Made by a program: the position numbers and the translations under genes
The notes under the pieces: model-generated
Seen by the model: the letters and a program-made list of their open reading frames with translations, nothing else
What the model was told of the DNA's origin: nothing
The model's database searches: none
In this document: piece by piece, positions 1 to 64,000 of the stretch
How positions within the stretch are numbered: the stretch's first letter is position 1
How the letters are laid out: every line of letters starts with the position of its first letter
Origin: Escherichia coli
GTDB taxonomy: Bacteria > Pseudomonadota > Gammaproteobacteria > Enterobacterales > Enterobacteriaceae
Length of the DNA stretch: 64,000 nt
Reading direction: 5' to 3' (one strand)
Assembly (NCBI RefSeq): GCF_016903815.1
Contig: NZ_CP069973.1

Positions 1-408
<408 letters not shown>

Positions 409-486
409 TTTTTTCATCGCTCAAGGCGGGCCGTGTAACGTATAATGCGGCCTTGTTTAATCATCATCTACCACAGAGGAACATGT

Positions 487-756
487 ATGGGTGGTATCAG
501 TATTTGGCAGTTATTGATTATTGCCGTCATCGTTGTACTGCTTTTTGGCACCAAAAAGCTCGGCTCCATCGGTTCCGATCTTGGTGCGTCGATCAAAGGC
601 TTTAAAAAAGCAATGAGCGATGATGAACCAAAGCAGGATAAAACCAGTCAGGATGCTGATTTTACTGCGAAAACTATCGCCGATAAGCAGGCGGATACGA
701 ATCAGGAACAGGCTAAAACAGAAGACGCGAAGCGCCACGATAAAGAGCAGGTGTAA
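487..756 (+). CDS. tatA: Sec-independent translocase subunit TatA (89 aa)
   Basis: Track ORF 445..756; an internal ATG at 487 gives [27 protein letters not shown]..., matching recalled TatA. Confidence 0.95.
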
Positions 757-759
757 TCC

Positions 760-1275
760 GTGTTTGATATCGGTTTTAGCGAACTGCTATTGGTATTCAT
801 CATCGGCCTCGTCGTTCTGGGGCCGCAACGACTGCCTGTGGCGGTAAAAACGGTCGCGGGCTGGATTCGCGCGTTGCGTTCACTGGCGACAACGGTGCAG
901 AACGAACTGACCCAGGAGTTAAAACTCCAGGAGTTTCAGGACAGTCTGAAAAAGGTTGAAAAGGCGAGCCTCACTAACCTGACGCCCGAACTGAAAGCGT
1001 CGATGGATGAACTACGCCAGGCCGCGGAGTCGATGAAGCGTTCCTACGTTGCAAACGATCCTGAAAAGGCGAGCGATGAAGCGCACACCATCCACAACCC
1101 GGTGGTGAAAGACAATGAAACTGCGCATGAAGGCGTAACGCCTGCTGCTGCACAAACGCAGGCCAGTTCGCCGGAACAGAAGCCAGAAACCACGCCAGAG
1201 CCGGTGGTAAAACCTGCTGCGGACGCTGAACCGAAAACCGCTGCACCTTCCCCTTCGTCGAGTGATAAACCGTAA
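760..1275 (+). CDS. tatB: Sec-independent translocase subunit TatB (171 aa, GTG start)
   Basis: Translation [26 protein letters not shown]... matches TatB; 3-bp gap after tatA. Confidence 0.95.
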
Positions 1276-1277
1276 AC

Positions 1278-2054
1278 ATGTCTGTAGAAGATACTCAACC
1301 GCTTATCACGCATCTGATTGAGCTGCGTAAGCGTCTGCTGAACTGCATTATCGCGGTGATCGTGATATTCCTGTGTCTGGTCTATTTCGCCAATGACATC
1401 TATCACCTGGTATCCGCGCCATTGATCAAGCAGTTGCCGCAAGGTTCAACGATGATCGCCACCGACGTGGCCTCACCGTTCTTTACGCCGATCAAGCTGA
1501 CCTTTATGGTGTCGCTGATTCTGTCAGCGCCGGTGATTCTCTATCAGGTGTGGGCGTTTATCGCCCCAGCGCTGTATAAGCATGAACGTCGCCTGGTGGT
1601 GCCGCTGCTGGTTTCCAGCTCTCTGTTGTTTTATATCGGCATGGCGTTCGCCTACTTTGTGGTCTTTCCGCTGGCATTTGGCTTCCTTGCCAATACCGCG
1701 CCGGAAGGGGTACAGGTATCCACCGACATCGCCAGCTATTTAAGCTTCGTTATGGCGCTGTTTATGGCGTTTGGTGTCTCCTTTGAAGTGCCGGTGGCAA
1801 TAGTGCTGCTGTGCTGGATGGGGATTACCTCGCCAGAAGACTTACGCAAAAAACGCCCGTATGTGCTGGTTGGTGCATTCGTTGTCGGGATGCTGCTGAC
1901 ACCGCCGGATGTCTTCTCGCAAACGCTGTTGGCGATCCCTATGTACTGTCTGTTTGAAATCGGTGTCTTCTTCTCACGCTTTTACGTTGGTAAAGGGCGA
2001 AATCGGGAAGAGGAAAACGACGCTGAAGCAGAAAGCGAAAAAACTGAAGAATAA
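1278..2054 (+). CDS. tatC: Sec-independent translocase subunit TatC (258 aa)
   Basis: Translation [25 protein letters not shown]... is polytopic and matches TatC. Confidence 0.95.
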
Positions 2055-2095
2055 ATTCAACCGCCCGACAGGGCGGTTGTCATATGGAGTACAGG

Positions 2096-3408
<1,313 letters not shown>

Positions 3409-3529
3409 TTACGCTAAGTTAATTATATTCCCCGGTTTGCGTTATACCGTCAGAGTTCACGCTAATTTAACAAATTTACAGCATCGCAAAGATGAACGCC
3501 GTATAATGGGCGCAGATTAAGAGGCTACA

Positions 3530-5023
3530 ATGGACGCCATGAAATATAACGATTTACGCGACTTCTTGACGCTGCTTGAACAGCAGGGTGAGCTAAAACG
3601 TATCACGCTCCCGGTGGATCCGCATCTGGAAATCACTGAAATTGCTGACCGTACTTTGCGTGCCGGTGGGCCTGCGCTGTTGTTCGAAAACCCTAAAGGC
3701 TACTCAATGCCGGTGCTGTGCAACCTGTTCGGTACGCCAAAGCGCGTGGCGATGGGCATGGGGCAGGAAGATGTTTCGGCGCTGCGTGAAGTTGGTAAAT
3801 TATTGGCGTTTCTGAAAGAGCCGGAGCCGCCAAAAGGTTTCCGCGACCTGTTTGATAAACTGCCGCAGTTTAAGCAAGTATTGAACATGCCGACAAAGCG
3901 ACTGCGTGGTGCGCCGTGTCAGCAAAAAATTATCTCCGGCGATGACGTCGATCTTCACCGTATCCCCATTATGACCTGCTGGCCGGAAGACGCCGCGCCG
4001 CTGATTACCTGGGGGTTGACCGTGACGCGCGGCCCGCATAAAGAGCGGCAGAATCTGGGCATTTATCGCCAGCAGCTGATTGGTAAAAACAAATTGATTA
4101 TGCGCTGGCTGTCGCATCGCGGCGGCGCGCTGGATTTCCAGGAGTGGTGTGCGGCGCATCCGGGCGAACGTTTCCCGGTTTCTGTGGCGCTGGGTGCTGA
4201 TCCCGCCACAATTCTCGGTGCAGTCACCCCCGTTCCAGATACGCTTTCAGAGTATGCGTTTGCCGGATTGCTGCGCGGCACCAAGACCGAAGTGGTGAAG
4301 TGTATCTCCAATGACCTTGAAGTGCCCGCCAGTGCGGAGATAGTGCTGGAAGGGTATATCGAACAAGGCGAAACTGCGCCGGAAGGGCCGTATGGCGACC
4401 ACACCGGTTACTATAACGAAGTCGATAGTTTCCCGGTATTTACTGTGACGCATATTACCCAGCGTGAAGATGCGATTTATCATTCCACCTATACCGGGCG
4501 TCCGCCGGATGAACCTGCGGTGCTGGGTGTCGCACTGAACGAAGTGTTTGTGCCGATTCTGCAAAAACAGTTCCCGGAAATTGTCGATTTTTACCTGCCG
4601 CCGGAAGGCTGCTCTTATCGCCTGGCGGTAGTGACGATCAAAAAACAGTACGCCGGACACGCGAAGCGCGTCATGATGGGCGTCTGGTCGTTCTTACGCC
4701 AGTTTATGTACACTAAATTTGTGATCGTTTGCGATGATGACGTCAACGCACGCGACTGGAACGATGTGATTTGGGCGATTACCACCCGTATGGACCCGGC
4801 GCGGGACACGGTGTTGGTCGAAAATACGCCTATTGATTATCTGGATTTTGCCTCGCCTGTGTCCGGGCTGGGTTCAAAAATGGGGCTGGATGCCACGAAT
4901 AAATGGCCAGGGGAAACCCAGCGTGAATGGGGACGTCCCATCAAAAAAGATCCGGATGTTGTCGCGCATATTGACGCCATCTGGGATGAACTGGCTATTT
5001 TTAACAACGGTAAAAGCGCCTGA
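3530..5023 (+). CDS. ubiD: 3-octaprenyl-4-hydroxybenzoate decarboxylase UbiD (497 aa)
   Basis: Translation [41 protein letters not shown]... matches UbiD. Confidence 0.95.
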
Positions 5024-5068
5024 TGCGCGTTTGTTTTGCCCTATTTATCGATCCGACAGAGAAAGCGC

Positions 5069-5770
5069 ATGACAACCTTAAGCTGTAAAGTGACCTCGGT
5101 AGAAGCTATCACGGATACCGTATATCGTGTCCGCATCGTGCCAGACGCGGCCTTTTCTTTTCGTGCTGGTCAGTATTTGATGGTAGTGATGGATGAGCGT
5201 GACAAACGTCCGTTCTCAATGGCTTCGACGCCGGATGAAAAAGGTTTCATCGAGCTGCATATTGGCGCTTCTGAAATCAACCTTTACGCGAAAGCAGTCA
5301 TGGACCGCATTCTTAAAGATCATCAAATCGTGGTCGATATTCCGCACGGTGAGGCATGGCTGCGCGATGATGAAGAACGTCCAATGATTCTCATCGCGGG
5401 CGGCACCGGGTTCTCTTATGCGCGCTCGATTTTGCTGACGGCGCTGGCGCGTAACCCAAACCGTGATATCACCATTTACTGGGGCGGGCGTGAAGAGCAG
5501 CATCTTTATGATCTCTCCGAGCTTGAGGCGCTTTCGCTTAAGCACCCTGGTCTGCAAGTGGTGCCGGTGGTTGAACAACCGGAAGCGGGCTGGCGTGGGC
5601 GTACTGGCACTGTGTTAACGGCGGTATTGCAGGATCACGGTACGCTGGCAGAGCATGATATCTATATTGCCGGACGTTTTGAGATGGCGAAAATTGCCCG
5701 TGACCTGTTTTGCAGTGAGCGTAATGCGCGGGAAGATCGCCTGTTTGGCGATGCGTTTGCATTTATCTGA
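5069..5770 (+). CDS. fre: NAD(P)H-flavin reductase Fre (233 aa)
   Basis: Track ORF 5036..5770; the internal ATG at 5069 gives [26 protein letters not shown]..., matching Fre. Confidence 0.93.
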
Positions 5771-5778
5771 GATATAAA

Positions 5779-5799
5779 AAACCCGCCCCTGACAGGCGG
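5779..5799. terminator. GC-rich hairpin (cccgcccctgacaggcggg) after fre; a T-run follows on the minus strand, so it may also terminate fadBA
   Basis: Inverted repeat read directly in the sequence between the fre stop and the REP cluster. Confidence 0.5.
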
Positions 5800-5844
5800 G
5801 AAGAACGGCAACTAAAACTTTATACAGTGGCATTTAGATCTATG

Positions 5845-5950
5845 TCGCATCCGGCATACGCTGCCTGATGCGACGCTGGCGCGTCTTATCAGGCCTACAT
5901 TGGTGCTGGATCGGTAGACCGGATAAGGCGTCACGCCGCATCCGGCAAGT
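5845..5950. repeat. REP/BIME palindromic units between fre and fadA
   Basis: gcctgatgcgacgctggcgcgtcttatcaggcctac and ccggataaggcgtcacgccgcatccggca are canonical enterobacterial REP consensus. Confidence 0.75.
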
Positions 5951-5952
5951 GG

Positions 5953-7125
<1,173 letters not shown>

Positions 7126-9315
7126 TTAAGCCGTTTTCAGGTCGCCAACCGGACGGGCTGGCTCAACCGGGGGATAGTACGGTTCGTTATGACGCGCTTT
7201 ATTACGCAGACCTTCCGGCACTTCATACAGCGGGCCGAGGTGCTGATATTGCTGTGCCATATCGAGGTATTTTGCGCTACCGAGGGTGTCCAGCCAGCGG
7301 AACGCACCGCCGTGGAACGGAGGGAAGCCCAGGCCGTAGACCAGCGCCATATCCGCTTCTGCCGGAGTGGCGATAATGCCTTCTTCCAGACAGCGGACCA
7401 CTTCGTTGACCATCGGGATCATCATGCGGGCGATAATCTCTTCTTCGCTGAAATCGCGCTTCGGCTGGCTCACTTCTGCCAGCAGGTCGTCAACGACGGC
7501 GTCTTCTTCTTTCTTCGGCTTACCTTTGCTGTCTTCTTTATAACGCCAGAAACCGAGGCCGTTCTTCTGACCAAAGCGGTTGGCATCAAACAGCGCGTCG
7601 ATGGTATCGCGATAATCTTTCTGCATCCGCTGCGGGAAGCCTGCTGCCATGACAGCCTGGGCATGATGCGCGGTGTCAATGCCCACAACGTCCAGCAGAT
7701 ATGCCGGACCCATAGGCCAGCCAAACTGTTTTTCCATCACTTTGTCGATCTTGCGGAAATCCGCGCCGTCGCGCAGCAGCTGGCTGAAACCCGCGAAGTA
7801 GGGGAACAGCACGCGGTTAACGAAGAATCCGGGGCAGTCGTTAACCACAATCGGCGTTTTGCCCATCTTGCTCGCCCAGGCGACGACTTTCGCGATGGTT
7901 TCGTCGGAGCTTTTCTCGCCGCGAATAATTTCCACCAACGGCATCCGGTGCACCGGGTTAAAGAAGTGCATCCCGCAGAAGTTTTCCGGACGTTCCAGCG
8001 CGTTGGCCAGTTCGCTGATAGGAATGGTTGAAGTGTTAGACGCCAGCACGGTATCCGGGCGTACTTTCTGCTCGGTTTCTGCCAGTACGGCTTTTTTCAC
8101 TTTCGGGTTTTCGACAACCGCTTCTACCACAACATCCACGCGGTCAAAACCAGAGTAATCGAGCGTTGGGTGGATTGTGGAGATCACGCCAGCCAGTTTC
8201 AGACCATCGATCTTGCCGCGCTCAAGCTGCTTGTTCAGCAGTTTCGCGGCTTCGGTCATGCCGAGGGTTAACGACTTGTCGTTGATATCTTTCATGACAA
8301 CCGGTACGCCTTTCCACGCAGACTGGTAAGCGATGCCGCCACCCATAATGCCTGCGCCCAGCACAGCGGCCTGTTTCGGGGTTTCAACGTCTTTGGTGAG
8401 TTTCTTCGCTTTGCCTTTTACATATTGATCGTTAAGGAAAATGCCGACCAGTGCGCGGGCTTCGTTGGTGTGCGCCAGCGGGACAAAGCTTTTGTTTTCC
8501 AGATTTAATGCTTCTTCACGACCAAAACGGGCCGCCGCTTCAATGGTTTTTACTGCGGTGATGGGGGCCGGATAATGTTTCCCCGCCGTTTGTGCGACCA
8601 TCCCTTTAGCGATGGTGAAGCTCATGGTGGCTTCAATCTTGCTCAGTTTTAGCGGTTCCAGCTTCGGCTGACGTTTCGCTTTCCAGTCGAGGTCGCCGTT
8701 AATGGCCTGGCGTAAAATCGCCATCGCCCCTTCAACCAGTTTTTCTGCTTTGACTACACCATCCACCAGACCGATTTTCAGCGCCTGATCCGCGCCGACA
8801 TCTTTACCGGCGGCAATGATTTCCAGCGCACTGTCAGCGCCCAGCATACGTGGCATACGTACAGAACCGCCAAAGCCCGGCATGATGCCCAGTTTGGTTT
8901 CCGGCAGACCGATGCGCAGATCCGGCGTCGCCAGACGATAATCGGTCGCCAGCACGCATTCGCAGCCACCGCCCAGCGCATAGCCGTTGACGGCAGCAAT
9001 GGTCGGCACCGGGAGATCTTCCAGGCGATTAAACACGCTATTGGCAAAGTGCAGCCACTGACTTAACTGTTCTTCAGGAACGAGGAACAGGGACAAAAAT
9101 TCGGTGATATCAGCACCGACGATAAAGGCTGATTTGTTCGAACGTAGCAGCAGCCCTTTTAGATCTGATTGCTGTTCCAGCACGCCGATGGCCTCGCCGA
9201 GGCTGGCGACGGTCGCAGTGTCGAGTTTATTAACTGAACCTGGGGCATCAAATACCAGTTCGGCAATGCCATCTTCCAGCCAGTCAAGGTACAGGGTGTC
9301 GCCTTTGTAAAGCAT
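7126..9315 (-). CDS. fadB: Fatty acid oxidation complex alpha subunit FadB (729 aa)
   Basis: Track ORF 7126..9441; the K-12 protein starts [23 protein letters not shown]..., which sets the start codon at 9313-9315. Confidence 0.95.
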
Positions 9316-9340
9316 GTCAGTCTCCTGAATCCGCAAGGTG

Positions 9341-9357
9341 ATCTGGTCGTACCAGAT
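9341..9357. promoter_or_regulatory. FadR operator palindrome (ATCTGGTCGTACCAGAT) in the fadBA promoter
   Basis: A perfect 17-bp palindrome about 25 bp upstream of the fadB start, matching the recalled FadR site of fadB. Confidence 0.7.
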
Positions 9358-9504
9358 GCATCGAAGTGTGTATTTTGTGTTAAAAATATGCAAATAAAAG
9401 ATTAAAGAAATGCCGATCTGATCACGCTCGGCAGAAATCACGCTCTGGATGAACGATGTGCTAAGATGCGGAGACTTAAGGTCAAAAAAACAGAAGGGTA
9501 AAAA

Positions 9505-10836
9505 ATGGAATCACTGGCCTCACTCTATAAAAATCATATAGCTACCTTACAAGAACGGACTCGCGATGCGCTGGCGCGCTTCAAGCTGGATGCGTTACTT
9601 ATTCACTCCGGCGAACTGTTCAACGTTTTTCTCGACGATCATCCCTATCCGTTTAAAGTGAATCCGCAATTCAAAGCGTGGGTGCCGGTAACTCAGGTGC
9701 CAAACTGCTGGCTGTTGGTGGATGGCGTGAACAAGCCGAAACTGTGGTTTTATCTGCCGGTTGATTACTGGCACAACGTCGAACCGCTGCCGACCTCCTT
9801 CTGGACTGAAGATGTAGAAGTGATCGCGCTGCCGAAAGCCGATGGCATTGGTAGCCTGCTGCCTGCTGCGCGCGGGAATATCGGTTATATCGGTCCGGTG
9901 CCGGAGCGTGCGCTGCAACTGGGTATTGAGGCCAGCAATATCAACCCGAAAGGGGTGATCGACTACCTGCATTACTACCGCTCCTTCAAAACCGAGTACG
10001 AACTGGCCTGTATGCGTGAAGCGCAGAAAATGGCGGTCAACGGTCATCGCGCGGCAGAAGAAGCGTTCCGTTCTGGCATGAGCGAGTTCGATATCAATAT
10101 TGCCTATCTGACCGCGACCGGTCATCGTGATACCGACGTACCTTACAGCAACATTGTGGCGCTTAACGAACACGCTGCGGTGTTGCATTACACCAAACTG
10201 GACCACCAGGCACCGGAAGAGATGCGCAGCTTCCTGCTGGATGCCGGGGCCGAATATAACGGCTATGCGGCTGACCTGACCCGTACCTGGTCGGCAAAAA
10301 GCGATAACGACTACGCACAGCTGGTGAAAGACGTAAATGATGAACAACTGGCGCTGATCGCCACCATGAAAGCAGGCGTCAGCTATGTGGATTACCACAT
10401 CCAGTTCCATCAGCGCATCGCCAAACTGCTGCGTAAACATCAAATCATCACCGATATGAGTGAAGAAGCGATGGTCGAAAACGATCTCACCGGACCGTTT
10501 ATGCCGCACGGTATCGGCCATCCGCTGGGCCTGCAGGTGCATGACGTAGCCGGTTTTATGCAGGATGATAGCGGTACGCACCTCGCGGCACCGGCAAAAT
10601 ATCCGTACCTGCGCTGCACCCGTATTCTCCAGCCGGGCATGGTGTTAACCATCGAGCCGGGTATCTACTTCATCGAATCGCTACTGGCACCGTGGCGTGA
10701 AGGGCAGTTCAGTAAACACTTTAACTGGCAGAAAATTGAAGCACTGAAACCGTTCGGCGGCATTCGTATCGAAGACAACGTGGTGATCCACGAAAACAAC
10801 GTGGAAAACATGACCCGGGATCTGAAACTGGCGTGA
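9505..10836 (+). CDS. pepQ: Xaa-Pro dipeptidase PepQ (443 aa)
   Basis: Translation [37 protein letters not shown]... matches PepQ. Confidence 0.95.
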
Positions 10837-11450
10837 TGGAAAGCTGGTTAATTCCTGCGGCACCAGTCACGGTCGTTGAAGAGATCAAAAAGAGCCGCTT
10901 CATAACGATGTTGGCGCATACCGATGGCGTTGAGGCGGCGAAAGCGTTTGTTGAATCGGTGCGGGCAGAACACCCCGATGCCCGCCACCATTGCGTGGCG
11001 TGGGTGGCGGGTGCGCCGGATGATTCTCAACAGCTCGGTTTCTCTGACGACGGGGAACCGGCGGGAACGGCCGGTAAACCGATGCTCGCCCAACTAATGG
11101 GCAGCGGCGTCGGGGAAATTACCGCTGTGGTGGTGCGCTACTACGGCGGCATATTGCTTGGTACCGGTGGGTTAGTGAAAGCGTATGGCGGCGGAGTGAA
11201 TCAGGCGCTGCGCCAGCTAACGACCCAACGCAAGACGCCATTAACCGAATATACTTTGCAATGTGAATATAGTCAGTTAACCGGCATTGAAGCGTTGCTG
11301 GGGCAGTGTGACGGCAAAATTATCAACAGTGATTATCAGGCATTCGTTCTGCTGCGGGTGGCGCTTCCGGCGGCGAAAGTGGCTGAATTTTCCGCAAAGC
11401 TGGCGGATTTTAGCCGTGGTTCATTGCAATTGTTAGCGATTGAAGAATAA
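10836..11450 (+). CDS. yigZ: IMPACT-family protein YigZ (204 aa)
   Basis: Translation [22 protein letters not shown]...; the ATG overlaps the pepQ stop (ATGA-type junction). Confidence 0.9.
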   Translation: MESWLIPAAPVTVVEEIKKSRFITMLAHTDGVEAAKAFVESVRAEHPDARHHCVAWVAGAPDDSQQLGFSDDGEPAGTAGKPMLAQLMGSGVGEITAVVVRYYGGILLGTGGLVKAYGGGVNQALRQLTTQRKTPLTEYTLQCEYSQLTGIEALLGQCDGKIINSDYQAFVLLRVALPAAKVAEFSAKLADFSRGSLQLLAIEE

Positions 11451-11488
11451 TCCCCACTTCGTTTTGCAGAACTAAGGAAGCGGCAGAG

Positions 11489-12940
11489 ATGCATTTTCGC
11501 GCCATTACCCGAATCGTTGGACTACTGGTCATCTTATTTTCAGGGACCATGATTATCCCTGGGCTGGTAGCACTCATCTACCGGGATGGAGCGGGCCGCG
11601 CTTTTACCCAGACCTTTTTTGTCGCCCTCGCCATTGGCTCTATGCTGTGGTGGCCGAACCGCAAAGAGAAGGGCGAACTGAAATCCCGTGAGGGGTTTCT
11701 GATAGTGGTGCTGTTCTGGACCGTGCTGGGTAGCGTCGGTGCGCTCCCTTTTATCTTCTCGGAAAGCCCGAACCTCACGATTACCGATGCGTTTTTTGAA
11801 TCTTTCTCTGGCCTGACCACCACGGGGGCCACTACGCTGGTGGGGCTGGATTCGCTCCCTCACGCCATCCTCTTTTATCGCCAGATGCTGCAATGGTTTG
11901 GCGGGATGGGGATCATCGTGTTGGCGGTTGCGATACTGCCTATCCTCGGCGTGGGTGGGATGCAGCTCTATCGCGCAGAAATGCCCGGCCCGCTGAAAGA
12001 TAACAAAATGCGCCCGCGAATTGCGGAAACGGCGAAAACCCTGTGGTTGATTTATGTCTTGCTGACCGTCGCCTGTGCGCTGGCGTTGTGGTTTGCCGGA
12101 ATGGATGCCTTTGATGCCATCGGCCATAGCTTTGCGACTATCGCTATTGGCGGCTTCTCGACACATGATGCCAGTATCGGTTATTTCGACAGCCCGACAA
12201 TTAACACTATCATTGCTATCTTCCTGTTGATCTCCGGCTGTAACTACGGTCTGCACTTTTCGCTGTTAAGTGGGCGTAGTCTGAAGGTTTATTGGCGCGA
12301 TCCGGAATTTCGCATGTTTATCGGCGTACAGTTTACGCTGGTGATTATTTGTACCCTCGTGCTGTGGTTTCATAATGTCTATAGTTCGGCGCTGATGACA
12401 ATTAACCAGGCGTTTTTCCAGGTGGTGTCGATGGCGACAACCGCCGGGTTTACGACTGACAGCATTGCCCGCTGGCCGCTCTTTTTGCCGGTACTGCTCT
12501 TATGTTCAGCTTTTATCGGCGGTTGTGCCGGGTCAACGGGCGGTGGCCTGAAAGTGATCCGCATCCTGCTGCTGTTTAAGCAGGGGAACCGTGAGCTGAA
12601 ACGACTGGTGCATCCGAACGCCGTCTATAGCATTAAGCTGGGGAATCGCGCACTGCCGGAACGTATCCTCGAAGCCGTTTGGGGATTTTTCTCCGCCTAT
12701 GCATTGGTGTTTATTGTCAGTATGCTGGCGATTATCGCCACGGGCGTGGATGACTTTTCTGCCTTTGCCTCAGTTGTTGCGACATTGAATAACCTGGGGC
12801 CAGGGCTTGGCGTGGTTGCTGATAACTTTACCAGTATGAACCCGGTGGCTAAATGGATCCTGATTGCCAACATGCTGTTTGGTCGTCTTGAGGTCTTTAC
12901 ATTGCTGGTGCTCTTTACCCCGACTTTCTGGCGTGAATGA
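11489..12940 (+). CDS. trkH: Potassium uptake protein TrkH (483 aa)
   Basis: Translation MHFRAITRIVGLLVILFSGTMIIPGLVALIYRDGAGRAF... matches TrkH. Confidence 0.95.
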   Translation: MHFRAITRIVGLLVILFSGTMIIPGLVALIYRDGAGRAFTQTFFVALAIGSMLWWPNRKEKGELKSREGFLIVVLFWTVLGSVGALPFIFSESPNLTITDAFFESFSGLTTTGATTLVGLDSLPHAILFYRQMLQWFGGMGIIVLAVAILPILGVGGMQLYRAEMPGPLKDNKMRPRIAETAKTLWLIYVLLTVACALALWFAGMDAFDAIGHSFATIAIGGFSTHDASIGYFDSPTINTIIAIFLLISGCNYGLHFSLLSGRSLKVYWRDPEFRMFIGVQFTLVIICTLVLWFHNVYSSALMTINQAFFQVVSMATTAGFTTDSIARWPLFLPVLLLCSAFIGGCAGSTGGGLKVIRILLLFKQGNRELKRLVHPNAVYSIKLGNRALPERILEAVWGFFSAYALVFIVSMLAIIATGVDDFSAFASVVATLNNLGPGLGVVADNFTSMNPVAKWILIANMLFGRLEVFTLLVLFTPTFWRE

Positions 12941-12951
12941 TGGAGTAATAC

Positions 12952-13497
12952 GTGAAAACATTAATTCTTTTCTCAACAAGGGACGGACAAACGCGCGAGA
13001 TTGCCTCCTACCTGGCTTCGGAACTGAAAGAACTGGGGATCCAGGCGGATGTCGCCAATGTGCACCGCATTGAAGAACCACAGTGGGAAAACTACGACCG
13101 TGTGGTCATTGGTGCTTCTATTCGCTATGGTCACTACCACTCTGCGTTCCAGGAATTTGTCAAAAAGCATGCGACGCGGCTGAATTCGATGCCGAGCGCC
13201 TTTTACTCCGTAAACCTGGTGGCGCGTAAACCTGAGAAGCGTACTCCACAGACCAACAGCTACGCGCGGAAGTTTCTGATGAGTTCACAATGGCGTCCCG
13301 ATCGCTGCGCGGTCATTGCCGGGGCGCTGCGTTACCCACGTTATCGCTGGTATGACCGTTTTATGATCAAGTTAATTATGAAGATGTCAGGCGGTGAAAC
13401 GGATACGCGCAAAGAAGTTGTCTATACCGATTGGGAGCAGGTGGCGAATTTCGCCCGAGAAATCGCCCATTTAACCGACAAACCGACGCTGAAATAA
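12952..13497 (+). CDS. hemG: Protoporphyrinogen oxidase HemG (181 aa, GTG start)
   Basis: Translation [34 protein letters not shown]... is flavodoxin-like and matches HemG. Confidence 0.95.
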
Positions 13498-13546
13498 GCA
13501 TAAAGAATAAAAAATGCGCGGTCAGAAAATTATTTTAAATTTCCTC

Positions 13547-13574
13547 TTGTCAGGCCGGAATAACTCCCTATAAT
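13547..13574 (+). promoter_or_regulatory. rrnA P1 promoter (TTGTCA -35, 16-bp spacer, TATAAT -10) with an A/T-rich UP region upstream
   Basis: Hexamers read directly at 13547-13552 and 13569-13574. Confidence 0.8.
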
Positions 13575-13665
13575 GCGCCACCACTGACACGGAACAACGG
13601 CAAACACGCCGCCGGGTCAGCGGGGTTCTCCTGAGAATCTCAACAGGGAAAAGCAAAAAAAATGC

Positions 13666-13693
13666 TTGACTCTGTAGCGGGAAAGCGTATTAT
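13666..13693 (+). promoter_or_regulatory. rrnA P2 promoter (TTGACT -35, TATTAT -10)
   Basis: Hexamers at 13666-13671 and 13688-13693 with a 16-bp spacer. Confidence 0.8.
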
Positions 13694-13730
13694 GCACACC
13701 CCGCGCCGCTGAGAAAAAGCGAAGCGGCAC

Positions 13731-13747
13731 TGCTCTTTAACAATTTA
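13731..13747 (+). promoter_or_regulatory. rrn leader boxA antitermination element (tgctctttaacaattta)
   Basis: Matches the rrn boxA consensus GCTCTTTAACAA in the leader between P2 and the 16S gene. Confidence 0.7.
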
Positions 13748-13874
13748 TCAGACAATCTGTGTGGGCACTCGAAGATACGGATTCTTAACGTCGCAAGACG
13801 ATAAATGAATACCAAGTCTCAAGAGTGAACACGTAATTCATTACGAAGTTTAATTCTTTGAGCATCAAACTTTT

Positions 13875-15416
<1,542 letters not shown>

Positions 15417-15484
15417 CCTTAAAGAACTGTGCTTTGCAGTGCTCACACAGATTGTCTGATGAAAATGAGCAGTAAAACCTCTAC

Positions 15485-15561
<77 letters not shown>

Positions 15562-15603
15562 AATTTGCACCGCAAATTTGAAGAGGTTTTAACTACATGT
15601 TAT

Positions 15604-15679
15604 GGGGCTATAGCTCAGCTGGGAGAGCGCCTGCTTTGCACGCAGGAGGTCTGCGGTTCGATCCCGCATAGCTCCACCA
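15604..15679 (+). tRNA. alaT: tRNA-Ala (anticodon TGC) in the 16S-23S spacer
   Basis: GGGGCTATAGCTCAGCTGGGAGAGCGCCTGCTTTGCACGCAGGAGGTCTGCGGTTCGATCCCGCATAGCTCCACCA. Confidence 0.97.
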
Positions 15680-15862
15680 TCTCTGTAGTGATTAAATAAA
15701 AAATACTTCAGAGTGTACCTGCAAAGGTTCACTGCGAAGTTTTGCTCTTTAAAAATCTGGATCAAGCTGAAAATTGAAACACTGAACAATGAAAGTTGTT
15801 CGTGAGTCTCTCAAATTTTCGCAACACGATGATGAATCGAAAGAAACATCTTCGGGTTGTGA

Positions 15863-18767
<2,905 letters not shown>

Positions 18768-18859
18768 ACAACGCCGAAGGTGTTTTGGCGGATGAGAGAA
18801 GATTTTCAGCCTGATACAGATTAAATCAGAACGCAGAAGCGGTCTGATGAAACAGAATT

Positions 18860-18979
18860 TGCCTGGCGGCCTTAGCGCGGTGGTCCCACCTGACCCCATG
18901 CCGAACTCAGAAGTGAAACGCCGTAGCGCCGATGGTAGTGTGGGGTCTCCCCATGCGAGAGTAGGGAACTGCCAGGCAT
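18860..18979 (+). rRNA. rrfA: 5S ribosomal RNA, 120 nt
   Basis: TGCCTGGCGGC...GGGAACTGCCAGGCAT, the canonical E. coli 5S ends. Confidence 0.95.
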
Positions 18980-18990
18980 CAAATTAAGCG

Positions 18991-19018
18991 AAAGGCCATC
19001 CGTCAGGATGGCCTTTTT
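18991..19018 (+). terminator. rrnA rho-independent terminator (aaaggccatccgtcaggatggccttttt)
   Basis: Perfect stem ggccatcc/ggatggcc followed by a T-run just after the 5S gene. Confidence 0.8.
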
Positions 19019-19106
19019 GCATTGGTGCAAAACAAATGCCGGATGCGACGCTGGCTGAACTGCACCCCAAATGTTGGACATAATCTGACATCTGAAGGTG
19101 CAGTTT

Positions 19107-19628
19107 ATGAAACATTCATTTGAAGTAAAAATTGCCGCTGTAAATCATTACCTGGCCGGTCATGCAGGCATCATTTCTACGGCAAAACTCTTTCAACTTT
19201 CTCACACCAGCCTCTCACACTGGATTAATCTTTTTCTTCTTCACGGTCCTCAGGCACTGGATTGCAGACACAAGCGTAGCTATTCTCCTGAAGATAAACT
19301 TTGCGTGGTTCTTTATGCTCTCGGGCATTCTGAGTCTCTACCCCGGGTAGCTGCCCGGTTTAACATTCCCAGCCACAACACGGTTAAAAACTGGATAAAA
19401 GGCTACCGCAAATCTGGTAATGAGGCCTTTATCAGGCGCAGGAAGGAGAAATGCATGACCCGTTCTGATGATACCCATGAAAACGAGGCAAACATGACGC
19501 CGGAAGAGATGAAGAATGAGCTGCGTTATCTTCGCGCAGAAAATGCATATCTGAAAGCCATGCAGGAGCATCTCCTGGAAAAAAAGCGCCAGGAGCTGGA
19601 GAAAAAACGAAAGTCATCCGGAGCCTGA
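19107..19628 (+). CDS. IS3-family transposase OrfA (helix-turn-helix / leucine-zipper part)
   Basis: Track ORF 19098..19628; the ATG at 19107 lies 8 nt after GAAGG; the C-terminus ...RYLRAENAYLKAMQEHLLEKKRQELEKKRK is the coiled-coil typical of IS3 OrfA. Confidence 0.85.
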   Translation: MKHSFEVKIAAVNHYLAGHAGIISTAKLFQLSHTSLSHWINLFLLHGPQALDCRHKRSYSPEDKLCVVLYALGHSESLPRVAARFNIPSHNTVKNWIKGYRKSGNEAFIRRRKEKCMTRSDDTHENEANMTPEEMKNELRYLRAENAYLKAMQEHLLEKKRQELEKKRKSSGA

Positions 19629-19732
19629 GGTGCGGACACTGCCAGTCTGATCTGTTAAAGGCTGCAGGGCTGGCCAGAAGCACGCTGTACTACCAGCTGT
19701 CACTGCAGAAGGCTAAGGACAAGTATGCTGAT

Positions 19733-20488
<756 letters not shown>

Positions 20489-20515
20489 GGCGCGTCTTAT
20501 CCAGCCTACTCTTGC

Positions 20516-21043
20516 TTATCCGTTCTGCTTTTGCATCCACTCCACCACAAAATCAGCCAGCCCCTCAACATCATTAATATCCAGTAATGCGACATCAAGA
20601 TTAAGCGGCACATCACTGGCTACAGCAATAACATGCCTGTCTATCACTAATTCTTCCGGTCGATGTCCGGCTCCATCGCGAAACAGCACAATCTTTGCGA
20701 TCTCTTCATGCTTAAACCCTTCGACCAGAATCAAATCCAGCTTTGAGGTATCCATTCGACTTGCGAGAAAATGTAGATCCAGCTCTTCTTCGTCTGGTGT
20801 TTCCGTCATCAAGGCCCATCGTTGCTGGCTGGCAACGATGGTTTGTGCCGCGCCAGCCTTGCGCAGCTCATAGCTATCTTTGCCTGGCTTATCAACATCC
20901 ATATCATGGTGCGTATGCTTAATCAGCCCTGGACGGATCCCTCTGGCGCATAATGCCGGGATCAGTTTTTTCAGCAGCGTAGTTTTTCCAGTGCCACTCC
21001 ACGCGGCAAAGGCGAGTAACGGTATCATCGTTTTTCCTGCCAT
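20516..21043 (-). CDS. mobB: Molybdopterin-guanine dinucleotide biosynthesis adapter MobB (175 aa)
   Basis: Translation [46 protein letters not shown]... with a P-loop; overlaps the 3' end of mobA. Confidence 0.9.
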
Positions 21044-21609
21044 CGGGCAAGCTCCTCTGGCGTATTCACGTTAACAAATGCATCTTTATGATCGCTGAAA
21101 TCAACCGCATGCCCGCCAGCCAGACGCATAAATGCCATTACCCGGCGTTCTCCTGCTTGCAGATATTCCAGTAATAAAGGCTCAATAGCGCGGTTTACCA
21201 GAGCAATAGTCGGGTGATCGCGTTCACCGTCATGGACCCACACGACAGGCGCATCTTTGCGCTGATGATTAAGCCGGGCTGCTAAATCCTCGGGAATATA
21301 AGGAGTATCGCACGGACAAAACAAAAACCACTCGCCTGCTTCCTGCTGCATTACTGAAAGCATTCCTGCCAGAGGGCCTGGGTAATCCGCCAGTGAATCT
21401 TCAATCACTTTCAGACCGCTTGCCTGATAGATTTCCTGATGACGATTAGCATTAACCACGACGTGAGAGAGCTGCGCCATAAGCGCGTCAGCGACATGTT
21501 GCCATAATGGTTTGCCGTTTAATTCAAGCAATCCTTTATCTACGCCGCCCATTCGTCTGGCTTTACCGCCTGCCAGCACAACGCCTGTTATCGTCGTCAT
21601 CAGATTCAC
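21025..21609 (-). CDS. mobA: Molybdenum cofactor guanylyltransferase MobA (194 aa)
   Basis: Translation [39 protein letters not shown]... matches MobA. Confidence 0.93.
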
Positions 21610-21678
21610 CGATATCGCCTCTTTTATTGTGGGATTGACCCTGCTAACGTGTCTGTCTCAAGAGTAAGGAGCATTACT

Positions 21679-21948
21679 ATGAAATGTAAACGTCTGAATG
21701 AAGTTATTGAACTCCTCCAGCCAGCCTGGCAAAAAGAGCCAGACCTTAACCTGTTGCAATTTTTGCAGAAACTGGCGAAAGAGTCAGGTTTTGACGGCGA
21801 ACTGGCGGATTTGACGGATGACATTCTGATCTATCACCTGAAAATGCGTGATTCCGCGAAAGATGCGGTGATCCCGGGTTTGCAGAAAGATTATGAAGAA
21901 GACTTCAAAACGGCGCTGTTACGCGCTCGCGGCGTAATTAAAGAGTAA
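21679..21948 (+). CDS. yihD: YihD (DUF1040) small protein (89 aa)
   Basis: Track ORF 21649..21948; the internal ATG at 21679 gives [29 protein letters not shown].... Confidence 0.88.
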
Positions 21949-22024
21949 AAGCTTGTAAGCGGCGCCACCAAAATCATCGTGAAATGATATCCTTCATCAT
22001 TCGTAATGTTTTCCGGATGATGGG

Positions 22025-23011
22025 ATGAACAACAGCGCTTTTACTTTCCAGACACTACACCCGGATACCATCATGGACGCTCTGTTTGAGCATGGGATCC
22101 GGGTGGATTCCGGTCTTACCCCGCTTAACAGCTATGAAAACCGTGTCTATCAATTTCAGGACGAAGATCGTCGACGTTTTGTCGTCAAATTTTATCGCCC
22201 TGAACGTTGGACTGCCGATCAAATCCTCGAAGAACATCAATTTGCGTTGCAGCTGGTTAACGATGAAGTTCCGGTCGCAGCGCCTGTGGCCTTTAACGGT
22301 CAGACTTTATTGAATCATCAGGGATTTTATTTCGCTGTTTTTCCAAGCGTCGGTGGTCGCCAGTTCGAAGCTGATAATATCGATCAGATGGAAGCGGTTG
22401 GGCGTTATTTAGGGCGTATGCACCAGACGGGGCGCAAACAGCTTTTTATCCATCGCCCGACCATCGGTCTGAATGAATATCTCATTGAGCCACGCAAGCT
22501 GTTTGAGGACGCTACACTGATACCTTCCGGGTTGAAAGCGGCATTCCTGAAAGCGACAGATGAGCTGATCGCCGCCGTTACAGCACACTGGCGGGAAGAT
22601 TTCACCGTTCTGCGGCTACATGGAGACTGCCACGCCGGGAATATTCTCTGGCGCGATGGTCCAATGTTTGTTGATCTGGATGATGCACGTAATGGTCCAG
22701 CCGTTCAGGATTTGTGGATGTTGCTCAATGGCGATAAAGCCGAGCAGCGGATGCAACTGGAAACTATTATTGAAGCTTATGAAGAATTTAGCGAGTTCGA
22801 CACCGCTGAAATCGGACTGATTGAACCTTTACGCGCCATGCGTTTGGTTTATTATCTTGCCTGGCTAATGCGGCGTTGGGCTGATCCCGCGTTCCCGAAA
22901 AATTTCCCGTGGTTAACCGGGGAAGATTACTGGCTGCGACAGACGGCGACTTTTATAGAACAGGCAAAAGTTCTACAAGAACCCCCTTTGCAATTAACAC
23001 CTATGTATTAA
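22025..23011 (+). CDS. srkA: Stress-response Ser/Thr kinase SrkA (RdoA/YihE), 328 aa
   Basis: Translation MNNSAFTFQTLHPDTIMDALFEHGIRVDSGLTPLNSYENRVYQFQDEDRRRFVVKFYRPERW.... Confidence 0.92.
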   Translation: MNNSAFTFQTLHPDTIMDALFEHGIRVDSGLTPLNSYENRVYQFQDEDRRRFVVKFYRPERWTADQILEEHQFALQLVNDEVPVAAPVAFNGQTLLNHQGFYFAVFPSVGGRQFEADNIDQMEAVGRYLGRMHQTGRKQLFIHRPTIGLNEYLIEPRKLFEDATLIPSGLKAAFLKATDELIAAVTAHWREDFTVLRLHGDCHAGNILWRDGPMFVDLDDARNGPAVQDLWMLLNGDKAEQRMQLETIIEAYEEFSEFDTAEIGLIEPLRAMRLVYYLAWLMRRWADPAFPKNFPWLTGEDYWLRQTATFIEQAKVLQEPPLQLTPMY

Positions 23012-23027
23012 TCGGAGAGAGTAGATC

Positions 23028-23654
23028 ATGAAAAAGATTTGGCTGGCGCTGGCTGGTTTAGTTTTAGCGTTTAGCGCATCGGCGGCGCAGTATGAAGATG
23101 GTAAACAGTATACTACCCTGGAAAAACCGGTAGCTGGCGCGCCGCAAGTGCTGGAGTTTTTCTCTTTCTTCTGCCCGCACTGCTATCAGTTTGAAGAAGT
23201 TCTGCATATTTCTGATAACGTGAAGAAAAAACTGCCGGAAGGCGTGAAGATGACTAAATACCACGTCAACTTCATGGGTGGTGACCTGGGCAAAGATTTG
23301 ACTCAGGCATGGGCAGTGGCGATGGCACTGGGCGTGGAAGACAAAGTCACTGTTCCGCTGTTTGAAGGCGTACAGAAAACCCAGACCATTCGTTCAGCAT
23401 CTGATATCCGCGATGTATTTATCAACGCAGGTATTAAAGGTGAAGAGTACGACGCGGCGTGGAACAGCTTCGTGGTGAAATCCCTGGTCGCTCAGCAGGA
23501 AAAAGCTGCAGCTGACGTGCAATTGCGTGGCGTTCCGGCGATGTTTGTTAACGGTAAATATCAGCTGAATCCGCAGGGTATGGATACCAGCAATATGGAT
23601 GTTTTTGTTCAGCAGTATGCTGATACTGTGAAATATCTGTCCGAGAAAAAATAA
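23028..23654 (+). CDS. dsbA: Periplasmic thiol:disulfide oxidoreductase DsbA (208 aa)
   Basis: Translation [19 protein letters not shown]... with the CPHC active site ([15 protein letters not shown]). Confidence 0.96.
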
Positions 23655-23671
23655 CTCAATGTAAATTACAT

Positions 23672-23700
23672 AAAGCCCGTGAATATTCACGGGCTTTTTT
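23672..23700 (+). terminator. dsbA rho-independent terminator (aaagcccgtgaatattcacgggctttttt)
   Basis: Stem gcccgtg/cacgggc followed by six T; the IS200-like copy A begins immediately after the T-run. Confidence 0.8.
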
Positions 23701-24413
23701 GTGCACAGAAAACCCCCAGCTAGGCTGGGGGTTCCGGAAAGCTTTCAGCTTTAAGCCAGTTATTAAAACCCCTTTTGATTTGTTAAAACACCTTGCGGTC
23801 TGGCAACTGCAAGTGTCAAACAAGAAATCAAAAGGGGGTCCCAATGGGGAACGAAAAGAGCTTAGCGCACACCCGATGGAACTGTAAATATCACATAGTT
23901 TTTGCGCCAAAATACCGAAGACAGGTGTTCTACAGAGAGAAGCGTAGAGCAATAGGCAGTATTTTGAGAAAGCTGTGTGAGTGGAAAAGTGTACGGATTC
24001 TGGAAGCTGAATGCTGTGCAGATCATATCCATATGCTTGTGGAGATCCCGCCCAAAATGAGCGTATCCGGCTTTATGGGATATCTGAAAGGGAAAAGCAG
24101 TCTGATGCTTTACGAGCAGTTTGGTGATTTGAAATTCAAATACAGGAACAGGGAGTTCTGGTGCAGAGGGTACTACGTCGATACGGTGGGTAAGAACACG
24201 GCGAAGATACAGGATTACATAAAGCACCAGCTTGAAGAGGATAAAATGGGAGAGCAGTTATCGATTCCCTATCCGGGCAGCCCGTTTACGGGCCGTAAGT
24301 AACGAAGTTGGATGCAAATGTCAGATCGTGTGCGCCTGTTAGGGCGCGGCTGGTAAGAGAGCCTTATAGGCGCATTTGAAAAACCTCCGGCTATGCCGGA
24401 GGATATTTATTTA
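23701..24413 (+). mobile_element. IS200-like element (IS200/IS605 family), copy A, about 0.71 kb
   Basis: Bounded by sequence identity to copy B (40452..41163). Left-end hairpin cccccagc-tag-gctggggg, a second structured region sequestering the tnpA RBS, and a right-end hairpin cctccggc-tat-gccggagg. The left boundary is uncertain by a few nt inside the T-run. Confidence 0.85.
23844..24302 (+). CDS. tnpA: IS200-type HUH (Y1) transposase TnpA (152 aa)
   Basis: Translation MGNEKSLAHTRWNCKYHIVFAPKYRRQVFYREKRRAIGSILRKLCEWKSVRILEAECCADHIHMLVEIPPKMSVSGFMGYLKG... with the HxH (HIHML) motif; closely matches recalled IS200/IS1541 TnpA. Confidence 0.9.
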   Translation: MGNEKSLAHTRWNCKYHIVFAPKYRRQVFYREKRRAIGSILRKLCEWKSVRILEAECCADHIHMLVEIPPKMSVSGFMGYLKGKSSLMLYEQFGDLKFKYRNREFWCRGYYVDTVGKNTAKIQDYIKHQLEEDKMGEQLSIPYPGSPFTGRK

Positions 24414-24519
24414 TTATTTAATAAATATAAATACATTCTGATAATGCGTCCTGCCGCTGGACATTATTTCAGCATAAGTGGATATTCAAAGTTTTGCTGT
24501 TTTATCAGGGAATATTTAT

Positions 24520-25950
24520 ATGATACGTAAGTCAGCTACAGGTGTTATTGTTGCGTTAGCCGTAATCTGGGGGGGTGGCACATGGTACACAGGTACGCAA
24601 ATTCAGCCTGGTGTCGAAAAGTTTATTAAAGATTTTAACGATGCTAAAAAGAAAGGTGAACATGCCTACGATATGACGTTAAGTTATAAAAACTTTGACA
24701 AAGGCTTTTTTAATTCTCATTTTCAAATGCAAATAACATTTGATAACGGTGCACCCGATCTCAATATCAAGCCAGGCCAGAAAGTTGCATTTGATGTGGA
24801 TGTTGAGCACGGTCCGTTGCCCATCACAATGTTAATGCGTAGTAATGTCATCCCCGCACTGGCAGCGGCAAAAGTGAACTTAGTGAATAATGAACTGACA
24901 CAACCGCTATTTATCGCCGCAAAAAATAAATCGCCCGTGGAAGCGACATTGCGATTCGCGTTTGGTGGCTCATTCTCCACGACATTAGATGTTGCCCCTG
25001 CAAAATATGGAAAGTTTTCTTTTGGTGAGGGCCAGTTTACTTTTAATGGTGATGGTAGTTCATTGTCTAACCTGGATATTGAAGGCAAAGTCGAAGATAT
25101 TGTTCTGCAATTATCACCAATGAACAAAGTAACGGCGAAAAGTTTTACCATTGATTCTCTGGCGCGATTAGAAGAAAAGAAATTTCCGGTTGGTGAAAGC
25201 GAGTCGAAATTTAATCAGATTAACATTATCAATCACGGGGAAGACGTTGCCCAAATCGATGCTTTCGTTGCAAAAACCAGGCTGGATCGCGTTAAAGACA
25301 AAGATTATATCAATGTCAATCTGACCTACGAACTTGATAAGTTAACAAAAGGGAATCAGAAACTCGGTAGTGGTGAGTGGTCATTGATTGCTGAATCTAT
25401 TGATCCCTCAGCGGTGCGCCAATTTATCATCCAGTATAACATTGCGATGCAGAAGCAGCTTGCTGCACACCCTGAGTTAGCAAACGATGAAGTTGCTCTG
25501 CAAGAAGTGAATGCTGCATTGTTCAAAGAGTATTTACCGTTATTACAAAAAAGTGAGCCGACCATTAAACAACCGGTAAGATGGAAGAACGCACTCGGCG
25601 AACTAAATGCCAATCTGGATATCAGTATTGCCGACCCAGCCAAATCCTCATCATCCACAAACAAAGATATTAAATCGCTCAATTTTGATGTGAAGTTACC
25701 GCTTAATGTCGTCACAGAAACCGCAAAACAGCTTAATTTATCTGAAGGGATGGATGCTGAAAAAGCGCAAAAGCAGGCTGATAAACAAATCAGCGGGATG
25801 ATGACCTTAGGTCAGATGTTTCAGTTAATCACGATTGACAACAATACCGCCTCGCTGCAACTGCGTTATACACCGGGTAAAGTTGTTTTTAACGGACAGG
25901 AGATGAGCGAAGAAGAATTTATGTCTCGTGCCGGACGTTTTGTTCATTAA
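24520..25950 (+). CDS. yihF: YihF (DUF945 family) protein with N-terminal membrane anchor, 476 aa
   Basis: Track ORF 24478..25950; the internal ATG at 24520 gives MIRKSATGVIVALAVIWGGGTWYTGTQIQPGVEKFIKDFN.... Confidence 0.88.
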   Translation: MIRKSATGVIVALAVIWGGGTWYTGTQIQPGVEKFIKDFNDAKKKGEHAYDMTLSYKNFDKGFFNSHFQMQITFDNGAPDLNIKPGQKVAFDVDVEHGPLPITMLMRSNVIPALAAAKVNLVNNELTQPLFIAAKNKSPVEATLRFAFGGSFSTTLDVAPAKYGKFSFGEGQFTFNGDGSSLSNLDIEGKVEDIVLQLSPMNKVTAKSFTIDSLARLEEKKFPVGESESKFNQINIINHGEDVAQIDAFVAKTRLDRVKDKDYINVNLTYELDKLTKGNQKLGSGEWSLIAESIDPSAVRQFIIQYNIAMQKQLAAHPELANDEVALQEVNAALFKEYLPLLQKSEPTIKQPVRWKNALGELNANLDISIADPAKSSSSTNKDIKSLNFDVKLPLNVVTETAKQLNLSEGMDAEKAQKQADKQISGMMTLGQMFQLITIDNNTASLQLRYTPGKVVFNGQEMSEEEFMSRAGRFVH

Positions 25951-25990
25951 AATACTCACTCGCCTCTGCTCATTCAGAGGCGAGCAAAAT

Positions 25991-26923
25991 TTACTTGTCC
26001 TGCCGCTGTGATGACATCAACGACGTCAGAAGCCGGTCTTTTTCCTGCCACAGTGAGTTCAGCCATTGCTGAAAATGGCGCTTAAAGCTTTTGTCATTGA
26101 TGTAGTCGCCATGTAACTCATCGGCAATAGGCTGTAAATCCACATGTACGACAATCCGCGTCAGTTTACCGCTTAACATATCGAAGAACGGCTGACGGTT
26201 ATTGTCCGGATAACACAGCGTAACATTAAGCAGTTTATCGAATTGTTTACCCAGTACATTTAGCGCCATCGCAATGCCTGCCGCCTTTGGTGGCAACAAG
26301 TTTTGAAAAGTGGAGTGGGTTTGCTGATGTTTTTCTTGCGTGAAACGGGAGCCTTCAACGAAATTGACAATGGTGGTGGGATGCAGGCGAAACTTTTCAC
26401 AAGAACGCCGAGTGGTTTCAACATCTTTACCACGTCGCTCCGGATGACGTAATAAATAAGCGCGGGAATAACGCTTCATAAACGGCATATCCAGCGCCCA
26501 GCATGCCAGGCCAAGAAAAGGCACCCAGGCCAGCTGCTGCTTGAGGAAATATTTATTCATCGGAATGTGCTTACGAAACAGCACGCACAGTACGACAATA
26601 TCTGCCCAACTACGGTGGTTACAAATAAGCAGATACCAGTTCTTCTTACTTAACCCTTCCAGCCCGTGAACTTCCCATTGCAGGTGTGGGTTCAGATGCA
26701 GTAATACCGCAAGGCATTCACACCAGCAATACATCATAAAATCACAAAAACGCGAAACCTTTCGCCAAATGACTGGCACAGGTAGCAATAGTTTTACAAT
26801 CCCGGCAATGATGATCGGGACGGAACAAAAAATAGTGACCAAAATGGTCAATACGATACTCAGCAAAAGGGTTATCGCAGCGAGTATTCTCGTCATAATG
26901 AATTTATTCAAAAGGTTAGCCAT
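25991..26923 (-). CDS. yihG: YihG, putative 1-acyl-sn-glycerol-3-phosphate acyltransferase family membrane protein (310 aa)
   Basis: Track ORF 25991..26947; the internal start gives [29 protein letters not shown]...; contains an [10 protein letters not shown] acyltransferase-like motif. Confidence 0.85.
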
Positions 26924-27286
26924 AGACAGTGCGCTAAAGAAGCGCAAGGCGCAGATTTTAGCAGAAAACGACCCAAATAACGGATGATCCTTAAGGAGAA
27001 AAATAATTCATATCTATCCACATTAGAAAAAATCCCATTATCTTAATTACTAGGGATGGTCTTATTTTTAACTGCATGAAAAACAAAGACAAACATCATG
27101 CTGTAAAAAGCATGATAATAAATTAAAAGCGATGTAAATAATTTATGCACAAAGTTATCCACATGACGATTTGCGAGCGATCCAGAAGATCTACAAAAGA
27201 TTTTCACGAAAAGCGGTGAAAAACTCATGTTTTCATCCTGTCTGTGGCATCCTTTACCCATAATCTGATAAACAGGCACGGACATT

Positions 27287-30073
27287 ATGGTTCAGATCCC
27301 CCAAAATCCACTTATCCTTGTAGATGGTTCATCTTATCTTTATCGCGCATATCACGCGTTTCCCCCGCTGACTAACAGCGCAGGCGAGCCGACCGGTGCG
27401 ATGTATGGTGTCCTCAACATGCTGCGCAGTCTGATCATGCAATATAAACCGACGCATGCAGCGGTGGTCTTTGACGCCAAGGGAAAAACCTTTCGTGATG
27501 AACTGTTTGAACATTACAAATCACATCGCCCGCCAATGCCGGACGATCTGCGAGCACAAATCGAACCTCTGCACGCGATGGTTAAAGCGATGGGACTGCC
27601 GCTGCTGGCGGTTTCTGGCGTAGAAGCGGACGACGTTATCGGTACTCTGGCGCGCGAAGCCGAAAAAGCCGGGCGTCCGGTGCTGATCAGCACTGGCGAT
27701 AAAGATATGGCGCAGCTGGTGACGCCAAATATTACGCTTATCAATACCATGACGAATACCATCCTCGGACCGGAAGAGGTGGTGAATAAGTACGGCGTGC
27801 CGCCAGAACTGATCATCGACTTCCTGGCGCTGATGGGTGACTCCTCCGATAACATCCCTGGCGTACCGGGCGTCGGTGAAAAAACCGCGCAGGCATTGCT
27901 GCAAGGTCTTGGCGGCCTGGATACGCTGTATGCCGAGCCAGAAAAAATTGCCGGGTTGAGCTTCCGTGGCGCGAAAACAATGGCAGCGAAGCTCGAGCAA
28001 AACAAAGAAGTTGCTTATCTCTCATACCAGCTGGCGACGATTAAAACCGACGTTGAACTGGAGCTGACCTGTGAACAACTGGAAGTGCAGCAACCGGCAG
28101 CGGAAGAGTTGTTGGGGCTGTTCAAAAAGTATGAGTTCAAACGCTGGACTGCTGATGTCGAAGCGGGCAAATGGTTACAGGCCAAAGGGGCAAAACCAGC
28201 CGCGAAGCCACAGGAAACCAGTGTTGCAGACGAAGCACCAGAAGTGACGGCAACGGTGATTTCTTATGACAACTACGTCACCATCCTTGATGAAGAAACA
28301 CTGAAAGCGTGGATTGCGAAGCTGGAAAAAGCGCCGGTATTTGCATTTGATACCGAAACCGACAGCCTTGATAACATCTCTGCTAACCTGGTCGGGCTTT
28401 CTTTTGCTATCGAGCCAGGCGTAGCGGCATATATTCCGGTTGCTCATGATTATCTTGATGCGCCCGATCAAATCTCTCGCGAGCGTGCACTCGAGTTGCT
28501 AAAACCGCTGCTGGAAGATGAAAAGGCGCTGAAGGTTGGGCAAAACCTGAAATACGATCGCGGTATTCTGGCGAATTACGGCATTGAGCTGCGTGGGATT
28601 GCGTTTGATACCATGCTGGAGTCCTACATTCTCAATAGCGTTGCCGGGCGTCACGATATGGACAGCCTCGCGGAACGTTGGTTGAAGCACAAAACCATCA
28701 CTTTTGAAGAGATTGCGGGTAAAGGCAAAAATCAACTGACCTTTAACCAGATTGCCCTCGAAGAGGCCGGACGTTACGCCGCCGAAGATGCTGATGTCAC
28801 CTTGCAGTTGCATCTGAAAATGTGGCCGGATCTGCAAAAACACAAAGGGCCGTTGAACGTCTTCGAGAATATCGAAATGCCGCTGGTGCCAGTGCTTTCA
28901 CGCATTGAACGTAACGGTGTGAAGATCGATCCGAAAGTGCTGCACAATCATTCTGAAGAGCTCACCCTTCGTCTGGCTGAGCTGGAAAAGAAAGCGCATG
29001 AAATTGCAGGTGAGGAATTTAACCTTTCTTCCACCAAGCAGTTACAAACCATTCTGTTTGAAAAACAGGGCATTAAACCGCTGAAGAAAACGCCGGGTGG
29101 CGCGCCGTCAACGTCGGAAGAGGTACTGGAAGAACTGGCGCTGGACTATCCGTTGCCAAAAGTGATTCTGGAGTATCGTGGTCTGGCGAAGCTGAAATCG
29201 ACCTACACCGACAAGCTACCGCTGATGATCAACCCGAAAACCGGGCGTGTACATACCTCTTATCACCAGGCAGTAACCGCAACGGGACGTTTATCGTCAA
29301 CCGATCCTAACCTGCAAAACATTCCGGTGCGTAACGAAGAAGGTCGTCGTATCCGCCAGGCGTTTATTGCGCCAGAGGATTATGTGATTGTCTCGGCGGA
29401 CTACTCGCAGATTGAACTGCGCATTATGGCGCATCTCTCGCGTGACAAAGGCTTGCTGACCGCATTCGCGGAAGGAAAAGATATCCACCGGGCTACGGCG
29501 GCAGAAGTGTTTGGTTTGCCACTGGAAACCGTAACCAGCGAGCAACGCCGTAGCGCGAAAGCGATCAACTTTGGTCTGATTTATGGCATGAGTGCTTTCG
29601 GTCTGGCGCGGCAATTGAACATTCCACGTAAAGAAGCGCAGAAGTACATGGACCTTTACTTCGAACGCTACCCTGGCGTGCTGGAGTATATGGAACGCAC
29701 CCGTGCTCAGGCGAAAGAGCAGGGCTACGTTGAAACGCTGGACGGACGCCGTCTGTATCTGCCGGATATCAAATCCAGCAATGGGGCTCGTCGTGCAGCG
29801 GCTGAACGTGCAGCCATTAACGCGCCAATGCAGGGAACCGCCGCCGACATTATCAAACGGGCGATGATTGCCGTTGATGCGTGGCTACAGGCTGAGCAAC
29901 CGCGTGTACGTATGATCATGCAGGTACACGATGAACTGGTATTTGAAGTTCATAAAGATGATGTCGATGCCGTCGCGAAGCAGATTCATCAACTGATGGA
30001 AAACTGTACCCGTCTGGATGTGCCGTTGCTGGTGGAAGTGGGGAGTGGCGAAAACTGGGATCAGGCGCACTAA
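27287..30073 (+). CDS. polA: DNA polymerase I (928 aa)
   Basis: Translation [42 protein letters not shown]... with the 5' nuclease, 3'-5' exonuclease and polymerase regions (…[23 protein letters not shown]…). Confidence 0.97.
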
Positions 30074-30220
30074 GATTCGCCTGAACATGCCCTTTTTTCG
30101 TAAGTAAGCAACATAAGCTGTCACGTTTTGTGATGGCTATTAGAAATTCCTATGCAACAACTGAAAAAAAATTACAAAAAGTGCTTTCTGAACTGAACAA
30201 AAAAGAGTAAAGTTAGTCGC

Positions 30221-30329
30221 GTAGGGTACAGAGGTAAGATGTTCTATCTTTCAGACCTTTTACTTCACGTAATCGGATTTGGCTGAATATTTTAGCCGCC
30301 CCAGTCAGTAATGACTGGGGCGTTTTTTA
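30221..30329 (+). ncRNA. spf: Spot 42 small RNA (spf), 109 nt
   Basis: GTAGGGTACAGAGGTAAGATGTTCTATCTTTCAGACCTTTTACTTCACGTAATCGGATTTGGCTGAATATTTTAGCCGCCCCAGTCAGTAATGACTGGGGCGTTTTTTA matches recalled Spot 42, including its terminator. Confidence 0.88.
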
Positions 30330-30351
30330 TTGGGCGAAAGAAAAGATCCGT

Positions 30352-30440
30352 AATGCCTGATACGCCATGTTTATCAGGCCAACGGTAAAATCGTAATCTA
30401 TTGAATTTACGGGCCGGATACGCCACATCCGGCACAAGCA
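30352..30440. repeat. REP palindromic units between spf and engB
   Basis: gcctgatacgccatgtttatcaggcc ... gggccggatacgccacatccggca. Confidence 0.6.
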
Positions 30441-30454
30441 TTAAGGCAAGAAAA

Positions 30455-31087
30455 TCATTCGCCGTCCTGCGTTTCTTCTACAGGCTGCATCTCGCTAAAC
30501 CAGGTATCCAGTTTCTGCCGCAGCTTGTCCACGCCTTGTTTCTTCAACGAAGAAAACGTTTCAACCTGCACATCACCGTTAAACGCCAGCACCGCTTCAC
30601 GCACCATATTCAATTGCGCTTTACGTGCGCCGCTTGCCAGTTTGTCCGCTTTGGTCAGCAGCACCAGCACGGCGATATTGCTGTCTACCGCCCACTCAAT
30701 CATCTGCTGATCCAAATCTTTCAGCGGATGGCGAATATCCATTAGCACCACCAGACCTTGCAGGCTCTGACGTTTTTCGAGGTATTCGCCGAGCGCGCGT
30801 TGCCATTTGCGCTTCATCTCTTCCGGGACTTCCGCGTAGCCATAGCCGGGCAGGTCAACCAGACGCTTGCCGTCAGCCACTTCAAACAGGTTGATAAGCT
30901 GGGTGCGCCCTGGGGTTTTTGAGGTACGAGCCAGGCTTTTCTGGTTAGTCAGCGTGTTCAGCGCGCTGGATTTACCTGCGTTGGAACGGCCTGCAAAAGC
31001 CACTTCAATTCCGGTATCGGAAGGTAGGTGGCGAATATCAGGCGCACTCATCACAAAATGCGTCTGTTGATAATTCAAATTAGTCAA
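30455..31087 (-). CDS. engB: Ribosome biogenesis GTPase EngB/YihA (210 aa)
   Basis: Translation [46 protein letters not shown]... with G1-G4 GTPase motifs. Confidence 0.93.
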
Positions 31088-31357
31088 AGCGGTCGTCTCC
31101 GTCAGTCAAAGCTTTGCGGCGATTATACCTGAACCATAATAAAAGGCGGATTTTTCGGCGTGAGCGTTGTAAGTAAAAGCCATACGCTTTGTGAGACATT
31201 GCCGATAGTCTTTATGCGAAATAGCAGAGAAAATTCTGCGATGCATGTCAAATAAGCTATATAAATCAGTTAATTGCTTTTATATAAAACTCTGAAAATG
31301 TGCAAATACTGATGGCGGTTGATTGTTTGTTTAAAGCAAAGGCGTAAAGTAGCACCC

Positions 31358-31600
31358 ATAGAGCGAGGACGCTAACAGGAACAATGACTCAGGATGAGGG
31401 TCAGGAGCGCCAGGAGGCGAAGACAGAGGATTGTCAGGAAGACAAACGTCCGGAGACGTAATTAAACGGAAATGGAATCAACACGGATTGTTCCGGCTAA
31501 TGGAAAAACAGGGTGTGTTGGCGGCCTGCAAGGATTGTAAGACCCGTTAAGGGTTATGAGTCAGGAAAAAAGGCGACAGAGTAATCTGTCGCCTTTTTTC
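31358..31600 (+). ncRNA. csrC: CsrC small RNA (CsrA-sequestering)
   Basis: It lies in the engB-yihI intergenic region where csrC maps in K-12, has at least a dozen GGA-containing motifs (AGGAC, CAGGAAC, CAGGATG, CAGGAGC, CAGGAGG, GAGGATT, CAGGAAG ...) and ends in the terminator aaggcgacagagtaatctgtcgccttttttc. The 5' end is approximate. Confidence 0.65.
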
Positions 31601-31668
31601 TTTGCTTGCTTTCTGTTAGATTCCGCCGCAAATCTATACTGAATAAAACGGCTAAAAGACGAACCATT

Positions 31669-32178
31669 ATGAAACCATCATCTTCAAACTCACGCAGCAA
31701 AGGTCATGCAAAAGCGCGTCGAAAAACACGCGAGGAGCTGGATCAGGAAGCTCGTGACCGTAAGCGTCAGAAAAAACGTCGTGGTCATGCGCCGGGCAGC
31801 CGCGCAGCGGGCGGTAACACCACGTCAGGCAGCAAAGGCCAGAACGCACCGAAAGATCCACGTATTGGCAGTAAAACCCCTATTCCATTGGGCGTGACTG
31901 AAAAAGTCACCAAACAGCACAAACCGAAGAGTGAGAAACCTATGCTTTCACCGCAGGCGGAGTTGGAGTTACTGGAAACGGATGAGCGTCTGGATGCGCT
32001 GCTGGAACGTCTGGAGGCAGGCGAAACCCTGAGCGCCGAAGAGCAATCCTGGGTGGATGCCAAACTGGATCGTATTGATGAGTTGATGCAGAAACTCGGC
32101 CTCTCTTATGACGATGACGAAGAAGAGGAAGAAGACGAGAAGCAAGAAGACATGATGCGTCTGCTGCGGGGCAACTAA
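31669..32178 (+). CDS. yihI: Der GTPase-activating protein YihI (169 aa)
   Basis: Track ORF 31606..32178; the internal ATG at 31669 gives [40 protein letters not shown]..., highly basic at the N-terminus and acidic at the C-terminus. Confidence 0.9.
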
Positions 32179-32366
32179 CGGATTGCCGCCGTGGGCCTTC
32201 CCGTTCTGCTGATAACCCTTCCGGTTATATGTTATCTGGTGTGGTTATTCGTTAAACTACAGCGGTTGTCGCGGCGACAAAAGTGGCTGCGCAACCGGCT
32301 GATGACCCGAAACGGGCATCCGCCGGTACGCCGTAGCCGCCAGAGACGCCATCGGAAGGAGTGAGC

Positions 32367-33740
32367 ATGTCTGTACAGCAAATCGACTGGGATCTGGCCC
32401 TGATCCAGAAATATAACTATTCCGGGCCACGATACACCTCGTACCCGACCGCGCTGGAGTTTTCAGAAGACTTCGGCGAACAGGCGTTTTTACAAGCCGT
32501 GGCGCGCTATCCTGAGCGTCCATTATCTCTCTACGTACATATCCCGTTCTGCCATAAGCTTTGTTACTTCTGCGGTTGCAATAAGATTGTTACTCGCCAG
32601 CAGCACAAGGCCGATCAGTATCTGGACGCGCTGGAGCAAGAAATCGTCCATCGTGCACCGCTTTTTGCCGGGCGCAAGGTGAGCCAGCTGCACTGGGGCG
32701 GTGGTACGCCGACGTATCTGAACAAAGCGCAAATCAGCCGTCTGATGAAGCTGCTGCGCGAAAACTTCCAGTTCAATGCCGATGCGGAGATTTCGATCGA
32801 AGTCGATCCGCGCGAAATCGAACTGGATGTACTCGATCATTTACGCGCCGAGGGCTTTAATCGCCTGAGCATGGGCGTGCAGGACTTCAACAAAGAAGTG
32901 CAACGTCTGGTTAACCGCGAGCAGGATGAAGAGTTCATCTTTGCACTGCTTAACCATGCGCGTGAGATTGGCTTTACCTCCACCAACATCGACCTGATTT
33001 ACGGCCTGCCGAAACAAACGCCGGAGAGTTTCGCTTTTACCCTGAAACGCGTGGCGGAGCTGAACCCCGATCGTCTGAGCGTCTTTAACTATGCGCATCT
33101 GCCGACCATTTTTGCTGCTCAGCGCAAAATCAAAGATGCTGACTTGCCGAGTCCGCAGCAAAAACTCGATATCCTGCAGGAAACCATCGCCTTCCTGACG
33201 CAATCGGGCTATCAGTTTATCGGTATGGATCACTTTGCCCGTCCGGATGACGAACTGGCGGTGGCCCAGCGTGAAGGCGTGCTGCATCGTAACTTCCAGG
33301 GCTACACCACTCAGGGCGATACCGATCTGCTGGGGATGGGCGTTTCCGCCATCAGCATGATTGGCGACTGCTACGCGCAGAACCAGAAAGAGTTGAAGCA
33401 GTACTATCAGCAAGTGGATGAACAAGGCAATGCGCTGTGGCGTGGTATTGCGCTAACGCGTGATGACTGTATTCGCCGCGATGTGATTAAGTCGCTCATC
33501 TGCAACTTCCGTCTGGATTACGCTCCCATTGAGCAACAGTGGGATTTGCACTTCGCTGATTACTTTGCCGAAGATCTCAAGCTGCTCGCCCCGTTAGCAA
33601 AAGATGGGCTGGTGGATGTGGATGAGAAGGGGATTCAGGTGACGGCGAAAGGTCGCTTGCTGATCCGCAACATTTGCATGTGCTTTGATACCTATCTGCG
33701 CCAGAAAGCGCGGATGCAGCAGTTCTCACGGGTGATTTAA
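32367..33740 (+). CDS. hemN: Oxygen-independent coproporphyrinogen III oxidase HemN (radical SAM), 457 aa
   Basis: Translation MSVQQIDWDLALIQKYNYSGPRYTSYPTALEF... with the CxxxCxxC motif (CHKLCYFCGC). The alternative start at 32361 (MSMSVQQ) is not excluded. Confidence 0.93.
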   Translation: MSVQQIDWDLALIQKYNYSGPRYTSYPTALEFSEDFGEQAFLQAVARYPERPLSLYVHIPFCHKLCYFCGCNKIVTRQQHKADQYLDALEQEIVHRAPLFAGRKVSQLHWGGGTPTYLNKAQISRLMKLLRENFQFNADAEISIEVDPREIELDVLDHLRAEGFNRLSMGVQDFNKEVQRLVNREQDEEFIFALLNHAREIGFTSTNIDLIYGLPKQTPESFAFTLKRVAELNPDRLSVFNYAHLPTIFAAQRKIKDADLPSPQQKLDILQETIAFLTQSGYQFIGMDHFARPDDELAVAQREGVLHRNFQGYTTQGDTDLLGMGVSAISMIGDCYAQNQKELKQYYQQVDEQGNALWRGIALTRDDCIRRDVIKSLICNFRLDYAPIEQQWDLHFADYFAEDLKLLAPLAKDGLVDVDEKGIQVTAKGRLLIRNICMCFDTYLRQKARMQQFSRVI

Positions 33741-33807
33741 ATAGTGAATGGCGCTTCGTTTACAAAGTAGAAAACGAAAGCGCCATCAATGTGCTGAGAA
33801 CAAGATT

Positions 33808-33897
33808 GCCTGATGCGCTACGCTTATCAGGCCTACAAAACCTGTTGAAAATATTGCTTTTGTAGACCGGATAAGGCGTTCACGCCGCATCCGGCAT
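33808..33897. repeat. BIME/REP cluster downstream of hemN
   Basis: tgcctgatgcgctacgcttatcaggcctac ... tgtagaccggataaggcgttcacgccgcatccggca. Confidence 0.7.
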
Positions 33898-33929
33898 GAA
33901 CAAAGAGCACTTCATCAGCAATCTGAAAC

Positions 33930-34040
33930 TCAGCTAAACAGCCCAATCATCGCGGCACACAGCACGGCAGCAACGGCAGTTTGCGGTGTGTGGCTGTCAA
34001 CTGCGCCACTCGATACCAGATTAATTATTGATTCCAGCAT
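33930..34040 (-). CDS. yshB: Small protein YshB (36 aa)
   Basis: Reverse-strand ORF MLESIINLVSSGAVDSHTPQTAVAAVLCAAMIGLFS preceded by a GGGGAGAG Shine-Dalgarno; its position between hemN and glnG matches K-12 yshB as I recall it. Confidence 0.6.
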   Translation of the reverse strand: MLESIINLVSSGAVDSHTPQTAVAAVLCAAMIGLFS

Positions 34041-34151
34041 AATGACTCTCCCCGTTTTCCGGGCAAGATCATACTGAACTTATCGGAACAGTAAAGCGCA
34101 AAATACCAGCAATTTGCGCTCAATAATCAATCTTTACACACAAGCCGTGAA

Positions 34152-35561
34152 TCACTCCATCCCCAGCTCTTTTAACTTCCGCGTCAGAGTGTTACGCCCC
34201 CAGCCGAGTAGCCGCGCCGCTTCCTGTTTATGCCCCTGCGTATGTCGCAGCGCGGTGGTCAGTAACGTCCGCTCCAGCTCAGGCTGCGCTTCGGAAAGCA
34301 GATTTTGATGACCGGAACGCAGCGCCCTGTCTGCCCACTGCGCTAACAGCGTCGCCCAACTGTCCGGTTGCATTTGCGAAGTACTCTCCGCAACCGTTGA
34401 TTCAAACAGTTCGCCAGGCAAATCCTGAATCAACACTTCCTGTCCGGCAGCCATTACCGTTAGCCAGCGGCAGGTGTTTTCCAGCTGGCGCACGTTGCCT
34501 GGCCACGCCAGACGCGTCAGCGCGGCTTCGGTTTCCGGATGCAGTAACTTCGCTTCTACGCCCAGTTCGCGCGCGGCAACCTGTAAAAAATGGCGTGCCA
34601 GGCGGGGAATATCTTCCCGACGCTCACGCAGTGGTGGCAGATGAACGCGGATGACGTTCAGGCGGTGGAACAGATCCTCACGGAACTTACCTTCCTGCAC
34701 CCGCTGTTCAAGATTCTGGTGAGTGGCAGCGATAATCCGCACATCCACTTTCACCGGCGCATAGCCGCCAACGCGATAAAACTGACCGTCTGCCAGCACG
34801 CGCAGCAAACGCGTCTGCACATCCAGCGGCATATCACCAATTTCGTCGAGAAATAACGTGCCGCCATCGGCCTGTTCAAAACGCCCCTGACGAATGGTAT
34901 TCGCGCCGGTAAACGCGCCTTTCTCGTGACCAAACAGTTCTGATTCGATCAAATCCTTCGGGATAGCCGCCATATTCAGCGCGATAAACGGCGCTTTGGC
35001 TCGCGGACTGTGGCGATGCAGGGCATGAGCGACCAGCTCTTTACCGGTGCCGGATTCGCCGTTAATCAGCACGCTAATAGAAGAACGCGAAAGCCGACCG
35101 ATAATACGGAACACGTCCTGCATGGCTGGCGCTTCGCCGATGATATCGGTCGTTGGGCCGTTAAGCTGAACATTACGCGGCTGCTGCTGTTCCTGGTAAT
35201 GACTGATGGCGCGCTCAACCAGGGCGACGGCTTCGTCGATATCAAACGGTTTGGGCAGATAATCAAACGCCCCTTGTTGATAGGCGCTGACGGCAGCATC
35301 CAGATCGGAATGTGCGGTCATAATGATGACCGGAAGCATCGGATGGCGCTGTTTAATCTGCTTGAGCAGCGCCAGCCCGTCCATTCCCGGCATACGGATA
35401 TCTGAAAGCAGCACATCCGGCGTTTTGCTCGCCAGCGCCTCCAGTACCTCCGCGCCGTTCTCAAATGTTGTACAGGTTAAACCCGCTCCAGCGAGCGCAC
35501 GTTCAAGCACCCAACGGATGGAACTATCGTCATCGACTACCCAGACTATCCCTCGTTGCAT
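34152..35561 (-). CDS. glnG: Nitrogen regulation response regulator NtrC/GlnG (sigma54 activator), 469 aa
   Basis: Track ORF 34152..35621; the internal start gives [28 protein letters not shown]...; contains the AAA+ GESGTGKE and GAFTGA motifs and a C-terminal HTH. Confidence 0.95.
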
Positions 35562-35572
35562 AAACGTCACCT

Positions 35573-36622
35573 TTATTTCCTGATAGGCAGGTAAACCGAG
35601 AACTCGGTATGACCTGGCCAACTGGTAAATTCAATTTTGCCTGAATGCTGATCAATCAAATTACGGGCGATGGATAAGCCAAGCCCGGTGCCACCTTCGC
35701 GGCCACTGACCATCGGATAAAACAGCGTATCCTGCAAATGAGGCGGAATGCCCGGCCCGTTATCTTCCACATCAATTCGCGCCGCCAGCCGATAGCGCTC
35801 GCCGTGTAAGGTCAGTTGAAACGCGGTGCGGGTACGCAGAATGATTTCACCGCCTTCCGGCCCCAGCGCCTGTAGCGCATTGCGCACAATATTCAGCAAG
35901 ACCTGTTCAATTTGATCCGGGTCGTGCGCCAGTTCCGGCAGGCTGGGATCGTAATCACGAATCAACCGCACGTTGTCCGGCAGTTCCATCGACACCAACG
36001 TCACCACGCGTTCAGCCACTTTGTGAATACTTTCGGTAACGCGCGTACCGGGCAGTTGCGGTCCCAACAGACGGTCGACCAGATTTCGCAGCCGGTCCGC
36101 CTGTTCGATAATCACTTTGGTATATTCGAGTAGTGACGGGTCAGGTAATGCTTTGCTGAGTAGCTGCGCCGCGCCACGTAAACCGCCAAGCGGATTTTTA
36201 ATCTCATGTGCCAGGCCGCGCACTAAATCACGGGCAGCAACCTGCTGGGCGTGCTGTAGCTGTTCCTGACTTAAGCGGCGCTGGTTATCCATCGGTGCCA
36301 TCTCCAGCAGGATCATGCCGTCTGGCATACGCTGGGCCGTCACAGAAAGGATATGCGAGCGCCCGTCGATGACCAGCGTCACTTCGTTATCGGTAAAACC
36401 TTGCCCCGCCTCCAGACTTTCTTGCATCAGCTCGATATTTAATGAGAAGTAGCTCAATAGTTCCGGTAACGGTGTACCAAACAATTTGCGGGAGCTTTGG
36501 GCGAGCAGTTGTTGCGCGGCGGGGTTGGCGTAATGGATCGCCAGGTTGTCATCGATTAACAAAATACTGTTAATCAGCGAGTTGAGGATCTGCCCAGCAT
36601 CGGGCTGCGTGCCTGTTGCCAT
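35573..36622 (-). CDS. glnL: Nitrogen regulation sensor kinase NtrB/GlnL (349 aa)
   Basis: Translation [40 protein letters not shown]...; H-box HEIKNPLGG. Confidence 0.95.
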
Positions 36623-36795
36623 AAAGCAGTCTCCTGAACAGGTTGCACCATTTTAGTGCATTATAGCTTTTTACGGATAAAAAGCGCGTAGCATCAGAGA
36701 ATTGACGGAGAAAAAAGCCCATGCAGAGATGGGCTGAAAGTTTCCACGGCAACTAAATCCCGGCGTTGTTGCGCCGGGTAGTACAACTTCAACTA

Positions 36796-38205
36796 TTAGA
36801 CGCTGTAGTACAGCTCAAACTCTACCGGATGCGGAGTCATACGCACGCGGTCATCTTCTTCGCGACGCAGAGCGATGTACGCATCGATCGCTTCATCAGT
36901 GAACACACCACCGGCTTTCAGGAACTCGCGGTCCAGATCCAGTTCGTTCAGTGCTTCTTCCAGAGAACCAGCAACCTGTGGGATCTCTTTCGCTTCTTCC
37001 GGCGGCAGGTCATACAGGTTTTTGTCCATCGCTTCGCCCGGATGGATCTTGTTCTTGATACCGTCAAGACCGGCCATCAGCAGGGCAGCAAAGCACAGGT
37101 ACGGGTTAGCCGCCGGGTCCGGGAAACGTACTTCGATACGACGTGCTTTCGGAGAAGAAACCACCGGAATACGGATAGACGCAGAACGGTTGCGTGCAGA
37201 GTAAGCCAGCATTACCGGTGCTTCGTAGCCCGGGACCAGACGCTTGTAAGAGTTGGTGGTCGGGTTTGCCAGGGCATTAATCGCTTTCGCGTGTTTGATT
37301 ACGCCGCCAATATAGTACAGCGCCTGCTCAGACAGACCTGCGTATTTGTCGCCTGCGAACAGGTTGACGCCGTTTTTAGACAGCGACATGTGGCAGTGCA
37401 TACCGGAGCCGTTATCACCGAACATCGGTTTTGGCATAAAGGTCGCGGTTTTACCGAAGCGGTGCGCTACGTTGTGCACAACATATTTGTAGATCTGAAT
37501 TTCGTCAGCTTTTTTGGTCATGGTATTGAAGCGGGTAGCCACTTCGTTCTGACCAGCAGTCGCTACTTCGTGGTGATGGGCTTCAACCACCAGGCCCATC
37601 TGTTCCATCACCAGACACATTTCAGAACGAATATCCTGAGCAGAGTCTACCGGCGGAACCGGGAAGTAACCGCCTTTCACTGCCGGACGGTGACCTTTGT
37701 TACCACCTTCGTATTGGGTGGAGGAGTTCCATGCGCCTTCGATATCGTCGATAGCAACGTGAGAACCGGAGATAGATGATCCGAAACGGATGTCATCGAA
37801 CAGGAAGAATTCAGGTTCTGGCCCGAACAGTACGGTGTCGGCAATGCCAGTGGAACGCAGGTAATCTTCGGCGCGCTTCGCAATGGAGCGCGGGTCACGG
37901 TCATAGCCTTGCAGGGTGCCAGGTTCAAGGATGTCGCAACGGATAATCAGGGTGGAGTCGGCGAAGAACGGGTCAATCACTGCGGTGGATGCGTCTGGCA
38001 TCAGCACCATGTCGGACTCGTTAATGCCTTTCCAGCCGCCAATCGAGGAGCCGTCAAACATTTTGCCTTCTTCGAAGAATTCAGCATTCACCTGATGAGC
38101 AGGGATAGTGACGTGCTGTTCTTTACCTTTAGTATCGGTGAAGCGCAAATCAACAAACTTCACTTCGTGCTCGTTCAGCATCGTCAGTACGTGTTCAGCG
38201 GACAT
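36796..38205 (-). CDS. glnA: Glutamine synthetase GlnA (469 aa)
   Basis: Translation [40 protein letters not shown]... matches GlnA. Confidence 0.97.
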
Positions 38206-38288
38206 ACTTTAACTCTCCTGGATTGGTCATGGTCGTCGTGGTAACGAAATCTGCAATTATTTTGGCCGTGTCGCCGTAAAAAAGATAA

Positions 38289-38305
38289 AGCGAAATCTGT
38301 GCCAA
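38289..38305 (-). promoter_or_regulatory. glnAp2 sigma54 promoter (TTGGCACAGATTTCGCT on the minus strand)
   Basis: -24 GG and -12 GC elements with the canonical spacing, about 85 bp upstream of the glnA start. Confidence 0.8.
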
Positions 38306-38344
38306 CTTTTAAATTGCCCCTAAAAGGCGTTATCATGCTTAACA

Positions 38345-38430
38345 TCGTGCAAAAGGGCTGCACCATGATGTGAATGTTGCACCAATATAGTGCTTCAATG
38401 GAAACATTAAGCACCATATTGGTGCAATGA
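38345..38430. promoter_or_regulatory. NtrC enhancer sites upstream of glnA (TGCACCA-N-TGGTGCA palindromes)
   Basis: Near-perfect palindrome gcaccatattggtgc at 38411-38425 plus related half-sites tgcaccaatatagtgc and tgcaccatgatg upstream. Confidence 0.75.
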
Positions 38431-38577
38431 CCTTTGGATAACCCTTTTTATGCTCCGTGAAAGCAATCACAAAGGGACTCTGCAATACTTGTTTGCGGAG
38501 GATGTTTGTGATCCTGTTTTGTAGTGCGATTAATCCGTGTACAATAACGCGCTATTTCTAATGCCTGAGGCAAAGTT

Positions 38578-40401
38578 GTGATCGAAAAATTGCGTAATAT
38601 CGCCATCATCGCGCACGTAGACCATGGTAAAACCACCCTGGTAGACAAGCTGCTCCAACAATCCGGTACGTTCGACTCTCGTGCCGAAACCCAAGAGCGC
38701 GTGATGGACTCCAACGATTTGGAGAAAGAGCGTGGGATTACCATCCTCGCGAAAAACACCGCTATCAAATGGAATGATTACCGTATCAACATCGTTGATA
38801 CCCCGGGGCACGCCGACTTCGGTGGTGAAGTTGAACGTGTAATGTCCATGGTAGACTCAGTGCTGCTGGTGGTTGACGCATTTGACGGCCCGATGCCGCA
38901 AACGCGCTTCGTAACCAAAAAAGCGTTTGCTTACGGCCTGAAGCCGATTGTTGTTATCAACAAAGTTGACCGCCCTGGCGCGCGTCCTGACTGGGTTGTG
39001 GATCAGGTATTCGACCTGTTCGTTAACCTCGACGCGACCGACGAGCAGCTGGACTTCCCGATCGTTTACGCTTCTGCGCTGAACGGTATCGCGGGTCTGG
39101 ACCACGAAGATATGGCGGAAGACATGACCCCGCTGTATCAGGCGATTGTTGACCACGTTCCTGCGCCGGACGTTGACCTTGACGGTCCGTTCCAGATGCA
39201 GATTTCTCAGCTCGATTACAACAGCTATGTTGGCGTTATCGGCATTGGCCGCATCAAGCGCGGTAAAGTGAAGCCGAACCAGCAGGTCACTATCATCGAT
39301 AGCGAAGGCAAAACCCGTAACGCGAAAGTCGGTAAAGTGCTGGGCCACCTCGGTCTGGAACGTATCGAAACCGACCTGGCGGAAGCTGGCGATATCGTGG
39401 CGATCACGGGCCTGGGCGAACTGAACATTTCTGACACCGTTTGCGACACGCAAAACGTTGAAGCGCTGCCGGCACTCTCCGTTGATGAGCCGACCGTTTC
39501 TATGTTCTTCTGCGTTAACACCTCGCCGTTCTGCGGTAAAGAAGGTAAGTTCGTAACGTCTCGTCAGATCCTGGATCGTCTGAACAAAGAACTGGTACAC
39601 AACGTTGCTCTGCGCGTAGAAGAAACCGAAGACGCCGATGCGTTCCGCGTTTCTGGTCGTGGCGAACTGCACCTGTCTGTTCTGATCGAAAACATGCGTC
39701 GTGAAGGTTTCGAACTGGCGGTATCCCGTCCGAAAGTTATCTTCCGTGAAATCGACGGTCGTAAACAAGAGCCGTATGAAAACGTGACTCTGGACGTTGA
39801 AGAACAGCATCAGGGTTCTGTAATGCAGGCGCTGGGCGAACGTAAAGGCGACCTGAAAAACATGAATCCAGACGGTAAAGGCCGCGTACGTCTCGACTAC
39901 GTGATCCCAAGCCGTGGTCTGATTGGTTTCCGTTCTGAGTTCATGACCATGACTTCCGGTACGGGTCTGCTGTACTCCACCTTCAGCCACTACGACGACG
40001 TACGTCCGGGTGAAGTGGGTCAGCGTCAGAATGGCGTACTGATCTCTAACGGTCAGGGTAAAGCGGTAGCGTTCGCGCTGTTCGGTCTGCAGGATCGCGG
40101 TAAGCTGTTCCTCGGTCACGGTGCAGAAGTTTACGAAGGTCAGATTATCGGTATTCATAGCCGCTCTAACGACCTGACTGTAAACTGCCTGACCGGTAAG
40201 AAACTGACCAACATGCGTGCTTCCGGTACTGACGAAGCCGTTGTTCTGGTTCCGCCTATCCGCATGACTCTGGAACAAGCTCTGGAGTTCATCGATGATG
40301 ACGAACTGGTAGAAGTGACTCCGACCTCTATCCGTATTCGTAAACGTCACCTGACGGAAAACGATCGTCGTCGCGCCAACCGCGCACCGAAAGACGATTA
40401 A
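38578..40401 (+). CDS. typA: Ribosome-associated translational GTPase TypA/BipA (607 aa, GTG start)
   Basis: Translation [32 protein letters not shown]... matches BipA. Confidence 0.95.
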
Positions 40402-40424
40402 TTTCGTTTTTTAGTTATAAAAAA

Positions 40425-40451
40425 CCTGCCATCGCTGGCAGGTTTTTTTTT
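40425..40451 (+). terminator. typA rho-independent terminator (cctgccatcgctggcagg plus nine T)
   Basis: Stem cctgcca/tggcagg followed by a T-run; the IS200-like copy B begins immediately after. Confidence 0.8.
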
Positions 40452-41163
40452 GTGCACAGAAAACCCCCAGCTAGGCTGGGGGTTCCGGAAAGCTTTCAGC
40501 TTTGAGCCAGTTATTAAAACCCCTTTTGATTTGTTAAAACACCTTGCGGTCTGGCAACTGCAAGTGTCAAACAAGAAATCAAAAGGGGGTCCCAATGGGG
40601 AACGAAAAGAGCTTAGCGCACACCCGATGGAACTGTAAATATCACATAGTTTTTGCGCCAAAATACCGAAGACAGGTGTTCTACAGAGAGAAGCGTAGAG
40701 CAATAGGCAGTATTTTGAGAAAGCTGTGTGAGTGGAAAAGCGTACGGATTCTGGAAGCTGAATGCTGTGCAGATCATATCCATATGCTTGTGGAGATCCC
40801 GCCCAAAATGAGCGTATCCGGGTTTATGGGATATCTGAAAGGGAAAAGCAGTCTGATGCTTTACGAGCAGTTTGGTGATTTGAAATTCAAATACAGGAAC
40901 AGGGAGTTCTGGTGCAGAGGGTACTACGTCGATACAGTGGGTAAGAACACGGCGAAGATACAGGATTACATAAAGCACCAGCTTGAAGAGGATAAAATGG
41001 GAGAGCAGTTATCGATTCCCTATCCGGGCAGCCCGTTTACGGGCCGTAAGTAACGAAGTTGGATGCAAATGTCAGATCGTGTGCGCCTGTTAGGGCGCGG
41101 CTGGTAAGAGAGCCTTATAGGCGCATTTGAAAAACCTCCGGCTATGCCGGAGGATATTTATTA
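40452..41163 (+). mobile_element. IS200-like element, copy B, same orientation as copy A
   Basis: Near-identical to 23701..24413 (only a few substitutions seen); the same terminal hairpins are present. Confidence 0.85.
40595..41053 (+). CDS. tnpA: IS200-type HUH (Y1) transposase TnpA (152 aa)
   Basis: Track ORF 40544..41053; the internal ATG gives MGNEKSLAHTRWNCKYHIVF..., with an amino-acid sequence identical to copy A. Confidence 0.9.
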   Translation: MGNEKSLAHTRWNCKYHIVFAPKYRRQVFYREKRRAIGSILRKLCEWKSVRILEAECCADHIHMLVEIPPKMSVSGFMGYLKGKSSLMLYEQFGDLKFKYRNREFWCRGYYVDTVGKNTAKIQDYIKHQLEEDKMGEQLSIPYPGSPFTGRK

Positions 41164-41328
41164 CCTGTCGTGAGCGCACACCAATGCGAGTATCTCCCTT
41201 ATAAGTCTGTGATTACGTCAATAGAGAGCTTTGTCACAATTATCTGCAAAGTCATACACCGTTAATTGCTTTCTTTTTTGGCGTAAGCGTAAGATGCTTC
41301 ATCTGGTTTAAACCAAAAGGATTAAACA

Positions 41329-42039
41329 ATGGCGGAGAATCAATCCACCGTAGAAAATGCAAAAGAGAAACTGGATCGGTGGTTGAAAGATGGCATCACC
41401 ACGCCGGGTGGAAAACTCCCTTCAGAAAGAGAGCTGGGAGAACTGCTGGGCATTAAACGTATGACGCTGCGCCAGGCGTTGTTGAACCTCGAGGCAGAAT
41501 CCAAAATCTTCCGTAAGGATCGTAAGGGGTGGTTCGTGACCCAGCCGCGATTTAATTACAGTCCGGAGCTGTCAGCGAGCTTTCAGCGGGCCGCAATTGA
41601 GCAAGGACGAGAGCCTTCTTGGGGGTTTACCGAGAAAAACCGTACCAGCGATATTCCCGAGACGCTCGCGCCACTGATTGCAGTGACACCATCAACTGAA
41701 CTCTATCGCATCACCGGCTGGGGGGCGCTGGAAGGACATAAAGTTTTCTATCACGAAACATATATTAATCCTGAAGTTGCTCCGGGTTTTATTGAACAAC
41801 TTGAAAACCACTCATTTTCTGCAGTCTGGGAAAAGTGCTACCAGAAAGAGACGGTAGTAAAAAAATTGATTTTCAAACCCGTCAGAATGCCGGGCGATAT
41901 CAGCAAGTATCTTGGCGGTTCTGCGGGTATGCCAGCGATCTTAATTGAAAAGCATCGCGCCGACCAGCAAGGCAATATTGTCCAGATAGATATTGAATAT
42001 TGGCGATTTGAGGCCGTAGACCTCATCATTAATCTGTAG
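41329..42039 (+). CDS. yihL: YihL, GntR-family (HTH plus UTRA-like) transcriptional regulator, 236 aa
   Basis: Translation MAENQSTVENAKEKLDRWLKDGITTPGGKLPSERELGELLGIKRMTLRQALLNLEAESKIFRKDRKGWFV.... Confidence 0.88.
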   Translation: MAENQSTVENAKEKLDRWLKDGITTPGGKLPSERELGELLGIKRMTLRQALLNLEAESKIFRKDRKGWFVTQPRFNYSPELSASFQRAAIEQGREPSWGFTEKNRTSDIPETLAPLIAVTPSTELYRITGWGALEGHKVFYHETYINPEVAPGFIEQLENHSFSAVWEKCYQKETVVKKLIFKPVRMPGDISKYLGGSAGMPAILIEKHRADQQGNIVQIDIEYWRFEAVDLIINL

Positions 42040-42046
42040 GTGTTTT

Positions 42047-43027
42047 ATGGTGACAATAAATAACGCAAGAAAGATTCTACAACGTGTCGACACTCTTCCT
42101 CTTTATTTACATGCTTATGCCTTTCATTTAAATATGCGGCTGGAAAGAGTGTTGCCTGCTGATTTACTTGATATCGCAAGTGAAAATAATCTACGTGGCG
42201 TCAAAATCCATGTTCTGGACGGCGAGCGTTTTTCTCTTGGTAATATGGACGATAAAGAACTCTCTGCCTTTGGGGATAAAGCCCGCCGTCTGAACCTTGA
42301 TATTCATATTGAAACCAGCGCTTCAGATAAGGCATCTATTGACGAAGCCGTCGCCATTGCGTTGAAAACTGGGGCATCGTCCGTACGTTTTTATCCACGT
42401 TATGAAGGTAATTTGCGCGACGTATTATCGATCATCGCTAACGACATTGCCTATGTACGGGAAACGTATCAGGACAGCGGCCTGACTTTTACGATCGAAC
42501 AGCATGAAGATTTAAAAAGCCATGAGTTGGTGTCGCTGGTCAAAGAAAGTGAGATGGAATCTCTTTCCTTACTGTTTGATTTTGCGAACATGATCAATGC
42601 AAATGAGCATCCCATCGACGCTTTAAAAACGATGGCACCGCATATTACCCAGGTCCATATCAAAGATGCCTTGATCGTTAAAGAAGAGGGTGGCCTGGGT
42701 CATAAAGCCTGTATTTCAGGTCAGGGTGATATGCCGTTCAAAGCGTTATTAACGCACCTTATATGCCTGGGTGATGATGAGCCGCAGGTGACGGCATATG
42801 GCCTGGAAGAAGAGGTTGATTACTATGCGCCGGCGTTCCGCTTTGAAGACGAAGATGATAATCCGTGGATCTCTTATCGCCAGATGAGTGAAACACCATT
42901 GCCAGAAAATCATTTACTGGATGCGCGGTTACGTAAAGAAAAAGAAGATGCAATTAATCAGATAAATCATGTGCGTAACGTACTACAACAAATCAAACAA
43001 GAGGCAAACCATCTTCTGAACCACTAA
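42047..43027 (+). CDS. yihM: YihM, putative sugar phosphate isomerase/epimerase (TIM barrel), 326 aa
   Basis: Translation MVTINNARKILQRVDTLPLYLHAYAFHLNMRLER...; gene order yihL-yihM-yihN as in K-12. Confidence 0.85.
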   Translation: MVTINNARKILQRVDTLPLYLHAYAFHLNMRLERVLPADLLDIASENNLRGVKIHVLDGERFSLGNMDDKELSAFGDKARRLNLDIHIETSASDKASIDEAVAIALKTGASSVRFYPRYEGNLRDVLSIIANDIAYVRETYQDSGLTFTIEQHEDLKSHELVSLVKESEMESLSLLFDFANMINANEHPIDALKTMAPHITQVHIKDALIVKEEGGLGHKACISGQGDMPFKALLTHLICLGDDEPQVTAYGLEEEVDYYAPAFRFEDEDDNPWISYRQMSETPLPENHLLDARLRKEKEDAINQINHVRNVLQQIKQEANHLLNH

Positions 43028-43128
43028 TAAGTTTTAACTCATACGCAGTTAATAAAACCATTCGATATGAATGGTCGGTATCTTATTGCCTTTAAAACAG
43101 TGATTTTAAAAATCGCTTAGGGGATGTT

Positions 43129-44394
43129 ATGCTCACGAAAAAGAAATGGGCGTTATTTAGTCTATTAACATTGTGTGGCGGTACAATTTATAAATTACCG
43201 TCGCTGAAAGATGCGTTTTATATCCCGATGCAGGAATATTTCCATTTGACCAATGGTCAAATTGGTAATGCTATGTCGGTAAACTCATTTGTCACGACAG
43301 TGGGCTTTTTTCTGTCTATTTATTTTGCCGATAAACTACCGCGCAGATACACCATGTCATTCTCACTCATTGCGACAGGATTACTGGGTGTTTATTTGAC
43401 GACAATGCCGGGGTATTGGGGCATCCTCTTTGTCTGGGCGCTATTTGGCGTTACTTGCGACATGATGAACTGGCCGGTCTTGCTCAAGTCGGTAAGTCGA
43501 TTGGGCAATAGCGAACAACAAGGTCGGTTGTTTGGCTTCTTCGAAACAGGGCGTGGCATTGTCGATACCGTGGTGGCATTTTCTGCGTTGGCAGTATTTA
43601 CCTGGTTTGGCAGTGGCTTATTGGGTTTTAAAGCAGGCATCTGGTTCTATTCCCTTATTGTGATTGCCGTAGGCATTATCATTTTCTTTGTTCTGAATGA
43701 CAAAGAAGAGGCACCGTCCGTTGAGGTGAAAAAAGAAGACGGAGCATCGAAAAACACCAGTATGACCTCGGTGCTGAAAGACAAAACTATCTGGCTTATC
43801 GCTTTCAACGTCTTCTTCGTTTACGCGGTTTACTGTGGCCTGACATTCTTCATTCCATTCCTGAAAAACATCTATCTATTGCCCGTTGCGCTGGTGGGGG
43901 CTTACGGCATCATTAACCAATACTGTCTGAAAATGATTGGTGGACCGATTGGTGGCATGATTTCAGATAAGATCCTGAAATCGCCGAGTAAATATCTATG
44001 CTACACCTTTATCATCAGTACCGCTGCGCTCGTACTGTTGATTATGCTGCCGCACGAAAGTATGCCGGTATATTTAGGGATGGCATGTACGCTGGGCTTT
44101 GGCGCGATAGTCTTTACACAGCGAGCCGTATTTTTTGCACCTATCGGCGAAGCAAAAATTGCTGAAAATAAAACAGGCGCGGCGATGGCGTTGGGTAGCT
44201 TTATTGGTTACGCCCCGGCGATGTTCTGCTTCAGTCTGTATGGCTACATTCTGGATTTAAATCCGGGGATTATTGGCTACAAAATTGTGTTTGGCATTAT
44301 GGCCTGCTTCGCATTCTGTGGTGCGGTGGTTTCCGTAATGCTGGTTAAGCGTATTAGCCAACGTAAGAAAGAGATGCTGGCGGCTGAAGCTTGA
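43129..44394 (+). CDS. yihN: YihN, MFS transporter, 421 aa
   Basis: Translation MLTKKKWALFSLLTLCGGTIYKLPSLKDAFYIPMQEYF... with about 12 predicted hydrophobic segments. Confidence 0.88.
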   Translation: MLTKKKWALFSLLTLCGGTIYKLPSLKDAFYIPMQEYFHLTNGQIGNAMSVNSFVTTVGFFLSIYFADKLPRRYTMSFSLIATGLLGVYLTTMPGYWGILFVWALFGVTCDMMNWPVLLKSVSRLGNSEQQGRLFGFFETGRGIVDTVVAFSALAVFTWFGSGLLGFKAGIWFYSLIVIAVGIIIFFVLNDKEEAPSVEVKKEDGASKNTSMTSVLKDKTIWLIAFNVFFVYAVYCGLTFFIPFLKNIYLLPVALVGAYGIINQYCLKMIGGPIGGMISDKILKSPSKYLCYTFIISTAALVLLIMLPHESMPVYLGMACTLGFGAIVFTQRAVFFAPIGEAKIAENKTGAAMALGSFIGYAPAMFCFSLYGYILDLNPGIIGYKIVFGIMACFAFCGAVVSVMLVKRISQRKKEMLAAEA

Positions 44395-44400
44395 TTAATG

Positions 44401-44478
44401 GCCGGATGTGGCTTAATCCGGCCAACGGAAACCGTATCAACCGTAGGCCGGATAAGGCGTTTTCGCCGCATCCGGCAG
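44401..44478. repeat. REP palindromic units between yihN and ompL
   Basis: gccggatgtggcttaatccggcc ... gtaggccggataaggcgttttcgccgcatccggca. Confidence 0.65.
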
Positions 44479-44485
44479 TTTTACA

Positions 44486-45178
44486 TCAGAAGAAATACTT
44501 CGTCCCGATACGAATCTGGTTTTGCTCGCGGTGGTACGGTTCGACATTACGATCTAACCAGCGTAATTCGAAATAAGGGAGCCAGTGTTCATTAATGCGA
44601 TAACGGAAGGTGTTAGTGATTTCCCAGTGATGATCTTTTCCATTGCTGCTATTAAAGTCATTTACTCGCATGAAGTAATGTGGTTCAAATGTATAGGAGA
44701 ATTTCTCGGTGATTTTAAAATTCCAGTAGGTGCCAACTTCATAGGTGTCGTTATTATCCAATTCGCCGTTCAAATCTGTAGAGCTGTAATTATTATGGTT
44801 ATAGCGATTACGCACCGTCAGGTTAAACCACGGAGTAAATTTGTAGTTAACATCCAGATAAACGGCACCACCCGAACCGATACTCTTGTCATTAATTAAG
44901 CCACCGGGCTGGATGGTTAATTTATCGGTTGGTTTAAATAAAGGATACCAACCTTCAATTTCATTATAGCCATGTTTGAGTTCATCTTCTCGCTGAAAGG
45001 TGTAGGTATTGGTTAACATAATACCCGCGCCCATATCGAAGTTATAACCCACGCGTAGCATAACTTCGCCCTGATCGGAGGCGAGATTATATGCCTCCCT
45101 GTTTTCGACGTATGCGCCAGCAAATACCGAGGCAGAGGTCAGAGAGGATAATAGAATTATTGCATTAATCTTTTTCAT
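44486..45178 (-). CDS. ompL: Outer membrane porin OmpL (230 aa)
   Basis: Track ORF 44486..45244; the internal start gives MKKINAIILLSSLTSASVFAGAYVENREAYN... and the C-terminal ...RIGTKYFF beta-barrel signature. Confidence 0.9.
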   Translation of the reverse strand: MKKINAIILLSSLTSASVFAGAYVENREAYNLASDQGEVMLRVGYNFDMGAGIMLTNTYTFQREDELKHGYNEIEGWYPLFKPTDKLTIQPGGLINDKSIGSGGAVYLDVNYKFTPWFNLTVRNRYNHNNYSSTDLNGELDNNDTYEVGTYWNFKITEKFSYTFEPHYFMRVNDFNSSNGKDHHWEITNTFRYRINEHWLPYFELRWLDRNVEPYHREQNQIRIGTKYFF

Positions 45179-45244
45179 AATAAGTCCATTTTTAAACGTA
45201 GGGAGGCCGCCACCCACCAGGATGGAAATAGCGGCTATTGACAT

Positions 45245-46648
45245 TTATAACGTTACGGAAGCCGTTTTTTCTTCTGTCGCCATCTCTTTATTTTTGCGTT
45301 GGTTGATTTCCTCAATAATCAATGCAAACCGTTTTTCATTGAGTGTGTAAAAGAATCCCATCGTCAATGCAGCAATAATTGCCAGTGCACAAGGCCAGAT
45401 AAAAATGAGCTGACGCAAACCCTGTAATGTCGCATCACTTTGCGCGATGTTGGGAACATAACCGATTTGCGTCAGCATAATGCCTGGCAAGAAGCCAGCA
45501 AGTGCGGCAGAAATTTTACGAAAGAAGGTATAACCGGTATAAACAGAACCTTCGGCACGAATACCGGTTTTCCATTCACCGTAATCTACGGTATCTGGCA
45601 CCAGTGCCCAGTTCAGGCTGTTTACAAAGGCCGTGCCAAAAAAGGCGACACAAGAGAACATGACGAAAGTGAAAGAGTTACTTCCCCAGAAATAATTCAG
45701 GATATCACCAACCGCCCATAGCACCATGCCAGCTAAATAAACCTGTTTTTTACCAAAACATTTTACAGTTAATGGCACCAGTAATACGCCGACGAGGATA
45801 CATCCCATACTGAAAAATCCCATCCACGACAATAAATTAATATCATTCAGCACATACTGGGTGTAATAGACCTGAATCGCCAGTTTGATATTAAATGCCG
45901 CCAGGGTACACAGGTTAGCAATGCACAAAACCAGCAATGGCGGATTACGAAATATCGCGCAAAAAGATTTGAGAATACTGGCTTTATGTCCGGTTGGCGT
46001 CGTGTCCACATAATGCTCTTTGACGCCTCTGTAGCACAGCATCATAAAAATAAAGCCACCAATGGAGAACATCAGTGCCGCGCAGGCATAACCGACGGTG
46101 GAGTCAGAAAAAAGCGACTGCAACGGAATAAACGCCACGGTACAAATCAATAGCCCTATGGTTGCACCACCCTGGCGGTAAGCCGCGAGCTGCGCGCGCT
46201 CATTCGGGTTTTTGGTAATTGCCGGGATCATCGCACCATACGAGCAGTTCATCAGACTGTATGAAAGTCCAAACATCATAAACAGTGCGGTGGCAATCGT
46301 CGTTTTAACCGGCAAACTAAAGGTGGTGGCGATAAACTGGAGCGTTGCAATTAACGCCGCCGGAACCGCTGCATATAAAATAAAGGGACGAAATTTGCCT
46401 TTAGGCCCAATATTTTTCCGCGAGTCGAGTAAAAATCCGGTGAGCATATCGGTAAACGCGGTAAAAAACTTCGCCACCAGAAAGATAATCCCGCCATAGT
46501 AAGCAGGCATCCCTAATTCATCGGTATAAAATTTGAGGAGATACAGAGTACCGATGCAGAGCATTAAATTCGAACCGACGTCGCCCATACCATAGGCGAT
46601 TTTTTCCCGCAGATTCAGTCTTAATGTCAGTGGATTATGGTCAGACAT
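45245..46648 (-). CDS. yihO: YihO, GPH-family (MelB-like) sulfoquinovose importer, 467 aa
   Basis: Translation MSDHNPLTLRLNLREKIAYGMGDVGSNLMLCIGTLYLLKFYTDELGMPAYYGGIIFL.... Confidence 0.92.
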   Translation of the reverse strand: MSDHNPLTLRLNLREKIAYGMGDVGSNLMLCIGTLYLLKFYTDELGMPAYYGGIIFLVAKFFTAFTDMLTGFLLDSRKNIGPKGKFRPFILYAAVPAALIATLQFIATTFSLPVKTTIATALFMMFGLSYSLMNCSYGAMIPAITKNPNERAQLAAYRQGGATIGLLICTVAFIPLQSLFSDSTVGYACAALMFSIGGFIFMMLCYRGVKEHYVDTTPTGHKASILKSFCAIFRNPPLLVLCIANLCTLAAFNIKLAIQVYYTQYVLNDINLLSWMGFFSMGCILVGVLLVPLTVKCFGKKQVYLAGMVLWAVGDILNYFWGSNSFTFVMFSCVAFFGTAFVNSLNWALVPDTVDYGEWKTGIRAEGSVYTGYTFFRKISAALAGFLPGIMLTQIGYVPNIAQSDATLQGLRQLIFIWPCALAIIAALTMGFFYTLNEKRFALIIEEINQRKNKEMATEEKTASVTL

Positions 46649-46690
46649 AATCACTCCTTATAACGCCCCGCAGGGCGTTGTTTATTATAA

Positions 46691-48076
46691 TTACGCCGTG
46701 CGTTTACGGGCTTCTATCTCTTCAACAATGCGGACGTACATCTTCTCGTTCAGACTGTAGAAGCAACCCATCGCCACAATGGTGACTACTGCCAGTGCGC
46801 TTGGGTAGATGAAGATCAGCTGGCGCAACCCTTCAATGGTGTGGTCAGCCTGTGCGACGTTTGGCACATAGCCGATTTGCGTCAGCATCCAGCCTGGGAA
46901 GAAACCTGCCAGCGCCTGAGATACTTTGCGAAAGAAGGTGAAGCCGGTGTAGACCGTACCTTCCGAACGCACACCGGTGCGCCACTCGCCGTACTCGACG
47001 GTGTCGGAAACCAGCGCCCAGTTCAGGCTGTTAACAAACGCCGAGCCGAAGAATGCCAGGCAGGAGAACGCCACAAAGCTGACCGAGCCGCCGCCGAAGA
47101 AATAGTTGAGCAGATCGCCCAGCACCCAAATCAGCAGGCCGCCGATATAGACCTTCTTCTTACCAAAACGTCTGACTGCGCCAGGCATCAGGAACACGCC
47201 GATGAAAATACAGCCCATGCTGAAAAATCCCATATACGACAACAGGATGGGATCGTTAAGTACGTACTGGGTGTAATAGACCTGGATGGCGAGCTTGACG
47301 TTAAACGCCCCTAAAGTGCAGAGGTTGGCAATGCACAGAATGAACAGCGGGCGGTTACCGGCAATTGCGCGGAAAGATTGCAACAGGCCTGGCTTTTGCG
47401 CCGGATTGGTAGGTTGGGTTTCGACATAACGCTCTTTCACGCCCGAGTAGCAGATCCACATAAACAGCAGGCCGAACAGTGAAAACAGCGTGGCAGCGAA
47501 GATATAGCCAATTTGCTGATTACCTTCGATAAGATTCATAACCGGCACGAATCCCACCGTACACAGCAGTAAGCCCAATGTAGCGCCACCCTGACGCCAT
47601 GCTGCCAGCGATGCGCGTTCGTTGGGGTTTTTGGTAATAGCGGGGACCATTGCGCCGTAGGAGCAGTTCATCATGCTGAAAAACAGCCCGTAGAGCATAA
47701 ACAGAATAGTGGCCATCACCGTTTTACCGGTGACATCAAACGGTGTGCCGACAAAGTTGGCGATCGCCAGCAGAGTGACCGGGAATGATGCATACAGAAT
47801 AAAAGGGCGGAATTTGCCTTTTGGACCGATCTTGCGCCGGGAATCGAGCATGATGCCGGTACCCATATCGGTAAAGGCGGTAAAGAATTTCGAGATCAAA
47901 AAGATAATGCCGCCATAGGTGCCGGGCAGCCCCAGAACGTCGGTATAAAACTTCAAAAGATAAAGCGTGCCGATATCCAGCAGGATGTTAGAGGCCAGAT
48001 CGCCGATACCGTAAGAGAGTTTCTCTTTAAAGGGCAGACGTAAAGTAGCCGGATCTTCCGTTGTGATGTGACTCAT
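46691..48076 (-). CDS. yihP: YihP, GPH-family transporter, paralog of YihO
   Basis: Track ORF 46691..48109; the internal start gives MSHITTEDPATLRLPFKEKLSYGIGDLASNILLDIGTLYLLKFYTDVLG.... Confidence 0.92.
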   Translation of the reverse strand: MSHITTEDPATLRLPFKEKLSYGIGDLASNILLDIGTLYLLKFYTDVLGLPGTYGGIIFLISKFFTAFTDMGTGIMLDSRRKIGPKGKFRPFILYASFPVTLLAIANFVGTPFDVTGKTVMATILFMLYGLFFSMMNCSYGAMVPAITKNPNERASLAAWRQGGATLGLLLCTVGFVPVMNLIEGNQQIGYIFAATLFSLFGLLFMWICYSGVKERYVETQPTNPAQKPGLLQSFRAIAGNRPLFILCIANLCTLGAFNVKLAIQVYYTQYVLNDPILLSYMGFFSMGCIFIGVFLMPGAVRRFGKKKVYIGGLLIWVLGDLLNYFFGGGSVSFVAFSCLAFFGSAFVNSLNWALVSDTVEYGEWRTGVRSEGTVYTGFTFFRKVSQALAGFFPGWMLTQIGYVPNVAQADHTIEGLRQLIFIYPSALAVVTIVAMGCFYSLNEKMYVRIVEEIEARKRTA

Positions 48077-48121
48077 CGTTGTTCTCCCTTTGCCCGTGAG
48101 TTTCCCCACGGGCGGACGTGA

Positions 48122-50158
48122 TTAGATGCTTTTTAACGACGCGAACAGTGCCGCCCATTCGCTATCGGCGCGATAAAAGACCGGCGGCTTGCCGATGGGC
48201 GCATTAACGGTCACTTCCCCGCCCCGGAATGCTTCACCCGTCCAGGCATGGACCCAGTTATCCTCCGGCAGATAGAGCGTCCAGTCGCTACGGCCTTCTT
48301 CATGCACCGGAGCGACCAGAATGTCGCGGCCTAACAGGTACTGATATTTCAGGGTGTAGGTCTGCGCGTCGTCTTCGTAATGCAGGAACAGCGGGCGCAT
48401 GACCGGCAGACCGGACTTCGCATTCAGCGCGACGGCCTCTTTCAGATAAGGTTTCAGGGTGGTGAAGACGGTGGTCATACGGGCGAAATGGGCGATGGTT
48501 TCCGCGTCGCCGTCAAACTGCCAGTTGTCGCCAGGACGGTTACCTTCGTGGGTGCGCATCATCGGCGTGAAGGCGCTGAAATCGCACCAGCGCAGCAGCA
48601 GCTCTTTGCTGCGCTTCATCTCAAACAGGGTGGTGTAACCGCCAATGTCGCTGTGATGCAGGCCATGTCCGGTCATTGCCAGCGACAGCGCCGCCGGGAC
48701 AACCGACGCCAGGCCATCGTCGAGACTCCAGTCGACGTTCTGGTCGCCCGCCCACATCATGGTGGAGTATTTCTGGCTACCGGTAGAACCGGCGCGCATA
48801 AAGAAGAGGATCTCGCCGAGCTTGCCCGTTTCTTCAAGGGCTTCGTAGTTACATTTCGCCCACAGCGCAGGCCAGGCGTTATGCATAATTTCCGCGCTGA
48901 CGCCGTTATGCAGGTACGTGTCGGTGGGCAGATACTCGCCGAAGTCAGCCATCCAGCCGCCGCAGCCAAGTTCAATCATGTTCTTTTTGATCACTTCCTT
49001 GAACCAGGCGTAGGCTTCTGGATTGGTGAGGTCGACAACGCCGCCATAGAACTCGCCAAACTCCACCAGATAGTCGCCGCCAGAGGCATCTTTTGCCAGA
49101 TAACCGCGCTTTGCCGCCTCTTCGCAGAGATCTTTATCGCTGGCTACATACGGGTTGATATAGGCCAGGAACTGCACGCCCTCTTTGTTCCACTGCTTAA
49201 TACGTGAGTCCAGTTGCGGATAGTTTTCGCTGTTCCACTTCCAGTTCCACATTACGCGTTTGCCAAAAGAGGTCATACGGATCCCGGACCAGTCCTGCGC
49301 CCAGATGCCGTTAACCTTCACACCCGCGTTACGCATGGTGTCCAGTTTCTTCTGACACACTTCCGTCCCGCCCTGAATGCCGAGCGTTACCCCGTCATAA
49401 ATCCAGTCGGGCAGTTCTGGCTGGCGTCCCAGCAGGGCAGTTAATTTTTCCAGCAGGGAGATGTATGTATCAGCACATTCAAAACGCAGCGTTGCTTTGT
49501 CTTCCCACAGCGCCAGTTCATGGTATTCCGGGGCGCTAAAGTCGAAGTTCATGTAGCAACTGTTATCAACATGGCAGTAATACTTCTGCGTGCTGACAAA
49601 CGTAGGCTGTGGGAAGAAAGTCCAGTAATAGTCGCCGCCCGCGTTCTCTTTGCAGTCGGCCTGCCAGGTGACATAGGTTTGCTTGTTGCGACCAACGCCT
49701 TGTTCACTGGTCCATAGCGGGAACGGTTTGCCGCGCAGATCGAAGTAGGAAAACTGTTCGCCGCAGCCGTAGATATGGTCCTCTGGTTGAGCGGCAAGGC
49801 GCAGCCAGATGCGGTTGTGGTTAAGGTTGTCGTTTTGTAGTTCCAGCAATAAACGGCCCTGATCGTCGGCAGAGATATTCAGCGTGGCGCTAATGTCAGA
49901 ACCACGGCTGAAATGGATTAACCAACCATCCGGTGACTGGCTGACGATGGCGTCGGTAAGCGCAATTTTCTCCTGTAGTTTATCTTTAATGCTGAAATTG
50001 CCGCGGAACATATCGATATCCGCAATACCTGAACCAATCCATAAACAAGGATTATCTTTGCTATGGGTTAAAATAAGACGCTGTTGAAAATGTAGGGTAA
50101 AACAGTCGTTATTCTGATGAAACTGAAAATCTGGTAATTGTGGGCGTGGCGTATCCAT
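48122..50158 (-). CDS. yihQ: Sulfoquinovosidase YihQ (GH31), 678 aa
   Basis: Translation MDTPRPQLPDFQFHQNNDCFTLHFQQRLILTHSKDNPCLWIGSG... matches YihQ. Confidence 0.95.
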   Translation of the reverse strand: MDTPRPQLPDFQFHQNNDCFTLHFQQRLILTHSKDNPCLWIGSGIADIDMFRGNFSIKDKLQEKIALTDAIVSQSPDGWLIHFSRGSDISATLNISADDQGRLLLELQNDNLNHNRIWLRLAAQPEDHIYGCGEQFSYFDLRGKPFPLWTSEQGVGRNKQTYVTWQADCKENAGGDYYWTFFPQPTFVSTQKYYCHVDNSCYMNFDFSAPEYHELALWEDKATLRFECADTYISLLEKLTALLGRQPELPDWIYDGVTLGIQGGTEVCQKKLDTMRNAGVKVNGIWAQDWSGIRMTSFGKRVMWNWKWNSENYPQLDSRIKQWNKEGVQFLAYINPYVASDKDLCEEAAKRGYLAKDASGGDYLVEFGEFYGGVVDLTNPEAYAWFKEVIKKNMIELGCGGWMADFGEYLPTDTYLHNGVSAEIMHNAWPALWAKCNYEALEETGKLGEILFFMRAGSTGSQKYSTMMWAGDQNVDWSLDDGLASVVPAALSLAMTGHGLHHSDIGGYTTLFEMKRSKELLLRWCDFSAFTPMMRTHEGNRPGDNWQFDGDAETIAHFARMTTVFTTLKPYLKEAVALNAKSGLPVMRPLFLHYEDDAQTYTLKYQYLLGRDILVAPVHEEGRSDWTLYLPEDNWVHAWTGEAFRGGEVTVNAPIGKPPVFYRADSEWAALFASLKSI

Positions 50159-50265
50159 AAATAATCTCCATAGAGTATAAAGCTAATATTTCATGCCATC
50201 CTGTTGTTACAGGTTTCATTAATTAAAGAATGTGTGCGGGTATAAATTAAAACCCGCATAAGTGA

Positions 50266-51141
50266 TTATTTACTTTCTTCAGCCCGGCGGATTGCCGCCA
50301 CTTTTTTACCAAATGCCAGTTGCAGTATAACTAACAAGGTAAAAGGAGGCAGAAGCGCGGCAGCAGCGGGAATTCCCAGCGCGCCTTTTATCAACATAGA
50401 ACCGGAGGCAATCAGCAACAAAAAGACCATCACACGGAACACTTTGACTGAAATGCGTTTATGCACATATTGTCCAACCAGTGAACCGAGGATCATGGTG
50501 GGAATACAAAACAGCACCAGTTTAAAGATAGAAACAGTCAAAATTCCGCTGGTCGCCAGCCCGCCGATCACCGCGATGTTGTTTGCGGTGAAGAAAGCGT
50601 TCAGAGTGCCACGAAATGCCGCCGGGCCTAAGTTACGCAGCATACCGTAGATAACCATCGGCGGTCCGTTGGTTGAGAACGCCGCGCCTAATGCGCCAGC
50701 TACTGCGCCGATAGGTGCGGCGATCCAGTTACGGTCATAAATCGGCAGGCGAGGAATAAACATGCTGTAAAACGAGTAAAGGATAAGGAATCCGCCTAAG
50801 CCCACTTTCATAAAATGGTCGGGTAAATACGACAGCGCATATAAACCGACGGGTATTCCCAGAAACGAGAAAATAATCAGTACCATTGCCGATCGCCAAT
50901 CCGTTTCTTTACGTGACAGCCAGGTGGCGTACAAGGCGGTCGCGGTGCCGACAATCACCGAGAGCGGAGTTGCCATTTTTACGGGGAGCATTAACGTGAC
51001 GAGCGGCATAGTGGTTAAACCACCGCCAAATCCCGCGCATATCCCCACAAAGGTATAAAGAAACATTAACGCGATAACGATACATACCACGCTTGTTTCC
51101 ACCATGGCCCCATCCGGCGAAAATAACGTAAAAAAGTCCAT
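50266..51141 (-). CDS. TauE/SafE (DUF81) family anion permease-like membrane protein, 291 aa; not in the K-12 yih cluster as I recall it
   Basis: Translation MDFFTLFSPDGAMVETSVVCIVIALMFLYTFVGICAGFGGGLTTMPLV...; highly hydrophobic with about 8 predicted helices and the GxGGG helix motif typical of TauE/SafE/YfcA proteins; sits between yihQ and yihR on the same strand. Confidence 0.8.
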   Translation of the reverse strand: MDFFTLFSPDGAMVETSVVCIVIALMFLYTFVGICAGFGGGLTTMPLVTLMLPVKMATPLSVIVGTATALYATWLSRKETDWRSAMVLIIFSFLGIPVGLYALSYLPDHFMKVGLGGFLILYSFYSMFIPRLPIYDRNWIAAPIGAVAGALGAAFSTNGPPMVIYGMLRNLGPAAFRGTLNAFFTANNIAVIGGLATSGILTVSIFKLVLFCIPTMILGSLVGQYVHKRISVKVFRVMVFLLLIASGSMLIKGALGIPAAAALLPPFTLLVILQLAFGKKVAAIRRAEESK

Positions 51142-51201
51142 AATATTTCCTGTTGTGTAAATACAACCCTAAACAATGATCTCGTTCTTTTCTTAATAAA
51201 A

Positions 51202-52113
51202 TTAATTGTGCTGCCCGTGAATATTAAAAAACAGGCGGTGCGTTTTTCCTGGTTCCAGTAATAATAAGTCGATACCTGAATTAAAGGCGTTAGGCGGGCA
51301 ACTCATAGGTTCAACTGCCAGTCCCTGACGCTGTAATTTTTCACCGCTATAAACCTGCACCCAGGGTTGATCGGAACAGAGGCTCACCGAAAGCGCCTGT
51401 TGTGGATGGGTAATGGTTATTTCCCACAGATCATTAGCGGTTTTAAAGGTATGGTCTATTTTTGTCGCGGCTATTTTTGTCGCCCGCGTGAAATTTAAAT
51501 TCAGCTCATCAACGTGGTGAAGCGTTGTCGGATTTGCGTGCTCATCGACGGCATAAACCTGTTCTGCCGGAAGCTGGAAAAGATAGTCATCAACAGATGT
51601 TAAGTTGCAGGTTAAATAAGGATGAATACCCACACCATAAGGTGCGGTCACAGTACCAATATTCTGGCTTGCGATCTCAACGGAAAGACCCGTGCGTGCA
51701 TTGAGCGAATAAACAACTTGTGAAGCCAGCATAAACGGATAGCCGTAACTGGGCGGCAGAAAAGCTGTCAGGGTAACGCTGGTGGCGGTTAATTCGCTAA
51801 TTTGCCAGTCACGCCAGGCAAGCAGCCCGTGAATAGCGGCTTTTGAACTATGTTCATTAATGGGTAACTGATAGTCCTGCCCCTGATAGCGATAACAGCC
51901 GTTGGCGATCCGGTTCGGCCACGGAATAAGCACTTTACCCAGATGCGCCAGCGGCATCTCTTCGGGTTTGTGCGGGATGACTAAATGACAACCCTGAAAG
52001 GTTAATTCAGCCAGACCAGCACCAACCGTCACGATAGTCGCGTGATAATCCCCCGCGGCAAGTGAAACGGTTTGTCCACTGCAATGCATGTTGGTGATTT
52101 GCATACGAGGCAC
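51202..52113 (-). CDS. yihR: YihR, aldose-1-epimerase family (sulfoquinovose mutarotase)
   Basis: Translation MPRMQITNMHCSGQTVSLAAGDYHATIVTVGAGLAELTFQGCHLVIPHKPEEMPLAHLGK...; the start may instead be the internal MQITNM. Confidence 0.9.
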   Translation of the reverse strand: MPRMQITNMHCSGQTVSLAAGDYHATIVTVGAGLAELTFQGCHLVIPHKPEEMPLAHLGKVLIPWPNRIANGCYRYQGQDYQLPINEHSSKAAIHGLLAWRDWQISELTATSVTLTAFLPPSYGYPFMLASQVVYSLNARTGLSVEIASQNIGTVTAPYGVGIHPYLTCNLTSVDDYLFQLPAEQVYAVDEHANPTTLHHVDELNLNFTRATKIAATKIDHTFKTANDLWEITITHPQQALSVSLCSDQPWVQVYSGEKLQRQGLAVEPMSCPPNAFNSGIDLLLLEPGKTHRLFFNIHGQHN

Positions 52114-52171
52114 CTTTATTGAATAACGACATACCCGGCATGTAGCCTGATATGCCGTTATTTCAGCTCAG

Positions 52172-64000: not shown

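Follow-up and report, generated by a model that had tools for sequence, protein, structure and literature searches.

A sequence identical to the K-12 FadR operator lies at the fadBA promoter in a 64-kb window of a non-K-12 Escherichia coli strain

The promoter of fadBA, the fatty-acid beta-oxidation operon of Escherichia coli, carries a thoroughly studied FadR-binding site. The sequence ATCTGGTACGACCAGAT serves as the 17-bp FadR-binding operator "fadO" (PMC7372789), and FadR was co-crystallised with the FadB operator in the form of the 19-mer CATCTGGTACGACCAGATC (PDB 1H9T), a structure in which base-specific contacts are made mainly through the TGG of each half-site (PMC3592433). In EMSA, wild-type FadR binds the probe ACTTCGACTCATCTGGTACGACCAGATCACCTTGCGG and the W60G mutant does not (PMC4259882), and expression of fadBA-lacZ rises about 3- to 10-fold in fadR mutants (PMC3460868, PMC4259882). 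FadR at its fadBA site, which overlaps with the start of transcription, denies RNA polymerase access, and long-chain acyl-CoA of C14 or longer frees FadR from DNA (reviewed in PMC9329746). The operon is also under ArcA, FIS, Cpx/CpxQ and, indirectly, CRP (PMC3460868, among others).

We analyzed a stretch of 64,000 nucleotides from E. coli (contig NZ_CP069973.1), hereafter the window, whose features are collected in Table 1. A preliminary description made from the sequence alone had reported a 17-bp perfect palindrome of FadR type at positions 9341-9357, placed it 25 bp upstream of the fadB start and rated it an ordinary, expected feature. Direct reading of the window bears out the sequence, which is ATCTGGTCGTACCAGAT on the plus strand and ATCTGGTACGACCAGAT on the minus, fadB-sense strand. 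The two 7-bp arms, ATCTGGT and ACCAGAT, are perfectly complementary and to that extent the word "perfect" stands, but it does not extend to the central 3 bp, which are asymmetric (CGT on the plus strand, ACG on the minus strand); ATCTGGTCGTACCAGAT agrees with its own reverse complement at 14 of 17 positions. The distance was given correctly, with exactly 25 nt (9316-9340) separating the operator from the A of the fadB ATG at 9315.

Table 1. Coordinates of the operator, the surrounding promoter elements, other features of the window and arm-bearing loci in Rhizobiales.
Feature	Position	Strand	Basis or remark
FadR operator of the fadBA promoter (+1 to +17)	9341..9357	-	K-12 identity; published operator, crystal DNA and EMSA probe; published numbering
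Inferred fadBA transcription start (+1), first A of the operator	9357	-	Derived from published numbering
-10-like hexamer CACACT (-13 to -8)	9365..9370	-	Sequence and numbering; CACA(C/A)T in the 37-species alignment
TTGCATATTTTTAACACAA, published putative FIS site, with -35-like TTGCAT/TTTGCA and conserved TTAACA	9375..9393	-	PMC3460868; alignment
-35-like hexamer TTGCAT	9388-9393	-	Numbering from PMC3460868
Remainder of the 42-nt fadBA 5'UTR	9316..9340	-	Sequence
Shine-Dalgarno AGGAG	9322-9326	-	Sequence; conserved in the alignment
fadB, 729 aa, first gene of the regulated operon	7126..9315	-	ORF, translation, RefSeq annotation of identical genomes
fadA, 387 aa, second gene of the operon	5953..7116	-	ORF; directly downstream of fadB in K-12
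pepQ (Xaa-Pro dipeptidase), divergent neighbour	9505..10836	+	ORF, translation, annotation
rRNA operon (16S, tRNA-Ile-GAT, tRNA-Ala-TGC, StyR-44 match, 23S, 5S)	13875-18977		
IS200-like element, two copies of ~716 bp	23696-24411 and 40447-41162		
sRNAs Spot 42, CsrC and ES222	30211-30329; 31358-31611; 38389-38496		
Operator arms in Rhizobiales locus L016 (coordinates of that locus)	2930-2946 and 7841-7857		Between SBP_bac_5 and M24 peptidase genes; between TetR-family and SBP_bac_1 genes
Further arm-bearing loci: L004, L005, L015, L023, L029, L032, L046-L048, L070, L077, L091, L092, L100, L101, L106, L117			

Alignment to K-12 MG1655 (NC_000913.3; fadB at 4028782-4030971, pepQ from 4031161), the check that had been proposed, gave 17/17 identity at the orthologous position between fadB and pepQ, so the different K-12 sequence that would have spoken against the site was not encountered. 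The spacing between operator and fadB ATG is likewise equal in both, at 25 nt. The complete crystal 19-mer CATCTGGTACGACCAGATC occurs in the window and, together with the fadBA EMSA probe, encompasses the operator 17-mer; the site is thus identical at every position to the K-12 sequence that was crystallised and shifted by FadR. The earlier statement that FadR represses fadBA through such an operator is supported: the published operator, the crystal DNA and the probe all contain this same sequence. Over the entire 189-nt intergenic region we found three single-base differences from K-12, none of them inside the operator. Two lie at 9359-9360 (-2/-3 relative to the inferred start), where the fadB-sense strand of the window has TG and K-12 has CT, 2-3 bases 5' of the operator edge, and the third at 9395 (-38), just upstream of the -35-like hexamer. 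The two flanking bases at -2 and -3 set the window apart from the published K-12 EMSA probe.

The place of the operator within the promoter was derived from published numbering. TTGCATATTTTTAACACAA has been described as a putative FIS site spanning -36 to -18 of the fadBA promoter (PMC3460868); the range is printed there as "-36 to 18", and the length of 19 nt fixes its meaning as -36 to -18. With TTGCATATTTTTAACACAA in that position, +1 falls on the first base of the operator on the fadB-sense strand, and the operator would cover +1 to +17, a location compatible with repression and in accord with the overlap described in PMC9329746. The -10-like hexamer CACACT ends 7 nt upstream of it. A scan of 9200-9620 for consensus sigma-70 promoters returned none, because the fadBA hexamers TTGCAT and CACACT are too weak for the threshold of the tool. 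The empty scan is no argument against a fadBA promoter, and weak hexamers fit the known dependence of the operon on ArcA, CRP (indirectly), FIS and Cpx. On the plus strand, the promoter blocks at 9375-9410 read TGTTA-N6-TGCAA-N6-GATTA with an 11-bp periodicity. This arrangement may resemble the direct-repeat architecture of ArcA-P boxes, ArcA being a reported repressor of fadBA.

Within E. coli the site is close to invariant. The first 24 kb of the window are 100% identical to several human clinical isolates, and a 389-bp stretch around the operator, with fadB and pepQ annotated, finds a match in 5,425 of 5,426 complete E. coli genomes. A 43-nt query, which begins one base ahead of the operator and runs through the 5'UTR up to the ATG, matched at ≥99% identity in 5,413 of the 5,426, a count in which some local matches may be end-trimmed. 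At the same identity the entire 189-nt intergenic region is found in only 2,352 complete genomes. A rare operator variant, GTCTGGTACGACCAGAT, with A replaced by G at position 1, is carried by E. coli SCU-125 (L124, NZ_CP051700.1 3104272-3104432); the variant base coincides with the inferred transcription start.

We also scanned other species with the pattern ATCTGGTNNGACCAGAT, taking one genome per species, and obtained at least 120 loci. Among the matches listed, 37 sites are located between fadB and pepQ orthologues, in about 23 genera of Enterobacterales, and the FadB proteins at these loci range from 98% down to 63% identity. The distance from the site to the fadB ATG is 24-28 nt, most often 26, at the 36 loci in which the start of fadB is included. 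Alignment of the 37 species revealed conserved flanking blocks TTTGCA, TTAACA, CACA(C/A)T and AGGAG, with TTTGCA and TTAACA near-invariant. As the set was picked by motif, conservation of the arms is given by construction, and the independent evidence is the fixed position together with the flanks. The remaining 83 of 120 loci among the matches listed have neither fadB nor pepQ nearby; we rejected them as evidence for FadR, a few hundred chance matches being expected for 15 fixed bases in 298 Gb.

The center of the operator follows a pattern of its own across these fadB-linked sites (a subset of loci L006-L122). In fadB sense, Enterobacteriaceae and Erwiniaceae have ACG or ATG there, whereas Yersiniaceae, Morganellaceae, Pectobacteriaceae and Hafniaceae have the reverse complement, CAT or CGT. 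All 37 recovered sites combine one GGTA half-site with one GGTC half-site, in an orientation that is inverted between families, and the symmetric consensus center C-N-G is absent from every one of the 37, although the search pattern allowed it. It seems to us quite improbable that this central asymmetry is functional rather than neutral, either by tuning FadR affinity or through a second role of the site as a 5'-terminal hairpin of fadBA mRNA.

How far the sequence itself identifies the site depends on what is counted. Perfect 7-3-7 inverted repeats are frequent in the window, with 13 found vs about 3.8 in mononucleotide shuffles, and 4 of the 13 belong to the two IS200-like copies; as a bare inverted repeat of this kind, the operator is not special. 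The 17-mer of K-12, on the other hand, is matched within 3 mismatches at one locus in the window where shuffles expect 0.08, and simple arithmetic puts an exact chance occurrence at about 128,000/4^17, or roughly 7e-6 per window. ATCTGGTACGACCAGAT conforms to the FadR-site consensus aaCTGGTCnGACC(T/A)Gtt, containing the TGG/CCA triplets of both half-sites as well as the CTGGT..GACC core; within the core it departs once, having A instead of C at position 8. When the seven FadR sites printed in PMC4259882 were made into a position matrix, the fadB operator ranked first in the window, only because the operator is itself part of that matrix. With a leave-one-out matrix of the six other sites it scored 9.4 bits vs a mean maximum of 14.1 in shuffled windows. 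We therefore rejected the motif score as evidence, since it falls under the best chance scores, and base the identification on orthology together with published experiments.

The bare core CTGGTNNGACC shows no enrichment in the window either (14 found vs 9.5 expected). A second perfect-core match, CTGGTATGACC at 13345-13361, was rejected as a site: it is located inside ORF 12952-13497, presumably hemG to judge by the order of genes in K-12, and its score is at chance level. This look-alike (CGCTGGTATGACCGTTT) reaches 12-13 bits with the matrix, within the chance range for 64 kb, and is most likely due to chance.

The arms of the operator also occur far from fadB. ATCTGGT-N3-ACCAGAT, with centers TCG, AGG, AAG and others, is found in orthologous intergenic regions of Mesorhizobium and Rhizobiaceae, in the neighbourhood of genes for ABC-transporter binding proteins, an M24 peptidase and a TetR-family gene (Table 1). 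The arms recur there far more often than we would expect from chance in that genus, and they are probably the operator of some other regulator. Some of the Mesorhizobium and Rhizobiaceae regions contain a second element, CTGGACCAG, about 30 nt upstream of the arms. The arms alone are not diagnostic of FadR outside Enterobacterales; for E. coli, with its known binder, this changes nothing.

Three other readings of the palindrome deserve consideration. One borrows from the Rhizobiales loci just described: identical arms recur there in orthologous intergenic regions, seemingly under a different regulator, and such a regulator might recognise them at the fadBA site as well. We consider this highly improbable, as the binder in E. 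coli is known to be FadR (PMC4259882, PMC3592433), fadR is core to the species and neither fadB nor pepQ is found near the Rhizobiales loci. Still harder to sustain is the notion of an inverted repeat that is due to chance or structure and takes no part in regulation, with fadBA in this strain run by ArcA, CRP (indirectly), FIS and Cpx/CpxQ. These regulators do act on fadBA, perfect 7-3-7 repeats are common in the window and the operator scores at chance level under the matrix of the other FadR sites; yet the other regulators supplement FadR control and do not replace it (PMC3460868), the sequence is exactly that of an operator bound in experiments and crystallised, and it is near-invariant across E. 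coli and fixed in place before fadB in about 23 genera. The absence of any role is thus extremely improbable, and already effectively refuted by published binding and genetics.

The remaining reading is that the palindrome acts, also or instead, as a 5'-terminal hairpin formed by +1 to +17 of fadBA mRNA, shielding the transcript from 5'-end-dependent decay. The isolated 17-mer RNA is predicted to form a 7-bp stem with a 3-nt loop (-6.8 kcal/mol), and the same hairpin appears in the predicted structure of a 45-nt RNA comprising the leader plus ATG. The fadB arms are moreover more perfectly symmetric than those of the other FadR sites listed in PMC4259882, but this symmetry is already explained by function at the DNA level. 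When the first 30 nt of coding sequence are included, the minimum-energy fold of the resulting 72-nt leader lacks the hairpin, and its stability is unremarkable (z = -1.33, with 21 of 200 shuffles folding as well). Since the arms do not vary in any of the sequences gathered, covariation cannot speak for a hairpin, and our literature search found no report of a hairpin role on fadBA mRNA. We regard such a role as unlikely.

What we favor instead is FadR control: positions 9341-9357 are almost certainly the single FadR operator of the E. coli fadBA promoter, through which FadR and acyl-CoA would control the operon in this strain. In the proposed sequence of events, a FadR dimer (GntR family, winged helix-turn-helix) would bind both inverted half-sites, reading chiefly the TGG/CCA triplets in each arm. 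Bound at +1 to +17, directly downstream of a weak -10 element, it would block RNA polymerase and keep fadBA off. After uptake and activation of long-chain fatty acids, acyl-CoA with a chain of at least C14 would bind the C-terminal domain of FadR, which would then leave the DNA and allow fadBA to be transcribed. Sequence identity, position and conservation come from the present analysis, and binding, repression and effector release from the literature; we infer that the same events take place in this non-K-12 strain. None of the observations contradicts this reading. The fadR gene does not lie within the 64-kb window. As 5,422 of 5,426 complete E. coli genomes carry it, and as the window is identical over 24 kb to several such genomes, the source genome very likely has it too.

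The rRNA operon, Spot 42, CsrC and ES222 are all expected E. coli chromosomal neighbours of fadBA. The divergent gene pepQ is not known to be under FadR control. The two IS200-like copies are about 99% identical and 16,751 bp apart, and each contains an Rfam STnc490 match (23711-23834 and 40462-40585). ORF 23793-24302 in the first copy matches Pfam Y1_Tnp, "Transposase IS200 like" (E = 5e-38). This copy directly follows dsbA (23028-23654), and K-12 is not known to have an IS200 at this place.

The value of the site is that of a sanity check, with one of the best-characterised bacterial operators found at the right place: the fadBA-pepQ region of the window is ordinary for E. coli, apparently with intact FadR control. 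The fadBA operator is an already known feature, as its rating in the preliminary description implied. What we would correct in that reading is the wording "perfect", the strand, for which the literature uses the fadB sense, and the grounds on which the site is identified, these being its orthology and the published experiments and not its motif score. An exact orthologue of a characterised site weighs far more than the score of a motif made from a handful of sites, and in other phyla identical arms are found in unrelated regulatory settings.

Compared with described systems, the closest is the K-12 fadBA operator itself (PDB 1H9T DNA), which has in common with the window the 17-mer, the flanking C...C of the 19-mer, the strand and the 25-nt spacing, as well as the -35, -10 and Shine-Dalgarno elements and the divergent pepQ. 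Only the three intergenic bases at -2, -3 and -38, all outside the operator, distinguish the two regions. A further comparison is with the fadB-linked sites of other Enterobacterales. Those in Citrobacter, Enterobacter, Klebsiella, Pantoea, Erwinia, Serratia, Yersinia, Photorhabdus, Hafnia and others have the same arms, the 24-28 nt spacing and the divergence of fadB and pepQ, along with the conserved promoter blocks. The other FadR sites of the fad/fab regulon, those of fadL, fadD, fabA and fabB, share the 17-bp layout and the CTGGT...GACC core with the fadB site. At fabA and fabB, FadR activates rather than represses. The repressing sites of the fad/fab regulon overlap the -10/+1 region, as the fadB site does. 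Unlike these other sites, whose right arm is ACCTGTT-like and which have C at position 8, the fadB site has fully symmetric 7-bp arms, with ACCAGAT on the right, and A at position 8, and these two properties account for its low score with the matrix of the six others. Finally, fadBA has one FadR site, whereas fadL and fadD have two each (PMC9329746).

Follow-up and report, generated by a model that had tools for sequence, protein, structure and literature searches.

The transposase of IS3-family insertion sequences is a fusion protein, the upstream product being generally a DNA-binding regulator (PMC5009743). The frameshift rate sets the amount of this transposase and thereby how often the element moves. 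In E. coli the heptamer A_AAA_AAG is among the most efficient -1 motifs, and 72% of the heptamers in IS1 and IS3 elements are either this motif or A_AAA_AAA (PMC4066793); the high efficiency of A_AAA_AAG is due to tRNA-Lys(UUU), which re-pairs well from AAG to AAA. IS150 is a proven case of -1 frameshifting stimulated by a stem-loop (Vogele et al. 1991, as cited in PMC4066793), an SD stimulator is known from dnaX and from IS elements (PMC5009743), and IS911 has both an SD sequence and a hairpin (Sharma et al., PMC4066793). SD-like sequences are stimulatory when they lie 6-17 nt ahead of the motif's second base (Sharma et al., PMC4066793). IS1397 is reported to be specific for REP sequences, ISKpn1 being the other REP-targeting IS3 element (PMC1525189). 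The frameshift site of IS1397 is already catalogued, by RefSeq annotation and by Sharma et al. 2014, whose Tables S4 and S8 list 59 genes of 'Fam IS3/grpIS150/IS1397' as cluster A_AAA_AAG_5, marked 'true', and give for it SD-like and hairpin frequencies of 1.00 each, the hairpin having 38 nt, a spacer of 3 nt and a first stem of 4 bp; according to a footnote, the -1 PRF of IS1397 'can be safely inferred' rather than demonstrated (PMC4066793). The catalogued site is correct and ordinary.

The window, the whole stretch of 64,000 nt of E. coli DNA that was analysed, contains at 19056-20487 on the plus strand a 1432-bp element of the IS3 family, IS150 group, which is 100% identical over its full length to RefSeq-named IS1397 elements; the identification rests on these and not on the ISfinder reference sequence. 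It has the features of the IS3 family, namely a length in the range of about 1.2-1.5 kb, the TG...CA repeats, overlapping ORFs, a fusion of HTH and DDE domains and a short target duplication (3-4 bp). The left inverted repeat TGAACTGCACCCCAAATGTTGGACA (19056-19080, 25 nt) starts with TGAAC at its 5'-TG end and has a single match in the window, and the right one, TGTCCAGGTTTTGGGGTTCAGTTCA (20463-20487, 25 nt), finishes with GTTCA at its CA-3' end. The 4-bp duplication TGGC is present at 19052-19055 and at 20488-20491, as seen from the sequence and from reconstruction of the empty site. The flanks of the element are the two arms of a palindrome, the left half at 19038-19055 (GCCGGATGCGACGCTGGC) and the right half at 20488-20509 (TGGCGCGTCTTATCCAGCCTAC), which from the REP consensus we take to be a split REP, or palindromic unit. 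The inverted repeat of 43 nt reaches past the IS ends and runs outward into these REP-like arms, which places the element in the REP loop. It stands between the 5S rRNA gene (18862-18977) and mobB; a complete rrn operon occupies 13875-18977.

Comparison by megablast with complete E. coli genomes gave matches at 7,621 places in 3,496 genomes, many of them 100% identical and annotated as 'IS3-like element IS1397 family transposase'. The best-matching strains have about 10 matches to the element per genome, the best copy being 100% identical, and the frameshift region was found in 1,720 of 5,426 complete genomes, with up to 40 or more copies in a genome. In E. coli strain 7/2 an identical element occupies the identical rrf-mobB site, and its CDS is a two-piece join with the remark 'programmed frameshift'. 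The sequence without IS1397 and one TGGC is contiguous in 5,279 of the 5,426 genomes, which shows that the insertion is polymorphic and relatively recent. The intact inverted repeats and duplication, the identical multicopy elements and the mostly empty site make it plausible that the copy at 19056-20487 is potentially active, as had been supposed from a reading of the sequence alone.

The upstream frame, orfA (19107-19628, plus strand, frame 0), encodes a protein of 173 aa with an HTH DNA-binding domain that matches Pfam HTH_28 and HTH_Tnp_1; it begins with ATG 19107, equivalent to the start of the RefSeq CDS, or alternatively with GTG 19098, and terminates at TGA 19626-19628. The codons GAA AAA AAG at 19578-19586 lie in the orfA frame ((19578-19098) mod 3 = 0) and provide the heptamer A_AAA_AAG at 19580-19586 in phase, within a run of seven A (19579-19585). 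It is the sole in-phase X_XXY_YYZ heptamer anywhere in orfA. The string AAAAAAG itself is common, 28 copies being found in the 64-kb window against 17 +/- 4.4 in shuffled sequences; of these, only the copy at 19580 has an upstream frame-0 ORF of 164 codons together with a stop that follows after 15 codons and a -1 extension of 289 codons.

The -1 frame is open from 19520 and overlaps orfA by 109 nt (19520-19628). Read from 19586, it gives APGAGEKTKVIRSLRCGHCQSDLLKAAGLARSTLYYQLS... and continues for 289 codons to TAA 20453-20455, so that the orfB part of the fusion (19586-20455, plus strand) carries the integrase core with D295 (19988-19990), D355 (20168-20170), E391 (20276-20278) and K398. The sequence-only reading had placed the heptamer at these positions in the orfA frame and had the -1 frame continue into the DDE domain; coordinates, phase and peptide proved exact, and no stop that would interrupt the fusion occurs within 19586-19733. 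The first ATG, GTG or TTG in the orfB frame is GTG 19733, and full-length OrfB thus depends on the frameshift.

A slip on the heptamer yields an OrfAB protein of 449 aa in which ...LLEKK is followed by APGAGEK.... This protein matches the NCBIfam model NF033516 (transpos_IS3) over its full length with 389 bits (cutoff 160) and the Pfam families HTH_28, HTH_21, rve and rve_2, with all the DDE(K) residues (D295, D355, E391, K398) present, and the exact 449-aa sequence exists in the public protein collection under the name of IS1397 transposase. The proposal of an intact transposase of the IS3-family OrfAB type, made by -1 frameshifting, is supported by the domain scores, by the position of orfB in the -1 frame, by the RefSeq label 'programmed frameshift' and by the 'true' entry of Sharma et al. 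2014.

In all 135 IS1397 proteins that were retrieved the junction is at the 7-A run or no more than 2 bases from it. The sequence EKKPPGAG is found at the junction in 109 of these 135 RefSeq proteins, and a slip on the heptamer predicts EKKAPGAG, with Ala at residue 161. Ala results whichever base within 19579-19586 is read twice; Pro, and with it the exact common RefSeq protein, results only if 19587, one nt past the heptamer, is read twice. The difference of one residue (window 19586-19588; proteins P0001 and P0016) arises because the annotated join is placed at a different base; it is a convention of annotation, and the mechanism is the same.

The sequences around the heptamer contain candidate stimulators on both sides. 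On the 5' side the SD-like AGGAG (19564-19568) lies 11 nt upstream of the heptamer, and the distance from the end of GGAG to the motif's second base is 12 nt, inside the 6-17 nt interval of Sharma et al. The same bases form a Gln-Glu codon pair, and protein constraint could therefore explain their conservation. They are also contained in a small predicted hairpin upstream of the heptamer, CAGGAG-CAU-CUCCUG (19563-19577, -6.8 kcal/mol). On the 3' side a hairpin is predicted at 19586-19633 (-17.6 kcal/mol, z about -3) with its core at 19590-19627 (-12.4 kcal/mol), the core corresponding to the 38-nt, spacer-3 hairpin of Table S8 of Sharma et al. Since the SD-like sequence and the hairpin core coincide with those listed by Sharma et al., the site is correct, annotated and published.

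The fold at 19586-19633 ranks sixth among 434 windows of 48 nt in the coding region, the five better windows all spanning another hairpin at 20410-20438. The latter, with arms of 13 bp (ACTCAGCCCGGTA-GAA-TACCGGACTGAGT), stands shortly ahead of the stop of orfB and of the right inverted repeat; no other 48-nt fold of the element reaches its stability (-19.8 kcal/mol). The hairpin next to the heptamer starts 0-3 nt after it, compared with 4-10 nt in the empirical rule of Sharma et al. Five aligned IS1397 variants have the heptamer and AGGAG invariant; one stem change strengthens a pair, from U-G to U-A, and two others disrupt outer pairs of the stem. The sequence-only reading had advised looking for a stem-loop or pseudoknot downstream; a stem-loop is predicted, and a pseudoknot through the apical loop did not appear, the next 270 nt containing no Watson-Crick complement of at least 5 nt. 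A stimulatory role of the predicted downstream hairpin in the frameshifting of IS1397 is plausible but unproven.

From these data the following course of translation can be proposed. Most ribosomes on orfA would read GAA AAA AAG CGC... and stop at 19626-19628, giving the 173-aa DNA-binding OrfA. A minority would slip back by one base while two tRNA-Lys occupy AAA in the P site and AAG in the A site; the tRNAs would re-pair with AAA AAA, and reading would resume at GCG 19586 in the orfB frame, the product being the 449-aa OrfAB with the DDE catalytic domain, the transposase. AGGAG, 11 nt 5' of the heptamer, probably helps the slip by pairing with the anti-SD of 16S rRNA, and the hairpin at 19586-19633, which would meet the ribosome entrance while the heptamer is decoded, probably helps as well. 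At that moment the lowest pairs of the hairpin would already be inside the ribosome, and the core would lie at its entrance. The heptamer, the frames, the domain content of the fusion, the conservation and the presence of both candidate stimulators are matters of observation; the actual shifting of ribosomes at 19580-19586, its rate and the function of the stimulators are what we infer from them.

The conservation of the site was followed in a comparison set of 80 relatives taken from reference genomes, six elements of enterobacteria, ISKpn1 and ISEcB1 among them, and IS150 from K-12. It was found that 50 distinct relatives, the six enterobacterial elements and IS150 have an in-phase A_AAA_AAR within the conserved peptide '(M/A)ENAYLKK'. 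In this ancestral type of cassette the heptamer is followed by a spacer of 6 nt and then by a stem of 11 bp (GCCTTAGTTCA...TGAACTAAGGC), in which 91% of the cells are paired and 7 of the 11 pairs show compensatory changes. Such values were reached in 0 of 500 shuffles, and shifting the partner by one column cuts the pairing to 45-47%.

Alignments of protein and DNA with IS150, ISKpn1 and others located the homologous spot in IS1397 at CTG AAA GCC ('AYLKA', 19551-19559), where G AAA GCC (19553-19559, plus strand) is a vestige of the IS150-type shift site that is no longer slippery. The heptamer of IS1397 lies 27 nt (9 codons) downstream of it, and 'ENAYLK' and the conserved 'KVI' of OrfB are still 18 residues apart. 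When checked by hand, the homologous 5' arm of the ancestral stem (about 19566-19576) did not pair with the 3' arm (19621-19631).

Closer relatives were sought among 1.84 billion representative proteins with OrfA and by follow-up searches; a search with the fusion protein returned mainly IS1397 variants of 98-100% identity, and distant blastn against plasmids only fragments. The relatives that form a subclade with IS1397 have OrfA sequences 45-57% identical to that of IS1397 or of another member, and come from one Erwinia genome and otherwise from metagenomes. In all 10 for which DNA was available the heptamer stands at the exact offset of IS1397 with the codons around it varying, and in none of them is there a heptamer at the ancestral position. 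One decayed relative in the subclade has A_AAA_AAA instead of A_AAA_AAG. The more distant P0145, P0143, P0293 and P0297-P0299 keep 'YLKK' or 'YIKK'. The offset common to the 10 relatives, taken with 'YLKK' or 'YIKK' in the more distant ones, indicates that the relocation is old and defines the subclade.

As to the stimulators, IS1397 shares with 36 of the 50 ancestral-type relatives a GGAG placed 12 nt ahead of the motif's second base. An SD-like sequence at this place, read by eye against the SD list of Sharma et al., is present in 10 of the 11 subclade sequences, IS1397 included. Each subclade member folds some hairpin starting 0-6 nt after the heptamer (-11 to -22 kcal/mol), the downstream fold being significantly better than in shuffles in only 4-5 of the 11. 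The hairpin pairs of IS1397 projected on the subclade alignment had 58% of cells paired, compared with 56% in shuffles, with one compensatory pair, and RNAalifold on the 11 sequences gave a weak consensus of -3.2 kcal/mol with no covariation. Because of this weak consensus and shuffle-level pairing, no conserved structure is claimed for the relocated cassette.

It thus appears probable, and we hold it with good confidence, that in at least 11 lineages (IS1397, the Erwinia element and the metagenomic relatives) the 'YLKK' heptamer and its covarying stem were lost and another A_AAA_AAG appeared 27 nt downstream, the length staying the same, GGAG being spaced at 12 nt and a different, nearly abutting hairpin following, so that the positions of the two cassettes are not homologous. 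If true, this would be a natural migration of a frameshift site within the overlap window, with the stimulators passing from an IS150-like to a dnaX/IS911-like type. No description of the relocation of the IS1397 cassette was found in the literature, the original IS1397 papers aside. The relocation common to the subclade would be the one new point of this analysis, real in the data, to judge by the alignments, and of modest interest; the identity of the site at 19580-19586 is not altered by it.

Elements with the ancestral site often have another A run, rich in lysine codons, some 30 nt downstream, for example A_AAA_AAT in ISKpn1 (L085:1989-1995) and GAG AAA AAG in L096, the P0145 element. Such a run lies roughly at the position of the heptamer in the IS1397 subclade and could have been a starting point for the relocation. 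A scan of metagenomes with the 22-nt cassette pattern GAAAAAAAGCGCCNGGNNCAGG gave 100 matches, and none of the 80 loci examined by tblastn encodes an IS3 relative. The matches are unrelated coding stretches for Glu-Lys-Lys-Arg, one human-gut gene starting with ATGAATGAAGAAAAAAAGCGCCCGGAGCAGG being present in dozens of contigs.

The heptamer A_AAA_AAG at 19580-19586, kept in phase in the IS1397 variants and in the 10 diverged subclade relatives, is very likely the programmed -1 ribosomal frameshift site of IS1397, to judge from its sequence context. The same protein could also be reached if RNA polymerase added an A on the run 19579-19585, since an A8 mRNA would encode an identical OrfAB and the protein product would be indistinguishable; realignment of this kind is used by many IS elements, in some clusters alongside ribosomal shifting (PMC4066793; PMC5009743). 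The run of 7 A speaks for this route; documented bacterial runs have about nine A or T (PMC5009743), as in IS1447 with nine A (PMC6211511). Moreover, the motif is conserved in phase as A_AAA_AAG with its 3' G, and the SD-like sequence and hairpin at its sides are features of ribosomal signals, so that transcriptional slippage is given only a small chance.

A shift mainly at the second A run, GAG AAA AAA CGA (run at 19602-19607, plus strand), would give ...EKKRQELEKKTKVIRSL... with the junction peptide EKKRQELEKKTK. The -1 frame is open there and the fusion would have equal length, A_AAA tetramers are used by some IS elements (PMC4066793), and in ISKpn1 the main site is followed, 30 nt on, by a second site in phase, A_AAA_AAT. 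However, the run of IS1397 holds no X_XXY_YYZ heptamer, since re-pairing in the P site would have to be with GAA, and it could serve at best as a weak tetramer site, A_AAA, within the loop of the hairpin, with no stimulator downstream; it is altered in one IS1397 variant (AAAAAG) and varies in the subclade relatives, and none of the 135 annotated proteins retrieved has its junction there, all of which makes this site very improbable. Equally hard to credit is the view that the heptamer is a chance lysine pair and that there is no recoding, OrfA and a shorter OrfB being made separately. AAAAAAG is indeed frequent in the window (28 copies), and an ORF of 240 aa begins at GTG 19733; yet that ORF would be without the conserved HTH_21 part of the protein, for which 19586-19732 code (residues 210-263 of the fusion, Pfam), the heptamer is kept in phase across relatives with OrfA identities of 45-57% and variable surrounding codons, and the review PMC5009743 identifies the fusion as the transposase. 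The second A run, separate initiation of OrfB and a chance origin of the heptamer were accordingly rejected.

Several variant copies and relatives show other arrangements of the overlap. The IS1397 copy in E. coli SCPM-O-B-8794 (L037:1450-3793) has an internal deletion of 194 nt at IS positions of about 469-662 (window 19524-19717), through which the entire frameshift window is lost and orfA and orfB come to share one frame; further downstream this copy is interrupted by about 1.4 kb of inserted DNA. In L002, L003, L005, L014 (Pseudomonas asuensis), L043 and L051, orfA and orfB are one continuous ORF with no frameshift, L002 reading ENAYLKQARSLGSK, in which the ancestral cassette's -1 reading has become constitutive. 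In L065:502-560 and L071:1942-2000 (Pseudomonas endophytica and P. saliphila) orfB is still in the -1 frame, and the heptamer is replaced by CTA AAG GAG, leaving only an A_AAG tetramer as a possible shift site. The 57-aa proteins P0008 and P0013 from other E. coli genomes read ...EKKAPGAGEKRKSSGA, as would follow from copies in which the first run is 8 A long and the second 5 A; these lengths are either real homopolymer variants or sequencing errors. The IS1397 copies in the E. coli Nissle derivative EcN_Sk (L091) and in ZJ3920 (L089) are annotated as frameshifted pseudogenes; both have kept an intact heptamer and AGGAG, and the EcN_Sk copy has a 5-bp deletion at about window 19666-19670.

Elsewhere in the window, Rfam STnc490 has two full-length matches of 146 bits each at 23711-23834 and 40462-40585, and this occurrence about 17 kb apart points to a repeated element. 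CsrC (31358-31611), Spot 42 (30211-30329) and ES222 (38389-38496) were also located.

When the locus is set beside the described systems, nothing substantive distinguishes it from public IS1397 (RefSeq; cluster A_AAA_AAG_5, PMC4066793), with which it shares the DNA, the heptamer, the SD-like sequence and the 38-nt hairpin. IS150 of E. coli K-12, the type element of the IS150 group, resembles IS1397 in family, gene layout, the motif A_AAA_AAG and a homologous, leucine-zipper-like end of OrfA. It differs in that its heptamer lies in 'MYLKK', with a spacer of 6 nt and a stem of 10 bp (GCCTTAGCTC/GAGCTAAGGC) after it, no SD-like sequence having been found in it, whereas in IS1397 the ancestral site is mutated and the heptamer, 27 nt downstream, is accompanied by a different, nearly abutting hairpin and the SD-like AGGAG. 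ISKpn1 of Klebsiella pneumoniae likewise belongs to the IS3 family and shares the ORF layout and the OrfA segment '...ELRYLRAENAYLK'; its OrfA is, however, only about 38% identical, and it retains both the site and the stem of the ancestral IS150 type (AAAAAAG-ttgaaa-GCCTTGGTTCA...TGAACTAAGGC).

In unrelated genes, E. coli dnaX and IS911 have a three-part layout like that of IS1397, with an SD-like sequence some 10 nt upstream, A_AAA_AAG and a stem-loop downstream, the latter being in IS1397 a candidate. The SD spacing in dnaX is 10 nt. IS911 has a branched structure after a spacer of 6 nt, in contrast to the candidate hairpin of IS1397 with its spacer of 0-3 nt. The added value of the analysis is a comparative one: the cassette of IS1397 and its closest relatives and that of IS150 and ISKpn1 form a natural pair on which one may study how stimulators co-evolve with the slippery site.

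Follow-up and report, generated by a model that had tools for sequence, protein, structure and literature searches.

IS200-clade insertion sequences abut the T-tails of Rho-independent terminators, suggesting a target made of structure and sequence

Introduction

IS200 is among the most widespread and the least active bacterial insertion sequences, and its target rule was never fixed experimentally because its transposition is so hard to observe. IS200F of Salmonella, IS200C of Escherichia coli, and IS1541 of Yersinia are elements of about 710 bp with tnpA as the sole gene, which encodes a Y1 HUH transposase, with neither terminal inverted repeats nor target duplication. A perfect hairpin at their left end acts as a terminator, a stem-loop in the 5' UTR hides the Shine-Dalgarno sequence, and they carry art200/STnc490. 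The two copies analyzed here share all these traits, and we found no difference in the element itself. As for their location, a 1998 J Bacteriol report by Odaert et al. is said to have placed IS1541 copies shortly downstream of genes. The expression of IS200 is tightly repressed, and its left-end hairpin (nt 12-34) is a bidirectional terminator (PMC4513863).

IS608 of Helicobacter pylori and ISDra2 of Deinococcus radiodurans, from the IS605 group, resemble IS200C in having a homologous TnpA (2a6m, 2xm3) and subterminal hairpins on the top strand. Like IS200C, they insert 3' of a short target that is kept on the left flank, with a bias for the lagging-strand template (PMC5027513). Both use a guide tetranucleotide placed 5' of each hairpin; in IS608, it lies directly 5' of the hairpin and pairs with the cleavage site, and the left-end one also pairs with the target (PMC5934647). 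In the IS200 clade, essentially all elements have AAAA at the left-end position, and an A-rich sequence stands at the right. Unlike the IS605 group, IS200 lacks tnpB. The targets also differ: those of IS608 and ISDra2 are plain tetra- or pentanucleotides (TTAC, TTGAT) for which a structural requirement is unreported, whereas those of the IS200 clade are T-rich and almost always lie beside a stem-loop.

Two other kinds of elements resemble IS200C in their targets. Group IIC introns insert just downstream of the stem-loops of intrinsic terminators or attC sites, in the orientation of the terminated gene, and recognize a structure plus a few nucleotides (TTGT/T). The likeness is one of target choice only, since these are retroelements with a ribozyme RNA and a reverse transcriptase, have no HUH transposase, and share no sequence relationship with IS200. 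Extragenic stem-loops are likewise the substrate or the insertion site of RAYT (TnpA-REP), ISPpu9, ISPpu10, and IS1397. RAYTs, which are relatives of the Y1 HUH enzymes, recognize a hairpin and a nearby cleavage site but, unlike IS200C, are single-copy domesticated genes. Moreover, the REP systems are aimed at particular repeated REP sequences rather than at terminators in general, and ISPpu9 and ISPpu10 are IS110-family recombinases.

At the level of the family, a recent preprint (10.1101/2025.07.22.666184) reported a strong excess of terminator-like sequences immediately upstream of insertion sequences, greatest in IS200/IS605. Of 20,314 IS200-family copies, 40.2% had a terminator that lay upstream and was not part of the element, against at most about 7% in each of the other IS families, and the authors read this as a way to limit transposase expression. 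Beyond this preprint, the full texts searched for terminator or target specificity of the IS200 group gave no explicit statement that the group targets terminators. The element, its internal regulatory structures, and the family-level association with terminators are thus already known. We add the proof from empty sites that the terminators belong to the host, the exact register of insertion, its breadth across phyla, a reading of the target in terms of a guide and of mimicry of the right end, and an account of tandem dimers.

Results

The window, i.e., the whole 64-kb stretch of E. coli DNA analyzed here, contains two copies of IS200C of 711 bp each on the + strand: copy A at 23701..24411 and copy B at 40452..41162. 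Their alignment revealed 5 nucleotide differences over the element (around 99.3% identity). The tnpA genes (23844..24302 in copy A and 40595..41053 in copy B, both on the + strand) encode identical, intact proteins of 152 aa; the gene is also listed as an ORF of 169 aa, counted from an upstream TTG. The protein matches the Pfam family Y1_Tnp (PF01797) with E = 3.8e-38 and 130.7 bits, for a cutoff of 23. It is homologous to the solved TnpA structures 2ec2, 2a6m, and 2xm3, and its HUH motif (HIH) and catalytic tyrosine motif (RGYYVDT) both align with those of 2ec2. RefSeq labels both copies as "IS200/IS605-like element IS200C family transposase" (100% match, E. coli strain 7/2). An Rfam scan of the window matched STnc490 (RF01405; 146.1 bits, E = 7.5e-30) in both copies, at 23711..23834 (+ strand) in copy A, a region whose function is described in PMC4513863. 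Among the longer ORFs overlapping the element, tnpA is the sole gene identified by Pfam, and there is no tnpB.

Copies A and B are intact IS200C, a known element of the IS200 group of the IS200/IS605 family. This agrees with a previous reading of this DNA from its letters alone (hereafter the sequence-only reading), which had described an IS200-like element with a Y1 HUH transposase. By homology with the TnpA of IS608 and ISDra2, IS200C presumably transposes by peel and paste, via a single-stranded circle. We also considered the other elements known to favor stem-loops. The Rfam scan of the window gave no match to a group II intron, and the sole gene identified in the element is the Y1 transposase. 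Membership in the REP/RAYT systems was rejected, since the flanking hairpins are unique host terminators of unrelated sequences and the element is multicopy: a genome has up to 35-44 matching places, a figure that includes matches to the flanks and to the element ends.

The termini of the element, GTGCACAG... on the left and ...GGATATTTATT on the right, show no inverted-repeat relation. Instead, there is a subterminal hairpin at each end, and both are on the + (top) strand. At the left end of copy A, pattern matching placed AAAA, the putative guide (GL) by analogy with IS608, at 23709-23712. It is followed by the hairpin CCCCCAGC-TAG-GCTGGGGG at 23713-23731, an exact pattern match that starts 12 nt from the left terminus and folds at -11.7 kcal/mol. 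The same pattern spans 40460..40482 in copy B, with the hairpin at 40464-40482. The right end of copy A (24378..24411) consists of GAAAAA, the hairpin CCTCCGGC-TAT-GCCGGAGG at 24384-24402 (-10.0 kcal/mol), and a tail of 9 nt, ATATTTATT. In copy B, the right-end hairpin (41135-41153) and the same tail occupy 41135..41162. All these features are on the + strand, and the two hairpins are those that the sequence-only reading had quoted. In the clade as a whole, the left end reads GT, 5-8 variable bases, AAAA, and a perfect hairpin of 8 bp with a loop of 3 nt, and the arrangement of AAAA and hairpin is kept in 66 relatives. The right end has an A-rich run, an 8-bp hairpin, and a 9-nt tail finishing in TATT or TTTT. 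In IS200C, this right end was scored as terminator-like on both strands by a consensus terminator scan.

Each copy lies directly behind an intrinsic terminator on the + strand. The dsbA ORF ends at 23654 in the ORF list, and its terminator spans 23672..23700, with the stem AAAGCCCGTGA / TCACGGGCTTT, the loop ATAT, and a T-run at 23695-23700. The terminator of typA (bipA) spans 40420..40451, with the stem CCTGCCA / TGGCAGG plus an A/T extension, the loop TCGC, and a T-run of 9 T at 40443-40451. As single-stranded DNA, they fold at -12.4 kcal/mol (z = -7.3) and -11.6 kcal/mol (z = -5.7), respectively. The consensus scan flagged the right end of the IS but neither of these two host terminators on the + strand, because it lets the stem run on into the A/T tracts, so that not enough T's remain ahead of the IS. 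For this reason, we used a custom hairpin score and ViennaRNA folding with DNA energies, together with controls.

We mapped the ends of the element on the empty sites of K-12 and of a close IS200-free strain (NZ_AP045791.1), and with the period of tandem dimers. The empty dsbA site has 7 T's, and the occupied one has 6 T's, the IS, and 1 T. At typA, the closest empty site (NZ_AP045791.1) reads T9-ACCTG, which becomes T9, the IS, and ACCTG. There is no target duplication at either site. The junctions of the window copies have the form TT/GT...ATT/ (slashes mark the junctions), and the point of entry is at the final T's of the T-run. Since the flank closes with TT and the IS with ATT, the exact register carries an uncertainty of 0-2 nt; the tandem dimers fix the unit as GTGCACAG...GGATATTTATT, of 711 bp. 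Two details of the flanks deserve mention. The G that K-12 shows at the typA junction was rejected as a discrepancy, as the closer empty site makes it a strain SNP. The junctions at galU and fabF, two further insertion sites, have one extra T each relative to K-12, which is unexplained. The sequence-only reading had claimed that both copies begin within or right after a terminator T-run. The shared sequence of the copies indeed starts there, and the comparison with empty sites, including K-12, placed the point of insertion at the T-run's 3' end. The stretches it had delimited, 23672-24413 and 40425-41163, correspond to host hairpin plus IS, with 1-2 nt too many at the right end.

One might have thought that the upstream hairpin and T-run belong to the mobile element and travel with it, since they are always found directly at its left end. 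The empty sites leave this explanation next to no chance. The dsbA terminator is unchanged in the empty sites of K-12 and NZ_AP045791.1, and that of typA is found in the empty sites L003 and L094; in other words, the complete terminator is there when the IS is not. The sequences of the upstream hairpins also differ from site to site, even for identical copies of the IS in a single genome (L066-L068 and the E. coli sites). Hence, the host terminators pre-date the insertion, and their hairpin and T-run stay intact to the left of the IS. The insertions themselves are polymorphic: of 5426 complete E. coli genomes, 106 carry the IS at dsbA and 50 carry it at typA. This also bears on the suggestion of the sequence-only reading that the left hairpin of the element replaces or reinforces termination of the upstream gene. 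Replacement can be discarded, as the host terminator remains whole, while reinforcement is upheld, given that the left hairpin was reported to be a bidirectional terminator (PMC4513863).

To see how general this placement is, we collected 83 non-redundant insertion sites of the IS200 clade in E. coli, Salmonella, Tatumella, Vibrio, Sutterella, and many Firmicutes. Six loci were placed by hand, and the degenerate or truncated copies L005, L010, and L012 were left out. A look-up of the exact protein gave 10 other places in E. coli, 9 of them distinct (guaA, uhpT, galU, fabF, pheP, prfH/pepD, pqqU, yccU, and kdsA). All 10 have a G+C-rich stem-loop and a T-rich tail upstream of TT/GTGCACAG, and 9 of them have a co-oriented gene whose end is 36-64 bp ahead of the IS. 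The placement at a terminator tail is thus found at 11 of 11 distinct sites in E. coli. It is also found at 3 of 3 sites of IS200F in Salmonella, at 8 of 8 distinct sites in Tatumella, and at nearly all of around 60 more distant relatives. The latter were taken from contigs of one genome per species and have 66-94% TnpA identity. Their hosts include Vibrio, Edwardsiella, Erwinia, Budvicia, Brenneria, Sutterella, Oscillospiraceae and other Clostridia, Negativicutes, and Erysipelotrichaceae, among others. In the Yersinia IS1541 variant P0009, the left end is cut by an IS21-family element at 4 of 4 places. Several other insertions of the clade sit behind tRNA genes.

The 83 upstream flanks have different sequences, no two being alike. 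The last two bases before the junction are TT at around 98% of the sites, and the target tetranucleotide is most often TTTT (48 sites, 58%), followed by TGTT (10), TCTT (8), and TATT (8). From the stem's final G:C pair to the junction there are 5-7 nt at 49 of 73 sites; the full range is 3-13 nt. An ORF of at least 90 aa in the orientation of the IS ends upstream at 52 of 63 sites, with a median of 55 nt between the stop codon and the IS. A strong hairpin (score of at least 20) ends at most 12 nt before the junction at 56 of 66 IS sites. For comparison, the same criterion picks out 0.8% of random positions, 2.0% of those ending in TTTT, and 5.6% of the intergenic ones ending in TTTT in the same loci. 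Folding the 45 nt upstream with ViennaRNA and DNA energies gave -6 kcal/mol or less at 79 of the 83 sites (median -12.5), against 13% of the TTTT-ending controls (median -2.9; Mann-Whitney p = 8.5e-45). Two sites have a T-run and no hairpin (L008 and L054), and two have a weak hairpin (L039 and L026). The terminator-adjacent placement of IS200 is therefore far beyond chance. The survey of further copies was in line with the sequence-only reading, and the target preference for stem-loops and T-rich single-stranded DNA that it had put forward is supported by this contrast between the 83 sites and the controls.

These controls bear on the simplest account of the pattern, namely that TnpA and its guide recognize just TTTT, as IS608 does TTAC, and that the hairpin is incidental, since long T-runs are common at terminators. 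This would be the canonical mechanism of the family (PMC5934647), and it fits the AAAA found at the guide position as well as the rank of TTTT as the commonest target tetranucleotide. Yet a neighboring hairpin is present at only 2% of TTTT-ending positions, or 5.6% of the intergenic ones, against 85-95% of the IS sites. Moreover, sites with poor T-runs such as ATTATT, TTAATT, and TTTGTT (L089-L091) still have strong hairpins. Statistically, the hairpin is a stronger feature of the target than the T-run, and we regard recognition of the T-run alone as highly improbable.

A second account invokes selection only: IS200 would insert approximately anywhere, or at any TT, and the copies behind terminators would be the ones that last, as they cause no disruption there and are out of reach of the read-through that raises transposase expression. 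The preprint cited above (10.1101/2025.07.22.666184) reads the family-wide association in this way, and the tight repression of IS200 expression (PMC4513863) goes in the same direction. All 83 sites are, besides, survivors observed in genomes, and selection has contributed to them in some measure. Selection alone would nevertheless scatter the insertions over the whole intergenic spacer, whereas the register is set at the level of the nucleotide: the IS abuts the T-tail at around 95% of the 83 sites, while such a hairpin accompanies only 5.6% of intergenic TTTT-ending positions. The rule is also obeyed at 11 of 11 sites in E. coli, where the insertions are recent and vary between strains (the two window sites are occupied in 50 and 106 of 5426 genomes).

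Tandem copies also speak against selection alone, since two different alleles were found to abut exactly at one target. An exact head-to-tail junction, ...GGATATTTATT/GTGCACAG..., is present at 100% identity in 80 of the 5426 complete E. coli genomes. We inspected two such dimers, behind the terminator of the prophage gene lom and behind that of prc, and each consists of two full copies of 711 bp. In the lom dimer, the copies differ at 8 of 711 positions and have different TnpA accessions, which suggests two separate insertions at the same nucleotide. As the host target survives the insertion, it can be struck again, and this, or the use of the right end itself as a target, would give rise to head-to-tail dimers. 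In addition, the guaA terminator was occupied independently in E. coli and Tatumella. Selection surely helps in part, for the sites are harmless and tnpA is shielded from read-through, but as the only cause of the pattern we consider it quite improbable. A preference for a stem-loop and T-rich single-stranded DNA is supported as a better fit to the data than either the T-run alone or post-insertion selection alone.

To study the relation with replication, we mapped the 11 E. coli sites to K-12, where oriC is at around 3.93 Mb and the terminus at around 1.6 Mb. The top strand of the IS is on the lagging-strand template for 10 of the 11 sites; the exception is pqqU, at 1.52 Mb, in the terminus region. 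This orientation agrees with the rule of the family and is consistent with single-strand transposition.

The single-stranded DNA could also come from transcription. The target would then be the non-template T-tract exposed while RNA polymerase pauses or terminates at the intrinsic terminator, and the hairpin would matter as the stop of the polymerase. At 52 of 63 sites, the IS and the terminated gene have the same orientation, which fits this account, and so does the coincidence of the insertion point with the zone of transcript ends. Many of the E. coli targets also lie behind well-expressed housekeeping genes (dsbA, typA, guaA, galU, fabF, kdsA, and prc), and insertions of IS608 are enriched in rrn genes, which are highly transcribed (PMC5027513). 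The sites between convergent genes are informative here, since either orientation of the IS follows a transcribed gene; yet 6 of the 7 such sites in E. coli follow the direction of replication, with the top strand on the lagging-strand template. Across the 11 sites, 10 follow replication, compared with a baseline of around 55% of genes co-oriented with it, although the sample is small and gene orientation is confounded with replication direction. The replication data hence mildly disfavor a source of single-stranded DNA that is purely transcription-coupled, and we find this account unlikely.

Discussion

The observations on the register can be put together as follows. Members of the IS200 clade integrate immediately 3' of a tetranucleotide rich in T (consensus TTTT), which lies around 5-10 nt past the final G:C pair of a stable stem-loop. 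In effect, the target is where the T-tail of a Rho-independent terminator ends, on the strand of the T-run; as a consequence, tnpA points in the same direction as the terminated gene. We think that this reflects a genuine insertion preference of the clade for a stem-loop with a T-tail, to which we give a rough probability of 0.75.

How such a target might be recognized is suggested by the architecture of the ends. TnpA, a Y1 HUH transposase, would make a single-stranded circle and integrate it into single-stranded DNA without target duplication. By analogy with IS608, the conserved AAAA located 5' of the left-end hairpin (the GL position of IS608) may be the guide of the IS200 clade, reading the T's of the target by pairing with them and also pairing with those of the right-end tail. 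Such pairing would explain the need for a T-run, not the need for a hairpin. The stem-loop might favor the T-tail in two ways. It may resemble the right end of the element, with its 8-bp hairpin and 9-nt tail ending in TATT; as this right end is terminator-like, a host terminator is a natural mimic of it. Alternatively, the stem-loop could maintain access to the T-tail while the lagging-strand template is single-stranded. Once inserted, the IS would be shielded from read-through by two hairpins in series, and its right end would re-create a terminator-like structure downstream.

Some observations speak to how strict this recognition may be. A rigid mimicry of the right end is countered by the spacing, which varies over 3-13 nt in the targets and is fixed at 9 nt in the right-end tail. 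An A-tract 5' of the target hairpin, the counterpart of the A-rich run of the right end, was not significantly enriched: it precedes 60% of targets and 47% of 38 generic terminator-like sites (p = 0.23). The guide AAAA is invariant across the clade, and hence there is no signal of guide-target covariation to exploit. The classical hisD984 insertion of IS200 lies inside a coding sequence. We therefore hold the specific mechanism, guide pairing together with mimicry of the right end, to be about half as probable as the preference itself. The fuller proposal is that the target of the clade is defined by structure and sequence, with a stem-loop and T-rich tail that mimic the right end and pair with the AAAA guide, and that terminators on the lagging-strand template serve as landing pads from Enterobacteria to Firmicutes. 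It is tentative, with a little less than an even chance of being right as a whole.

Taken alone, the window is ordinary: it has two annotated, polymorphic copies of IS200C, and dsbA, typA, and their terminators are intact. The interest lies in the family. If the proposal is true, a structured target would be a mode of target selection undescribed for IS200/IS605, where only tetra- and pentanucleotide targets are established. It would explain the family-specific association with terminators, the harmless persistence of a nearly dormant IS, and the exact head-to-tail dimers. It would also supply the efficient target that has long been missing in transposition assays of IS200. For annotation, a terminator found directly before the left end of IS200 is host DNA and not part of the element. 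A precise target rule would explain why IS200 copies are almost never mutagenic and would predict the sites of new copies and of dimers. IS200, a DNA transposon, would also be one of the few mobile elements that, like group IIC introns, find a safe haven at terminators.

Tandem copies and right ends of IS200C

We searched 5426 complete Escherichia coli genomes for the right end of IS200C, the 711-bp IS200-group element of the window, joined exactly to its left end. Exact head-to-tail dimers were identified in 80 of these genomes, with the left end placed directly against the right end (spacer of 0). The dimer behind lom (L121, NZ_CP076697.1) has 8 differences between its two 711-bp copies, and the one behind prc (L122, NZ_CP092500.1) consists of two identical copies.

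The tail following the right-end hairpin is ATATTTTTT rather than ATATTTATT in the IS200C copy at the kdsA site (L093). This is a single A-to-T change, and the end of the element therefore reads TTTT at this site, i.e., the same as the commonest target. At galU (L086) and fabF (L087), the right junction has one more T than the empty loci of K-12 (L095 and L096), which could be caused by between-strain polymorphism in the length of the T-run or by a variable cleavage point at the right end.

RNA genes and host sites

In the window, Rfam matches to STnc490 were found on the tnpA-sense strand at 23711-23834 and 40462-40585, spanning the left-end hairpin and a 5'UTR stem-loop of each copy. In the literature, STnc490/art200 is described as antisense to the 5'UTR of tnpA, the transposase gene. 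The Rfam scan also placed RNA genes at 13875-18977, 30211-30329, 31358-31611, and 38389-38496. These comprise the small-RNA genes Spot 42, CsrC, and ES222 and an rrn operon that is complete, includes two spacer tRNAs, and has a StyR-44 match. Such a gene content is consistent with the part of the K-12 chromosome near 4.0 Mb.

In Yersinia pestis (L101-L104), an IS21-family element (IstA/IstB) interrupts the left end of IS1541 about 40 nt 5' of the tnpA start, and the identical junction occurs with two distinct right-hand neighbourhoods, zapB and peptidase M32.

At four loci (L041, L069, L071, and L111), IS200-group copies lie downstream of a terminator behind a tRNA gene, whose CCA-terminated 3' end is seen shortly 5' of the hairpin. 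In E. coli (L084) and in Tatumella (L112) alike, an IS200-group element has inserted at the guaA terminator. The IS isoforms differ between the two genera, and the orthologous terminators were hit independently.

Follow-up and report, generated by a model that had tools for sequence, protein, structure and literature searches.

Two separate, co-oriented IS200C insertions behind host terminators bracket a 16-kb core segment in Escherichia coli

That copies of an insertion sequence (IS) act as portable homology is textbook knowledge. In Salmonella Typhimurium, direct IS200 copies offering ~0.7 kb of homology give rise to tandem duplications (Haack & Roth 1995, Genetics 141:1245, as cited in PMC13423834 and PMC8496262), and in 'flanked' IS amplification two pre-existing co-oriented copies produce a diagnostic junction that joins the end of the amplicon, through the IS, to its start (Yelin & Kishony 2026, PMC13423834). 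Insertions of the IS200/IS605 family are biased to the lagging-strand template (PMC5027513). IS200 carries an internal bidirectional terminator hairpin at IS nt 12-34, and the mean IS200 load quoted for E. coli is 2.9 copies (both PMC4513863), compared with ~18-35 matching places per genome for IS200C in the clone studied here. For elements of other kinds that target palindromes, passages of PMC8450116 and PMC3333891 describe how a hairpin target confines copies to harmless intergenic sites. A 2025-26 preprint reports a statistical association of IS200 with terminators, which it interprets as a way of keeping transposase expression low and not as a mode of targeting; literature searches for an explicit statement that IS200 targets terminators brought up this preprint alone, though older work may already contain such a description.

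Two IS200C copies of different origin

A repeat search and base-by-base comparison of the window (the whole 64,000-nt stretch of E. coli DNA that was analysed) identified a direct, ungapped repeat in which positions 23695-24411 recur, 16,751 nt further on, as 40446-41162, and beyond whose ends homology drops abruptly to the left and right. Where compared, the window matches E. coli strain 7/2 at 100% identity. The repeat opens with 6 bases from the T-run of the dsbA and typA terminators, and the rest consists of two 711-nt copies of IS200C (copies A and B; Table 1). These differ by 4 substitutions (23753/40504, 23990/40741, 24071/40822 and 24185/40936 in copy A/copy B; 99.44% identity), leaving uninterrupted identical stretches of 58-236 nt. 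The 711-nt boundaries were set by the tandem period of strain 98210, which carries a perfect head-to-tail IS200C dimer with a period of exactly 711 nt, and since flank and IS both finish in TT, the exact ends are ambiguous by 1-2 nt. The initial annotation of this DNA had described two near-identical, co-oriented IS200-like copies, and pairwise alignment bears this out, with 99.4% identity, well over the 95% threshold set at the time, and both copies on the + strand; its start coordinates were also right, while its ends (24413 and 41163) lay 1-2 nt too far out. Its gene list for the bracketed segment likewise agreed with our annotation check. Both copies are already annotated in RefSeq ('IS200/IS605-like element IS200C family transposase'), and the layout is ordinary.

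Table 1. Positions in the window of the IS200C copies, their parts and their surroundings.
Feature	Positions	Strand	Remarks
dsbA intrinsic terminator	23675..23700	+	stem GCCCGTG/CACGGGC + T6; fold -19.2 kcal/mol; strict hairpin-plus-T-tail pattern
IS200C copy A	23701..24411	+	between dsbA and yihF; RefSeq annotation
Left-end subterminal hairpin	copy A 23711..23733; copy B 40462-40484	+	AACCCCCAGC-TAG-GCTGGGGGTT; from sequence
Rfam STnc490 match	copy A 23711..23834; copy B 40462-40585	+	IS200 5'UTR / art200 region
tnpA, copy A	23844..24302	+	152 aa, Y1 (HUH) transposase; translation; WP_000526135.1
Right-end hairpin with tail	copy A 24384..24411; copy B 41135-41162	+	CCTCCGGC-TAT-GCCGGAGG + 9-nt AT tail to IS tip; hairpin proper of copy A, tail excluded, 24384-24402
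Bracketed core segment	24412..40451		16,040 nt; ancestral gene order
typA intrinsic terminator	40425..40451	+	stem CCTGCCA/TGGCAGG + T9; fold -17.7 kcal/mol; strict hairpin-plus-T-tail pattern
IS200C copy B	40452..41162	+	between typA and yihL; younger insertion
tnpA, copy B	40595..41053	+	protein identical to that of copy A; translation; RefSeq

The features of the element are those of the IS200 group within IS200/IS605. It has a single Y1 gene, 711 nt being too small for a second gene (tnpB), and it has subterminal hairpins at both ends and no terminal inverted repeats. Excising exactly 711 nt gives an intact typA-yihL site and hence no target-site duplication, although, with TT at both the flank and the IS tip, a 709-nt element with a 2-nt TT duplication would formally fit this site as well. 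The tnpA copies differ at three coding positions, all synonymous third-position changes, and Pfam PF01797 (Y1_Tnp) is on record for a protein identical to TnpA. The STnc490 match reached 146 bits, the gathering score being 56, and the left- and right-end hairpins are kept in relatives, the right-end hairpin in other genera too. Judged by its family, TnpA would move the element through single-stranded circular intermediates; the exact right-end-to-left-end junction of the 98210 dimer reads as a circle junction should, which is no proof of circles.

Between the copies lie, in order, yihF, yihG, polA, Spot42, yihA/engB, CsrC, yihI, hemN, yshB, glnG, glnL, glnA, ES222 and typA, and the adjacency of dsbA and yihF is as in K-12 and 5,415 genomes. 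The window also holds a copy of IS1397, at ~19.1-20.5 kb.

At IS positions 53/290/371/485, copy A reads A,T,C,G (haplotype A) and copy B reads G,C,G,A (haplotype B), and the same four sites separate two IS200C haplotypes among 12 copies at different E. coli loci. Roughly 2,000 complete genomes are positive for IS200C. Among 5,426 complete E. coli genomes, 106 carry the dsbA-yihF copy and 50 the typA-yihL copy, and 37 sister genomes, all with the dsbA copy, have kept an empty typA-yihL site that is 100% identical across 1,001 nt. Copies A and B are independent insertions, of which the dsbA-yihF copy is the older; the donor of the later typA-yihL copy had another IS200C haplotype, and this copy was therefore not copied from its neighbour.

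Two other origins of the pair were weighed and rejected. Since the copies are co-oriented and just 16.75 kb apart, a local hop or a duplication of the segment might have turned one copy into two, yet this is very improbable: their differences fall at exactly the four sites that distinguish haplotypes circulating at many loci, exact haplotype-B copies sit elsewhere in the same genomes, and such a close pair is no more than chance predicts, with ~1.5 neighbouring pairs within 16.75 kb expected per genome (22 copies, 5.10 Mb). There is next to no chance that the pair forms a composite transposon. On one strand, the outer ends of the pair (left for copy A, right for copy B) have the relative orientation needed to mobilise a polA-glnA-typA cargo, but the bracketed core genes stand in their ancestral order in K-12 and in ~5,400 genomes without the IS copies, the two insertions differ in age, no copy of the unit was seen in another context and the flanks are single per genome. 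Excision of IS608 drops off sharply as the element grows, which makes a 17.5-kb single-strand circle implausible too. In the IS200/IS605 family, excision takes place at the fork and in single-stranded form (PMC5027513).

Mosaic copies and recombination between the insertions

Seven genomes with both copies contain mosaic patches that have switched to the haplotype of the other copy. Across 19,964 nt, EC2257 departs from the window at just 3 positions, all of which convert the typA copy to the haplotype of the dsbA copy. In the six other genomes (WCHEC96200, Survcare321 and FDAARGOS_1281 among them) it is the dsbA copy that carries contiguous patches of the typA haplotype, over IS positions 290-485, 290-371 or 371. 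The 290/371 mosaic is common to five assemblies (from China, Norway and Germany) that have IS1397 and rrn markers in common as well; this points to inheritance and not to an error made in each assembly, with the shared IS1397 and rrn states as the sole support for the common ancestry of these five. By contrast, none of the ~56 genomes without the typA copy had a converted dsbA copy, though exact haplotype-B copies exist elsewhere in them. The resulting comparison (6/50 versus 0/56; Fisher P = 0.009) assumes a dsbA copy in all 50 typA-positive genomes, as confirmed in 17, and, given the relatedness of the genomes, its P value should not be read literally; allowing for common descent, the association reduces to ~3-4 independent events. 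Read from these sequences, short-tract gene conversion between IS200 copies appears to have occurred several times in the lineage. The neighbouring copy was probably the donor, although other IS200C copies of both haplotypes occur in these genomes and may have served instead.

We consider it unlikely that the copies have instead been recombinationally inert, with the mosaics arising as short-read assembly or polishing artefacts of a 20-copy repeat. Several observations are in line with such artefacts. When 50-kb flanks of the converted genomes were compared, unique sequence contained 0-3 SNPs per genome, not enough to place these genomes on a tree, and most differences fell in rrn and IS1397 repeats (nearly all of the others in six genomes), where they conflict among strains; this fits real repeat conversion and hybrid-assembly or polishing errors alike. 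All patches lie at interior IS positions, too far in for short reads to link them to unique flank, and position 53, the nearest to unique flank, was never converted, as models of conversion and of artefact both predict. Mosaics found in one genome each may thus be products of repeat assembly. There was also no crossover product in the 5,426 genomes. Nonetheless, artefacts would have to account for the recurrence of one 290/371 mosaic in three countries alongside shared IS1397 and rrn alleles, and for an EC2257 assembly with zero other differences in 20 kb. They would also sit poorly with the base-perfect state of 48 of the 50 typA copies and of at least 25 dsbA copies, produced by many pipelines. 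Of the 106 dsbA copies, no more than 6 come nearer to haplotype B than the copy in the window does, and the absence of altered dsbA copies from the ~56 genomes that lack a neighbouring haplotype-B copy and have such copies elsewhere also counts against artefacts.

Direct repeats of 99.4% identity would also be expected to serve as substrates for homologous recombination with crossover, as the initial annotation had proposed. Deletion would remove yihA/engB and polA and so should be lethal or severely counter-selected, whereas a tandem duplication would be expected to arise at low frequency and to be lost without selection; both the recombination and any transient duplications would presumably depend on RecA. 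The bracketed genes offer no obvious selective benefit from higher dosage. A search with a synthetic duplication junction (typA-IS200-yihF), in which a match needed at least 80% coverage, found it in none of the 5,426 complete E. coli genomes, including the 50 with the typA copy, and the deletion junction (dsbA-IS200-yihL) was likewise found in 0/5,426, the same 50 included. The proposal thus stands as far as the homology itself is concerned (99.4% over 0.7 kb, with mosaic haplotypes), but neither crossover junction was present in these genomes. Transient or subclonal duplications are invisible in consensus assemblies, so that amplification remains an expectation from precedent.

Terminators, replication and shared orientation

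The left end of each IS200C copy abuts the T-run of a host terminator. The strict hairpin-plus-T-tail pattern was found at 18 of 23 IS200 sites (17 of the 22 distinct ones), while terminator-like sequence makes up 0.3-0.4% of all window positions and 8.2% of intergenic positions that follow an AT-rich pentamer ending in T (P ~7e-15). The distance from stem to IS tip was ~6-9 nt, and orientation was constant relative to the T-tail of the hairpin. The flank 5' of the left end was T-rich and ended in TT at every site examined, and sites with a poor T-run (ATTATT, TTAATT, TTTGTT) kept the hairpin. Placement at terminators was also seen in relatives from Vibrio, Edwardsiella, Sutterella and Firmicutes; these sites come from species-representative genomes in which, among at least 80 loci listed, none of them from E. 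coli or Salmonella, the left end could be placed by alignment in 11, leaving out L014 and L019 with their rearranged or truncated left ends. The terminator geometry resembles the right end of IS200C itself, with its hairpin and 9-nt AT tail, and the dimer of strain 98210 follows the same rule of hairpin and then insertion.

It is possible, if doubtful, that IS200-group transposases choose their targets by structure and insert, on single-stranded DNA, right behind the 3' side of a GC-rich hairpin and its short T-rich tail, as formed by a host intrinsic terminator. If this structural basis of target choice were true, terminators would be safe landing sites for the IS200 family, the upstream gene and replication would together dictate the orientation of a copy, and copies within one replichore would preferentially be direct repeats that interact by conversion. 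Post-insertion selection could in principle produce the same distribution, if IS200 enters T-rich sites without further preference and copies persist only where they lie between genes and do no harm; the T-rich flanks ending in TT agree with this, and insertions within genes would be purged. As the only cause of the terminator positions, selection nevertheless seems improbable, because it would leave unexplained why 17 of 22 sites are terminator-like against 8.2% of matched T-ended intergenic positions, why the spacing is confined to ~6-9 nt in a fixed orientation to the T-tail, why the hairpin is present even where the T-run is poor, and why the pattern is repeated in the Vibrio, Edwardsiella, Sutterella and Firmicutes relatives.

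Of the 16 bins into which the window was divided, 15 had a positive GC skew, and rrnA lies on the + strand, so that tnpA is co-directional with the replication fork in both of the copies assessed. IS200 is expected to move as single-stranded DNA ('peel and paste'), and each copy would have landed on the lagging-strand template, directly 3' of a host terminator hairpin and T-run and without target duplication; landings of this kind would leave intergenic, harmless and co-oriented copies. Taken together, the pair very probably represents two separate, ordinary IS200C insertions behind terminators that later became substrates for recombination. The different donors, an orientation set by the mechanism of insertion and the position behind terminator hairpins had been left out of the initial annotation.

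Significance and comparison with known systems

The arrangement is present in ~50 sequenced isolates with no visible consequence. The two insertions can nevertheless serve as markers of nested clones (106 and 50 genomes) within a clinical, multidrug-resistant lineage that is probably ST405, and the mosaics at the diagnostic sites offer an easy way to follow, in natural isolates, ectopic conversion between IS copies separated by 16.7 kb. That insertions keep so strictly to the far side of terminator hairpins, across phyla, suggests a testable rule by which the most compact of autonomous ISs may spare its host.

With IS200 of Salmonella enterica and E. coli, IS200C shares a length of ~707-711 nt, a 152-aa Y1 transposase, the lack of terminal inverted repeats and of target duplication, the left-end terminator hairpin, the structured 5'UTR (art200/STnc490), the right-end hairpin and multiple chromosomal copies; nothing substantial differs. 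The IS200 duplications of Salmonella Typhimurium correspond exactly to the model proposed in the initial annotation, whereas the present lineage shows short non-reciprocal patches and no duplication junction. Similarly, the layout of 'flanked' IS amplification (PMC13423834) is shared, but its diagnostic junction, here typA-IS200-yihF, is absent from the 5,426 genomes.

IS608 and ISDra2 have in common with IS200C the single-strand peel-and-paste mode, a bias to the lagging-strand template and duplication-free insertion on the 3' side of a short, specific sequence. Their targets are a defined tetra- or pentanucleotide (TTAC, TTGAT), however, whereas IS200C sites combine a T-rich tail ending in TT with a GC-rich hairpin. 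In its placement at extragenic hairpins IS200C is like IS1397/ISKpn1, which target BIMEs, ISPpu9/ISPpu10, which target REPs, and the REP-associated Y1 transposases. Apart from the REP-associated Y1 enzymes, these palindrome-targeting elements belong to other transposase families, and they use a repeated family of REP-type sequences, whereas the hairpins in front of IS200C are diverse, gene-specific terminators.

Two IS200C copies around the yihF-typA segment

A repeat search of the 64-kb window returned a single long direct repeat pair, and base-by-base comparison showed that 23695-24411 and 40446-41162 share unbroken homology, 16,751 nt apart, with four substitutions and similarity that vanishes entirely beyond either side. 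The first 6 nt of the homology belong to the T-runs of two host terminators that are unrelated to each other. Strain 98210 holds a perfect head-to-tail dimer whose period sets the element length at 711 nt, and the end positions are ambiguous by 1-2 nt because flank and IS tip both finish in TT. Pairwise alignment of the copies gave 99.44% identity (uninterrupted runs of 58, 236, 80, 113 and 226 nt), with one difference in the 5'UTR and three at synonymous third-codon positions, so that both encode the same 152-aa protein. The near-identical, co-oriented pair reported in the initial annotation is real, accurately described and already annotated in RefSeq; its coordinates were off by no more than 2 nt, and the genes listed for the bracketed segment were correct.

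Features of the window
Feature	Position	Strand	Remark
IS200C, dsbA copy	23701-24411	+	711 nt
IS200C, typA copy	40452-41162	+	711 nt
dsbA intrinsic terminator	23675-23700	+	T-run adjoins left end of dsbA copy
typA intrinsic terminator	40425-40451	+	T-run adjoins left end of typA copy
STnc490 matches	23711-23834 and 40462-40585	+	Rfam; tnpA-sense strand
Spot 42	30211-30329	+	sRNA match inside bracketed segment
CsrC	31358-31611	+	sRNA match inside bracketed segment
Frameshifted 'hypothetical protein' pseudogene	31384-31550		RefSeq; overlaps CsrC
ES222	38389-38496	+	sRNA match between glnA and typA
IS1397 (IS3-family) transposase gene	19107-20455	+	Programmed frameshift; between rrfA and mobB
rrnA operon	13875-18977		
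48-nt inverted repeat	13744-13791 and 15416-15463		75% complementary; flanks 16S rRNA gene; consistent with a precursor processing stem
300-nt direct repeat	45380-45679 and 46790-47089		72% identity; in adjacent MFS transporter genes yihO and yihP, presumably old paralogues

Both genes are labelled 'IS200/IS605-like element IS200C family transposase' (WP_000526135.1) in RefSeq, the transposase carries Pfam Y1_Tnp, and both elements show all testable hallmarks of the IS200 group. A left-end hairpin at IS nt 11-33 matches the internal terminator position reported for IS200 (PMC4513863). Rfam STnc490, the IS200 5'UTR/art200 region, was matched in both copies. These matches lie on the tnpA-sense strand, whereas PMC4513863 describes STnc490/art200 as running antisense to the 5'UTR of tnpA, so the model in Rfam seems to correspond to the sense strand.

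IS200C was found over at least 80% of its length in 2,063 of 5,426 complete E. coli genomes, with ~18-35 matching places per genome in the clone that carries the window's arrangement. The window is Escherichia coli sequence, and at both IS-flank junctions it matches strain 7/2 (NZ_CP023820.1) and dozens more clinical isolates with 100% identity; records carrying the labels 'strain 405' and O102:H6 suggest that this clone is the ST405 lineage. Strain 98210 (NZ_CP173528.1), with the most places (35), holds the perfect tandem dimer of the typA copy (locus L093, 6403-7824, the equivalent of window 40452-41162). A second identical unit sits exactly behind the right end of the first, the junction reading ...ATTTATT at the right end followed by GTGCAC... 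at the left end, and both units are of haplotype B. Tandem IS200 is also recorded in Salmonella STK005 (PMC8496262). Separately, glnL of strain 98210 is split into two annotated fragments (L093 ~1596-1792; window equivalent 35842-36025); alignment revealed that 184 nt within the gene are duplicated in tandem, together with 13 nt of filler, a change that should inactivate NtrB.

Insertion history and terminator placement

Among the 5,426 genomes, the dsbA-IS-yihF junction was present in 106 and the typA-IS-yihL junction in 50. When exactly 711 nt were deleted in silico, the resulting empty typA-yihL site matched 37 genomes at 100% over 1,001 nt, which implies that the typA insertion occurred without target duplication. 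Many of these 37 genomes hold the dsbA copy, and the typA insertion is therefore younger and nested in a dsbA-positive clone; the dsbA copy was present in all 17 typA-positive genomes that allowed cross-checking. Comparison of 12 IS200C copies from different loci identified the window's four differing sites (IS positions 53, 290, 371 and 485) as diagnostic of two haplotypes, A (A,T,C,G; the dsbA copy) and B (G,C,G,A; the typA copy), each found at many loci and coexisting within single genomes. The source of the typA copy was thus a B-type donor and not the A-type copy next to it. In a 5.1-Mb genome with 22 copies, chance alone would give ~1.5 pairs of neighbours no more than 16.75 kb apart, and the bracketing of the segment is nothing remarkable.

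The two insertions are independent and precise, both behind terminators. The left end also adjoined a terminator T-run at all ten further E. coli places listed for the identical transposase. Of 11 relatives whose left end could be placed (sampled from Edwardsiella, Budvicia, Erwinia, Vibrio, Sutterella and Firmicutes), 8 showed this arrangement and two more had a weaker or imperfect hairpin. Under a strict definition (perfect stem of at least 6 bp, loop of 3-10 nt, T-rich tail of 3-10 nt), 18 of 23 sites, or 17 of 22 distinct sites, qualified as terminator-like, against a background of 0.33-0.41% of all window positions and 8.2% of intergenic positions after an AT-rich pentamer ending in T (P ~7e-15). 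Three of the five remaining sites have imperfect yet stable hairpins. At the two window sites and at comparison loci L002-L011, L015, L016, L018, L022, L024, L026, L035, L072 and L092, the stem of a terminator-like hairpin lies 6-9 nt before the IS200-group left end, in E. coli and in other genera and phyla, and the IS200C right end shares that geometry, with a GC hairpin and a 9-nt AT tail ending in TT. A recent preprint describes terminator-like sequences as enriched upstream of ISs, with IS200/IS605 showing the strongest effect; that structure-directed targeting of terminator hairpins as right-end mimics is both true and undescribed seems unlikely to us.

GC skew and the direction of rrnA identify the + strand as the lagging-strand template in the window. 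IS200/IS605 insertion favours the active strand on this template (PMC5027513). Co-orientation is predicted by this mechanism, because the copies share one replichore and each lies behind a +-strand gene.

Probable exchange between the copies

Apparent non-reciprocal exchange involving the copies was visible as short mosaic tracts. EC2257 differs from the window over 19,964 nt only at 40741, 40822 and 40936, where its typA copy has switched to haplotype A (IS positions 290, 371 and 485). A query made of the dsbA locus with a B-type IS, which ranks converted genomes at the top, identified six genomes whose dsbA copy had switched towards haplotype B: at positions 290-371-485 in WCHEC96200, WCHEC000837 and NMBU-W10C18, at 290-371 in WCHEC4533 and Survcare321, and at 371 in FDAARGOS_1281. 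No other differences were seen within 1.7 kb in these six, and the typA copy was present and unaltered in all of them. A converted dsbA copy was found in none of ~56 dsbA-only genomes, though these hold exact B-type copies elsewhere. From sequence comparison, this appears to be non-reciprocal exchange, with the neighbouring copy as candidate donor. Shared IS1397 and rrn alleles make a common ancestry probable for five of the six, leaving ~3-4 independent events.

Repeat-assembly error was weighed alongside conversion. The remaining differences over 50 kb in the switched genomes lie nearly all in rrn/IS1397 repeats with conflicting distributions, which fits pervasive repeat conversion but also assembly error. 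For the IS200C tracts, the occurrence of the five-genome state in assemblies from China, Norway and Germany argues that at least this event is real.

IS1397 targets BIME/REP palindromes; its allele (WP_100190636 or WP_100190637) varies at 19452 and 19651 among otherwise identical genomes. Most 50-kb differences among near-identical sister genomes fall inside rrnA (e.g. 13953, 15790, 16797, 17081, 17090 and 18780), with conflicting strain distributions that point either to gene conversion occurring often between rrn operons or to noise from the assembly of repeats.

The initial annotation had proposed RecA-mediated deletion or duplication between the copies, with amplification as a source of copy-number variation. 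Apparent short-tract conversion supports recombination involving them, whereas synthetic queries for the duplication (typA-IS-yihF) and deletion (dsbA-IS-yihL) junctions matched none of the 5,426 genomes at 80% coverage or more. Tests for a composite transposon formed by both copies failed, as did those for an existing amplification or deletion, with no fixed product among these genomes. The proposal is a reasonable textbook reading whose support is confined to conversion; copy-number variation is a generic possibility, not specific to this locus, and nothing in the bracketed segment suggests a dosage benefit. A reciprocal deletion would lose yihA/engB, polA and glnA and would not be expected to survive; yihA/engB is essential. 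Tandem duplications would probably be short-lived without selection. RecA-dependent unequal exchange would duplicate 16.75 kb in tandem and create a typA-IS200-yihF junction inside the duplication, and IS200-mediated duplication by unequal exchange is known from Salmonella (Haack & Roth 1995, as cited in PMC13423834 and PMC8496262).

Follow-up and report, generated by a model that had tools for sequence, protein, structure and literature searches.

The csrC locus between yihA and yihI in an Escherichia coli chromosome: identity, conservation and predicted fold

The yihA-csrC-yihI locus

The 64-kb stretch of DNA analysed here (the window) carries yihA (engB; 30455..31087, minus strand), an ORF for the ribosome biogenesis GTPase, and yihI (31669..32178, plus strand), which encodes the Der GTPase-activating protein and is followed by hemN. 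Both flanks had been named in the original prediction, and the protein-family models agree: yihA matches TIGR03598 (252 bits, cut-off 124), and yihI, whose start codon was set by alignment to K-12 b3866, matches NF003560 (169 bits, cut-off 90). The intergenic gap between them measures 581 bp (31088..31668) and not the 500 bp of noncoding DNA first given for it. Within this gap, the plus-strand segment 31358..31603 is almost certainly the csrC gene of an E. coli chromosome other than K-12, judged by its match to Rfam RF00084, its orthology to K-12 b4457 and its fold. The gene, for the 246-nt CsrC small RNA, has yihA as its divergent upstream neighbour and is co-oriented with yihI, the start codon of which lies 65 nt beyond the csrC 3' end.

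Two comparisons carry the identification. A covariance-model scan of the whole 64-kb window with Rfam 15 gives a match to the CsrC model RF00084 at 277.9 bits (gathering score 61; E = 1.2e-87), in which model positions 1-255 of 255 fall on 31358..31611; the match is full-length and untruncated, and CsrC is the best-scoring member of its Rfam clan at this place. In the second comparison, the segment aligns with the annotated csrC of K-12 MG1655 (b4457, an annotated ncRNA at NC_000913.3 4051036..4051281, between yihA b3865 and yihI b3866) with 245 of 246 positions identical (99.6%) and with the same 5' and 3' ends. Alignment to K-12 csrC and a search with the Rfam CsrC model were the checks proposed along with the initial call of a CsrC-like small RNA in the engB-yihI intergenic region, and the call passed both. 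Of the extent then proposed, 31358-31600, the start is exactly the K-12 csrC 5' end, but the equivalent of the annotated 3' end lies at 31603; the Rfam model runs 3' past this end, to 31611. Nothing in the evidence contradicts the identification as csrC.

Compared with the K-12 CsrC of Weilbacher et al. (2003; as cited in PMC7652899), the window holds the same gene with the same ends, neighbours, UvrY site, terminator and all 14 GGA motifs. The whole yihA-yihI spacer differs from that of MG1655 at 3 of 593 positions, and one of these falls inside the 246-nt csrC. This sole difference, T31501 in the window for A in K-12, changes AAGGA to ATGGA with the GGA kept, and from the sequence the substitution looks neutral. 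Other genera and species have G or A at position 31501.

Of 5426 complete E. coli genomes, 5425 contain a csrC copy that spans 80% or more of the query, and in 5359 of them the identity is at least 99%. The allele of the window is common: about a quarter of a spread E. coli sample, O157:H7 strains included, is 100% identical, and identical copies occur in many E. coli lineages. The csrC of the window is an ordinary copy of an already known gene. With CsrC characterised as early as 2003 and a single base separating this copy from the K-12 reference, the locus carries little weight as a discovery; the check shows that a known small RNA, its exact boundaries included, is recognisable from raw sequence by a first-stage model reader. 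Among the 5426 genomes, one is without a match, and about 64 extra places mean that some genomes have two csrC copies. In NZ_CP148581.1, a record labelled E. coli, csrC is only 87% identical, a divergence that suggests a misassigned species label.

Homologs in other species were collected by searching one genome per species with the 20-base pattern AGCGCCAGGAGGCGAANNNNNAGGA, which returned 58 loci. Three matches (in Herbidospora, Victivallales and Kuenenia, of unrelated phyla) have neither yihA nor yihI and were discarded as chance. The other 55 are enterobacterial (Enterobacteriaceae), all 55 homolog sequences are distinct, and they come from Citrobacter, Enterobacter, Salmonella, Leclercia, Lelliottia, Pluralibacter, Yokenella, Superficieibacter, Silvania, Pseudocitrobacter, Huaxiibacter and Escherichia. 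The gene order yihA (minus), csrC, yihI (plus) is found in 52 of the 52 homolog loci that reach far enough upstream.

Some database records place csrC where it would not be expected from their titles. An enterobacterial yihA-csrC-yihI locus stands on the contig CACSKA010000012.1, whose title is Chryseobacterium sp. 18061, a sign of contamination or of a mislabelled record. A plasmid-borne or mobile csrC was also considered and rejected, as the hits are either mislabelled chromosomes or records with the polA-to-glnG chromosomal block. Some of the records called plasmids are 4.8-5.4 Mb long and really chromosomes, some are intermediate at 0.4-1.0 Mb, and three Salmonella records measure 148-194 kb; the one inspected, NZ_LN868945.1, contains the whole block of polA, yihA, csrC, yihI and hemN to glnG. 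These records are mislabelled, or are excised or misassembled chromosome segments.

Coding potential and protein annotation over csrC

The same stretch may be read as coding, with csrC also, or instead, encoding a small protein in the manner of the dual-function RNA Spot 42 with SpfP. We regard this as highly improbable, in spite of several observations in its favor. Two ORFs lie inside csrC, an acidic 25-aa ORF with an ATG start (MTQDEGQERQEAKTEDCQEDKRPET; 31384..31461, plus strand) that has AGGA 3 nt upstream of its start, and a 39-aa ORF with a TTG start (31431..31550, plus strand). Ribosome-profiling peaks have been reported over CsrC ORFs, two of which were predicted to be coding (Friedman et al. 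2017, PMC5521070), and current annotation gives the nearby Spot 42 a small protein, SpfP. In most E. coli genomes RefSeq (PGAP) has no ncRNA at csrC but a "hypothetical protein" pseudogene, and in Salmonella a 74-aa hypothetical protein (WP_001541209.1).

Conservation speaks against the coding reading. Of the 55 species, 5 retain the start codon of the 25-aa ORF and 2 have the whole ORF intact; an intact 39-aa ORF is found in 5, of which three belong to Escherichia. Peptide conservation is only apparent, as it follows the nearly invariant nucleotides of the GGA hairpins with no pattern of synonymous change, and neither ORF has an NCBIfam family match. The Salmonella ORF has its start outside the RNA, about 30 nt upstream of the CsrC 5' end, and CsrC therefore could not express it, while the E. 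coli RefSeq protein call is itself flagged "frameshifted; internal stop". The AGGA before the 25-aa ATG is a CsrA site and would probably be occluded, and CsrA-protected fragments could mimic ribosome footprints. With internal ORFs that are not conserved and RefSeq calls that are broken or start upstream of the RNA, the coding reading of csrC was rejected.

A narrower form of this idea concerns Escherichia, the only genus among the sampled species in which the ATG and the in-frame stop of the 25-aa ORF occur together. There is a very slim chance that CsrC of Escherichia acts as a dual-function RNA from which the ORF at 31384..31461 is translated. If this were so, its translation would report the level of free CsrA, because the Shine-Dalgarno-like AGGA is a CsrA site. 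The pattern of conservation argues against an old peptide function; a young, genus-specific peptide would be what is left, and we give it hardly any credence.

The protein annotation has a simpler explanation. The E. coli pseudogene call was probably seeded by the 74-aa Salmonella ORF, and the protein annotation over csrC is probably a spurious family that spreads via automated annotation. The overlap falls at 31384..31550 in the window, at 2527..2693 in locus L001 and at 3966..4190 in the sequence from NZ_LN868945.1. An annotation gap at csrC is thereby documented, and it could mislead automated pipelines.

Promoter, terminator and fold

Upstream of csrC, at 31190..31207 (plus strand; -168..-151 from the csrC 5' end), lies the imperfect 18-nt inverted repeat TGTGAGACATTGCCGATA, the site for UvrY of the BarA-UvrY system. 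Its sequence is identical to the UvrY site that Zere et al. (2015, PMC4682653) mapped at E. coli csrC with ChIP-exo and DNase I footprints. A TGTAAG half-site (31168..31173, plus strand) precedes the repeat, and both its position and its gap of 16 bp match the half-site described for csrC (PMC4682653). At the level of sequence, these elements are consistent with BarA-UvrY-dependent transcription of csrC. Of 52 species, 32 have the exact half-site TGTGAGA at -168..-153; in the other 20, two Salmonella subspecies included, it is absent as an exact match, which is all that this count registers.

The core promoter is placed at 31323..31350 (plus strand) by sequence reading and species comparison. 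A candidate -10 box, TAAAGT (31345..31350), ends 8 nt before the csrC 5' end, and a 16-nt spacer separates it from a weak -35-like TTGTTT (31323..31328). In the 52 species inspected, GTAAAGT is found at the same upstream distance (four species have GTAGAGT instead, and one has GTACAGT); a CTTGT or TTGT box likewise keeps its distance. A sigma-70 consensus scan of 31000..31750 returned 0 promoter-like sites. The boxes were found only by comparison across species, and TAAAGT and TTGTTT are taken as the probable weak -10 and -35 of csrC. A missed call in the scan is expected for a weak, activator-dependent promoter, and the weak core fits activator dependence.

At the other end of the gene, both a terminator scan and the Rfam structure place an intrinsic terminator with a 16-bp hairpin at 31565..31600 (plus strand). 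The terminator scan calls its GC-rich core, ggcgacagagtaatctgtcgcc with a GTAA loop, at 31572..31593, and the 3' arm runs into T6 (31594..31599) and then CTTT to 31603, in agreement with the strong terminator plus T6 originally described. We aligned the window sequence and the 55 homologs with MAFFT (56 sequences); in this alignment the terminator has 99.2% of its cells paired, with 12 of the 16 pairs unchanged throughout.

This terminator bears directly on another reading, in which the stretch is mainly a long structured leader of yihI that is read through the terminator, and not an independent RNA. Its appeal comes from csrC and yihI being on the same strand with the 65-nt interval between them, and from the empty sigma-70 scan of 31000..31750, by which no promoter is called between the terminator and yihI. 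The negative scan carries little weight because the csrC promoter was missed too. A 16-bp hairpin with T6, so little changed in 56 sequences, is difficult to reconcile with a leader, and K-12 csrC is annotated as a separate ncRNA with its end at the equivalent of 31603. These observations leave the leader reading an even smaller chance than the small protein. Minor read-through into yihI is possible and is compatible with csrC as an independent small RNA.

The minimum free energy of csrC is -87.7 kcal/mol (z = -6.98 against shuffles). The helices are laid out by projecting the Rfam consensus structure onto the window. In this structure the 5' domain (31362..31459, plus strand) consists of five short hairpins with GGA loops (31362..31373, 31385..31403, 31408..31419, 31422..31435 and 31446..31459) joined by GGA-bearing single-stranded linkers. 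The central and 3' region (31466..31538) begins with linker GGA at 31468 and 31474 and continues into a long imperfect helix (helix 6; 31479..31520), which holds the GGA at 31485 and 31502, and into a small hairpin (31528..31538) with the GGA at 31532 in its loop. A further small hairpin (31542..31554) precedes the terminator.

Across the alignment, 87% of the cells are paired under the Rfam structure, compared with 39-48% when the partners are slid by 1-3 columns, in a test whose consensus structure was itself derived from the CsrC family. Compensatory changes are found at 5 pairs, and the observed covariation score was reached in 0 of 500 shuffles. GC is replaced by AU in 23 sequences in helix 1, and UA by CG in 20 in helix 5. 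One pair of helix 6 goes from CG to AU in 19 species, yet this helix is only 66% paired in the MAFFT alignment, where helices 2 and 6 both stand at only about 65%. The covariation lends modest support to the structure, as the majority of stems hardly change and many pairs show no variation at all.

GGA motifs and proposed sequestration of CsrA

The segment 31358..31603 contains 14 GGA on the plus strand and 2 on the minus strand; the first count was at least 12. The motifs listed at the outset are all at their places: GAGGAC at 31366, CAGGAAC at 31376, CAGGATG at 31390, CAGGAGC at 31402, CAGGAGG at 31411, GAGGATT at 31426, CAGGAAG at 31435, CCGGAGA at 31450 and ACGGAAATGGAA at 31466. No other 254-nt stretch on either strand of the 64-kb window is as dense, and the plus-strand mean is 3.55 GGA per stretch (sd 1.97); the next dense stretches have 12 (minus strand, inside a 678-aa ORF) and 11 (16S rRNA). 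Against dinucleotide shuffles of the segment, the 14 GGA compare with 8.9 +/- 2.0 expected (fraction reaching 14, 0.011), AGGA is found 9 times against 2.9 expected (fraction 0.0008), and CAGGA 6 times against 0.5, a count reached in 0 of 5000 shuffles. The GGA density exceeds chance.

A second CsrC-like locus in the window was ruled out, the other GGA-dense stretches being 16S rRNA and a coding ORF, and the Rfam scan found no member of the Csr clan in the window besides csrC. The second-densest stretch (about 49209..49462, minus strand; 12 GGA in 254 nt) lies within the 678-aa ORF at 48122..50158 (minus strand) and is therefore coding sequence and no Csr-type RNA.

In the 55 homologs the sense strand has 13-16 GGA and the antisense strand 0-2, and each homolog finishes with this same terminator. 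With a shift of up to 3 nt allowed, each of 13 of the 14 GGA sites of the window is retained by 54 or 55 of the 55 homologs; among these sites are those at 31367, 31378, 31392, 31404, 31413, 31428, 31437 and 31452. The remaining GGA, at the base of the terminator (31564), is retained by 36 of 55. The reading of the GGA density as a functionless by-product of composition, which draws on a purine-rich segment (158 of 254 bases are A or G) that would give some 8-9 GGA from composition alone because it is A+G-rich, is refuted by the excess of CAGGA and AGGA over the shuffles, the strand asymmetry of 14 to 2, the conservation of 13 of 14 sites in at least 54 of 55 species and the full-length RF00084 match.

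On the Rfam consensus structure, 6 of the GGA motifs fall in hairpin loops, 5 in single-stranded linkers and 3 in partly or wholly paired positions. In the CsrA SELEX consensus, RUACARGGAUGU, the GGA is usually in the loop of a short hairpin (PMC7652899). On the projected structure, the arrangement in loops and linkers would be the expected one for CsrA ligands, and the GGA hairpins and linkers of the 5' domain are presumed to be high-affinity CsrA sites.

The way in which this RNA would act can be proposed by analogy with K-12. CsrC of K-12, like CsrB, has multiple high-affinity GGA sites that sequester CsrA dimers from mRNAs (PMC7652899), phosphorylated UvrY, from the BarA-UvrY system, activates csrC transcription (PMC7652899, PMC4682653), and RNase E, PNPase and CsrD are all required for CsrC decay, the trigger for which acts through EIIA-Glc when a preferred carbon source is present (PMC7652899). 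For the strain studied here, csrC would be transcribed from its weak promoter upon activation by phosphorylated UvrY at the repeat about 160 bp upstream, and transcription would stop at the strong intrinsic terminator to give a 246-nt untranslated RNA. This RNA would display about a dozen GGA, some in the loops of short hairpins and others in the single-stranded linkers that separate these. Each CsrA dimer would bind two GGA motifs, and one CsrC would therefore hold several dimers. Together with CsrB, it would draw CsrA off lower-affinity mRNA targets, until RNase E and PNPase, in a CsrD-dependent manner, removed CsrC when a preferred carbon source was available. Sequestration of CsrA, activation by UvrY and decay through CsrD and RNase E are ascribed to this strain from the 99.6% identity and the unchanged UvrY site; the 64-kb window itself contains none of the genes for CsrA, UvrY and CsrD.

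A close relative in function is E. coli CsrB, which belongs to the same Rfam clan (CL00106) and shares the GGA hairpin loops and the sequestration of CsrA (PMC7652899), as well as the control by BarA-UvrY through a far-upstream inverted repeat and the turnover by CsrD and RNase E (PMC4682653, PMC7652899). CsrB differs in being a separate gene at a separate locus, with 22 GGA compared with the 14 in csrC of the window (PMC7652899). The csrB repeat is nearly perfect (TGTGAGAGATCTCTTACA) and IHF-dependent, whereas that of csrC is weaker, with no apparent IHF site (PMC4682653). In Pseudomonas RsmX/Y/Z and other RNAs of the CsrB family, hairpins with GGA loops likewise titrate CsrA or RsmA (PMC7652899), but these RNAs have no sequence similarity or gene order in common with the csrC locus. 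They are stable in species without CsrD (PMC7652899).

Several other RNAs were seen in the window. Spot 42 (spf; 30211..30329, plus strand; Rfam 122.8 bits) lies just upstream of yihA; the K-12 annotation now places SpfP inside it, and Zere et al. (2015, PMC4682653) display the spf region together with csrC in one figure panel of UvrY/SirA ChIP-exo data. Two matches to Rfam STnc490 (RF01405), of 146 bits each, occur at 23711..23834 and 40462..40585 (plus strand). The two 124-nt copies differ at one base, and each starts with a short palindrome, AACCCCCAGC...GCTGGGGGTT; the pair looks like a dispersed repeat and not a single-copy small RNA gene. The ES222 small RNA (RF02755) has a full-length match of 131 bits at 38389..38496 (plus strand). 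A complete rRNA operon spans 13875..18977 (plus strand), with 16S, spacer tRNAs at 15485 and 15604, 23S and 5S, and a StyR-44 match at 15747..15855 lies directly before its 23S gene.

Follow-up and report, generated by a model that had tools for sequence, protein, structure and literature searches.

The yshB locus and its coding sequence

The window, a 64,000-nucleotide stretch of Escherichia coli DNA, carries on its minus strand, between hemN and glnG, a short open reading frame (ORF) at 33930..34040 that starts with ATG and comprises 36 codons followed by a TGA stop, as read from the ORF list and the sequence itself. Its translation is MLESIINLVSSGAVDSHTPQTAVAAVLCAAMIGLFS. A preliminary description of this DNA had reported a minus-strand ORF of 36 codons here, and its coordinates and quoted translation match ours exactly. 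Upstream of the ATG, back to the preceding stop, no in-frame start codon is present. The same description had stated that E. coli K-12 has the small protein gene yshB at this position. In the K-12 MG1655 genome (NC_000913.3), yshB (b4686, 4053647-4053757) is indeed flanked by hemN and glnG, and alignment of the two peptides, which had been proposed as a check, gave 36 identical residues out of 36. Sequence, position between hemN and glnG and orientation are thus all the same as for K-12 YshB (b4686; NF033841; PF28018), and there is no difference at the protein level, the window being derived from a non-K-12 strain.

Family assignment points the same way. The window peptide matches the NCBIfam equivalog NF033841 (small_YshB) with 72.1 bits (cut-off 34, E = 2.4e-20), the match covering residues 1-36 and profile positions 1-40 of 40. 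Over 1,000 contigs encode exactly this peptide, which UniRef lists as YSHB_ECOLI. A scan of YshB against Pfam-A returned no family at E <= 1 and the precomputed annotations of the collection give PF28018:YshB for every ortholog; the PF28018 model is probably newer than the Pfam-A copy that was scanned. Profile searches of the PDB with YshB gave no match even at E <= 10, so that no solved YshB-like chain was found there, and searches with YshB against PADLOC and PHROGs were likewise without a match.

At the DNA level, 5,425 of 5,426 complete E. coli genomes have a match to a 601-nt query taken around the ORF, with a coverage of at least 80% in 5,399. This stretch is 100% identical to strain 7/2 and others, most E. 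coli genomes being 95-99% identical. In the listed records, the RefSeq label under the match reads 'yshB: YshB family small membrane protein', with glnG and hemN at its flanks, and approximately 5,400 complete E. coli genomes carry a yshB annotation. The gene is already catalogued (K-12 b4686, NF033841) and the window sequence is the type sequence itself. We regard it as virtually certain that the 36-codon ORF is yshB and encodes a real small protein, and we hold with very high confidence that it constitutes a small-protein gene that is transcribed and translated independently. The initial call was correct and ordinary, and it adds nothing new to the gene catalogue.

The 3' region of yshB, a spacer that it has in common with the convergent hemN, is filled by an inverted pair of REP sequences (a BIME) at 33807..33895, to which no strand is assigned and of which the inverted arms lie at 33823-33840 and 33858-33875; a further REP copy is found at 44448-44476. 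When folded, the BIME region reaches z = -8.2 compared to shuffled sequences. This inverted REP pair explains why the 601-nt query finds a median of 34 match places per E. coli genome, and also why the Rfam search returned, as its only match, a sub-threshold and REP-derived hit to naRNA4 (32.2 bits against a gathering score of 59.5). At the Klebsiella-type and Erwiniaceae loci, plain GC-rich hairpins stand where E. coli has the BIME. Immediately past the hemN stop codon, a long near-perfect hairpin, GATGGCGCTTTCGTTT...AAACGAAGCGCCAT, occupies 33746-33787 and is presumably the hemN terminator, though it has no clear T-tract on either strand. Elsewhere in the window, at approximately 31384-31550 between yihI and yihA, lies a stretch that RefSeq treats as a pseudogene in the 100%-identical strain 7/2, namely a 'hypothetical protein' that is frameshifted and interrupted by a stop.

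Promoter, Shine-Dalgarno sequence and hairpins in the glnG-yshB spacer

Scanning both strands of 33650-34350 for sigma-70-like sites returned a single one, located in front of yshB. It consists of the -35 hexamer TTTACT (34090..34095, minus strand) and the -10 hexamer TATGAT (34068..34073, minus strand), with a 16-nt spacer in between. Downstream of it lies the Shine-Dalgarno (SD) sequence GGGGAGAG (34046..34053, minus strand), of which the GGAG core ends 7 nt before the ATG, exactly the distance given in the preliminary description. In an alignment of the glnG-yshB spacer from eight lineages, the invariant positions are precisely those of the expression signals: CTTTAC is unchanged in all eight, GTAT-AT is unchanged from E. 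coli to Erwinia tracheiphila, and so are two G residues of the SD sequence, while the remainder of the spacer diverges. A purine- and G-rich SD-like run, with these two invariant G columns, is present at the same place in every one of the eight lineages. In the literature, yshB is stated to have its own promoter, which is not induced by nitrogen limitation (PMC9731577).

RNA folding predicts two hairpins in this spacer. The first is a small CCCG-GAAAA-CGGG hairpin (34051..34063, minus strand) close to where the 5' end of the mRNA is predicted; its 3' arm extends into the first G residues of the SD sequence. A comparable CCCG...CGGGG arrangement occurs in most lineages. This conserved leader hairpin may serve to stabilise the mRNA at its 5' end or to influence translation. 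The intergenic region as a whole folds no better than shuffled sequences (z = -1.0). The second is a 9-bp hairpin, GAGCGCAAA-N10-TTTGCGCTT (34094..34121, minus strand), situated directly past the glnG stop. It is kept in Enterobacteriaceae and not in Erwiniaceae, and its 3' arm runs into the -35 hexamer of yshB. We infer that it is probably the terminator of glnALG, in which case terminator and yshB promoter would be interleaved. A terminator scan of 33650-34350 found none, the hairpins in this region having long loops or no T-tract; the hairpin at 34094..34121 was missed by the scan because its loop exceeds 8 nt.

Conservation of yshB and selection on its reading frame

An absence of conservation across Enterobacteriaceae had been named in advance as the outcome that would speak against the gene. 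The opposite was found, as yshB is kept across Enterobacteriaceae and also in Erwiniaceae. When 1.84 billion representative proteins were searched exhaustively with HMMER, 15 matches emerged, nearly all of them variants of YshB or versions of it with a frameshift or a wrong start. The source names of the family comprise Escherichia/Shigella, Salmonella, Citrobacter, Leclercia, Enterobacter, Klebsiella and Erwiniaceae, including Erwinia tracheiphila. Among the matched proteins, P0002 and P0005-P0008 consist of N-terminal halves of YshB joined to out-of-frame tails, one of which extends into the REP region; these fused-tail versions are sporadic frameshift alleles or assembly errors of individual genomes.

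For a comparison at the DNA level, eight lineages were used that take in E. coli, Citrobacter, Salmonella, Enterobacter, a Klebsiella-type lineage and Erwiniaceae. In all eight, yshB is intact and starts at the same ATG, about 100-115 nt past the glnG stop. The gene lies immediately downstream of glnLG, on the same strand, in the window, K-12, Citrobacter, Salmonella, Enterobacter, the Klebsiella-type lineage and Erwiniaceae. In Erwinia tracheiphila, where yshB has one extra codon (37 amino acids), glnLG is retained upstream and hemN is gone from the downstream side, its place being taken by a gene for an SBP_bac_5 solute-binding protein. With adjacency to hemN lost and adjacency to glnLG kept in this species, the stable linkage is that to glnLG rather than to hemN, which speaks for a merely historical proximity to hemN.

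How far the gene extends beyond these families was assessed by a glnG-anchored scan of a phylogenetically spread sample, in which Enterobacterales are represented only by Citrobacter and Photorhabdus and which was used mainly as an outgroup set. The outgroup loci include Photorhabdus, Vibrio, Shewanella, Pseudomonas and beta- and alpha-proteobacteria. The family profile scores at least 69 bits at every Enterobacteriaceae or Erwiniaceae locus, whereas against the six-frame ORFs of 79 outgroup glnG loci it reaches at most 9.4 bits, with no ortholog among them. Accordingly, yshB is limited within this sample to Enterobacteriaceae and Erwiniaceae. As a side observation, SKQO01000147.1, 2.9 kb long and assigned to the metagenome-assembled genome of a 'Halobacteriales archaeon', encodes an NtrC approximately 50% identical to E. 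coli GlnG; most likely this is a bacterial contig mis-binned into an archaeal genome.

The pattern of substitution is that of a coding sequence. Of all six frames, the yshB frame is the only one that is free of stops in all eight lineages. Out of 37 alignment columns for each codon position, 23, 10 and 30 are variable at the first, second and third position, respectively, and Nei-Gojobori dN/dS values range from 0.04 to 0.39 for every pair with a computable dS. In five Enterobacteriaceae, the coding sequence is 79% identical, compared to approximately 30%, the background of unaligned sequence, over the 70 nt past the stop. Purifying selection acts on the yshB ORF in Enterobacteriaceae as well as in Erwiniaceae. 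In the protein, the motif HTPQTA is invariant in all eight lineages. In a 17-member family alignment, M1, E3, H17, Q20, T21, A22, A25, C28, A29 and F35 are invariant and T18 and P19 nearly so, and the window peptide carries every conserved residue of the family core (H17, T18, P19, Q20-T21-A22, A25, C28-A29 and F35).

These data bear on two alternative readings in which the ORF itself has no or little importance. The first is that it has arisen by chance and is without function. In the window, ORFs as short as this one are very frequent: the 4.5 kb around yshB are overlapped by 67 ORFs of at least 20 amino acids, so the length of the ORF alone is not significant and it is by its conservation that yshB rises above chance. 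Conservation, annotation and expression evidence all oppose a chance ORF, and we consider this reading excluded for practical purposes on account of the conserved frame, the low dN/dS values, the identity to K-12 YshB and the detection of the native protein.

The second holds that the locus works through an RNA, whether a small RNA (sRNA) or a transcript derived from the 3' end of glnALG, with the ORF being of incidental or secondary importance. Salmonella yshB was reportedly first met in an sRNA screen, in the work of Bomjan from 2019, which counts in favour of this idea, as does the conserved leader hairpin described above. Moreover, the locus directly follows glnG, a position at which Pseudomonas has the sRNA NrsZ (PMC9731577). 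An RNA without a coding role, however, does not account for third codon positions that vary three times as often as second ones and a dN/dS far below 1, nor for the preservation of start, stop and frame in all lineages; in addition, yshB matches no Rfam family and its protein has been detected (PMC12529367). We therefore rate an RNA as the sole or main product as very improbable. A dual-function RNA, coding for YshB and having a role as RNA besides, may exist at this locus.

Probable membrane association, expression and possible function of YshB

YshB contains no Lys or Arg, two acidic residues and a single His, and it ends with a hydrophobic segment. The preliminary description had noted a hydrophobic C-terminal half, and the best 15-residue window, T21-F35, has a mean Kyte-Doolittle value of 2.37, in line with that claim; its further suggestion, that the protein is possibly membrane-associated, agrees with this hydropathy and with published cleavage of YshB by the intramembrane protease RseP (PMC10470546). 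An AF2 model based on the 17-sequence family alignment shows a helix at residues 2-13, a break at V14-S16 and a second helix at 17-35, with a mean pLDDT of 72, which is only moderate confidence for a model of the isolated peptide without a membrane.

From these features and the published work, YshB probably inserts as an integral membrane protein. The competing view is that YshB is a soluble peptide, or one only peripherally bound to the membrane, whose site of action is the cytoplasm or the membrane surface. In its favour, the strictly hydrophobic stretch measures only 15 residues and is not flanked by positive charges, there being no Lys or Arg to fix the topology, and the N-terminal segment is amphipathic. 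Also, PMC12529367 names 'the small protein YshB' apart from small membrane proteins. Against this, the second helix of the model comprises 19 residues, enough to span the bilayer, TMHMM or TOPCONS predicted one span for every small protein screened in the RseP study, YshB included, and RseP cleaves YshB both in vivo and in vitro (PMC10470546). NCBI curators, too, call the family a small membrane protein. On balance, we consider a soluble or peripheral location unlikely.

Several studies have encountered the E. coli protein. Native YshB was detected by top-down mass spectrometry, the authors noting the absence of tryptic sites (PMC12529367), which fits the lack of Lys and Arg. The ribosome profiling of Li et al. 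2014, as it is cited in PMC7549839 and PMC10502375, predicts more than 11,000 YshB copies per cell. A C-terminally His-tagged YshB, on the other hand, was not detectable after arabinose induction (PMC7549839). In a study of the S2P protease RseP, YshB was classified as a 'class I' substrate, in the same group as HokB and HokE; cleavage was positive in all four assays, including those that used purified enzyme or the RseP encoded on the chromosome, and YshB was additionally clipped by another protease (PMC10470546). All constructs in that study were N-terminally tagged, and its authors warn that tags may alter the topology (PMC10470546).

In Salmonella enterica, YshB also has 36 amino acids and is 92% identical to the E. 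coli protein, from which it differs by the three substitutions V23L, M31L and I32V; its gene lies after glnLG and before hemN and has the same promoter blocks and SD sequence. According to the account of Bomjan 2019 given in PMC10470546 and PMC9731577, Salmonella YshB promotes intracellular replication and regulates virulence, and the same two papers cite a lowered fitness in host cells upon loss of yshB. In these citing papers, the phenotype in virulence and intracellular replication belongs to Salmonella enterica YshB only.

Being small and hydrophobic, YshB could in principle be a type I toxin-like, Hok-like peptide that damages the membrane and is kept at a low level of expression. Its place beside HokB and HokE among the class I substrates of RseP and the failure to detect it after induced over-expression would fit such a toxin. 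However, no cis-encoded or adjacent antisense RNA, which in type I systems with small hydrophobic toxins such as Hok, Ldr, Ibs and Sho represses the toxin mRNA, emerged from the promoter scan of 33650-34350, where the opposite strand is devoid of promoter-like sites, or from the Rfam search, which gave no antisense RNA or sRNA match; PADLOC and PHROGs were without a match as well. A predicted abundance such as that cited above and the detection of the native protein do not suit a toxin, and neither does a core gene present in single copy and at a constant chromosomal position in approximately 5,400 E. coli genomes and in two families. Furthermore, as far as the citing papers relate, loss of yshB reduces rather than increases the fitness of Salmonella in host cells. 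A Hok-like function is in our view highly improbable.

In the mechanism that we consider most likely, YshB acts as a small membrane protein. The conserved sigma-70-type promoter TTTACT-16-TATGAT and the SD sequence drive expression of the 36-codon ORF, and the product would fold into helix (2-13), break (14-16) and helix (17-35) as predicted by AF2. The C-terminal helix, with T21-F35 as its core, is tail-anchor-like and may insert post-translationally into the inner membrane in an N-in/C-out orientation; a cytoplasmic N-terminus is the topology that RseP requires. The short amphipathic N-terminal helix would then rest on the cytoplasmic face of the membrane. The interfacial H17-T-P-Q-T-A motif and the invariant C28 could form a specific contact surface, through which YshB might bind and modulate a larger membrane protein, and its level or turnover would be controlled by RseP and another protease.

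That YshB modulates a larger partner membrane protein, by analogy with MgrB, MgtS and CydX, is our tentative suggestion and somewhat short of an even chance. These proteins, as well as Blr, are like YshB smaller than 50 amino acids, have one predicted membrane helix and come from the same small-protein surveys, but they have no sequence relationship to it. The respective partners are PhoQ for MgrB, MgtA/PitA for MgtS, cytochrome bd for CydX and the divisome for Blr. Each of the four thus has an identified partner, whereas YshB is without a known one. Compared to them, YshB is unusual in having no Lys or Arg and in carrying its hydrophobic segment at the very end. Several of the four are, as YshB, substrates of RseP (PMC10470546).

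Two further roles may be envisaged. In one, the invariant His17 and Cys28, on either side of the HTPQTA motif at the membrane interface, would bind a cofactor or metal, and YshB would be an accessory subunit of a specific membrane complex with a respiratory or tetrapyrrole-related task; in the other, its N-terminal helix, released by RseP, would be a cytoplasmic signal. The frequent adjacency to hemN is suggestive of a respiratory or tetrapyrrole-related role; together, these two roles appear to us quite improbable.

What makes YshB worth pursuing is that it is abundant, conserved in two enterobacterial families, cleaved by RseP and, according to the papers that cite the Salmonella work, needed for Salmonella intracellular growth. 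The interfacial HTPQTA motif, the invariant Cys28 and the conserved promoter offer concrete targets for mutagenesis and for finding partners. Two other published observations touch on the locus: yshB mRNA was lower in E. coli from mice with DSS colitis than in healthy controls (PMC12592466), and a SNP in the yshB-glnG intergenic region arose during evolution of phloroglucinol tolerance and was not among the three mutations that improved tolerance (PMC10874397).

What the first reader, a model, noticed from the sequence alone, without database searches (positions are those of the whole stretch)
38206..38577. glnA-typA divergent control region: sigma54 promoter plus NtrC enhancer palindromes
Seen: TTGGCACAGATTTCGCT (-24/-12 element) on the minus strand at 38289-38305 and TGCACCA/TGGTGCA palindromes at 38360-38425. 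Established: this is the glnAp2 architecture activated by phosphorylated NtrC. It appears intact despite the nearby IS200 insertion downstream of typA.
Basis: partly seen in the sequence, partly recalled or inferred. Interest (0 to 1): 0.25.

Follow-up and report, generated by a model that had tools for sequence, protein, structure and literature searches.

The report
E. coli glnA nitrogen-control promoter region
This is the textbook E. coli switch that turns on glutamine synthetase when nitrogen is scarce; it is ordinary and intact, apart from a common natural three-base variant in one weak regulator-binding site.

Summary
The window is Escherichia coli. The 372-bp glnA–typA spacer (38206-38577) matches K-12 at 366 of 372 positions. 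The sigma-54 -24/-12 element TTGGCACAGATTTCGCT lies at 38289-38305 (-) with GG and GC unchanged. The two strong NtrC enhancer palindromes sit at -140 and -108. The weak sites III and V, the region where literature distances place glnAp1, and the CRP site half-sites are also unchanged. glnL and glnG lie downstream. This is the already-known glnAp1/glnAp2 control region.

Two qualifications apply. "Intact" is not fully true. Three clustered substitutions (38339, 38340, 38342; -61/-62/-64) change the promoter-proximal half of weak NtrC site IV, a "governor" site, from GGTGCG to GTTAAG. This allele occurs in 2204 of 5425 complete E. coli genomes. It is seen in no other enterobacterial species sampled. 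It may weaken the cap on glnA expression at high NtrC~P; that is inferred, not tested. The IS200C element (40453-41163) sits just after the typA terminator, about 2 kb away, and is irrelevant to glnA control.

Side notes: an Rfam ES222 sRNA match on the opposite strand, a rare CRP-spacer SNP, and an O157-type glnA 3'UTR. Interest is low.

The parts
36796..38205 (-). glnA coding sequence (glutamine synthetase, 469 aa), the gene controlled by this region
   Evidence: The ORF is listed. NCBIfam NF007006 gives 1048.6 bits over the full length. The CDS has 24 differences in 1410 nt from K-12.
38214..38219 (-). glnA Shine-Dalgarno sequence AGGAGA, 8 nt upstream of the ATG
   Evidence: Read from the sequence. 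It is identical to K-12.
38278..38278 (-). Inferred glnAp2 transcription start (+1), giving a 73-nt leader
   Evidence: This is inferred. It lies 12 nt downstream of the GC of the -12 element. It places the centres of the palindromes at exactly -140 and -108 and the weak sites at -89, -66 and -45, as published (PMC5159524; PWM hits). It was not measured here.
38289..38305 (-). Sigma-54 -24/-12 promoter element TTGGCACAGATTTCGCT (GG at 38302-38303, GC at 38290-38291)
   Evidence: Seen. It is identical to K-12. The exact 17-mer is found upstream of glnA in 83 enterobacterial species loci.
38315..38331 (-). Low-affinity NtrC site V (centre -45), AACGCCTTTTAGGGGCA
   Evidence: The position comes from PMC5159524. 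It is the third-best PWM hit in the spacer and is identical to K-12.
38336..38352 (-). Low-affinity NtrC site IV ('governor' site, centre -66). The window reads TTGCACGATGTTAAGCA and K-12 reads TTGCACGATGGTGCGCA. The variant bases are 38339, 38340 and 38342.
   Evidence: The alignment and the difference list are. In the PWM scan the -68 register falls from -9.2 to -28.2 while the left half TGCAC is kept. The window allele is in 2204 of 5425 E. coli genomes. Among 83 enterobacterial species loci, the TTAAG form appears only in E. coli.
38359..38375 (-). Low-affinity NtrC site III (centre -89), ATTCACATCATGGTGCA, with a spacer SNP at 38366 (A here, G in K-12)
   Evidence: Seen. The position comes from PMC5159524.
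38378..38394 (-). High-affinity NtrC enhancer site II (centre -108), AGCACTATATTGGTGCA
   Evidence: Seen. It is identical to K-12. The PWM score is 25.1, though that PWM was trained on sites I and II, so the score is circular.
38393..38393 (-). Approximate glnAp1 (sigma-70, CRP-activated, NtrC-repressed) transcription start, 115 bp upstream of glnAp2. Its -35 region (TTGCAC, 38422-38427) overlaps NtrC site I.
   Evidence: The 115-bp distance comes from PMC1865078. The assignment of the -35 hexamer is inferred from the sequence. The region is identical to K-12 except for the site I centre base.
38410..38426 (-). High-affinity NtrC enhancer site I (centre -140), TGCACCAATATGGTGCT. The centre base 38418 is T here and C in K-12.
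   Evidence: Seen. T is the commoner state at this position in the 28-sequence alignment across genera. Sequence identical to the window over 38396-38440, which includes this base, is found in 1295 of 5425 E. coli genomes.
38456..38471 (-). CRP-type site TGTGATTGCTTTCACG upstream of glnAp1 (centre about -70.5 from glnAp1). The spacer SNP at 38465 is T here and C in K-12.
   Evidence: Read from the sequence. Both half-sites are nearly invariant across genera. A classical CRP site upstream of glnAp1 is cited in PMC1865078. Sequence identical to the window over 38443-38487 is found in only 93 of 5425 E. coli genomes.
38389..38496 (+). Match to Rfam RF02755 (ES222 sRNA) on the typA strand, overlapping NtrC sites I and II and the CRP site
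   Evidence: cmscan gives 131.4 bits against a gathering score of 62, over the full model length. Its function is unknown.
38478..38500 (+). Conserved hairpin CTCTGCA...TGCGGAG at the 3' end of the ES222 match, terminator-like but with a weak T tract
   Evidence: Found by the terminator scan. The stem is largely conserved in sequence across genera. It contains a T·G wobble that pairs only on the + strand (read from the sequence).
38506..38545 (+). Candidate typA sigma-70 promoter region: TTGTGA (38506-38511), 17 nt, ATTAAT (38529-38534); or alternatively -10 TACAAT (38540-38545)
   Evidence: This is inferred from the sequence. The block 38500-38577 is almost invariant in 26 sequences spanning about 17 genera. 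No experimentally mapped start site was found.
38578..40401 (+). typA/bipA coding sequence (GTG start, 607 aa), the divergent neighbour
   Evidence: NCBIfam NF007583 gives 1441.9 bits. The gene is annotated in the identical strain and in K-12.
36644..36660 (-). NtrC palindrome TGCACTAAAATGGTGCA in the glnA-glnL spacer (glnLp operator), part of the same autoregulatory circuit
   Evidence: Seen. The role of glnLp is described in PMC3870243.
40453..41163 (+). IS200C insertion (711 bp) immediately after the typA terminator T-run. It is not part of the glnA control region.
   Evidence: The junctions against K-12 are shown. The transposase matches NF033573. It is annotated as IS200C in strain 7/2. 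The junction is present in 126 of 5426 genomes.

Best explanation
The spacer 38206-38577 is the canonical Escherichia coli glnA (glnALG) control region, facing the divergent typA/bipA gene.

Mechanism, as established for K-12 and carried over by near-identity:
- Under nitrogen limitation NtrB phosphorylates NtrC.
- NtrC~P binds the two strong palindromes at -140 and -108, oligomerises, and contacts sigma-54 RNA polymerase by DNA looping.
- The polymerase is held in a closed complex on TTGGCAC-N5-TCGCT. ATP hydrolysis by NtrC opens the complex, and transcription starts about 73 nt upstream of the glnA ATG.
- The same bound NtrC occludes the weak sigma-70 promoter glnAp1, 115 bp upstream, which otherwise depends on CRP-cAMP bound at TGTGA-N6-TCACG.
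- Three weak NtrC sites (-89, -66, -45) modulate output. Sites III and IV act as a 'governor' that limits transcription at high NtrC~P.

In this strain everything is as in K-12, except that the promoter-proximal half of site IV is replaced (GGTGCG to GTTAAG). This is a common E. coli allele. It is predicted, but not shown, to weaken the governor.
For: - Identity to K-12: 366 of 372 positions match, with the -24/-12 element, the site I/II/III/V half-sites and the CRP half-sites unchanged.
- Position: the palindrome centres fall exactly on the published -140 and -108, and the weak sites on -89, -66 and -45, when +1 is 38278.
- Chance: NtrC palindromes with up to 2 mismatches number 3 against 0.23 expected, all in glnALG control regions.
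- Gene context: glnA, glnL (NtrB) and glnG (NtrC) lie downstream, and typA is divergent.
- Population: the 501-bp region is present once in 5425 of 5426 complete E. coli genomes.
- Conservation: a footprint across 83 enterobacterial species loci shows site I, site II, the right half of site III, the left half of site IV, the -60 to -30 block and the -24/-12 element conserved.
- Literature on the mechanism: PMC5159524, PMC1865078, PMC3870243, bioRxiv 10.1101/2023.01.17.524496.
Against: - Nothing in the sequence contradicts this explanation.
- No transcription start, protein binding or expression was measured for this strain.
- rpoN is not in the window.
- The site IV allele shows the region is not strictly identical to the K-12 reference on which the mechanism was worked out.
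- The glnAp1 hexamers are poor matches to consensus, and I could only place them from published distances.
Confidence: 0.95

Rival explanations
1. The region is canonical, but the site IV allele (GTTAAG for GGTGCG at -64 to -61) is a functional cis-regulatory polymorphism. It removes one half-site of a governor site, lowers NtrC occupancy there, and raises the ceiling of glnAp2 output at high NtrC~P. Read-through would raise glnLG output as well. This would apply to about 40% of E. coli.
For: - Three substitutions fall within 4 bp, exactly on the GTGC half of the GCAC-N4-GTGC element.
- In the PWM scan the right-half register drops from -9.2 to -28.2.
- As summarised in PMC5159524, mutating sites III and/or IV increased output at high NtrC, citing Atkinson et al. 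2002.
- The allele is frequent, 2204 of 5425 genomes, and is a derived state seen only in E. coli among 83 species loci.
Against: - No expression data exist for the two alleles.
- The right half of site IV is the least conserved part of the block across genera, with more than 20 variants. This suggests weak constraint, so the change may be neutral.
- The left half-site TGCAC is retained.
- Overall divergence of the spacer (1.6%) equals that of glnA (1.7%), so no excess of change needs explaining beyond the clustering.
- A preprint comparing UTI89 and W3110, whose alleles I did not determine, reports broadly similar regulation.
Confidence: 0.3
2. The motif matches are chance occurrences, and the spacer has no sigma-54/NtrC function.
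For: - The loose -24/-12 consensus alone is at chance level in the window, 3 found against 3.07 expected.
- The exact 17-mer also occurs in about 30 unrelated genomes (Bacteroidales and others) with unrelated flanks. That number is of the order I estimate by hand for a 17-mer in 298 Gb, roughly 35.
Against: - The spacer is 98.4% identical to the experimentally dissected K-12 region.
- The palindromes are enriched about 13-fold over chance and sit only in glnALG control regions.
- The elements are conserved across 83 enterobacterial species loci while adjacent spacer DNA varies.
Confidence: 0.01
3. The nearby IS200 insertion perturbs the glnA/typA control region, for example through read-through or promoter effects.
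For: IS200C is present at 40453-41163, and this insertion is lineage-specific, found in 126 of 5426 genomes.
Against: - The element lies 1.9 kb beyond the control region, past the entire typA gene.
- It is inserted after the intact typA terminator hairpin and T-run.
- It lies downstream of typA and on the far side from glnA.
- The control region shows no rearrangement.
Confidence: 0.02
4. The NtrC enhancer and CRP site also serve the + strand. They would regulate the ES222 transcript or an upstream typA promoter, making this a genuinely bidirectional control region rather than two back-to-back independent promoters.
For: - The full-length Rfam ES222 match at 38389-38496 (+) starts within site II and covers site I and the CRP site.
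- It ends at a conserved hairpin that favours the + strand.
- The typA-proximal 80-110 bp is unusually conserved.
Against: - There is no -24/-12 match on the + strand in the spacer.
- I found no recognisable sigma-70 hexamers upstream of 38389 when reading the sequence.
- No literature on ES222 or on typA start sites could be retrieved.
- ES222 may be a by-product of transcription or a processing fragment.
Confidence: 0.1

Closest known systems
E. coli K-12 glnAp1/glnAp2 regulatory region (Reitzer & Magasanik; Ninfa; Atkinson et al. 2002 'governor')
   Same: - The locus and gene order are the same.
- 366 of 372 nt are identical.
- The -24/-12 element, the leader, the site I/II/III/V half-sites, the CRP half-sites and the typA-proximal promoter region are identical.
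   Different: There are six substitutions:
- Three are clustered in the promoter-proximal half of weak site IV (GGTGCG to GTTAAG).
- One is the central base of site I (C to T).
- One is in the site III spacer (G to A).
- One is in the CRP-site spacer (C to T, rare: 93 of 5425 genomes).

glnA promoters of other Enterobacteriaceae (Salmonella, Klebsiella, Citrobacter, Enterobacter and others)
   Same: - The 17-nt sigma-54 element is identical.
- The architecture is the same: a CRP site, two strong NtrC palindromes and a conserved -80 to -30 block.
- typA is the divergent neighbour.
   Different: - Most other genera carry GGTGCG or AGTGCG at site IV.
- The TTAAG form was seen only in E. coli.
- Leader lengths and inter-site spacers vary between genera.
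Simpler NtrC/sigma-54 promoters (glnK, nac, glnHp2)
   Same: They use the same activator, the same sigma factor and the same looping mechanism (general knowledge; PMC3870243 and PMC1865078).
   Different: glnA has, in addition, an overlapping sigma-70/CRP promoter that is repressed by the same NtrC sites. It also has three low-affinity sites that cap output.
Rfam RF02755, ES222 sRNA
   Same: The match is full-length and well above the gathering score, on the + strand of the same spacer.
   Different: It is not part of the glnAp2 mechanism. No function or promoter could be assigned here.

Membership tests
Sigma-54 (RpoN) dependent promoter | Conserved GG at -24 and GC at -12 with the correct spacing (TGGCAC-N5-TTGCW-like) | tested here: met
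   TTGGCACAGATTTCGCT lies at 38289-38305 (-), one mismatch from the consensus and identical to K-12 glnAp2.
Sigma-54 (RpoN) dependent promoter | Transcription depends on rpoN and starts about 12 nt downstream of the GC | not testable with these tools
   No expression data are available, and rpoN is not in the window. The start at 38278 is inferred from published distances.
glnAp2 enhancer architecture (NtrC-activated) | Two high-affinity NtrC palindromes (TGCACCA-N3-TGGTGCA) centred at -140 and -108 | tested here: met
   The palindromes are at 38410-38426 and 38378-38394. The half-sites are identical to K-12, and the centres fall on -140 and -108 (PMC5159524).
glnAp2 enhancer architecture (NtrC-activated) | Three low-affinity NtrC sites at -89, -66 and -45 (governor/modulator sites) as in K-12 | tested here: inconclusive
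   Sites III and V have unchanged half-sites. Site IV keeps TGCAC but loses GTGC (now TTAA). Whether NtrC still binds at -66 cannot be decided from the sequence.
glnAp2 enhancer architecture (NtrC-activated) | The cognate two-component genes glnL (ntrB) and glnG (ntrC) lie downstream in the same operon, with an NtrC operator at glnLp | tested here: met
   NF008293 gives 700.8 bits and NF008176 gives 1051.5 bits. The palindrome is at 36644-36660.
glnAp2 enhancer architecture (NtrC-activated) | Activation by phosphorylated NtrC under nitrogen limitation | not testable with these tools
   This is carried over from K-12 experiments through 98.4% identity.
glnAp1 (sigma-70, CRP-activated, NtrC-repressed tandem promoter) | A CRP site (TGTGA-N6-TCACA) upstream of a start 115 bp upstream of glnAp2, with core promoter elements overlapped by NtrC sites I and II | tested here: met
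   TGTGATTGCTTTCACG lies at 38456-38471, about -70.5 from the inferred glnAp1 start. The half-sites are identical to K-12 and nearly invariant across genera. The distance and role come from PMC1865078. The -10 and -35 hexamers could not be confirmed independently.
Rfam RF02755 ES222 sRNA | Covariance-model score above the curated gathering score | tested here: met
   The score is 131.4 bits against a gathering score of 62, covering model positions 1-108 of 108.

The most novel reading that the evidence does not exclude
The three-base replacement in weak NtrC site IV (GGTGCG to GTTAAG, -64 to -61) is a functional natural 'governor' variant. It is carried by about 41% of complete E. coli genomes, including an O157:H7 genome and this strain's lineage. 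On this reading it raises the maximal glnALG output, and hence GS, NtrBC and GlnZ levels, under severe nitrogen limitation. The ceiling of the Ntr response would then differ systematically between major E. coli lineages.
Probability: 0.25. Interest if true: 0.35.

Novelty: already known. Interest (0 to 1): 0.1.

Why it matters
The region is the classic model for bacterial enhancer-dependent transcription. Finding it here adds nothing new to that model.

The only point of wider use is that the reference K-12 sequence is not the only common form. A frequent E. coli allele removes half of one governor site, and a rare lineage-specific SNP sits in the CRP-site spacer. If these variants change the ceiling or the carbon-nitrogen cross-talk of glnA expression, they would be a ready-made natural test of how low-affinity sites tune an enhancer. 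They could also matter when glnA expression is compared between pathogenic and laboratory strains.

Tried and rejected
- **Motif statistics.** The -24/-12 consensus is at chance level in 64 kb, so I relied on homology instead.
- **NtrC PWM.** A PWM trained on sites I and II from many genera is over-fitted. The weak sites all score below zero, so only relative changes between alleles were used.
- **ES222 literature.** A search returned only irrelevant hits. The PMC id I tried for the paper I believe first described ES222 is not held.
- **typA/bipA promoter.** Searches for a mapped promoter or start site gave nothing usable. The supplements of a genome-wide TSS paper contained no typA or glnA entries. 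The typA promoter assignment therefore stays inferred.
- **Linkage with the glnA 3'UTR type.** I asked whether the site IV allele simply travels with the O157-type 3'UTR. The counts differ: at least 2859 genomes carry the 3'UTR type and 2204 carry the site IV allele. The two are therefore not one fixed haplotype.
- **Template-switch origin.** I considered a quasi-palindrome template-switch origin for the triple substitution, using the downstream GATAAC. By eye, only 2 of the 3 changes fit, so I dropped it.
- **New sites created by TTAAG.** I looked for a new sigma-70 hexamer or another recognisable site created by the allele. Reading the sequence gave nothing convincing.
- **IS200 effect.** I rejected any effect on this region, because the element lies beyond the intact typA terminator.

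Full report
**What is in the sequence.** Reading 38000-38800 shows AGCGAAATCTGTGCCAA on the + strand at 38289-38305. Three TGCACCA/TGGTGCA-type elements follow at 38359-38375, 38378-38394 and 38410-38426. The flanking ORFs are glnA (36796-38205, -) and typA/bipA (38578-40401, +). glnL, glnG and hemN lie beyond glnA, and an IS200-family transposase lies beyond typA. All of these have full-length equivalog matches.

**Is it more than chance?**
- The loose sigma-54 consensus alone is not significant: 3 matches with up to 1 mismatch in 64 kb against 3.07 expected.
- The NtrC palindrome with up to 2 mismatches is significant: 3 matches against 0.23 expected, and 1 of 100 shuffles reached 3.
- All three palindrome matches lie in glnALG control regions. 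Two are here, and one is in the glnA-glnL spacer at 36644-36660, the glnLp operator.

**Identity of the locus.** The window is Escherichia coli.
- A 501-bp query across the spacer is 100% identical to several clinical E. coli chromosomes. It is present once in 5425 of 5426 complete genomes.
It gives 366 of 372 identical positions in the spacer.
- The -24/-12 element, the 73-nt leader, the Shine-Dalgarno sequence and the entire typA-proximal half have no change at all.
- The spacer divergence (1.6%) is the same as in glnA (1.7%) and glnL (1.7%).

**Anatomy.** I set +1 of glnAp2 at 38278, which is 12 nt downstream of the GC and 73 nt upstream of the ATG.
- The palindrome centres then fall at exactly -140 (38418) and -108 (38386).
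- A simple NtrC matrix picks out -45 and -89 as the next-best positions in the spacer.
[quoted passage not shown] That places its start near 38393.
- The sequence TGTGATTGCTTTCACG at 38456-38471 is then centred about -70.5 from that start.

**Conservation across species.** One scan of species-representative genomes with the exact 17-mer returned 120 loci. Eighty-three of them are enterobacterial glnA upstream regions.
- Alignments show the following elements conserved: the CRP half-sites, site I, site II, the right half of site III, the left half of site IV, the block from about -60 to -30, and the -24/-12 element.
- The intervening spacers and the leader vary.
- About 30 hits in unrelated phyla have unrelated flanks. 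That number is of the order I estimate by hand for a 17-mer in about 298 Gb, roughly 35.

**Mechanism.** This is carried over from K-12 by near-identity and was not measured here.
- NtrC~P bound at -140 and -108 oligomerises and loops to the sigma-54 holoenzyme closed complex. It uses ATP hydrolysis to open the complex.
- The same binding represses glnAp1.
- CRP-cAMP activates glnAp1 and antagonises glnAp2.
- The low-affinity sites modulate output, with sites III and IV acting as a governor at high NtrC~P.

**The one real departure from 'intact'.** Three of the six differences from K-12 are clustered at 38339, 38340 and 38342 (-61, -62, -64).
- They convert site IV from TTGCAC GAT GGTGCG CA to TTGCAC GAT GTTAAG CA. 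The GTGC half of the GCAC-N4-GTGC element becomes TTAA.
- In the matrix scan the register carried by the right half falls from -9.2 to -28.2. The register carried by TGCAC is unchanged.
- This is a common dimorphism. 2204 of 5425 complete genomes carry the window allele, including an O157:H7 genome. 3209 carry the K-12 allele, and 12 carry something else.
- Among the 83 enterobacterial species loci, GGTGCG or AGTGCG is the majority state. TTAAG occurs only in E. coli, so it is derived.
- Positions -64 to -61 are also the least conserved part of an otherwise block that is 90% conserved or better, with more than 20 variants across genera. That argues for weak constraint.
- Mutation of sites III and/or IV was reported to raise output at high NtrC (Atkinson et al. 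2002, as summarised in PMC5159524). A weaker governor is therefore a reasonable but untested prediction, which I rate at about 0.25-0.3.

**The other three differences.**
- The central base of site I (38418) is T here. T is the commoner state in the cross-genus alignment. Sequence identical to the window over 38396-38440, which includes this base, is found in 1295 of 5425 genomes.
- A site III spacer base (38366) is A here and G in K-12.
- A CRP-site spacer base (38465) is T here. It is C in K-12 and in the other aligned sequences. Sequence identical to the window over 38443-38487 is found in only 93 of 5425 genomes.

**IS200.** Comparison with K-12 puts a 711-bp IS200C element at 40453-41163. 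It sits directly after the typA terminator hairpin and T-run.
- The junction is present in 126 of 5426 genomes. The 12 such genomes listed show 18-23 places matching the query, which includes the IS200 left end.
- The element is separated from the control region by the whole typA gene and its intact terminator, so I see no route by which it could affect glnA control.

**The typA side of the spacer.**
- Rfam RF02755 (ES222 sRNA) matches full-length at 38389-38496 on the + strand, with 131.4 bits against a gathering score of 62. The match starts inside NtrC site II and covers site I and the CRP site.
- It ends at a hairpin (38478-38500) that is largely conserved across genera and pairs better on the + strand.
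- I found no convincing promoter for ES222 and no retrievable literature on it.
- The last ~80-110 bp before the typA GTG are almost invariant in 26 sequences spanning about 17 genera.
- That stretch contains candidate sigma-70 elements: TTGTGA-17-ATTAAT, or the -10 hexamer TACAAT. No mapped start site could be retrieved.
- There is no + strand -24/-12 match in the spacer, so typA is not a sigma-54 gene.

**Verdict.** This is the already-known glnAp1/glnAp2 control region of E. coli, functionally intact in all core elements. The added value is small: a common natural variant of governor site IV, a rare CRP-spacer SNP, and the ES222 overlap. Interest is low.

Noticed in passing
window 36623-36795 (- strand): The glnA-glnL spacer (glnA 3'UTR/GlnZ sRNA plus glnLp) is 173 bp here and 285 bp in K-12. 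The window lacks the REP-like block of K-12. By length it fits the short 'O157-type' glnA 3'UTR (85 nt) described in PMC9731577. The terminator and the glnLp NtrC palindrome (36644-36660) are retained. At least 2859 of 5426 genomes carry this proximal 3'UTR form.
   Followed up: partly
window 38389-38496 (+): There is a full-length match to Rfam RF02755 (ES222 sRNA) at 131.4 bits. It lies on the strand opposite to glnA and overlaps NtrC sites I and II and the CRP site. It ends at a conserved hairpin (38478-38500). No promoter, function or literature could be found.
   Followed up: partly
window 38500-38577 (+): The typA-proximal part of the spacer is almost invariant in 26 sequences spanning about 17 genera, including TTTGTGATCCTGTT, CGATTAAT and CGTGTACAATAACGCGCTATTTCTAATGCCTGAGGCAAAGTTGTG. 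By eye it looks more conserved than nearby third-codon positions of typA in the same alignment. This suggests dense, uncharacterised regulation of typA/bipA.
   Followed up: partly
window 38465: There is a rare derived SNP in the spacer of the glnAp1 CRP site: TGTGATTGC here against TGTGATCGC in K-12. Sequence identical to the window over 38443-38487 is found in only 93 of 5425 complete E. coli genomes. The C is nearly invariant across genera.
   Followed up: partly
window 40453-41163: A 711-bp IS200C element is inserted immediately after the typA terminator T-run. The junction is found in 126 of 5426 genomes, and the listed genomes show 18-23 places matching the query. The IS200 right end carries its own terminator-like hairpin, which aligns loosely with the displaced typA terminator.
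   Followed up: yes
window 40386-40585 (+): There are two further Rfam matches. STnc490 (146 bits) lies in the 5' part of IS200 at 40462-40585. STnc370 (53 bits, just below its gathering score of 54) lies over the typA stop and terminator at 40386-40454.
   Followed up: no
loci L006, L018, L019, L024, L055, L060 and others (genome-contig hits): About 30 exact matches to the 17-mer TTGGCACAGATTTCGCT occur in unrelated genomes (Bacteroidales, Proteiniphilum, Planctomycetia and others), with flanks only 24-34% identical. That number is of the order I estimate by hand for chance in 298 Gb, so these are not homologues.
   Followed up: partly
window 36711-36815 (-): There is a weak, sub-threshold Rfam match to Yersinia sRNA Ysr49 (34 bits against a gathering score of 95) over the glnA stop and start of the 3'UTR. 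It may only reflect conservation of the glnA 3' end.
   Followed up: no

Follow-up and report, generated by a model that had tools for sequence, protein, structure and literature searches.

One tandem duplication of a MelB-like GPH permease gene gave rise to yihO and yihP, the two neighbouring transporter genes of the sulfoquinovose cluster in Escherichia coli. The reading that best accounts for the whole, which stands at roughly even odds, is that these old duplicates encode proton-coupled sulfonate carriers, with YihO as an importer and YihP as an exporter of 2,3-dihydroxypropane-1-sulfonate (DHPS), the C4-C6 sulfonate fragment of sulfoquinovose. Transport is the least characterised part of the sulfoquinovose pathway, and the label of DHPS exporter, a proposed role for YihP, has been copied for more than ten years without a test. 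The pair is already known, and its recognition is ordinary annotation of published genes; the observation as originally given contains nothing new, and it is the comparative by-products that provide concrete and cheap experimental handles, namely natural clusters with TauE replacing YihP, single-gene hybrids of the two permeases, and three clade-fixed hydroxyl-to-Phe changes in the pocket.

Annotation of the genes in the window (the whole 64,000-nucleotide stretch of DNA that was analysed) identifies the sulfo-EMP (yih) sulfoquinovose catabolic cluster, which is found in the same order in 60+ loci of other genera, and the yihQ-yihP-yihO order is kept in related loci. The genes and spacers concerned are the following:

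44486-45178, minus strand: ompL, an outer-membrane porin of the KdgM family that closes the same-strand run (NF007434, 473 bits; PF06178, 302 bits)
45245-46648, minus strand: yihO, a GPH-family permease of 467 aa (RefSeq annotation of a 100%-identical E. coli genome)
46649-46690, minus strand: yihP-yihO spacer of 42 nt, with the GC-rich hairpin AACGCCC-UGCG-GGGCGUU and, after it, AAGGAG and the start codon of yihO
46691-48076, minus strand: yihP, a GPH-family permease of 461 aa and paralog of yihO (RefSeq annotation of a 100%-identical E. coli genome)
48077-48121, minus strand: yihQ-yihP spacer of 45 nt, with a GC-rich hairpin followed by GGGAG and the yihP start codon
48122-50158, minus strand: yihQ, a sulfoquinovosidase immediately upstream of yihP (annotation)
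50266-51141, minus strand: a membrane protein of the TauE/SafE family (TSUP), encoded between yihR and yihQ (PF01925 and annotation)

The spacer hairpins fold at -23.7 kcal/mol (z = -4.1) between yihP and yihO and at -23.2 kcal/mol (z = -3.8) between yihQ and yihP. The first of these was rejected as an intrinsic terminator of the gene strand, as it has no U tail and the terminator scan flags the opposite strand only. Promoter-like sites in a scan of positions 44300-52300 occurred at chance level, and a convincing gene-strand terminator was not found there.

The minus-strand ORFs at 45245-46654 and 46691-48109 match RefSeq yihO and yihP, respectively, and bear out the first-pass annotation's description of two adjacent GPH-family permeases of about 465 aa on one strand. 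Both proteins match the full-length TIGR00792 profile (529.4 bits for YihO and 536.0 for YihP, cut-off 231) and PF13347 (MFS_2; 268 and 262 bits, cut-off 27), which places both in the GPH:cation symporter family (TC 2.A.2). An AlphaFold2 model of YihO (pLDDT 78.5, pTM 0.73) has 12 long helices, with one more in a loop and another at the C-terminus, and its top PDB matches are MelB (TM-score 0.84-0.86) and next MFSD2A; the model thus predicts a 12-helix MFS fold nearest to these two proteins. It was YihO that was modelled, YihP being 65% identical to it without large gaps. Transport assays for YihO or YihP were not found in the literature.

Pairwise alignment by BLASTP gives 296 of 456 residues identical between YihO and YihP (65%; 81% positives, 3 gaps, 625 bits), a level of identity already on record (bioRxiv 10.1101/2021.11.10.468170), so the low overall identity that would have spoken against a duplication was not encountered. 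All four motifs quoted in the first-pass annotation occur in both proteins: LYLLKFYTD at residue 35 of YihO and 38 of YihP, GGIIFL at 52 and 55, KFFTAFTDM at 60 and 63, and GPKGKFRPFILYA at 81 and 84. The conserved blocks had been described as N-terminal. The blocks are real, but their restriction to the N-terminus is ruled out, since conservation runs the full length of the proteins and the C-terminal half is the more identical (68% versus 62%); the longest identical peptide block, KLAIQVYYTQYVLND, begins at residue 255 of YihO and 261 of YihP. At the DNA level the likeness is seen in two repeated segments, one of 300 nt (72% identity) and one of 247 nt (71% identity), spaced by 1410-1419.

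Residue conservation was scored over 65 YihO and 66 YihP sequences, and the residues of the coupling site and the pocket do not vary among them. The equivalent of MelB Asp59 in helix II (D67 in YihO, D70 in YihP) is invariant in all 65 and 66 orthologs; residue roles in MelB, including that of Asp59 in cation/H+ coupling, are taken from PMC8329300. YihP retains every coupling residue present in YihO. The MelB-type Na+ site is absent, with Thr at the Asp55 and Asn58 positions in all orthologs of both paralogs, which predicts coupling to H+ and not Na+ as a feature of this subtype, not a requirement of the family. From the MelB alignment, YihO and YihP would be proton-coupled carriers of a sulfonated substrate, and the Arg and Lys that form an invariant pair within helix XI could bind the sulfonate. 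Among 270 columns conserved in both clades, 252 are identical and 18 are fixed differently; the latter include the equivalents of MelB Tyr120, Thr338 and Gln372, and six of them lie in helix XI. The 18 also comprise three hydroxyl-to-Phe changes in the pocket region, at Y130/F133, Y373/F379 and S376/F382 (YihO/YihP). The enrichment of clade-fixed differences in the pocket (Fisher p = 0.068) and in helix XI (p = 0.0014 uncorrected, 0.07 after scan correction) is only suggestive.

The assignment of import to YihO and of DHPS export to YihP is, as later papers cite it, an inferred proposal of Denger 2014 that is repeated up to a 2026 review; the import/export split of the first-pass annotation says the same as this published assignment. 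Deletion of yihO prevents growth on sulfoquinovose (PMC6278857) and YihP therefore does not replace YihO, which is the sulfoquinovose importer going by the published genetics. Sulfoquinovose induces ompL, yihO and yihP in K-12 (PMC12608037). YihP is described as ‘not experimentally characterized’ (bioRxiv 10.1101/2021.11.10.468170), a growth phenotype of delta-yihP on sulfoquinovose was not found in the literature, and the import/export assignment has experimental backing for YihO only. The comparative tests are compatible with YihO import and YihP export without establishing them, and what they offer towards DHPS efflux by YihP are weak hints. YihP has its pocket scaffold in common with YihO, with three hydroxyl-bearing residues changed to Phe, and the role it most likely plays, at slightly less than an even chance, is that of carrying the smaller product DHPS out of the cell; this proposed role is the least certain step of the scheme. 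Several points count against it. GPH members are typically uptake symporters; the presence of yihP together with tauE in the window would be a redundancy; the proposed DHPS export by YihP would overlap in this strain with the TauE-family protein; and in S. bongori the cluster contains one hybrid gene as its only GPH member, and no TauE.

The extra TauE-like gene that the first-pass annotation had placed nearby is indeed present: the protein of 50266-51141 matches PF01925 with 121.8 bits (cut-off 32.6) over residues 23-248 (226 residues). No NCBIfam equivalog match was obtained for it, and it is a candidate organosulfonate exporter. The accompanying statement that the cluster has three transporters for one pathway holds for the inner membrane (YihO, YihP and TauE), but the porin OmpL makes four. 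Of 5426 complete E. coli genomes, 1281 have a tauE gene in this position. K-12 is without it, and its yihQ-yihR spacer carries an unrelated 151-nt filler at the tauE site and no tauE remnant. The slot occupied by tauE depends on the genus, being either yihR-tauE-yihQ or yihQ-tauE-yihP. The only two clusters from which yihP is cleanly absent, L048 and L071, both carry TauE; their order is yihQ-tauE-yihO, with no yihP remnant and with yihQ kept. Counted by TauE status, loss of yihP is seen in 2 of 17 loci with TauE versus 0 of 48 without it (Fisher estimate ~0.065, uncorrected for phylogeny). As a probe of relaxed constraint on YihP in the presence of TauE, deviations from the consensus were compared. 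Deviations from this consensus, which is dominated by TauE-lacking lineages, are higher in TauE-carrying loci for YihP and YihO alike, and the ratio of YihP to YihO deviations is 0.76 versus 0.40 by TauE status (p = 0.013), with phylogeny uncontrolled and the same dominance of the consensus.

An unlikely, though by no means negligible, alternative is that both proteins import, YihO taking up free sulfoquinovose and YihP sulfoquinovosyl glycerol or other sulfoquinovose glycosides for the cytoplasmic YihQ, while DHPS exits by TauE or an unlinked carrier. Such a division would suit two members of the GPH glycoside:cation symporter family with identical coupling residues, and yihP always adjoins yihQ; yet the two clusters without yihP keep yihQ, so glycosides must have a possible route of entry other than YihP. 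The 252 identical columns among the 270 imply closely related ligands, and the fixed T339/S345 difference at MelB Thr338 lies near the aglycone or second sugar, whereas the pocket of YihP, less polar and bulkier with its three Phe, is a poor obvious fit to a larger polyhydroxylated glycoside. The window, like roughly one in four of the sampled clusters, has a dedicated TauE-type candidate exporter, but the K-12 cluster has no TauE, and the pathway is reported to end in DHPS that is excreted.

Fusion of the pair has also produced YihP(N)::YihO(C) hybrids on at least five occasions, each time at the TM IV/V junction: twice in E. coli, and in E. albertii, S. bongori and Symbiopectobacterium. The breakpoints fall at hybrid nt 459-465, 403-417, 426-430 and 411-423, within a block that is the peak of local nucleotide identity between yihP and yihO (0.83 over 60 nt):

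47612-47674, minus strand: crossover block in yihP (nt 403-465), encoding MNCSYGAMVPAITKNPNERA, where TM IV ends and the IV-V loop follows
46193-46255, minus strand: matching crossover block in yihO, encoding MNCSYGAMIPAITKNPNERA (nucleotide alignment and breakpoints)

Hybrids were counted with junction-spanning megablast queries ranked by identity, as coverage is uninformative, the megablast alignments extending through the paralogous half at ~85% identity. Among 5426 complete E. coli genomes this search found no P::O hybrid (no full-length junction match at >=95%) and no match above 95% for the reciprocal O::P junction.

These hybrids bear on the rather improbable view that one or both proteins are precursor/product exchangers, bringing sulfoquinovose in and DHPS out by electroneutral antiport, with the copies as kinetic or specificity variants. 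Exchange of this kind would be comparable to the mode in which LacS, a GPH member, exchanges lactose and galactose, and a single sulfonate subsite could serve both ligands, DHPS being a fragment of sulfoquinovose. S. bongori is the key case because the hybrid is the sole carrier in its cluster, which is otherwise intact and has no TauE, and the hybrids of E. albertii and S. bongori differ from parental-type genes by dN/dS of 0.02-0.06. In both S. bongori (CP035676.1) and E. albertii (CP117606.1) the hybrid is present alone. Set against this is the loss of K-12 growth on deletion of yihO alone, from which YihP cannot do the whole job. The broader claim, that the recurrent YihP(TM I-IV)::YihO(TM V-XII) hybrids point to one GPH protein handling both sulfoquinovose entry and DHPS exit, a family of exchangers and a textbook YihO/YihP split that is wrong, is equally doubtful; if it were true, the tight clustering of five independent breakpoints would mean that two functional modules can be joined at this one point only.

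The age of the duplication behind the preferred reading shows in its nucleotide divergence. yihO and yihP are 66% identical in nucleotides, with a pS of 0.73, which is saturated, and a dN of 0.25, and the two ortholog clades occur in tandem in 61 sampled yih clusters (Enterobacterales plus one Anaerobiospirillum MAG). The claim of an old tandem duplication is upheld because synonymous sites are saturated, gene conversion is lacking and the two ortholog clades stand in tandem. Clade support in a first neighbour-joining tree was just 8-11%, an effect of one chimeric sequence (L046), without which it rose to 70-94%; with the chimera removed, the bootstrap is 78% for the YihP clade, 70% for the YihO clade and 99% for the two together against outgroups. 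Gene conversion between the neighbours, or a recent duplication, has almost nothing to recommend it beyond the tandem layout and the long identical peptide blocks, and is refuted by synonymous sites that are saturated in each window of 40 codons (pS 0.52-0.89), agreement in codon at just 26-66% of the identical residues of a window, a longest exact run of 20 nt, a GC3 of 0.50 versus 0.66 in the two copies, and the clustering of orthologs by copy and not by genome. The duplication predates the spread of the cluster through Enterobacterales, and purifying selection has maintained both copies thereafter; dN/dS within E. coli is 0.02-0.04 for the two genes.

The closest known system is that of K-12, whose YihO (b3876) and YihP (b3877) have the same lengths as the window proteins and 99.4% and 99.1% amino acid identity to them (dN/dS ~0.04 for yihO and ~0.02 for yihP), in the same gene order ompL-yihO-yihP-yihQ. 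The window differs from K-12 in its TauE-family gene between yihQ and yihR and in the mosaic nature of its alleles (dS 0.064 for yihO, 0.23 for yihP and 0.40 for ompL, versus 0.045 in the flanks). MelB, the GPH prototype and a melibiose:Na+/Li+/H+ symporter (PDB 4M64, 7L16/7L17), shares its family HMM and its 12-TM fold with YihO and YihP (E = 5e-40, TM-score 0.86), and the equivalents of its Asp59, Arg141, Thr373, Lys377 and Arg363 are invariant in YihO/YihP. Identity to MelB is only about 25%, and besides the exchange of the Na+ ligands Asp55 and Asn58 for Thr, the sugar ligands have changed (Lys18 to Ser, Asp19 to Asn, Asp124 to Asn, Trp128 to Gly, Arg149 to Gln and Trp342 to Asn) and Val376 has become Arg, changes that would fit an anionic sulfonated substrate and coupling to H+ rather than Na+. 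The TauE/SafE (TSUP, PF01925) sulfite and organosulfonate exporters are matched by the window protein over 226 residues, but it lacks an NCBIfam equivalog and the family takes alternative slots in different genera. Finally, the sulfo-TAL clusters of Firmicutes encode a predicted sulfoquinovose importer and a predicted TauE-type sulfolactate/DHPS exporter (PMC7491151). Their SftA (an MFS glycoside symporter) and SftE (TauE-type) are arranged as in clusters L048 and L071 (yihQ-tauE-yihO), the roles being predicted in both, and the window differs from them in having the additional GPH paralog YihP.

Positions 44400-50200 of the window are 100% identical to E. coli chromosomes (strain 7/2 and others), and gene coordinates were taken from the RefSeq annotation of the identical genome. 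By this annotation, the interval 45245-48076, which a first-pass annotation had assigned to a tandem pair of GPH-family permeases, is exactly yihO plus yihP. Both genes belong to a same-strand run (yihU, yihT, yihS, yihR, a TauE/SafE-family gene, yihQ, yihP, yihO, ompL) that encodes four membrane transport proteins, OmpL included, and is flanked by divergent yihV and csqR on one side and by yihL, yihM and yihN on the other.

40462-40585: IS200C 5′ RNA element (Rfam STnc490 match, 146 bits)
40595-41053: IS200C tnpA (NF033573, 147.7 bits)
44486-45178, same strand as yihO/yihP: ompL
45245-46648, minus strand: yihO
46691-48076, minus strand: yihP
48122-50158, same strand as yihO/yihP: yihQ
50266-51141, same strand as yihO/yihP: TauE/SafE-family gene (protein matches PF01925)

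The yihP-yihO (46649-46690) and yihQ-yihP (48077-48121) spacers each contain a stable GC-rich hairpin with no U tail (z = -4.1 and -3.8, respectively) directly 5′ of the next gene's Shine-Dalgarno sequence, and these hairpins may have a role in mRNA processing or stability. The IS200C copy lies between typA and yihL (40462-41053), where the K-12 annotation has no insertion sequence.

Both proteins score well above the TIGR00792 (GPH:cation symporter) cut-off of 231 (YihO 529 bits, YihP 536 bits) and match Pfam MFS_2; among solved structures, MelB is nearest in sequence (E = 5e-40, residues 11-439). The AlphaFold2 prediction for YihO, based on 41 orthologs, has twelve transmembrane helices (pLDDT 78.5, pTM 0.73) and superposes on MelB with a TM-score of 0.84-0.86. 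Pairwise protein alignment of YihO and YihP gives 65% identity (296/456; 81% positives, 3 gaps), hence not a low overall identity, and the four shared peptide motifs noticed at first pass are all found in both proteins, at residues 35-93. The suggested N-terminal concentration of conservation did not hold up, as identity is higher in the C-terminal half (68%) than in the N-terminal half (62%). Of the identical runs, KLAIQVYYTQYVLND at residue 255/261 (YihO/YihP) is the longest, and others of 9-14 residues each are spread along the entire length. The repeat is detectable in DNA as segments of 300 nt (72% identity) and 247 nt (71%), with a spacing of 1410-1419. The two genes are a well-annotated, already published paralog pair of the reference sulfoquinovose (SQ) pathway.

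The proposal that the duplication is old is borne out by saturated synonymous divergence, separate ortholog clades and a widespread tandem arrangement. At the codon level yihO and yihP are 66% identical in nucleotides and 43% at third positions, with pS of 0.73 (saturated) and dN of 0.25. Low synonymous divergence was found in none of the windows scanned, and exact nucleotide matches reach 20 nt at most; it is therefore selection on the protein that maintains the shared blocks, and gene conversion as their keeper is ruled out by the high synonymous divergence in every window. One genome per species was scanned, which gave 72 loci, 61 of which carry YihP and YihO orthologs in tandem downstream of yihQ (Citrobacter, Salmonella, Klebsiella, Enterobacter, Pantoea, Rahnella, Yersinia, Serratia, Hafnia, Budvicia, Pectobacterium, and also an Anaerobiospirillum MAG). 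Mean identity is 85% within YihP, 82% within YihO and 68% between them; with one chimeric sequence left out, neighbor-joining recovers the YihP clade with 78% bootstrap support, the YihO clade with 70%, and the two together against MelB and a distant GPH protein with 99%. Strong purifying selection acts on both genes (dN/dS versus K-12 of 0.04 for yihO and 0.02 for yihP). GC3 is 0.50 in yihO and 0.66 in yihP of the window, and yihP has the higher value in 58/60 other genomes; expression level or a separate recombination history are possible sources of this gap. The GC3 of ompL is below that of yihO.

E. coli strains differ in whether they carry the TauE gene between yihQ and yihR: it is present in 1281 of 5426 complete genomes, O157:H7 included. 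K-12 (loci L074/L075) is without it, and an unrelated AT-rich spacer of 151 nt occupies that site (window 50159-51201). The gene receives no mention in a 2025 survey of yih cassette variants (PMC12608037). Other genera have the order yihQ-tauE-yihP or yihR-tauE-yihQ, the loci concerned forming two groups (one of L013, L019, L026, L034, L035, L041-L043 and L049, another of L002, L003, L006, L021, L031 and L055), and these alternative slots imply independent insertions or rearrangement within the cluster. When window 41329-59108 is compared with K-12 (L075), yihLMN and dtd have a dS of about 0.045, yihO of 0.064, yihQ, yihT and csqR of 0.14-0.19, yihP and yihS of 0.23, and ompL of 0.40; this unevenness points to recombination between divergent yih haplotypes of E. 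coli.

A YihP protein search found proteins in E. coli, E. albertii and S. bongori with about 75% identity to the query, in which the N-terminal third (about 150 aa) is YihP and the remainder YihO. Genomic context in four records confirmed one hybrid gene between yihQ and ompL; the E. coli hybrids occur in a draft of K-12-like TauE-less haplotype and in read assemblies of TauE+ haplotype. Candidatus Symbiopectobacterium endolongispinus has the same fusion type.

E. albertii CP117606.1 (L076), 6001-7413: hybrid, TauE present
S. bongori CP035676.1 (L077), 6001-7428: hybrid, no TauE, no second GPH
E. coli L078 and L080, 5001-6413: hybrids
L046, 9947-11422: hybrid gene

Hybrids joined near the end of transmembrane helix (TM) IV, the fusion type to which the systematic search was confined, have taken the place of both tandem genes in at least five independent lineages; no such hybrid occurs in the 5426 complete E. 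coli genomes. Every mapped breakpoint (hybrid nt 459-465, 403-417, 426-430 and 411-423; roughly 363-470 in S. bongori) falls inside the MNCSYGAM-x-PAITKNPNERA block, where TM IV ends. One E. coli event is very recent, since the left half matches K-12 yihP at 153/153 informative sites and the right half of the same hybrid matches K-12 yihO at 321/321. Local yihO/yihP nucleotide identity peaks in the 60-nt breakpoint window (0.83), with 0.82 in three more windows, and there are longer exact runs outside it (20, 17 and 17 nt); recombination preference may therefore be joined by selection for a workable splice point.

The transporter survey covered 70 loci: YihP and YihO in 48, both plus TauE in 15, YihO and TauE only in two, a hybrid in one, a YihP-like gene with a distant GPH in three (Chimaeribacter), and one (L058) whose available sequence stops right after yihP. 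Clusters of Yersinia, Serratia, Hafnia and Chimaeribacter keep yihU, yihV, yihQ and the transporters and have a class II FBP aldolase, a different aldose 1-epimerase and a fucose-isomerase-like protein for yihT, yihR and yihS, a mosaic with sulfo-EMP2-type enzymes (L045 2889-6278; L050, L052, L053, L056, L057, L062, L065, L067, L068); the upstream GPH paralog in these clusters falls midway between the consensus sequences of YihP and YihO. Damaged copies (L006 9992-11422; L072) also occur: an E. coli YihP variant (P0020, 399 aa, on 39 contigs) lacks about 60 internal residues, S. enterica subsp. diarizonae has a split yihO, and in Yersinia aldovae yihO and yihP are both broken. A frameshifted yihP has been reported from Shigella flexneri (PMC12330013).

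The MelB cation and sugar sites, with residue roles as given in PMC8329300, were mapped onto 65 YihO and 66 YihP sequences. The equivalents of Asp59 (D67/D70), Lys377 (K378/K384), Thr373, Arg141 and Arg363 are invariant in both paralogs. In contrast to MelB, both have Thr at the Na+ ligands Asp55 and Asn58, altered sugar ligands (Lys18 to Ser, Asp19 to Asn, Asp124 to Asn, Trp128 to Gly, Arg149 to Gln, Trp342 to Asn) and, at Val376, an invariant Arg beside the Lys. From these residues we infer proton-coupled carriers with a pocket that, without carboxylates and with a basic pair, would suit a sulfonate. Each clade is at least 90% conserved at 270 shared columns; the two clades agree on the residue at 252 of these and show fixed differences at 18, including Y130/F133 (MelB Tyr120), T339/S345 (Thr338), S376/F382, and Y373/F379 at the Gln372 position, which lies within 5 Å of sugar C6, the sulfonate-bearing carbon in SQ. 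Helix XI holds six of the 18; neither the pocket enrichment (p = 0.068) nor that in helix XI (p = 0.07 after scan correction) is more than suggestive. On this pattern, YihO and YihP are predicted to bind closely related ligands, the YihP pocket being bulkier and less polar.

A yihO deletion abolishes growth on SQ (PMC6278857); YihO is therefore needed for uptake and is not replaceable by YihP. Both genes are SQ-induced in K-12 (PMC12608037). YihP has been assigned as the exporter of 2,3-dihydroxypropane-1-sulfonate (DHPS), as still repeated in a 2026 review, and a preprint calls it 65% identical to YihO and uncharacterised (bioRxiv 10.1101/2021.11.10.468170); the import versus export split of the first-pass annotation is thus a hypothesis of the literature. 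DHPS is the C4-C6 sulfonate fragment of SQ. A paralog in which the sulfonate subsite is retained and hydrogen-bond donors are lost would be chemically plausible as a DHPS carrier. An importer YihO with an exporter YihP is the best reading, held tentatively at slightly less than an even chance. That both are importers is the second and rather unlikely reading: Lelliottia nimipressuralis (L048, 8972-11386) and an Enterobacter MAG (L071, 8978-11425) keep yihQ without yihP, which argues against YihP as the only route for SQ-glycosides. Exchange ranks third and is improbable.

These two clusters have the order yihQ-tauE-yihO, with a tauE-yihO gap of about 80 nt and no yihP remnant found in that region, which fits TauE substituting for YihP; the association of yihP loss with TauE is at about p = 0.065, with small numbers and phylogeny uncorrected. 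The hybrids and these TauE-for-YihP clusters are modest side observations, but offer direct experimental handles. Firmicutes sulfo-TAL clusters, which have one glycoside symporter and a TauE-type predicted exporter (PMC7491151), likewise combine a single symporter with a TauE-type protein.
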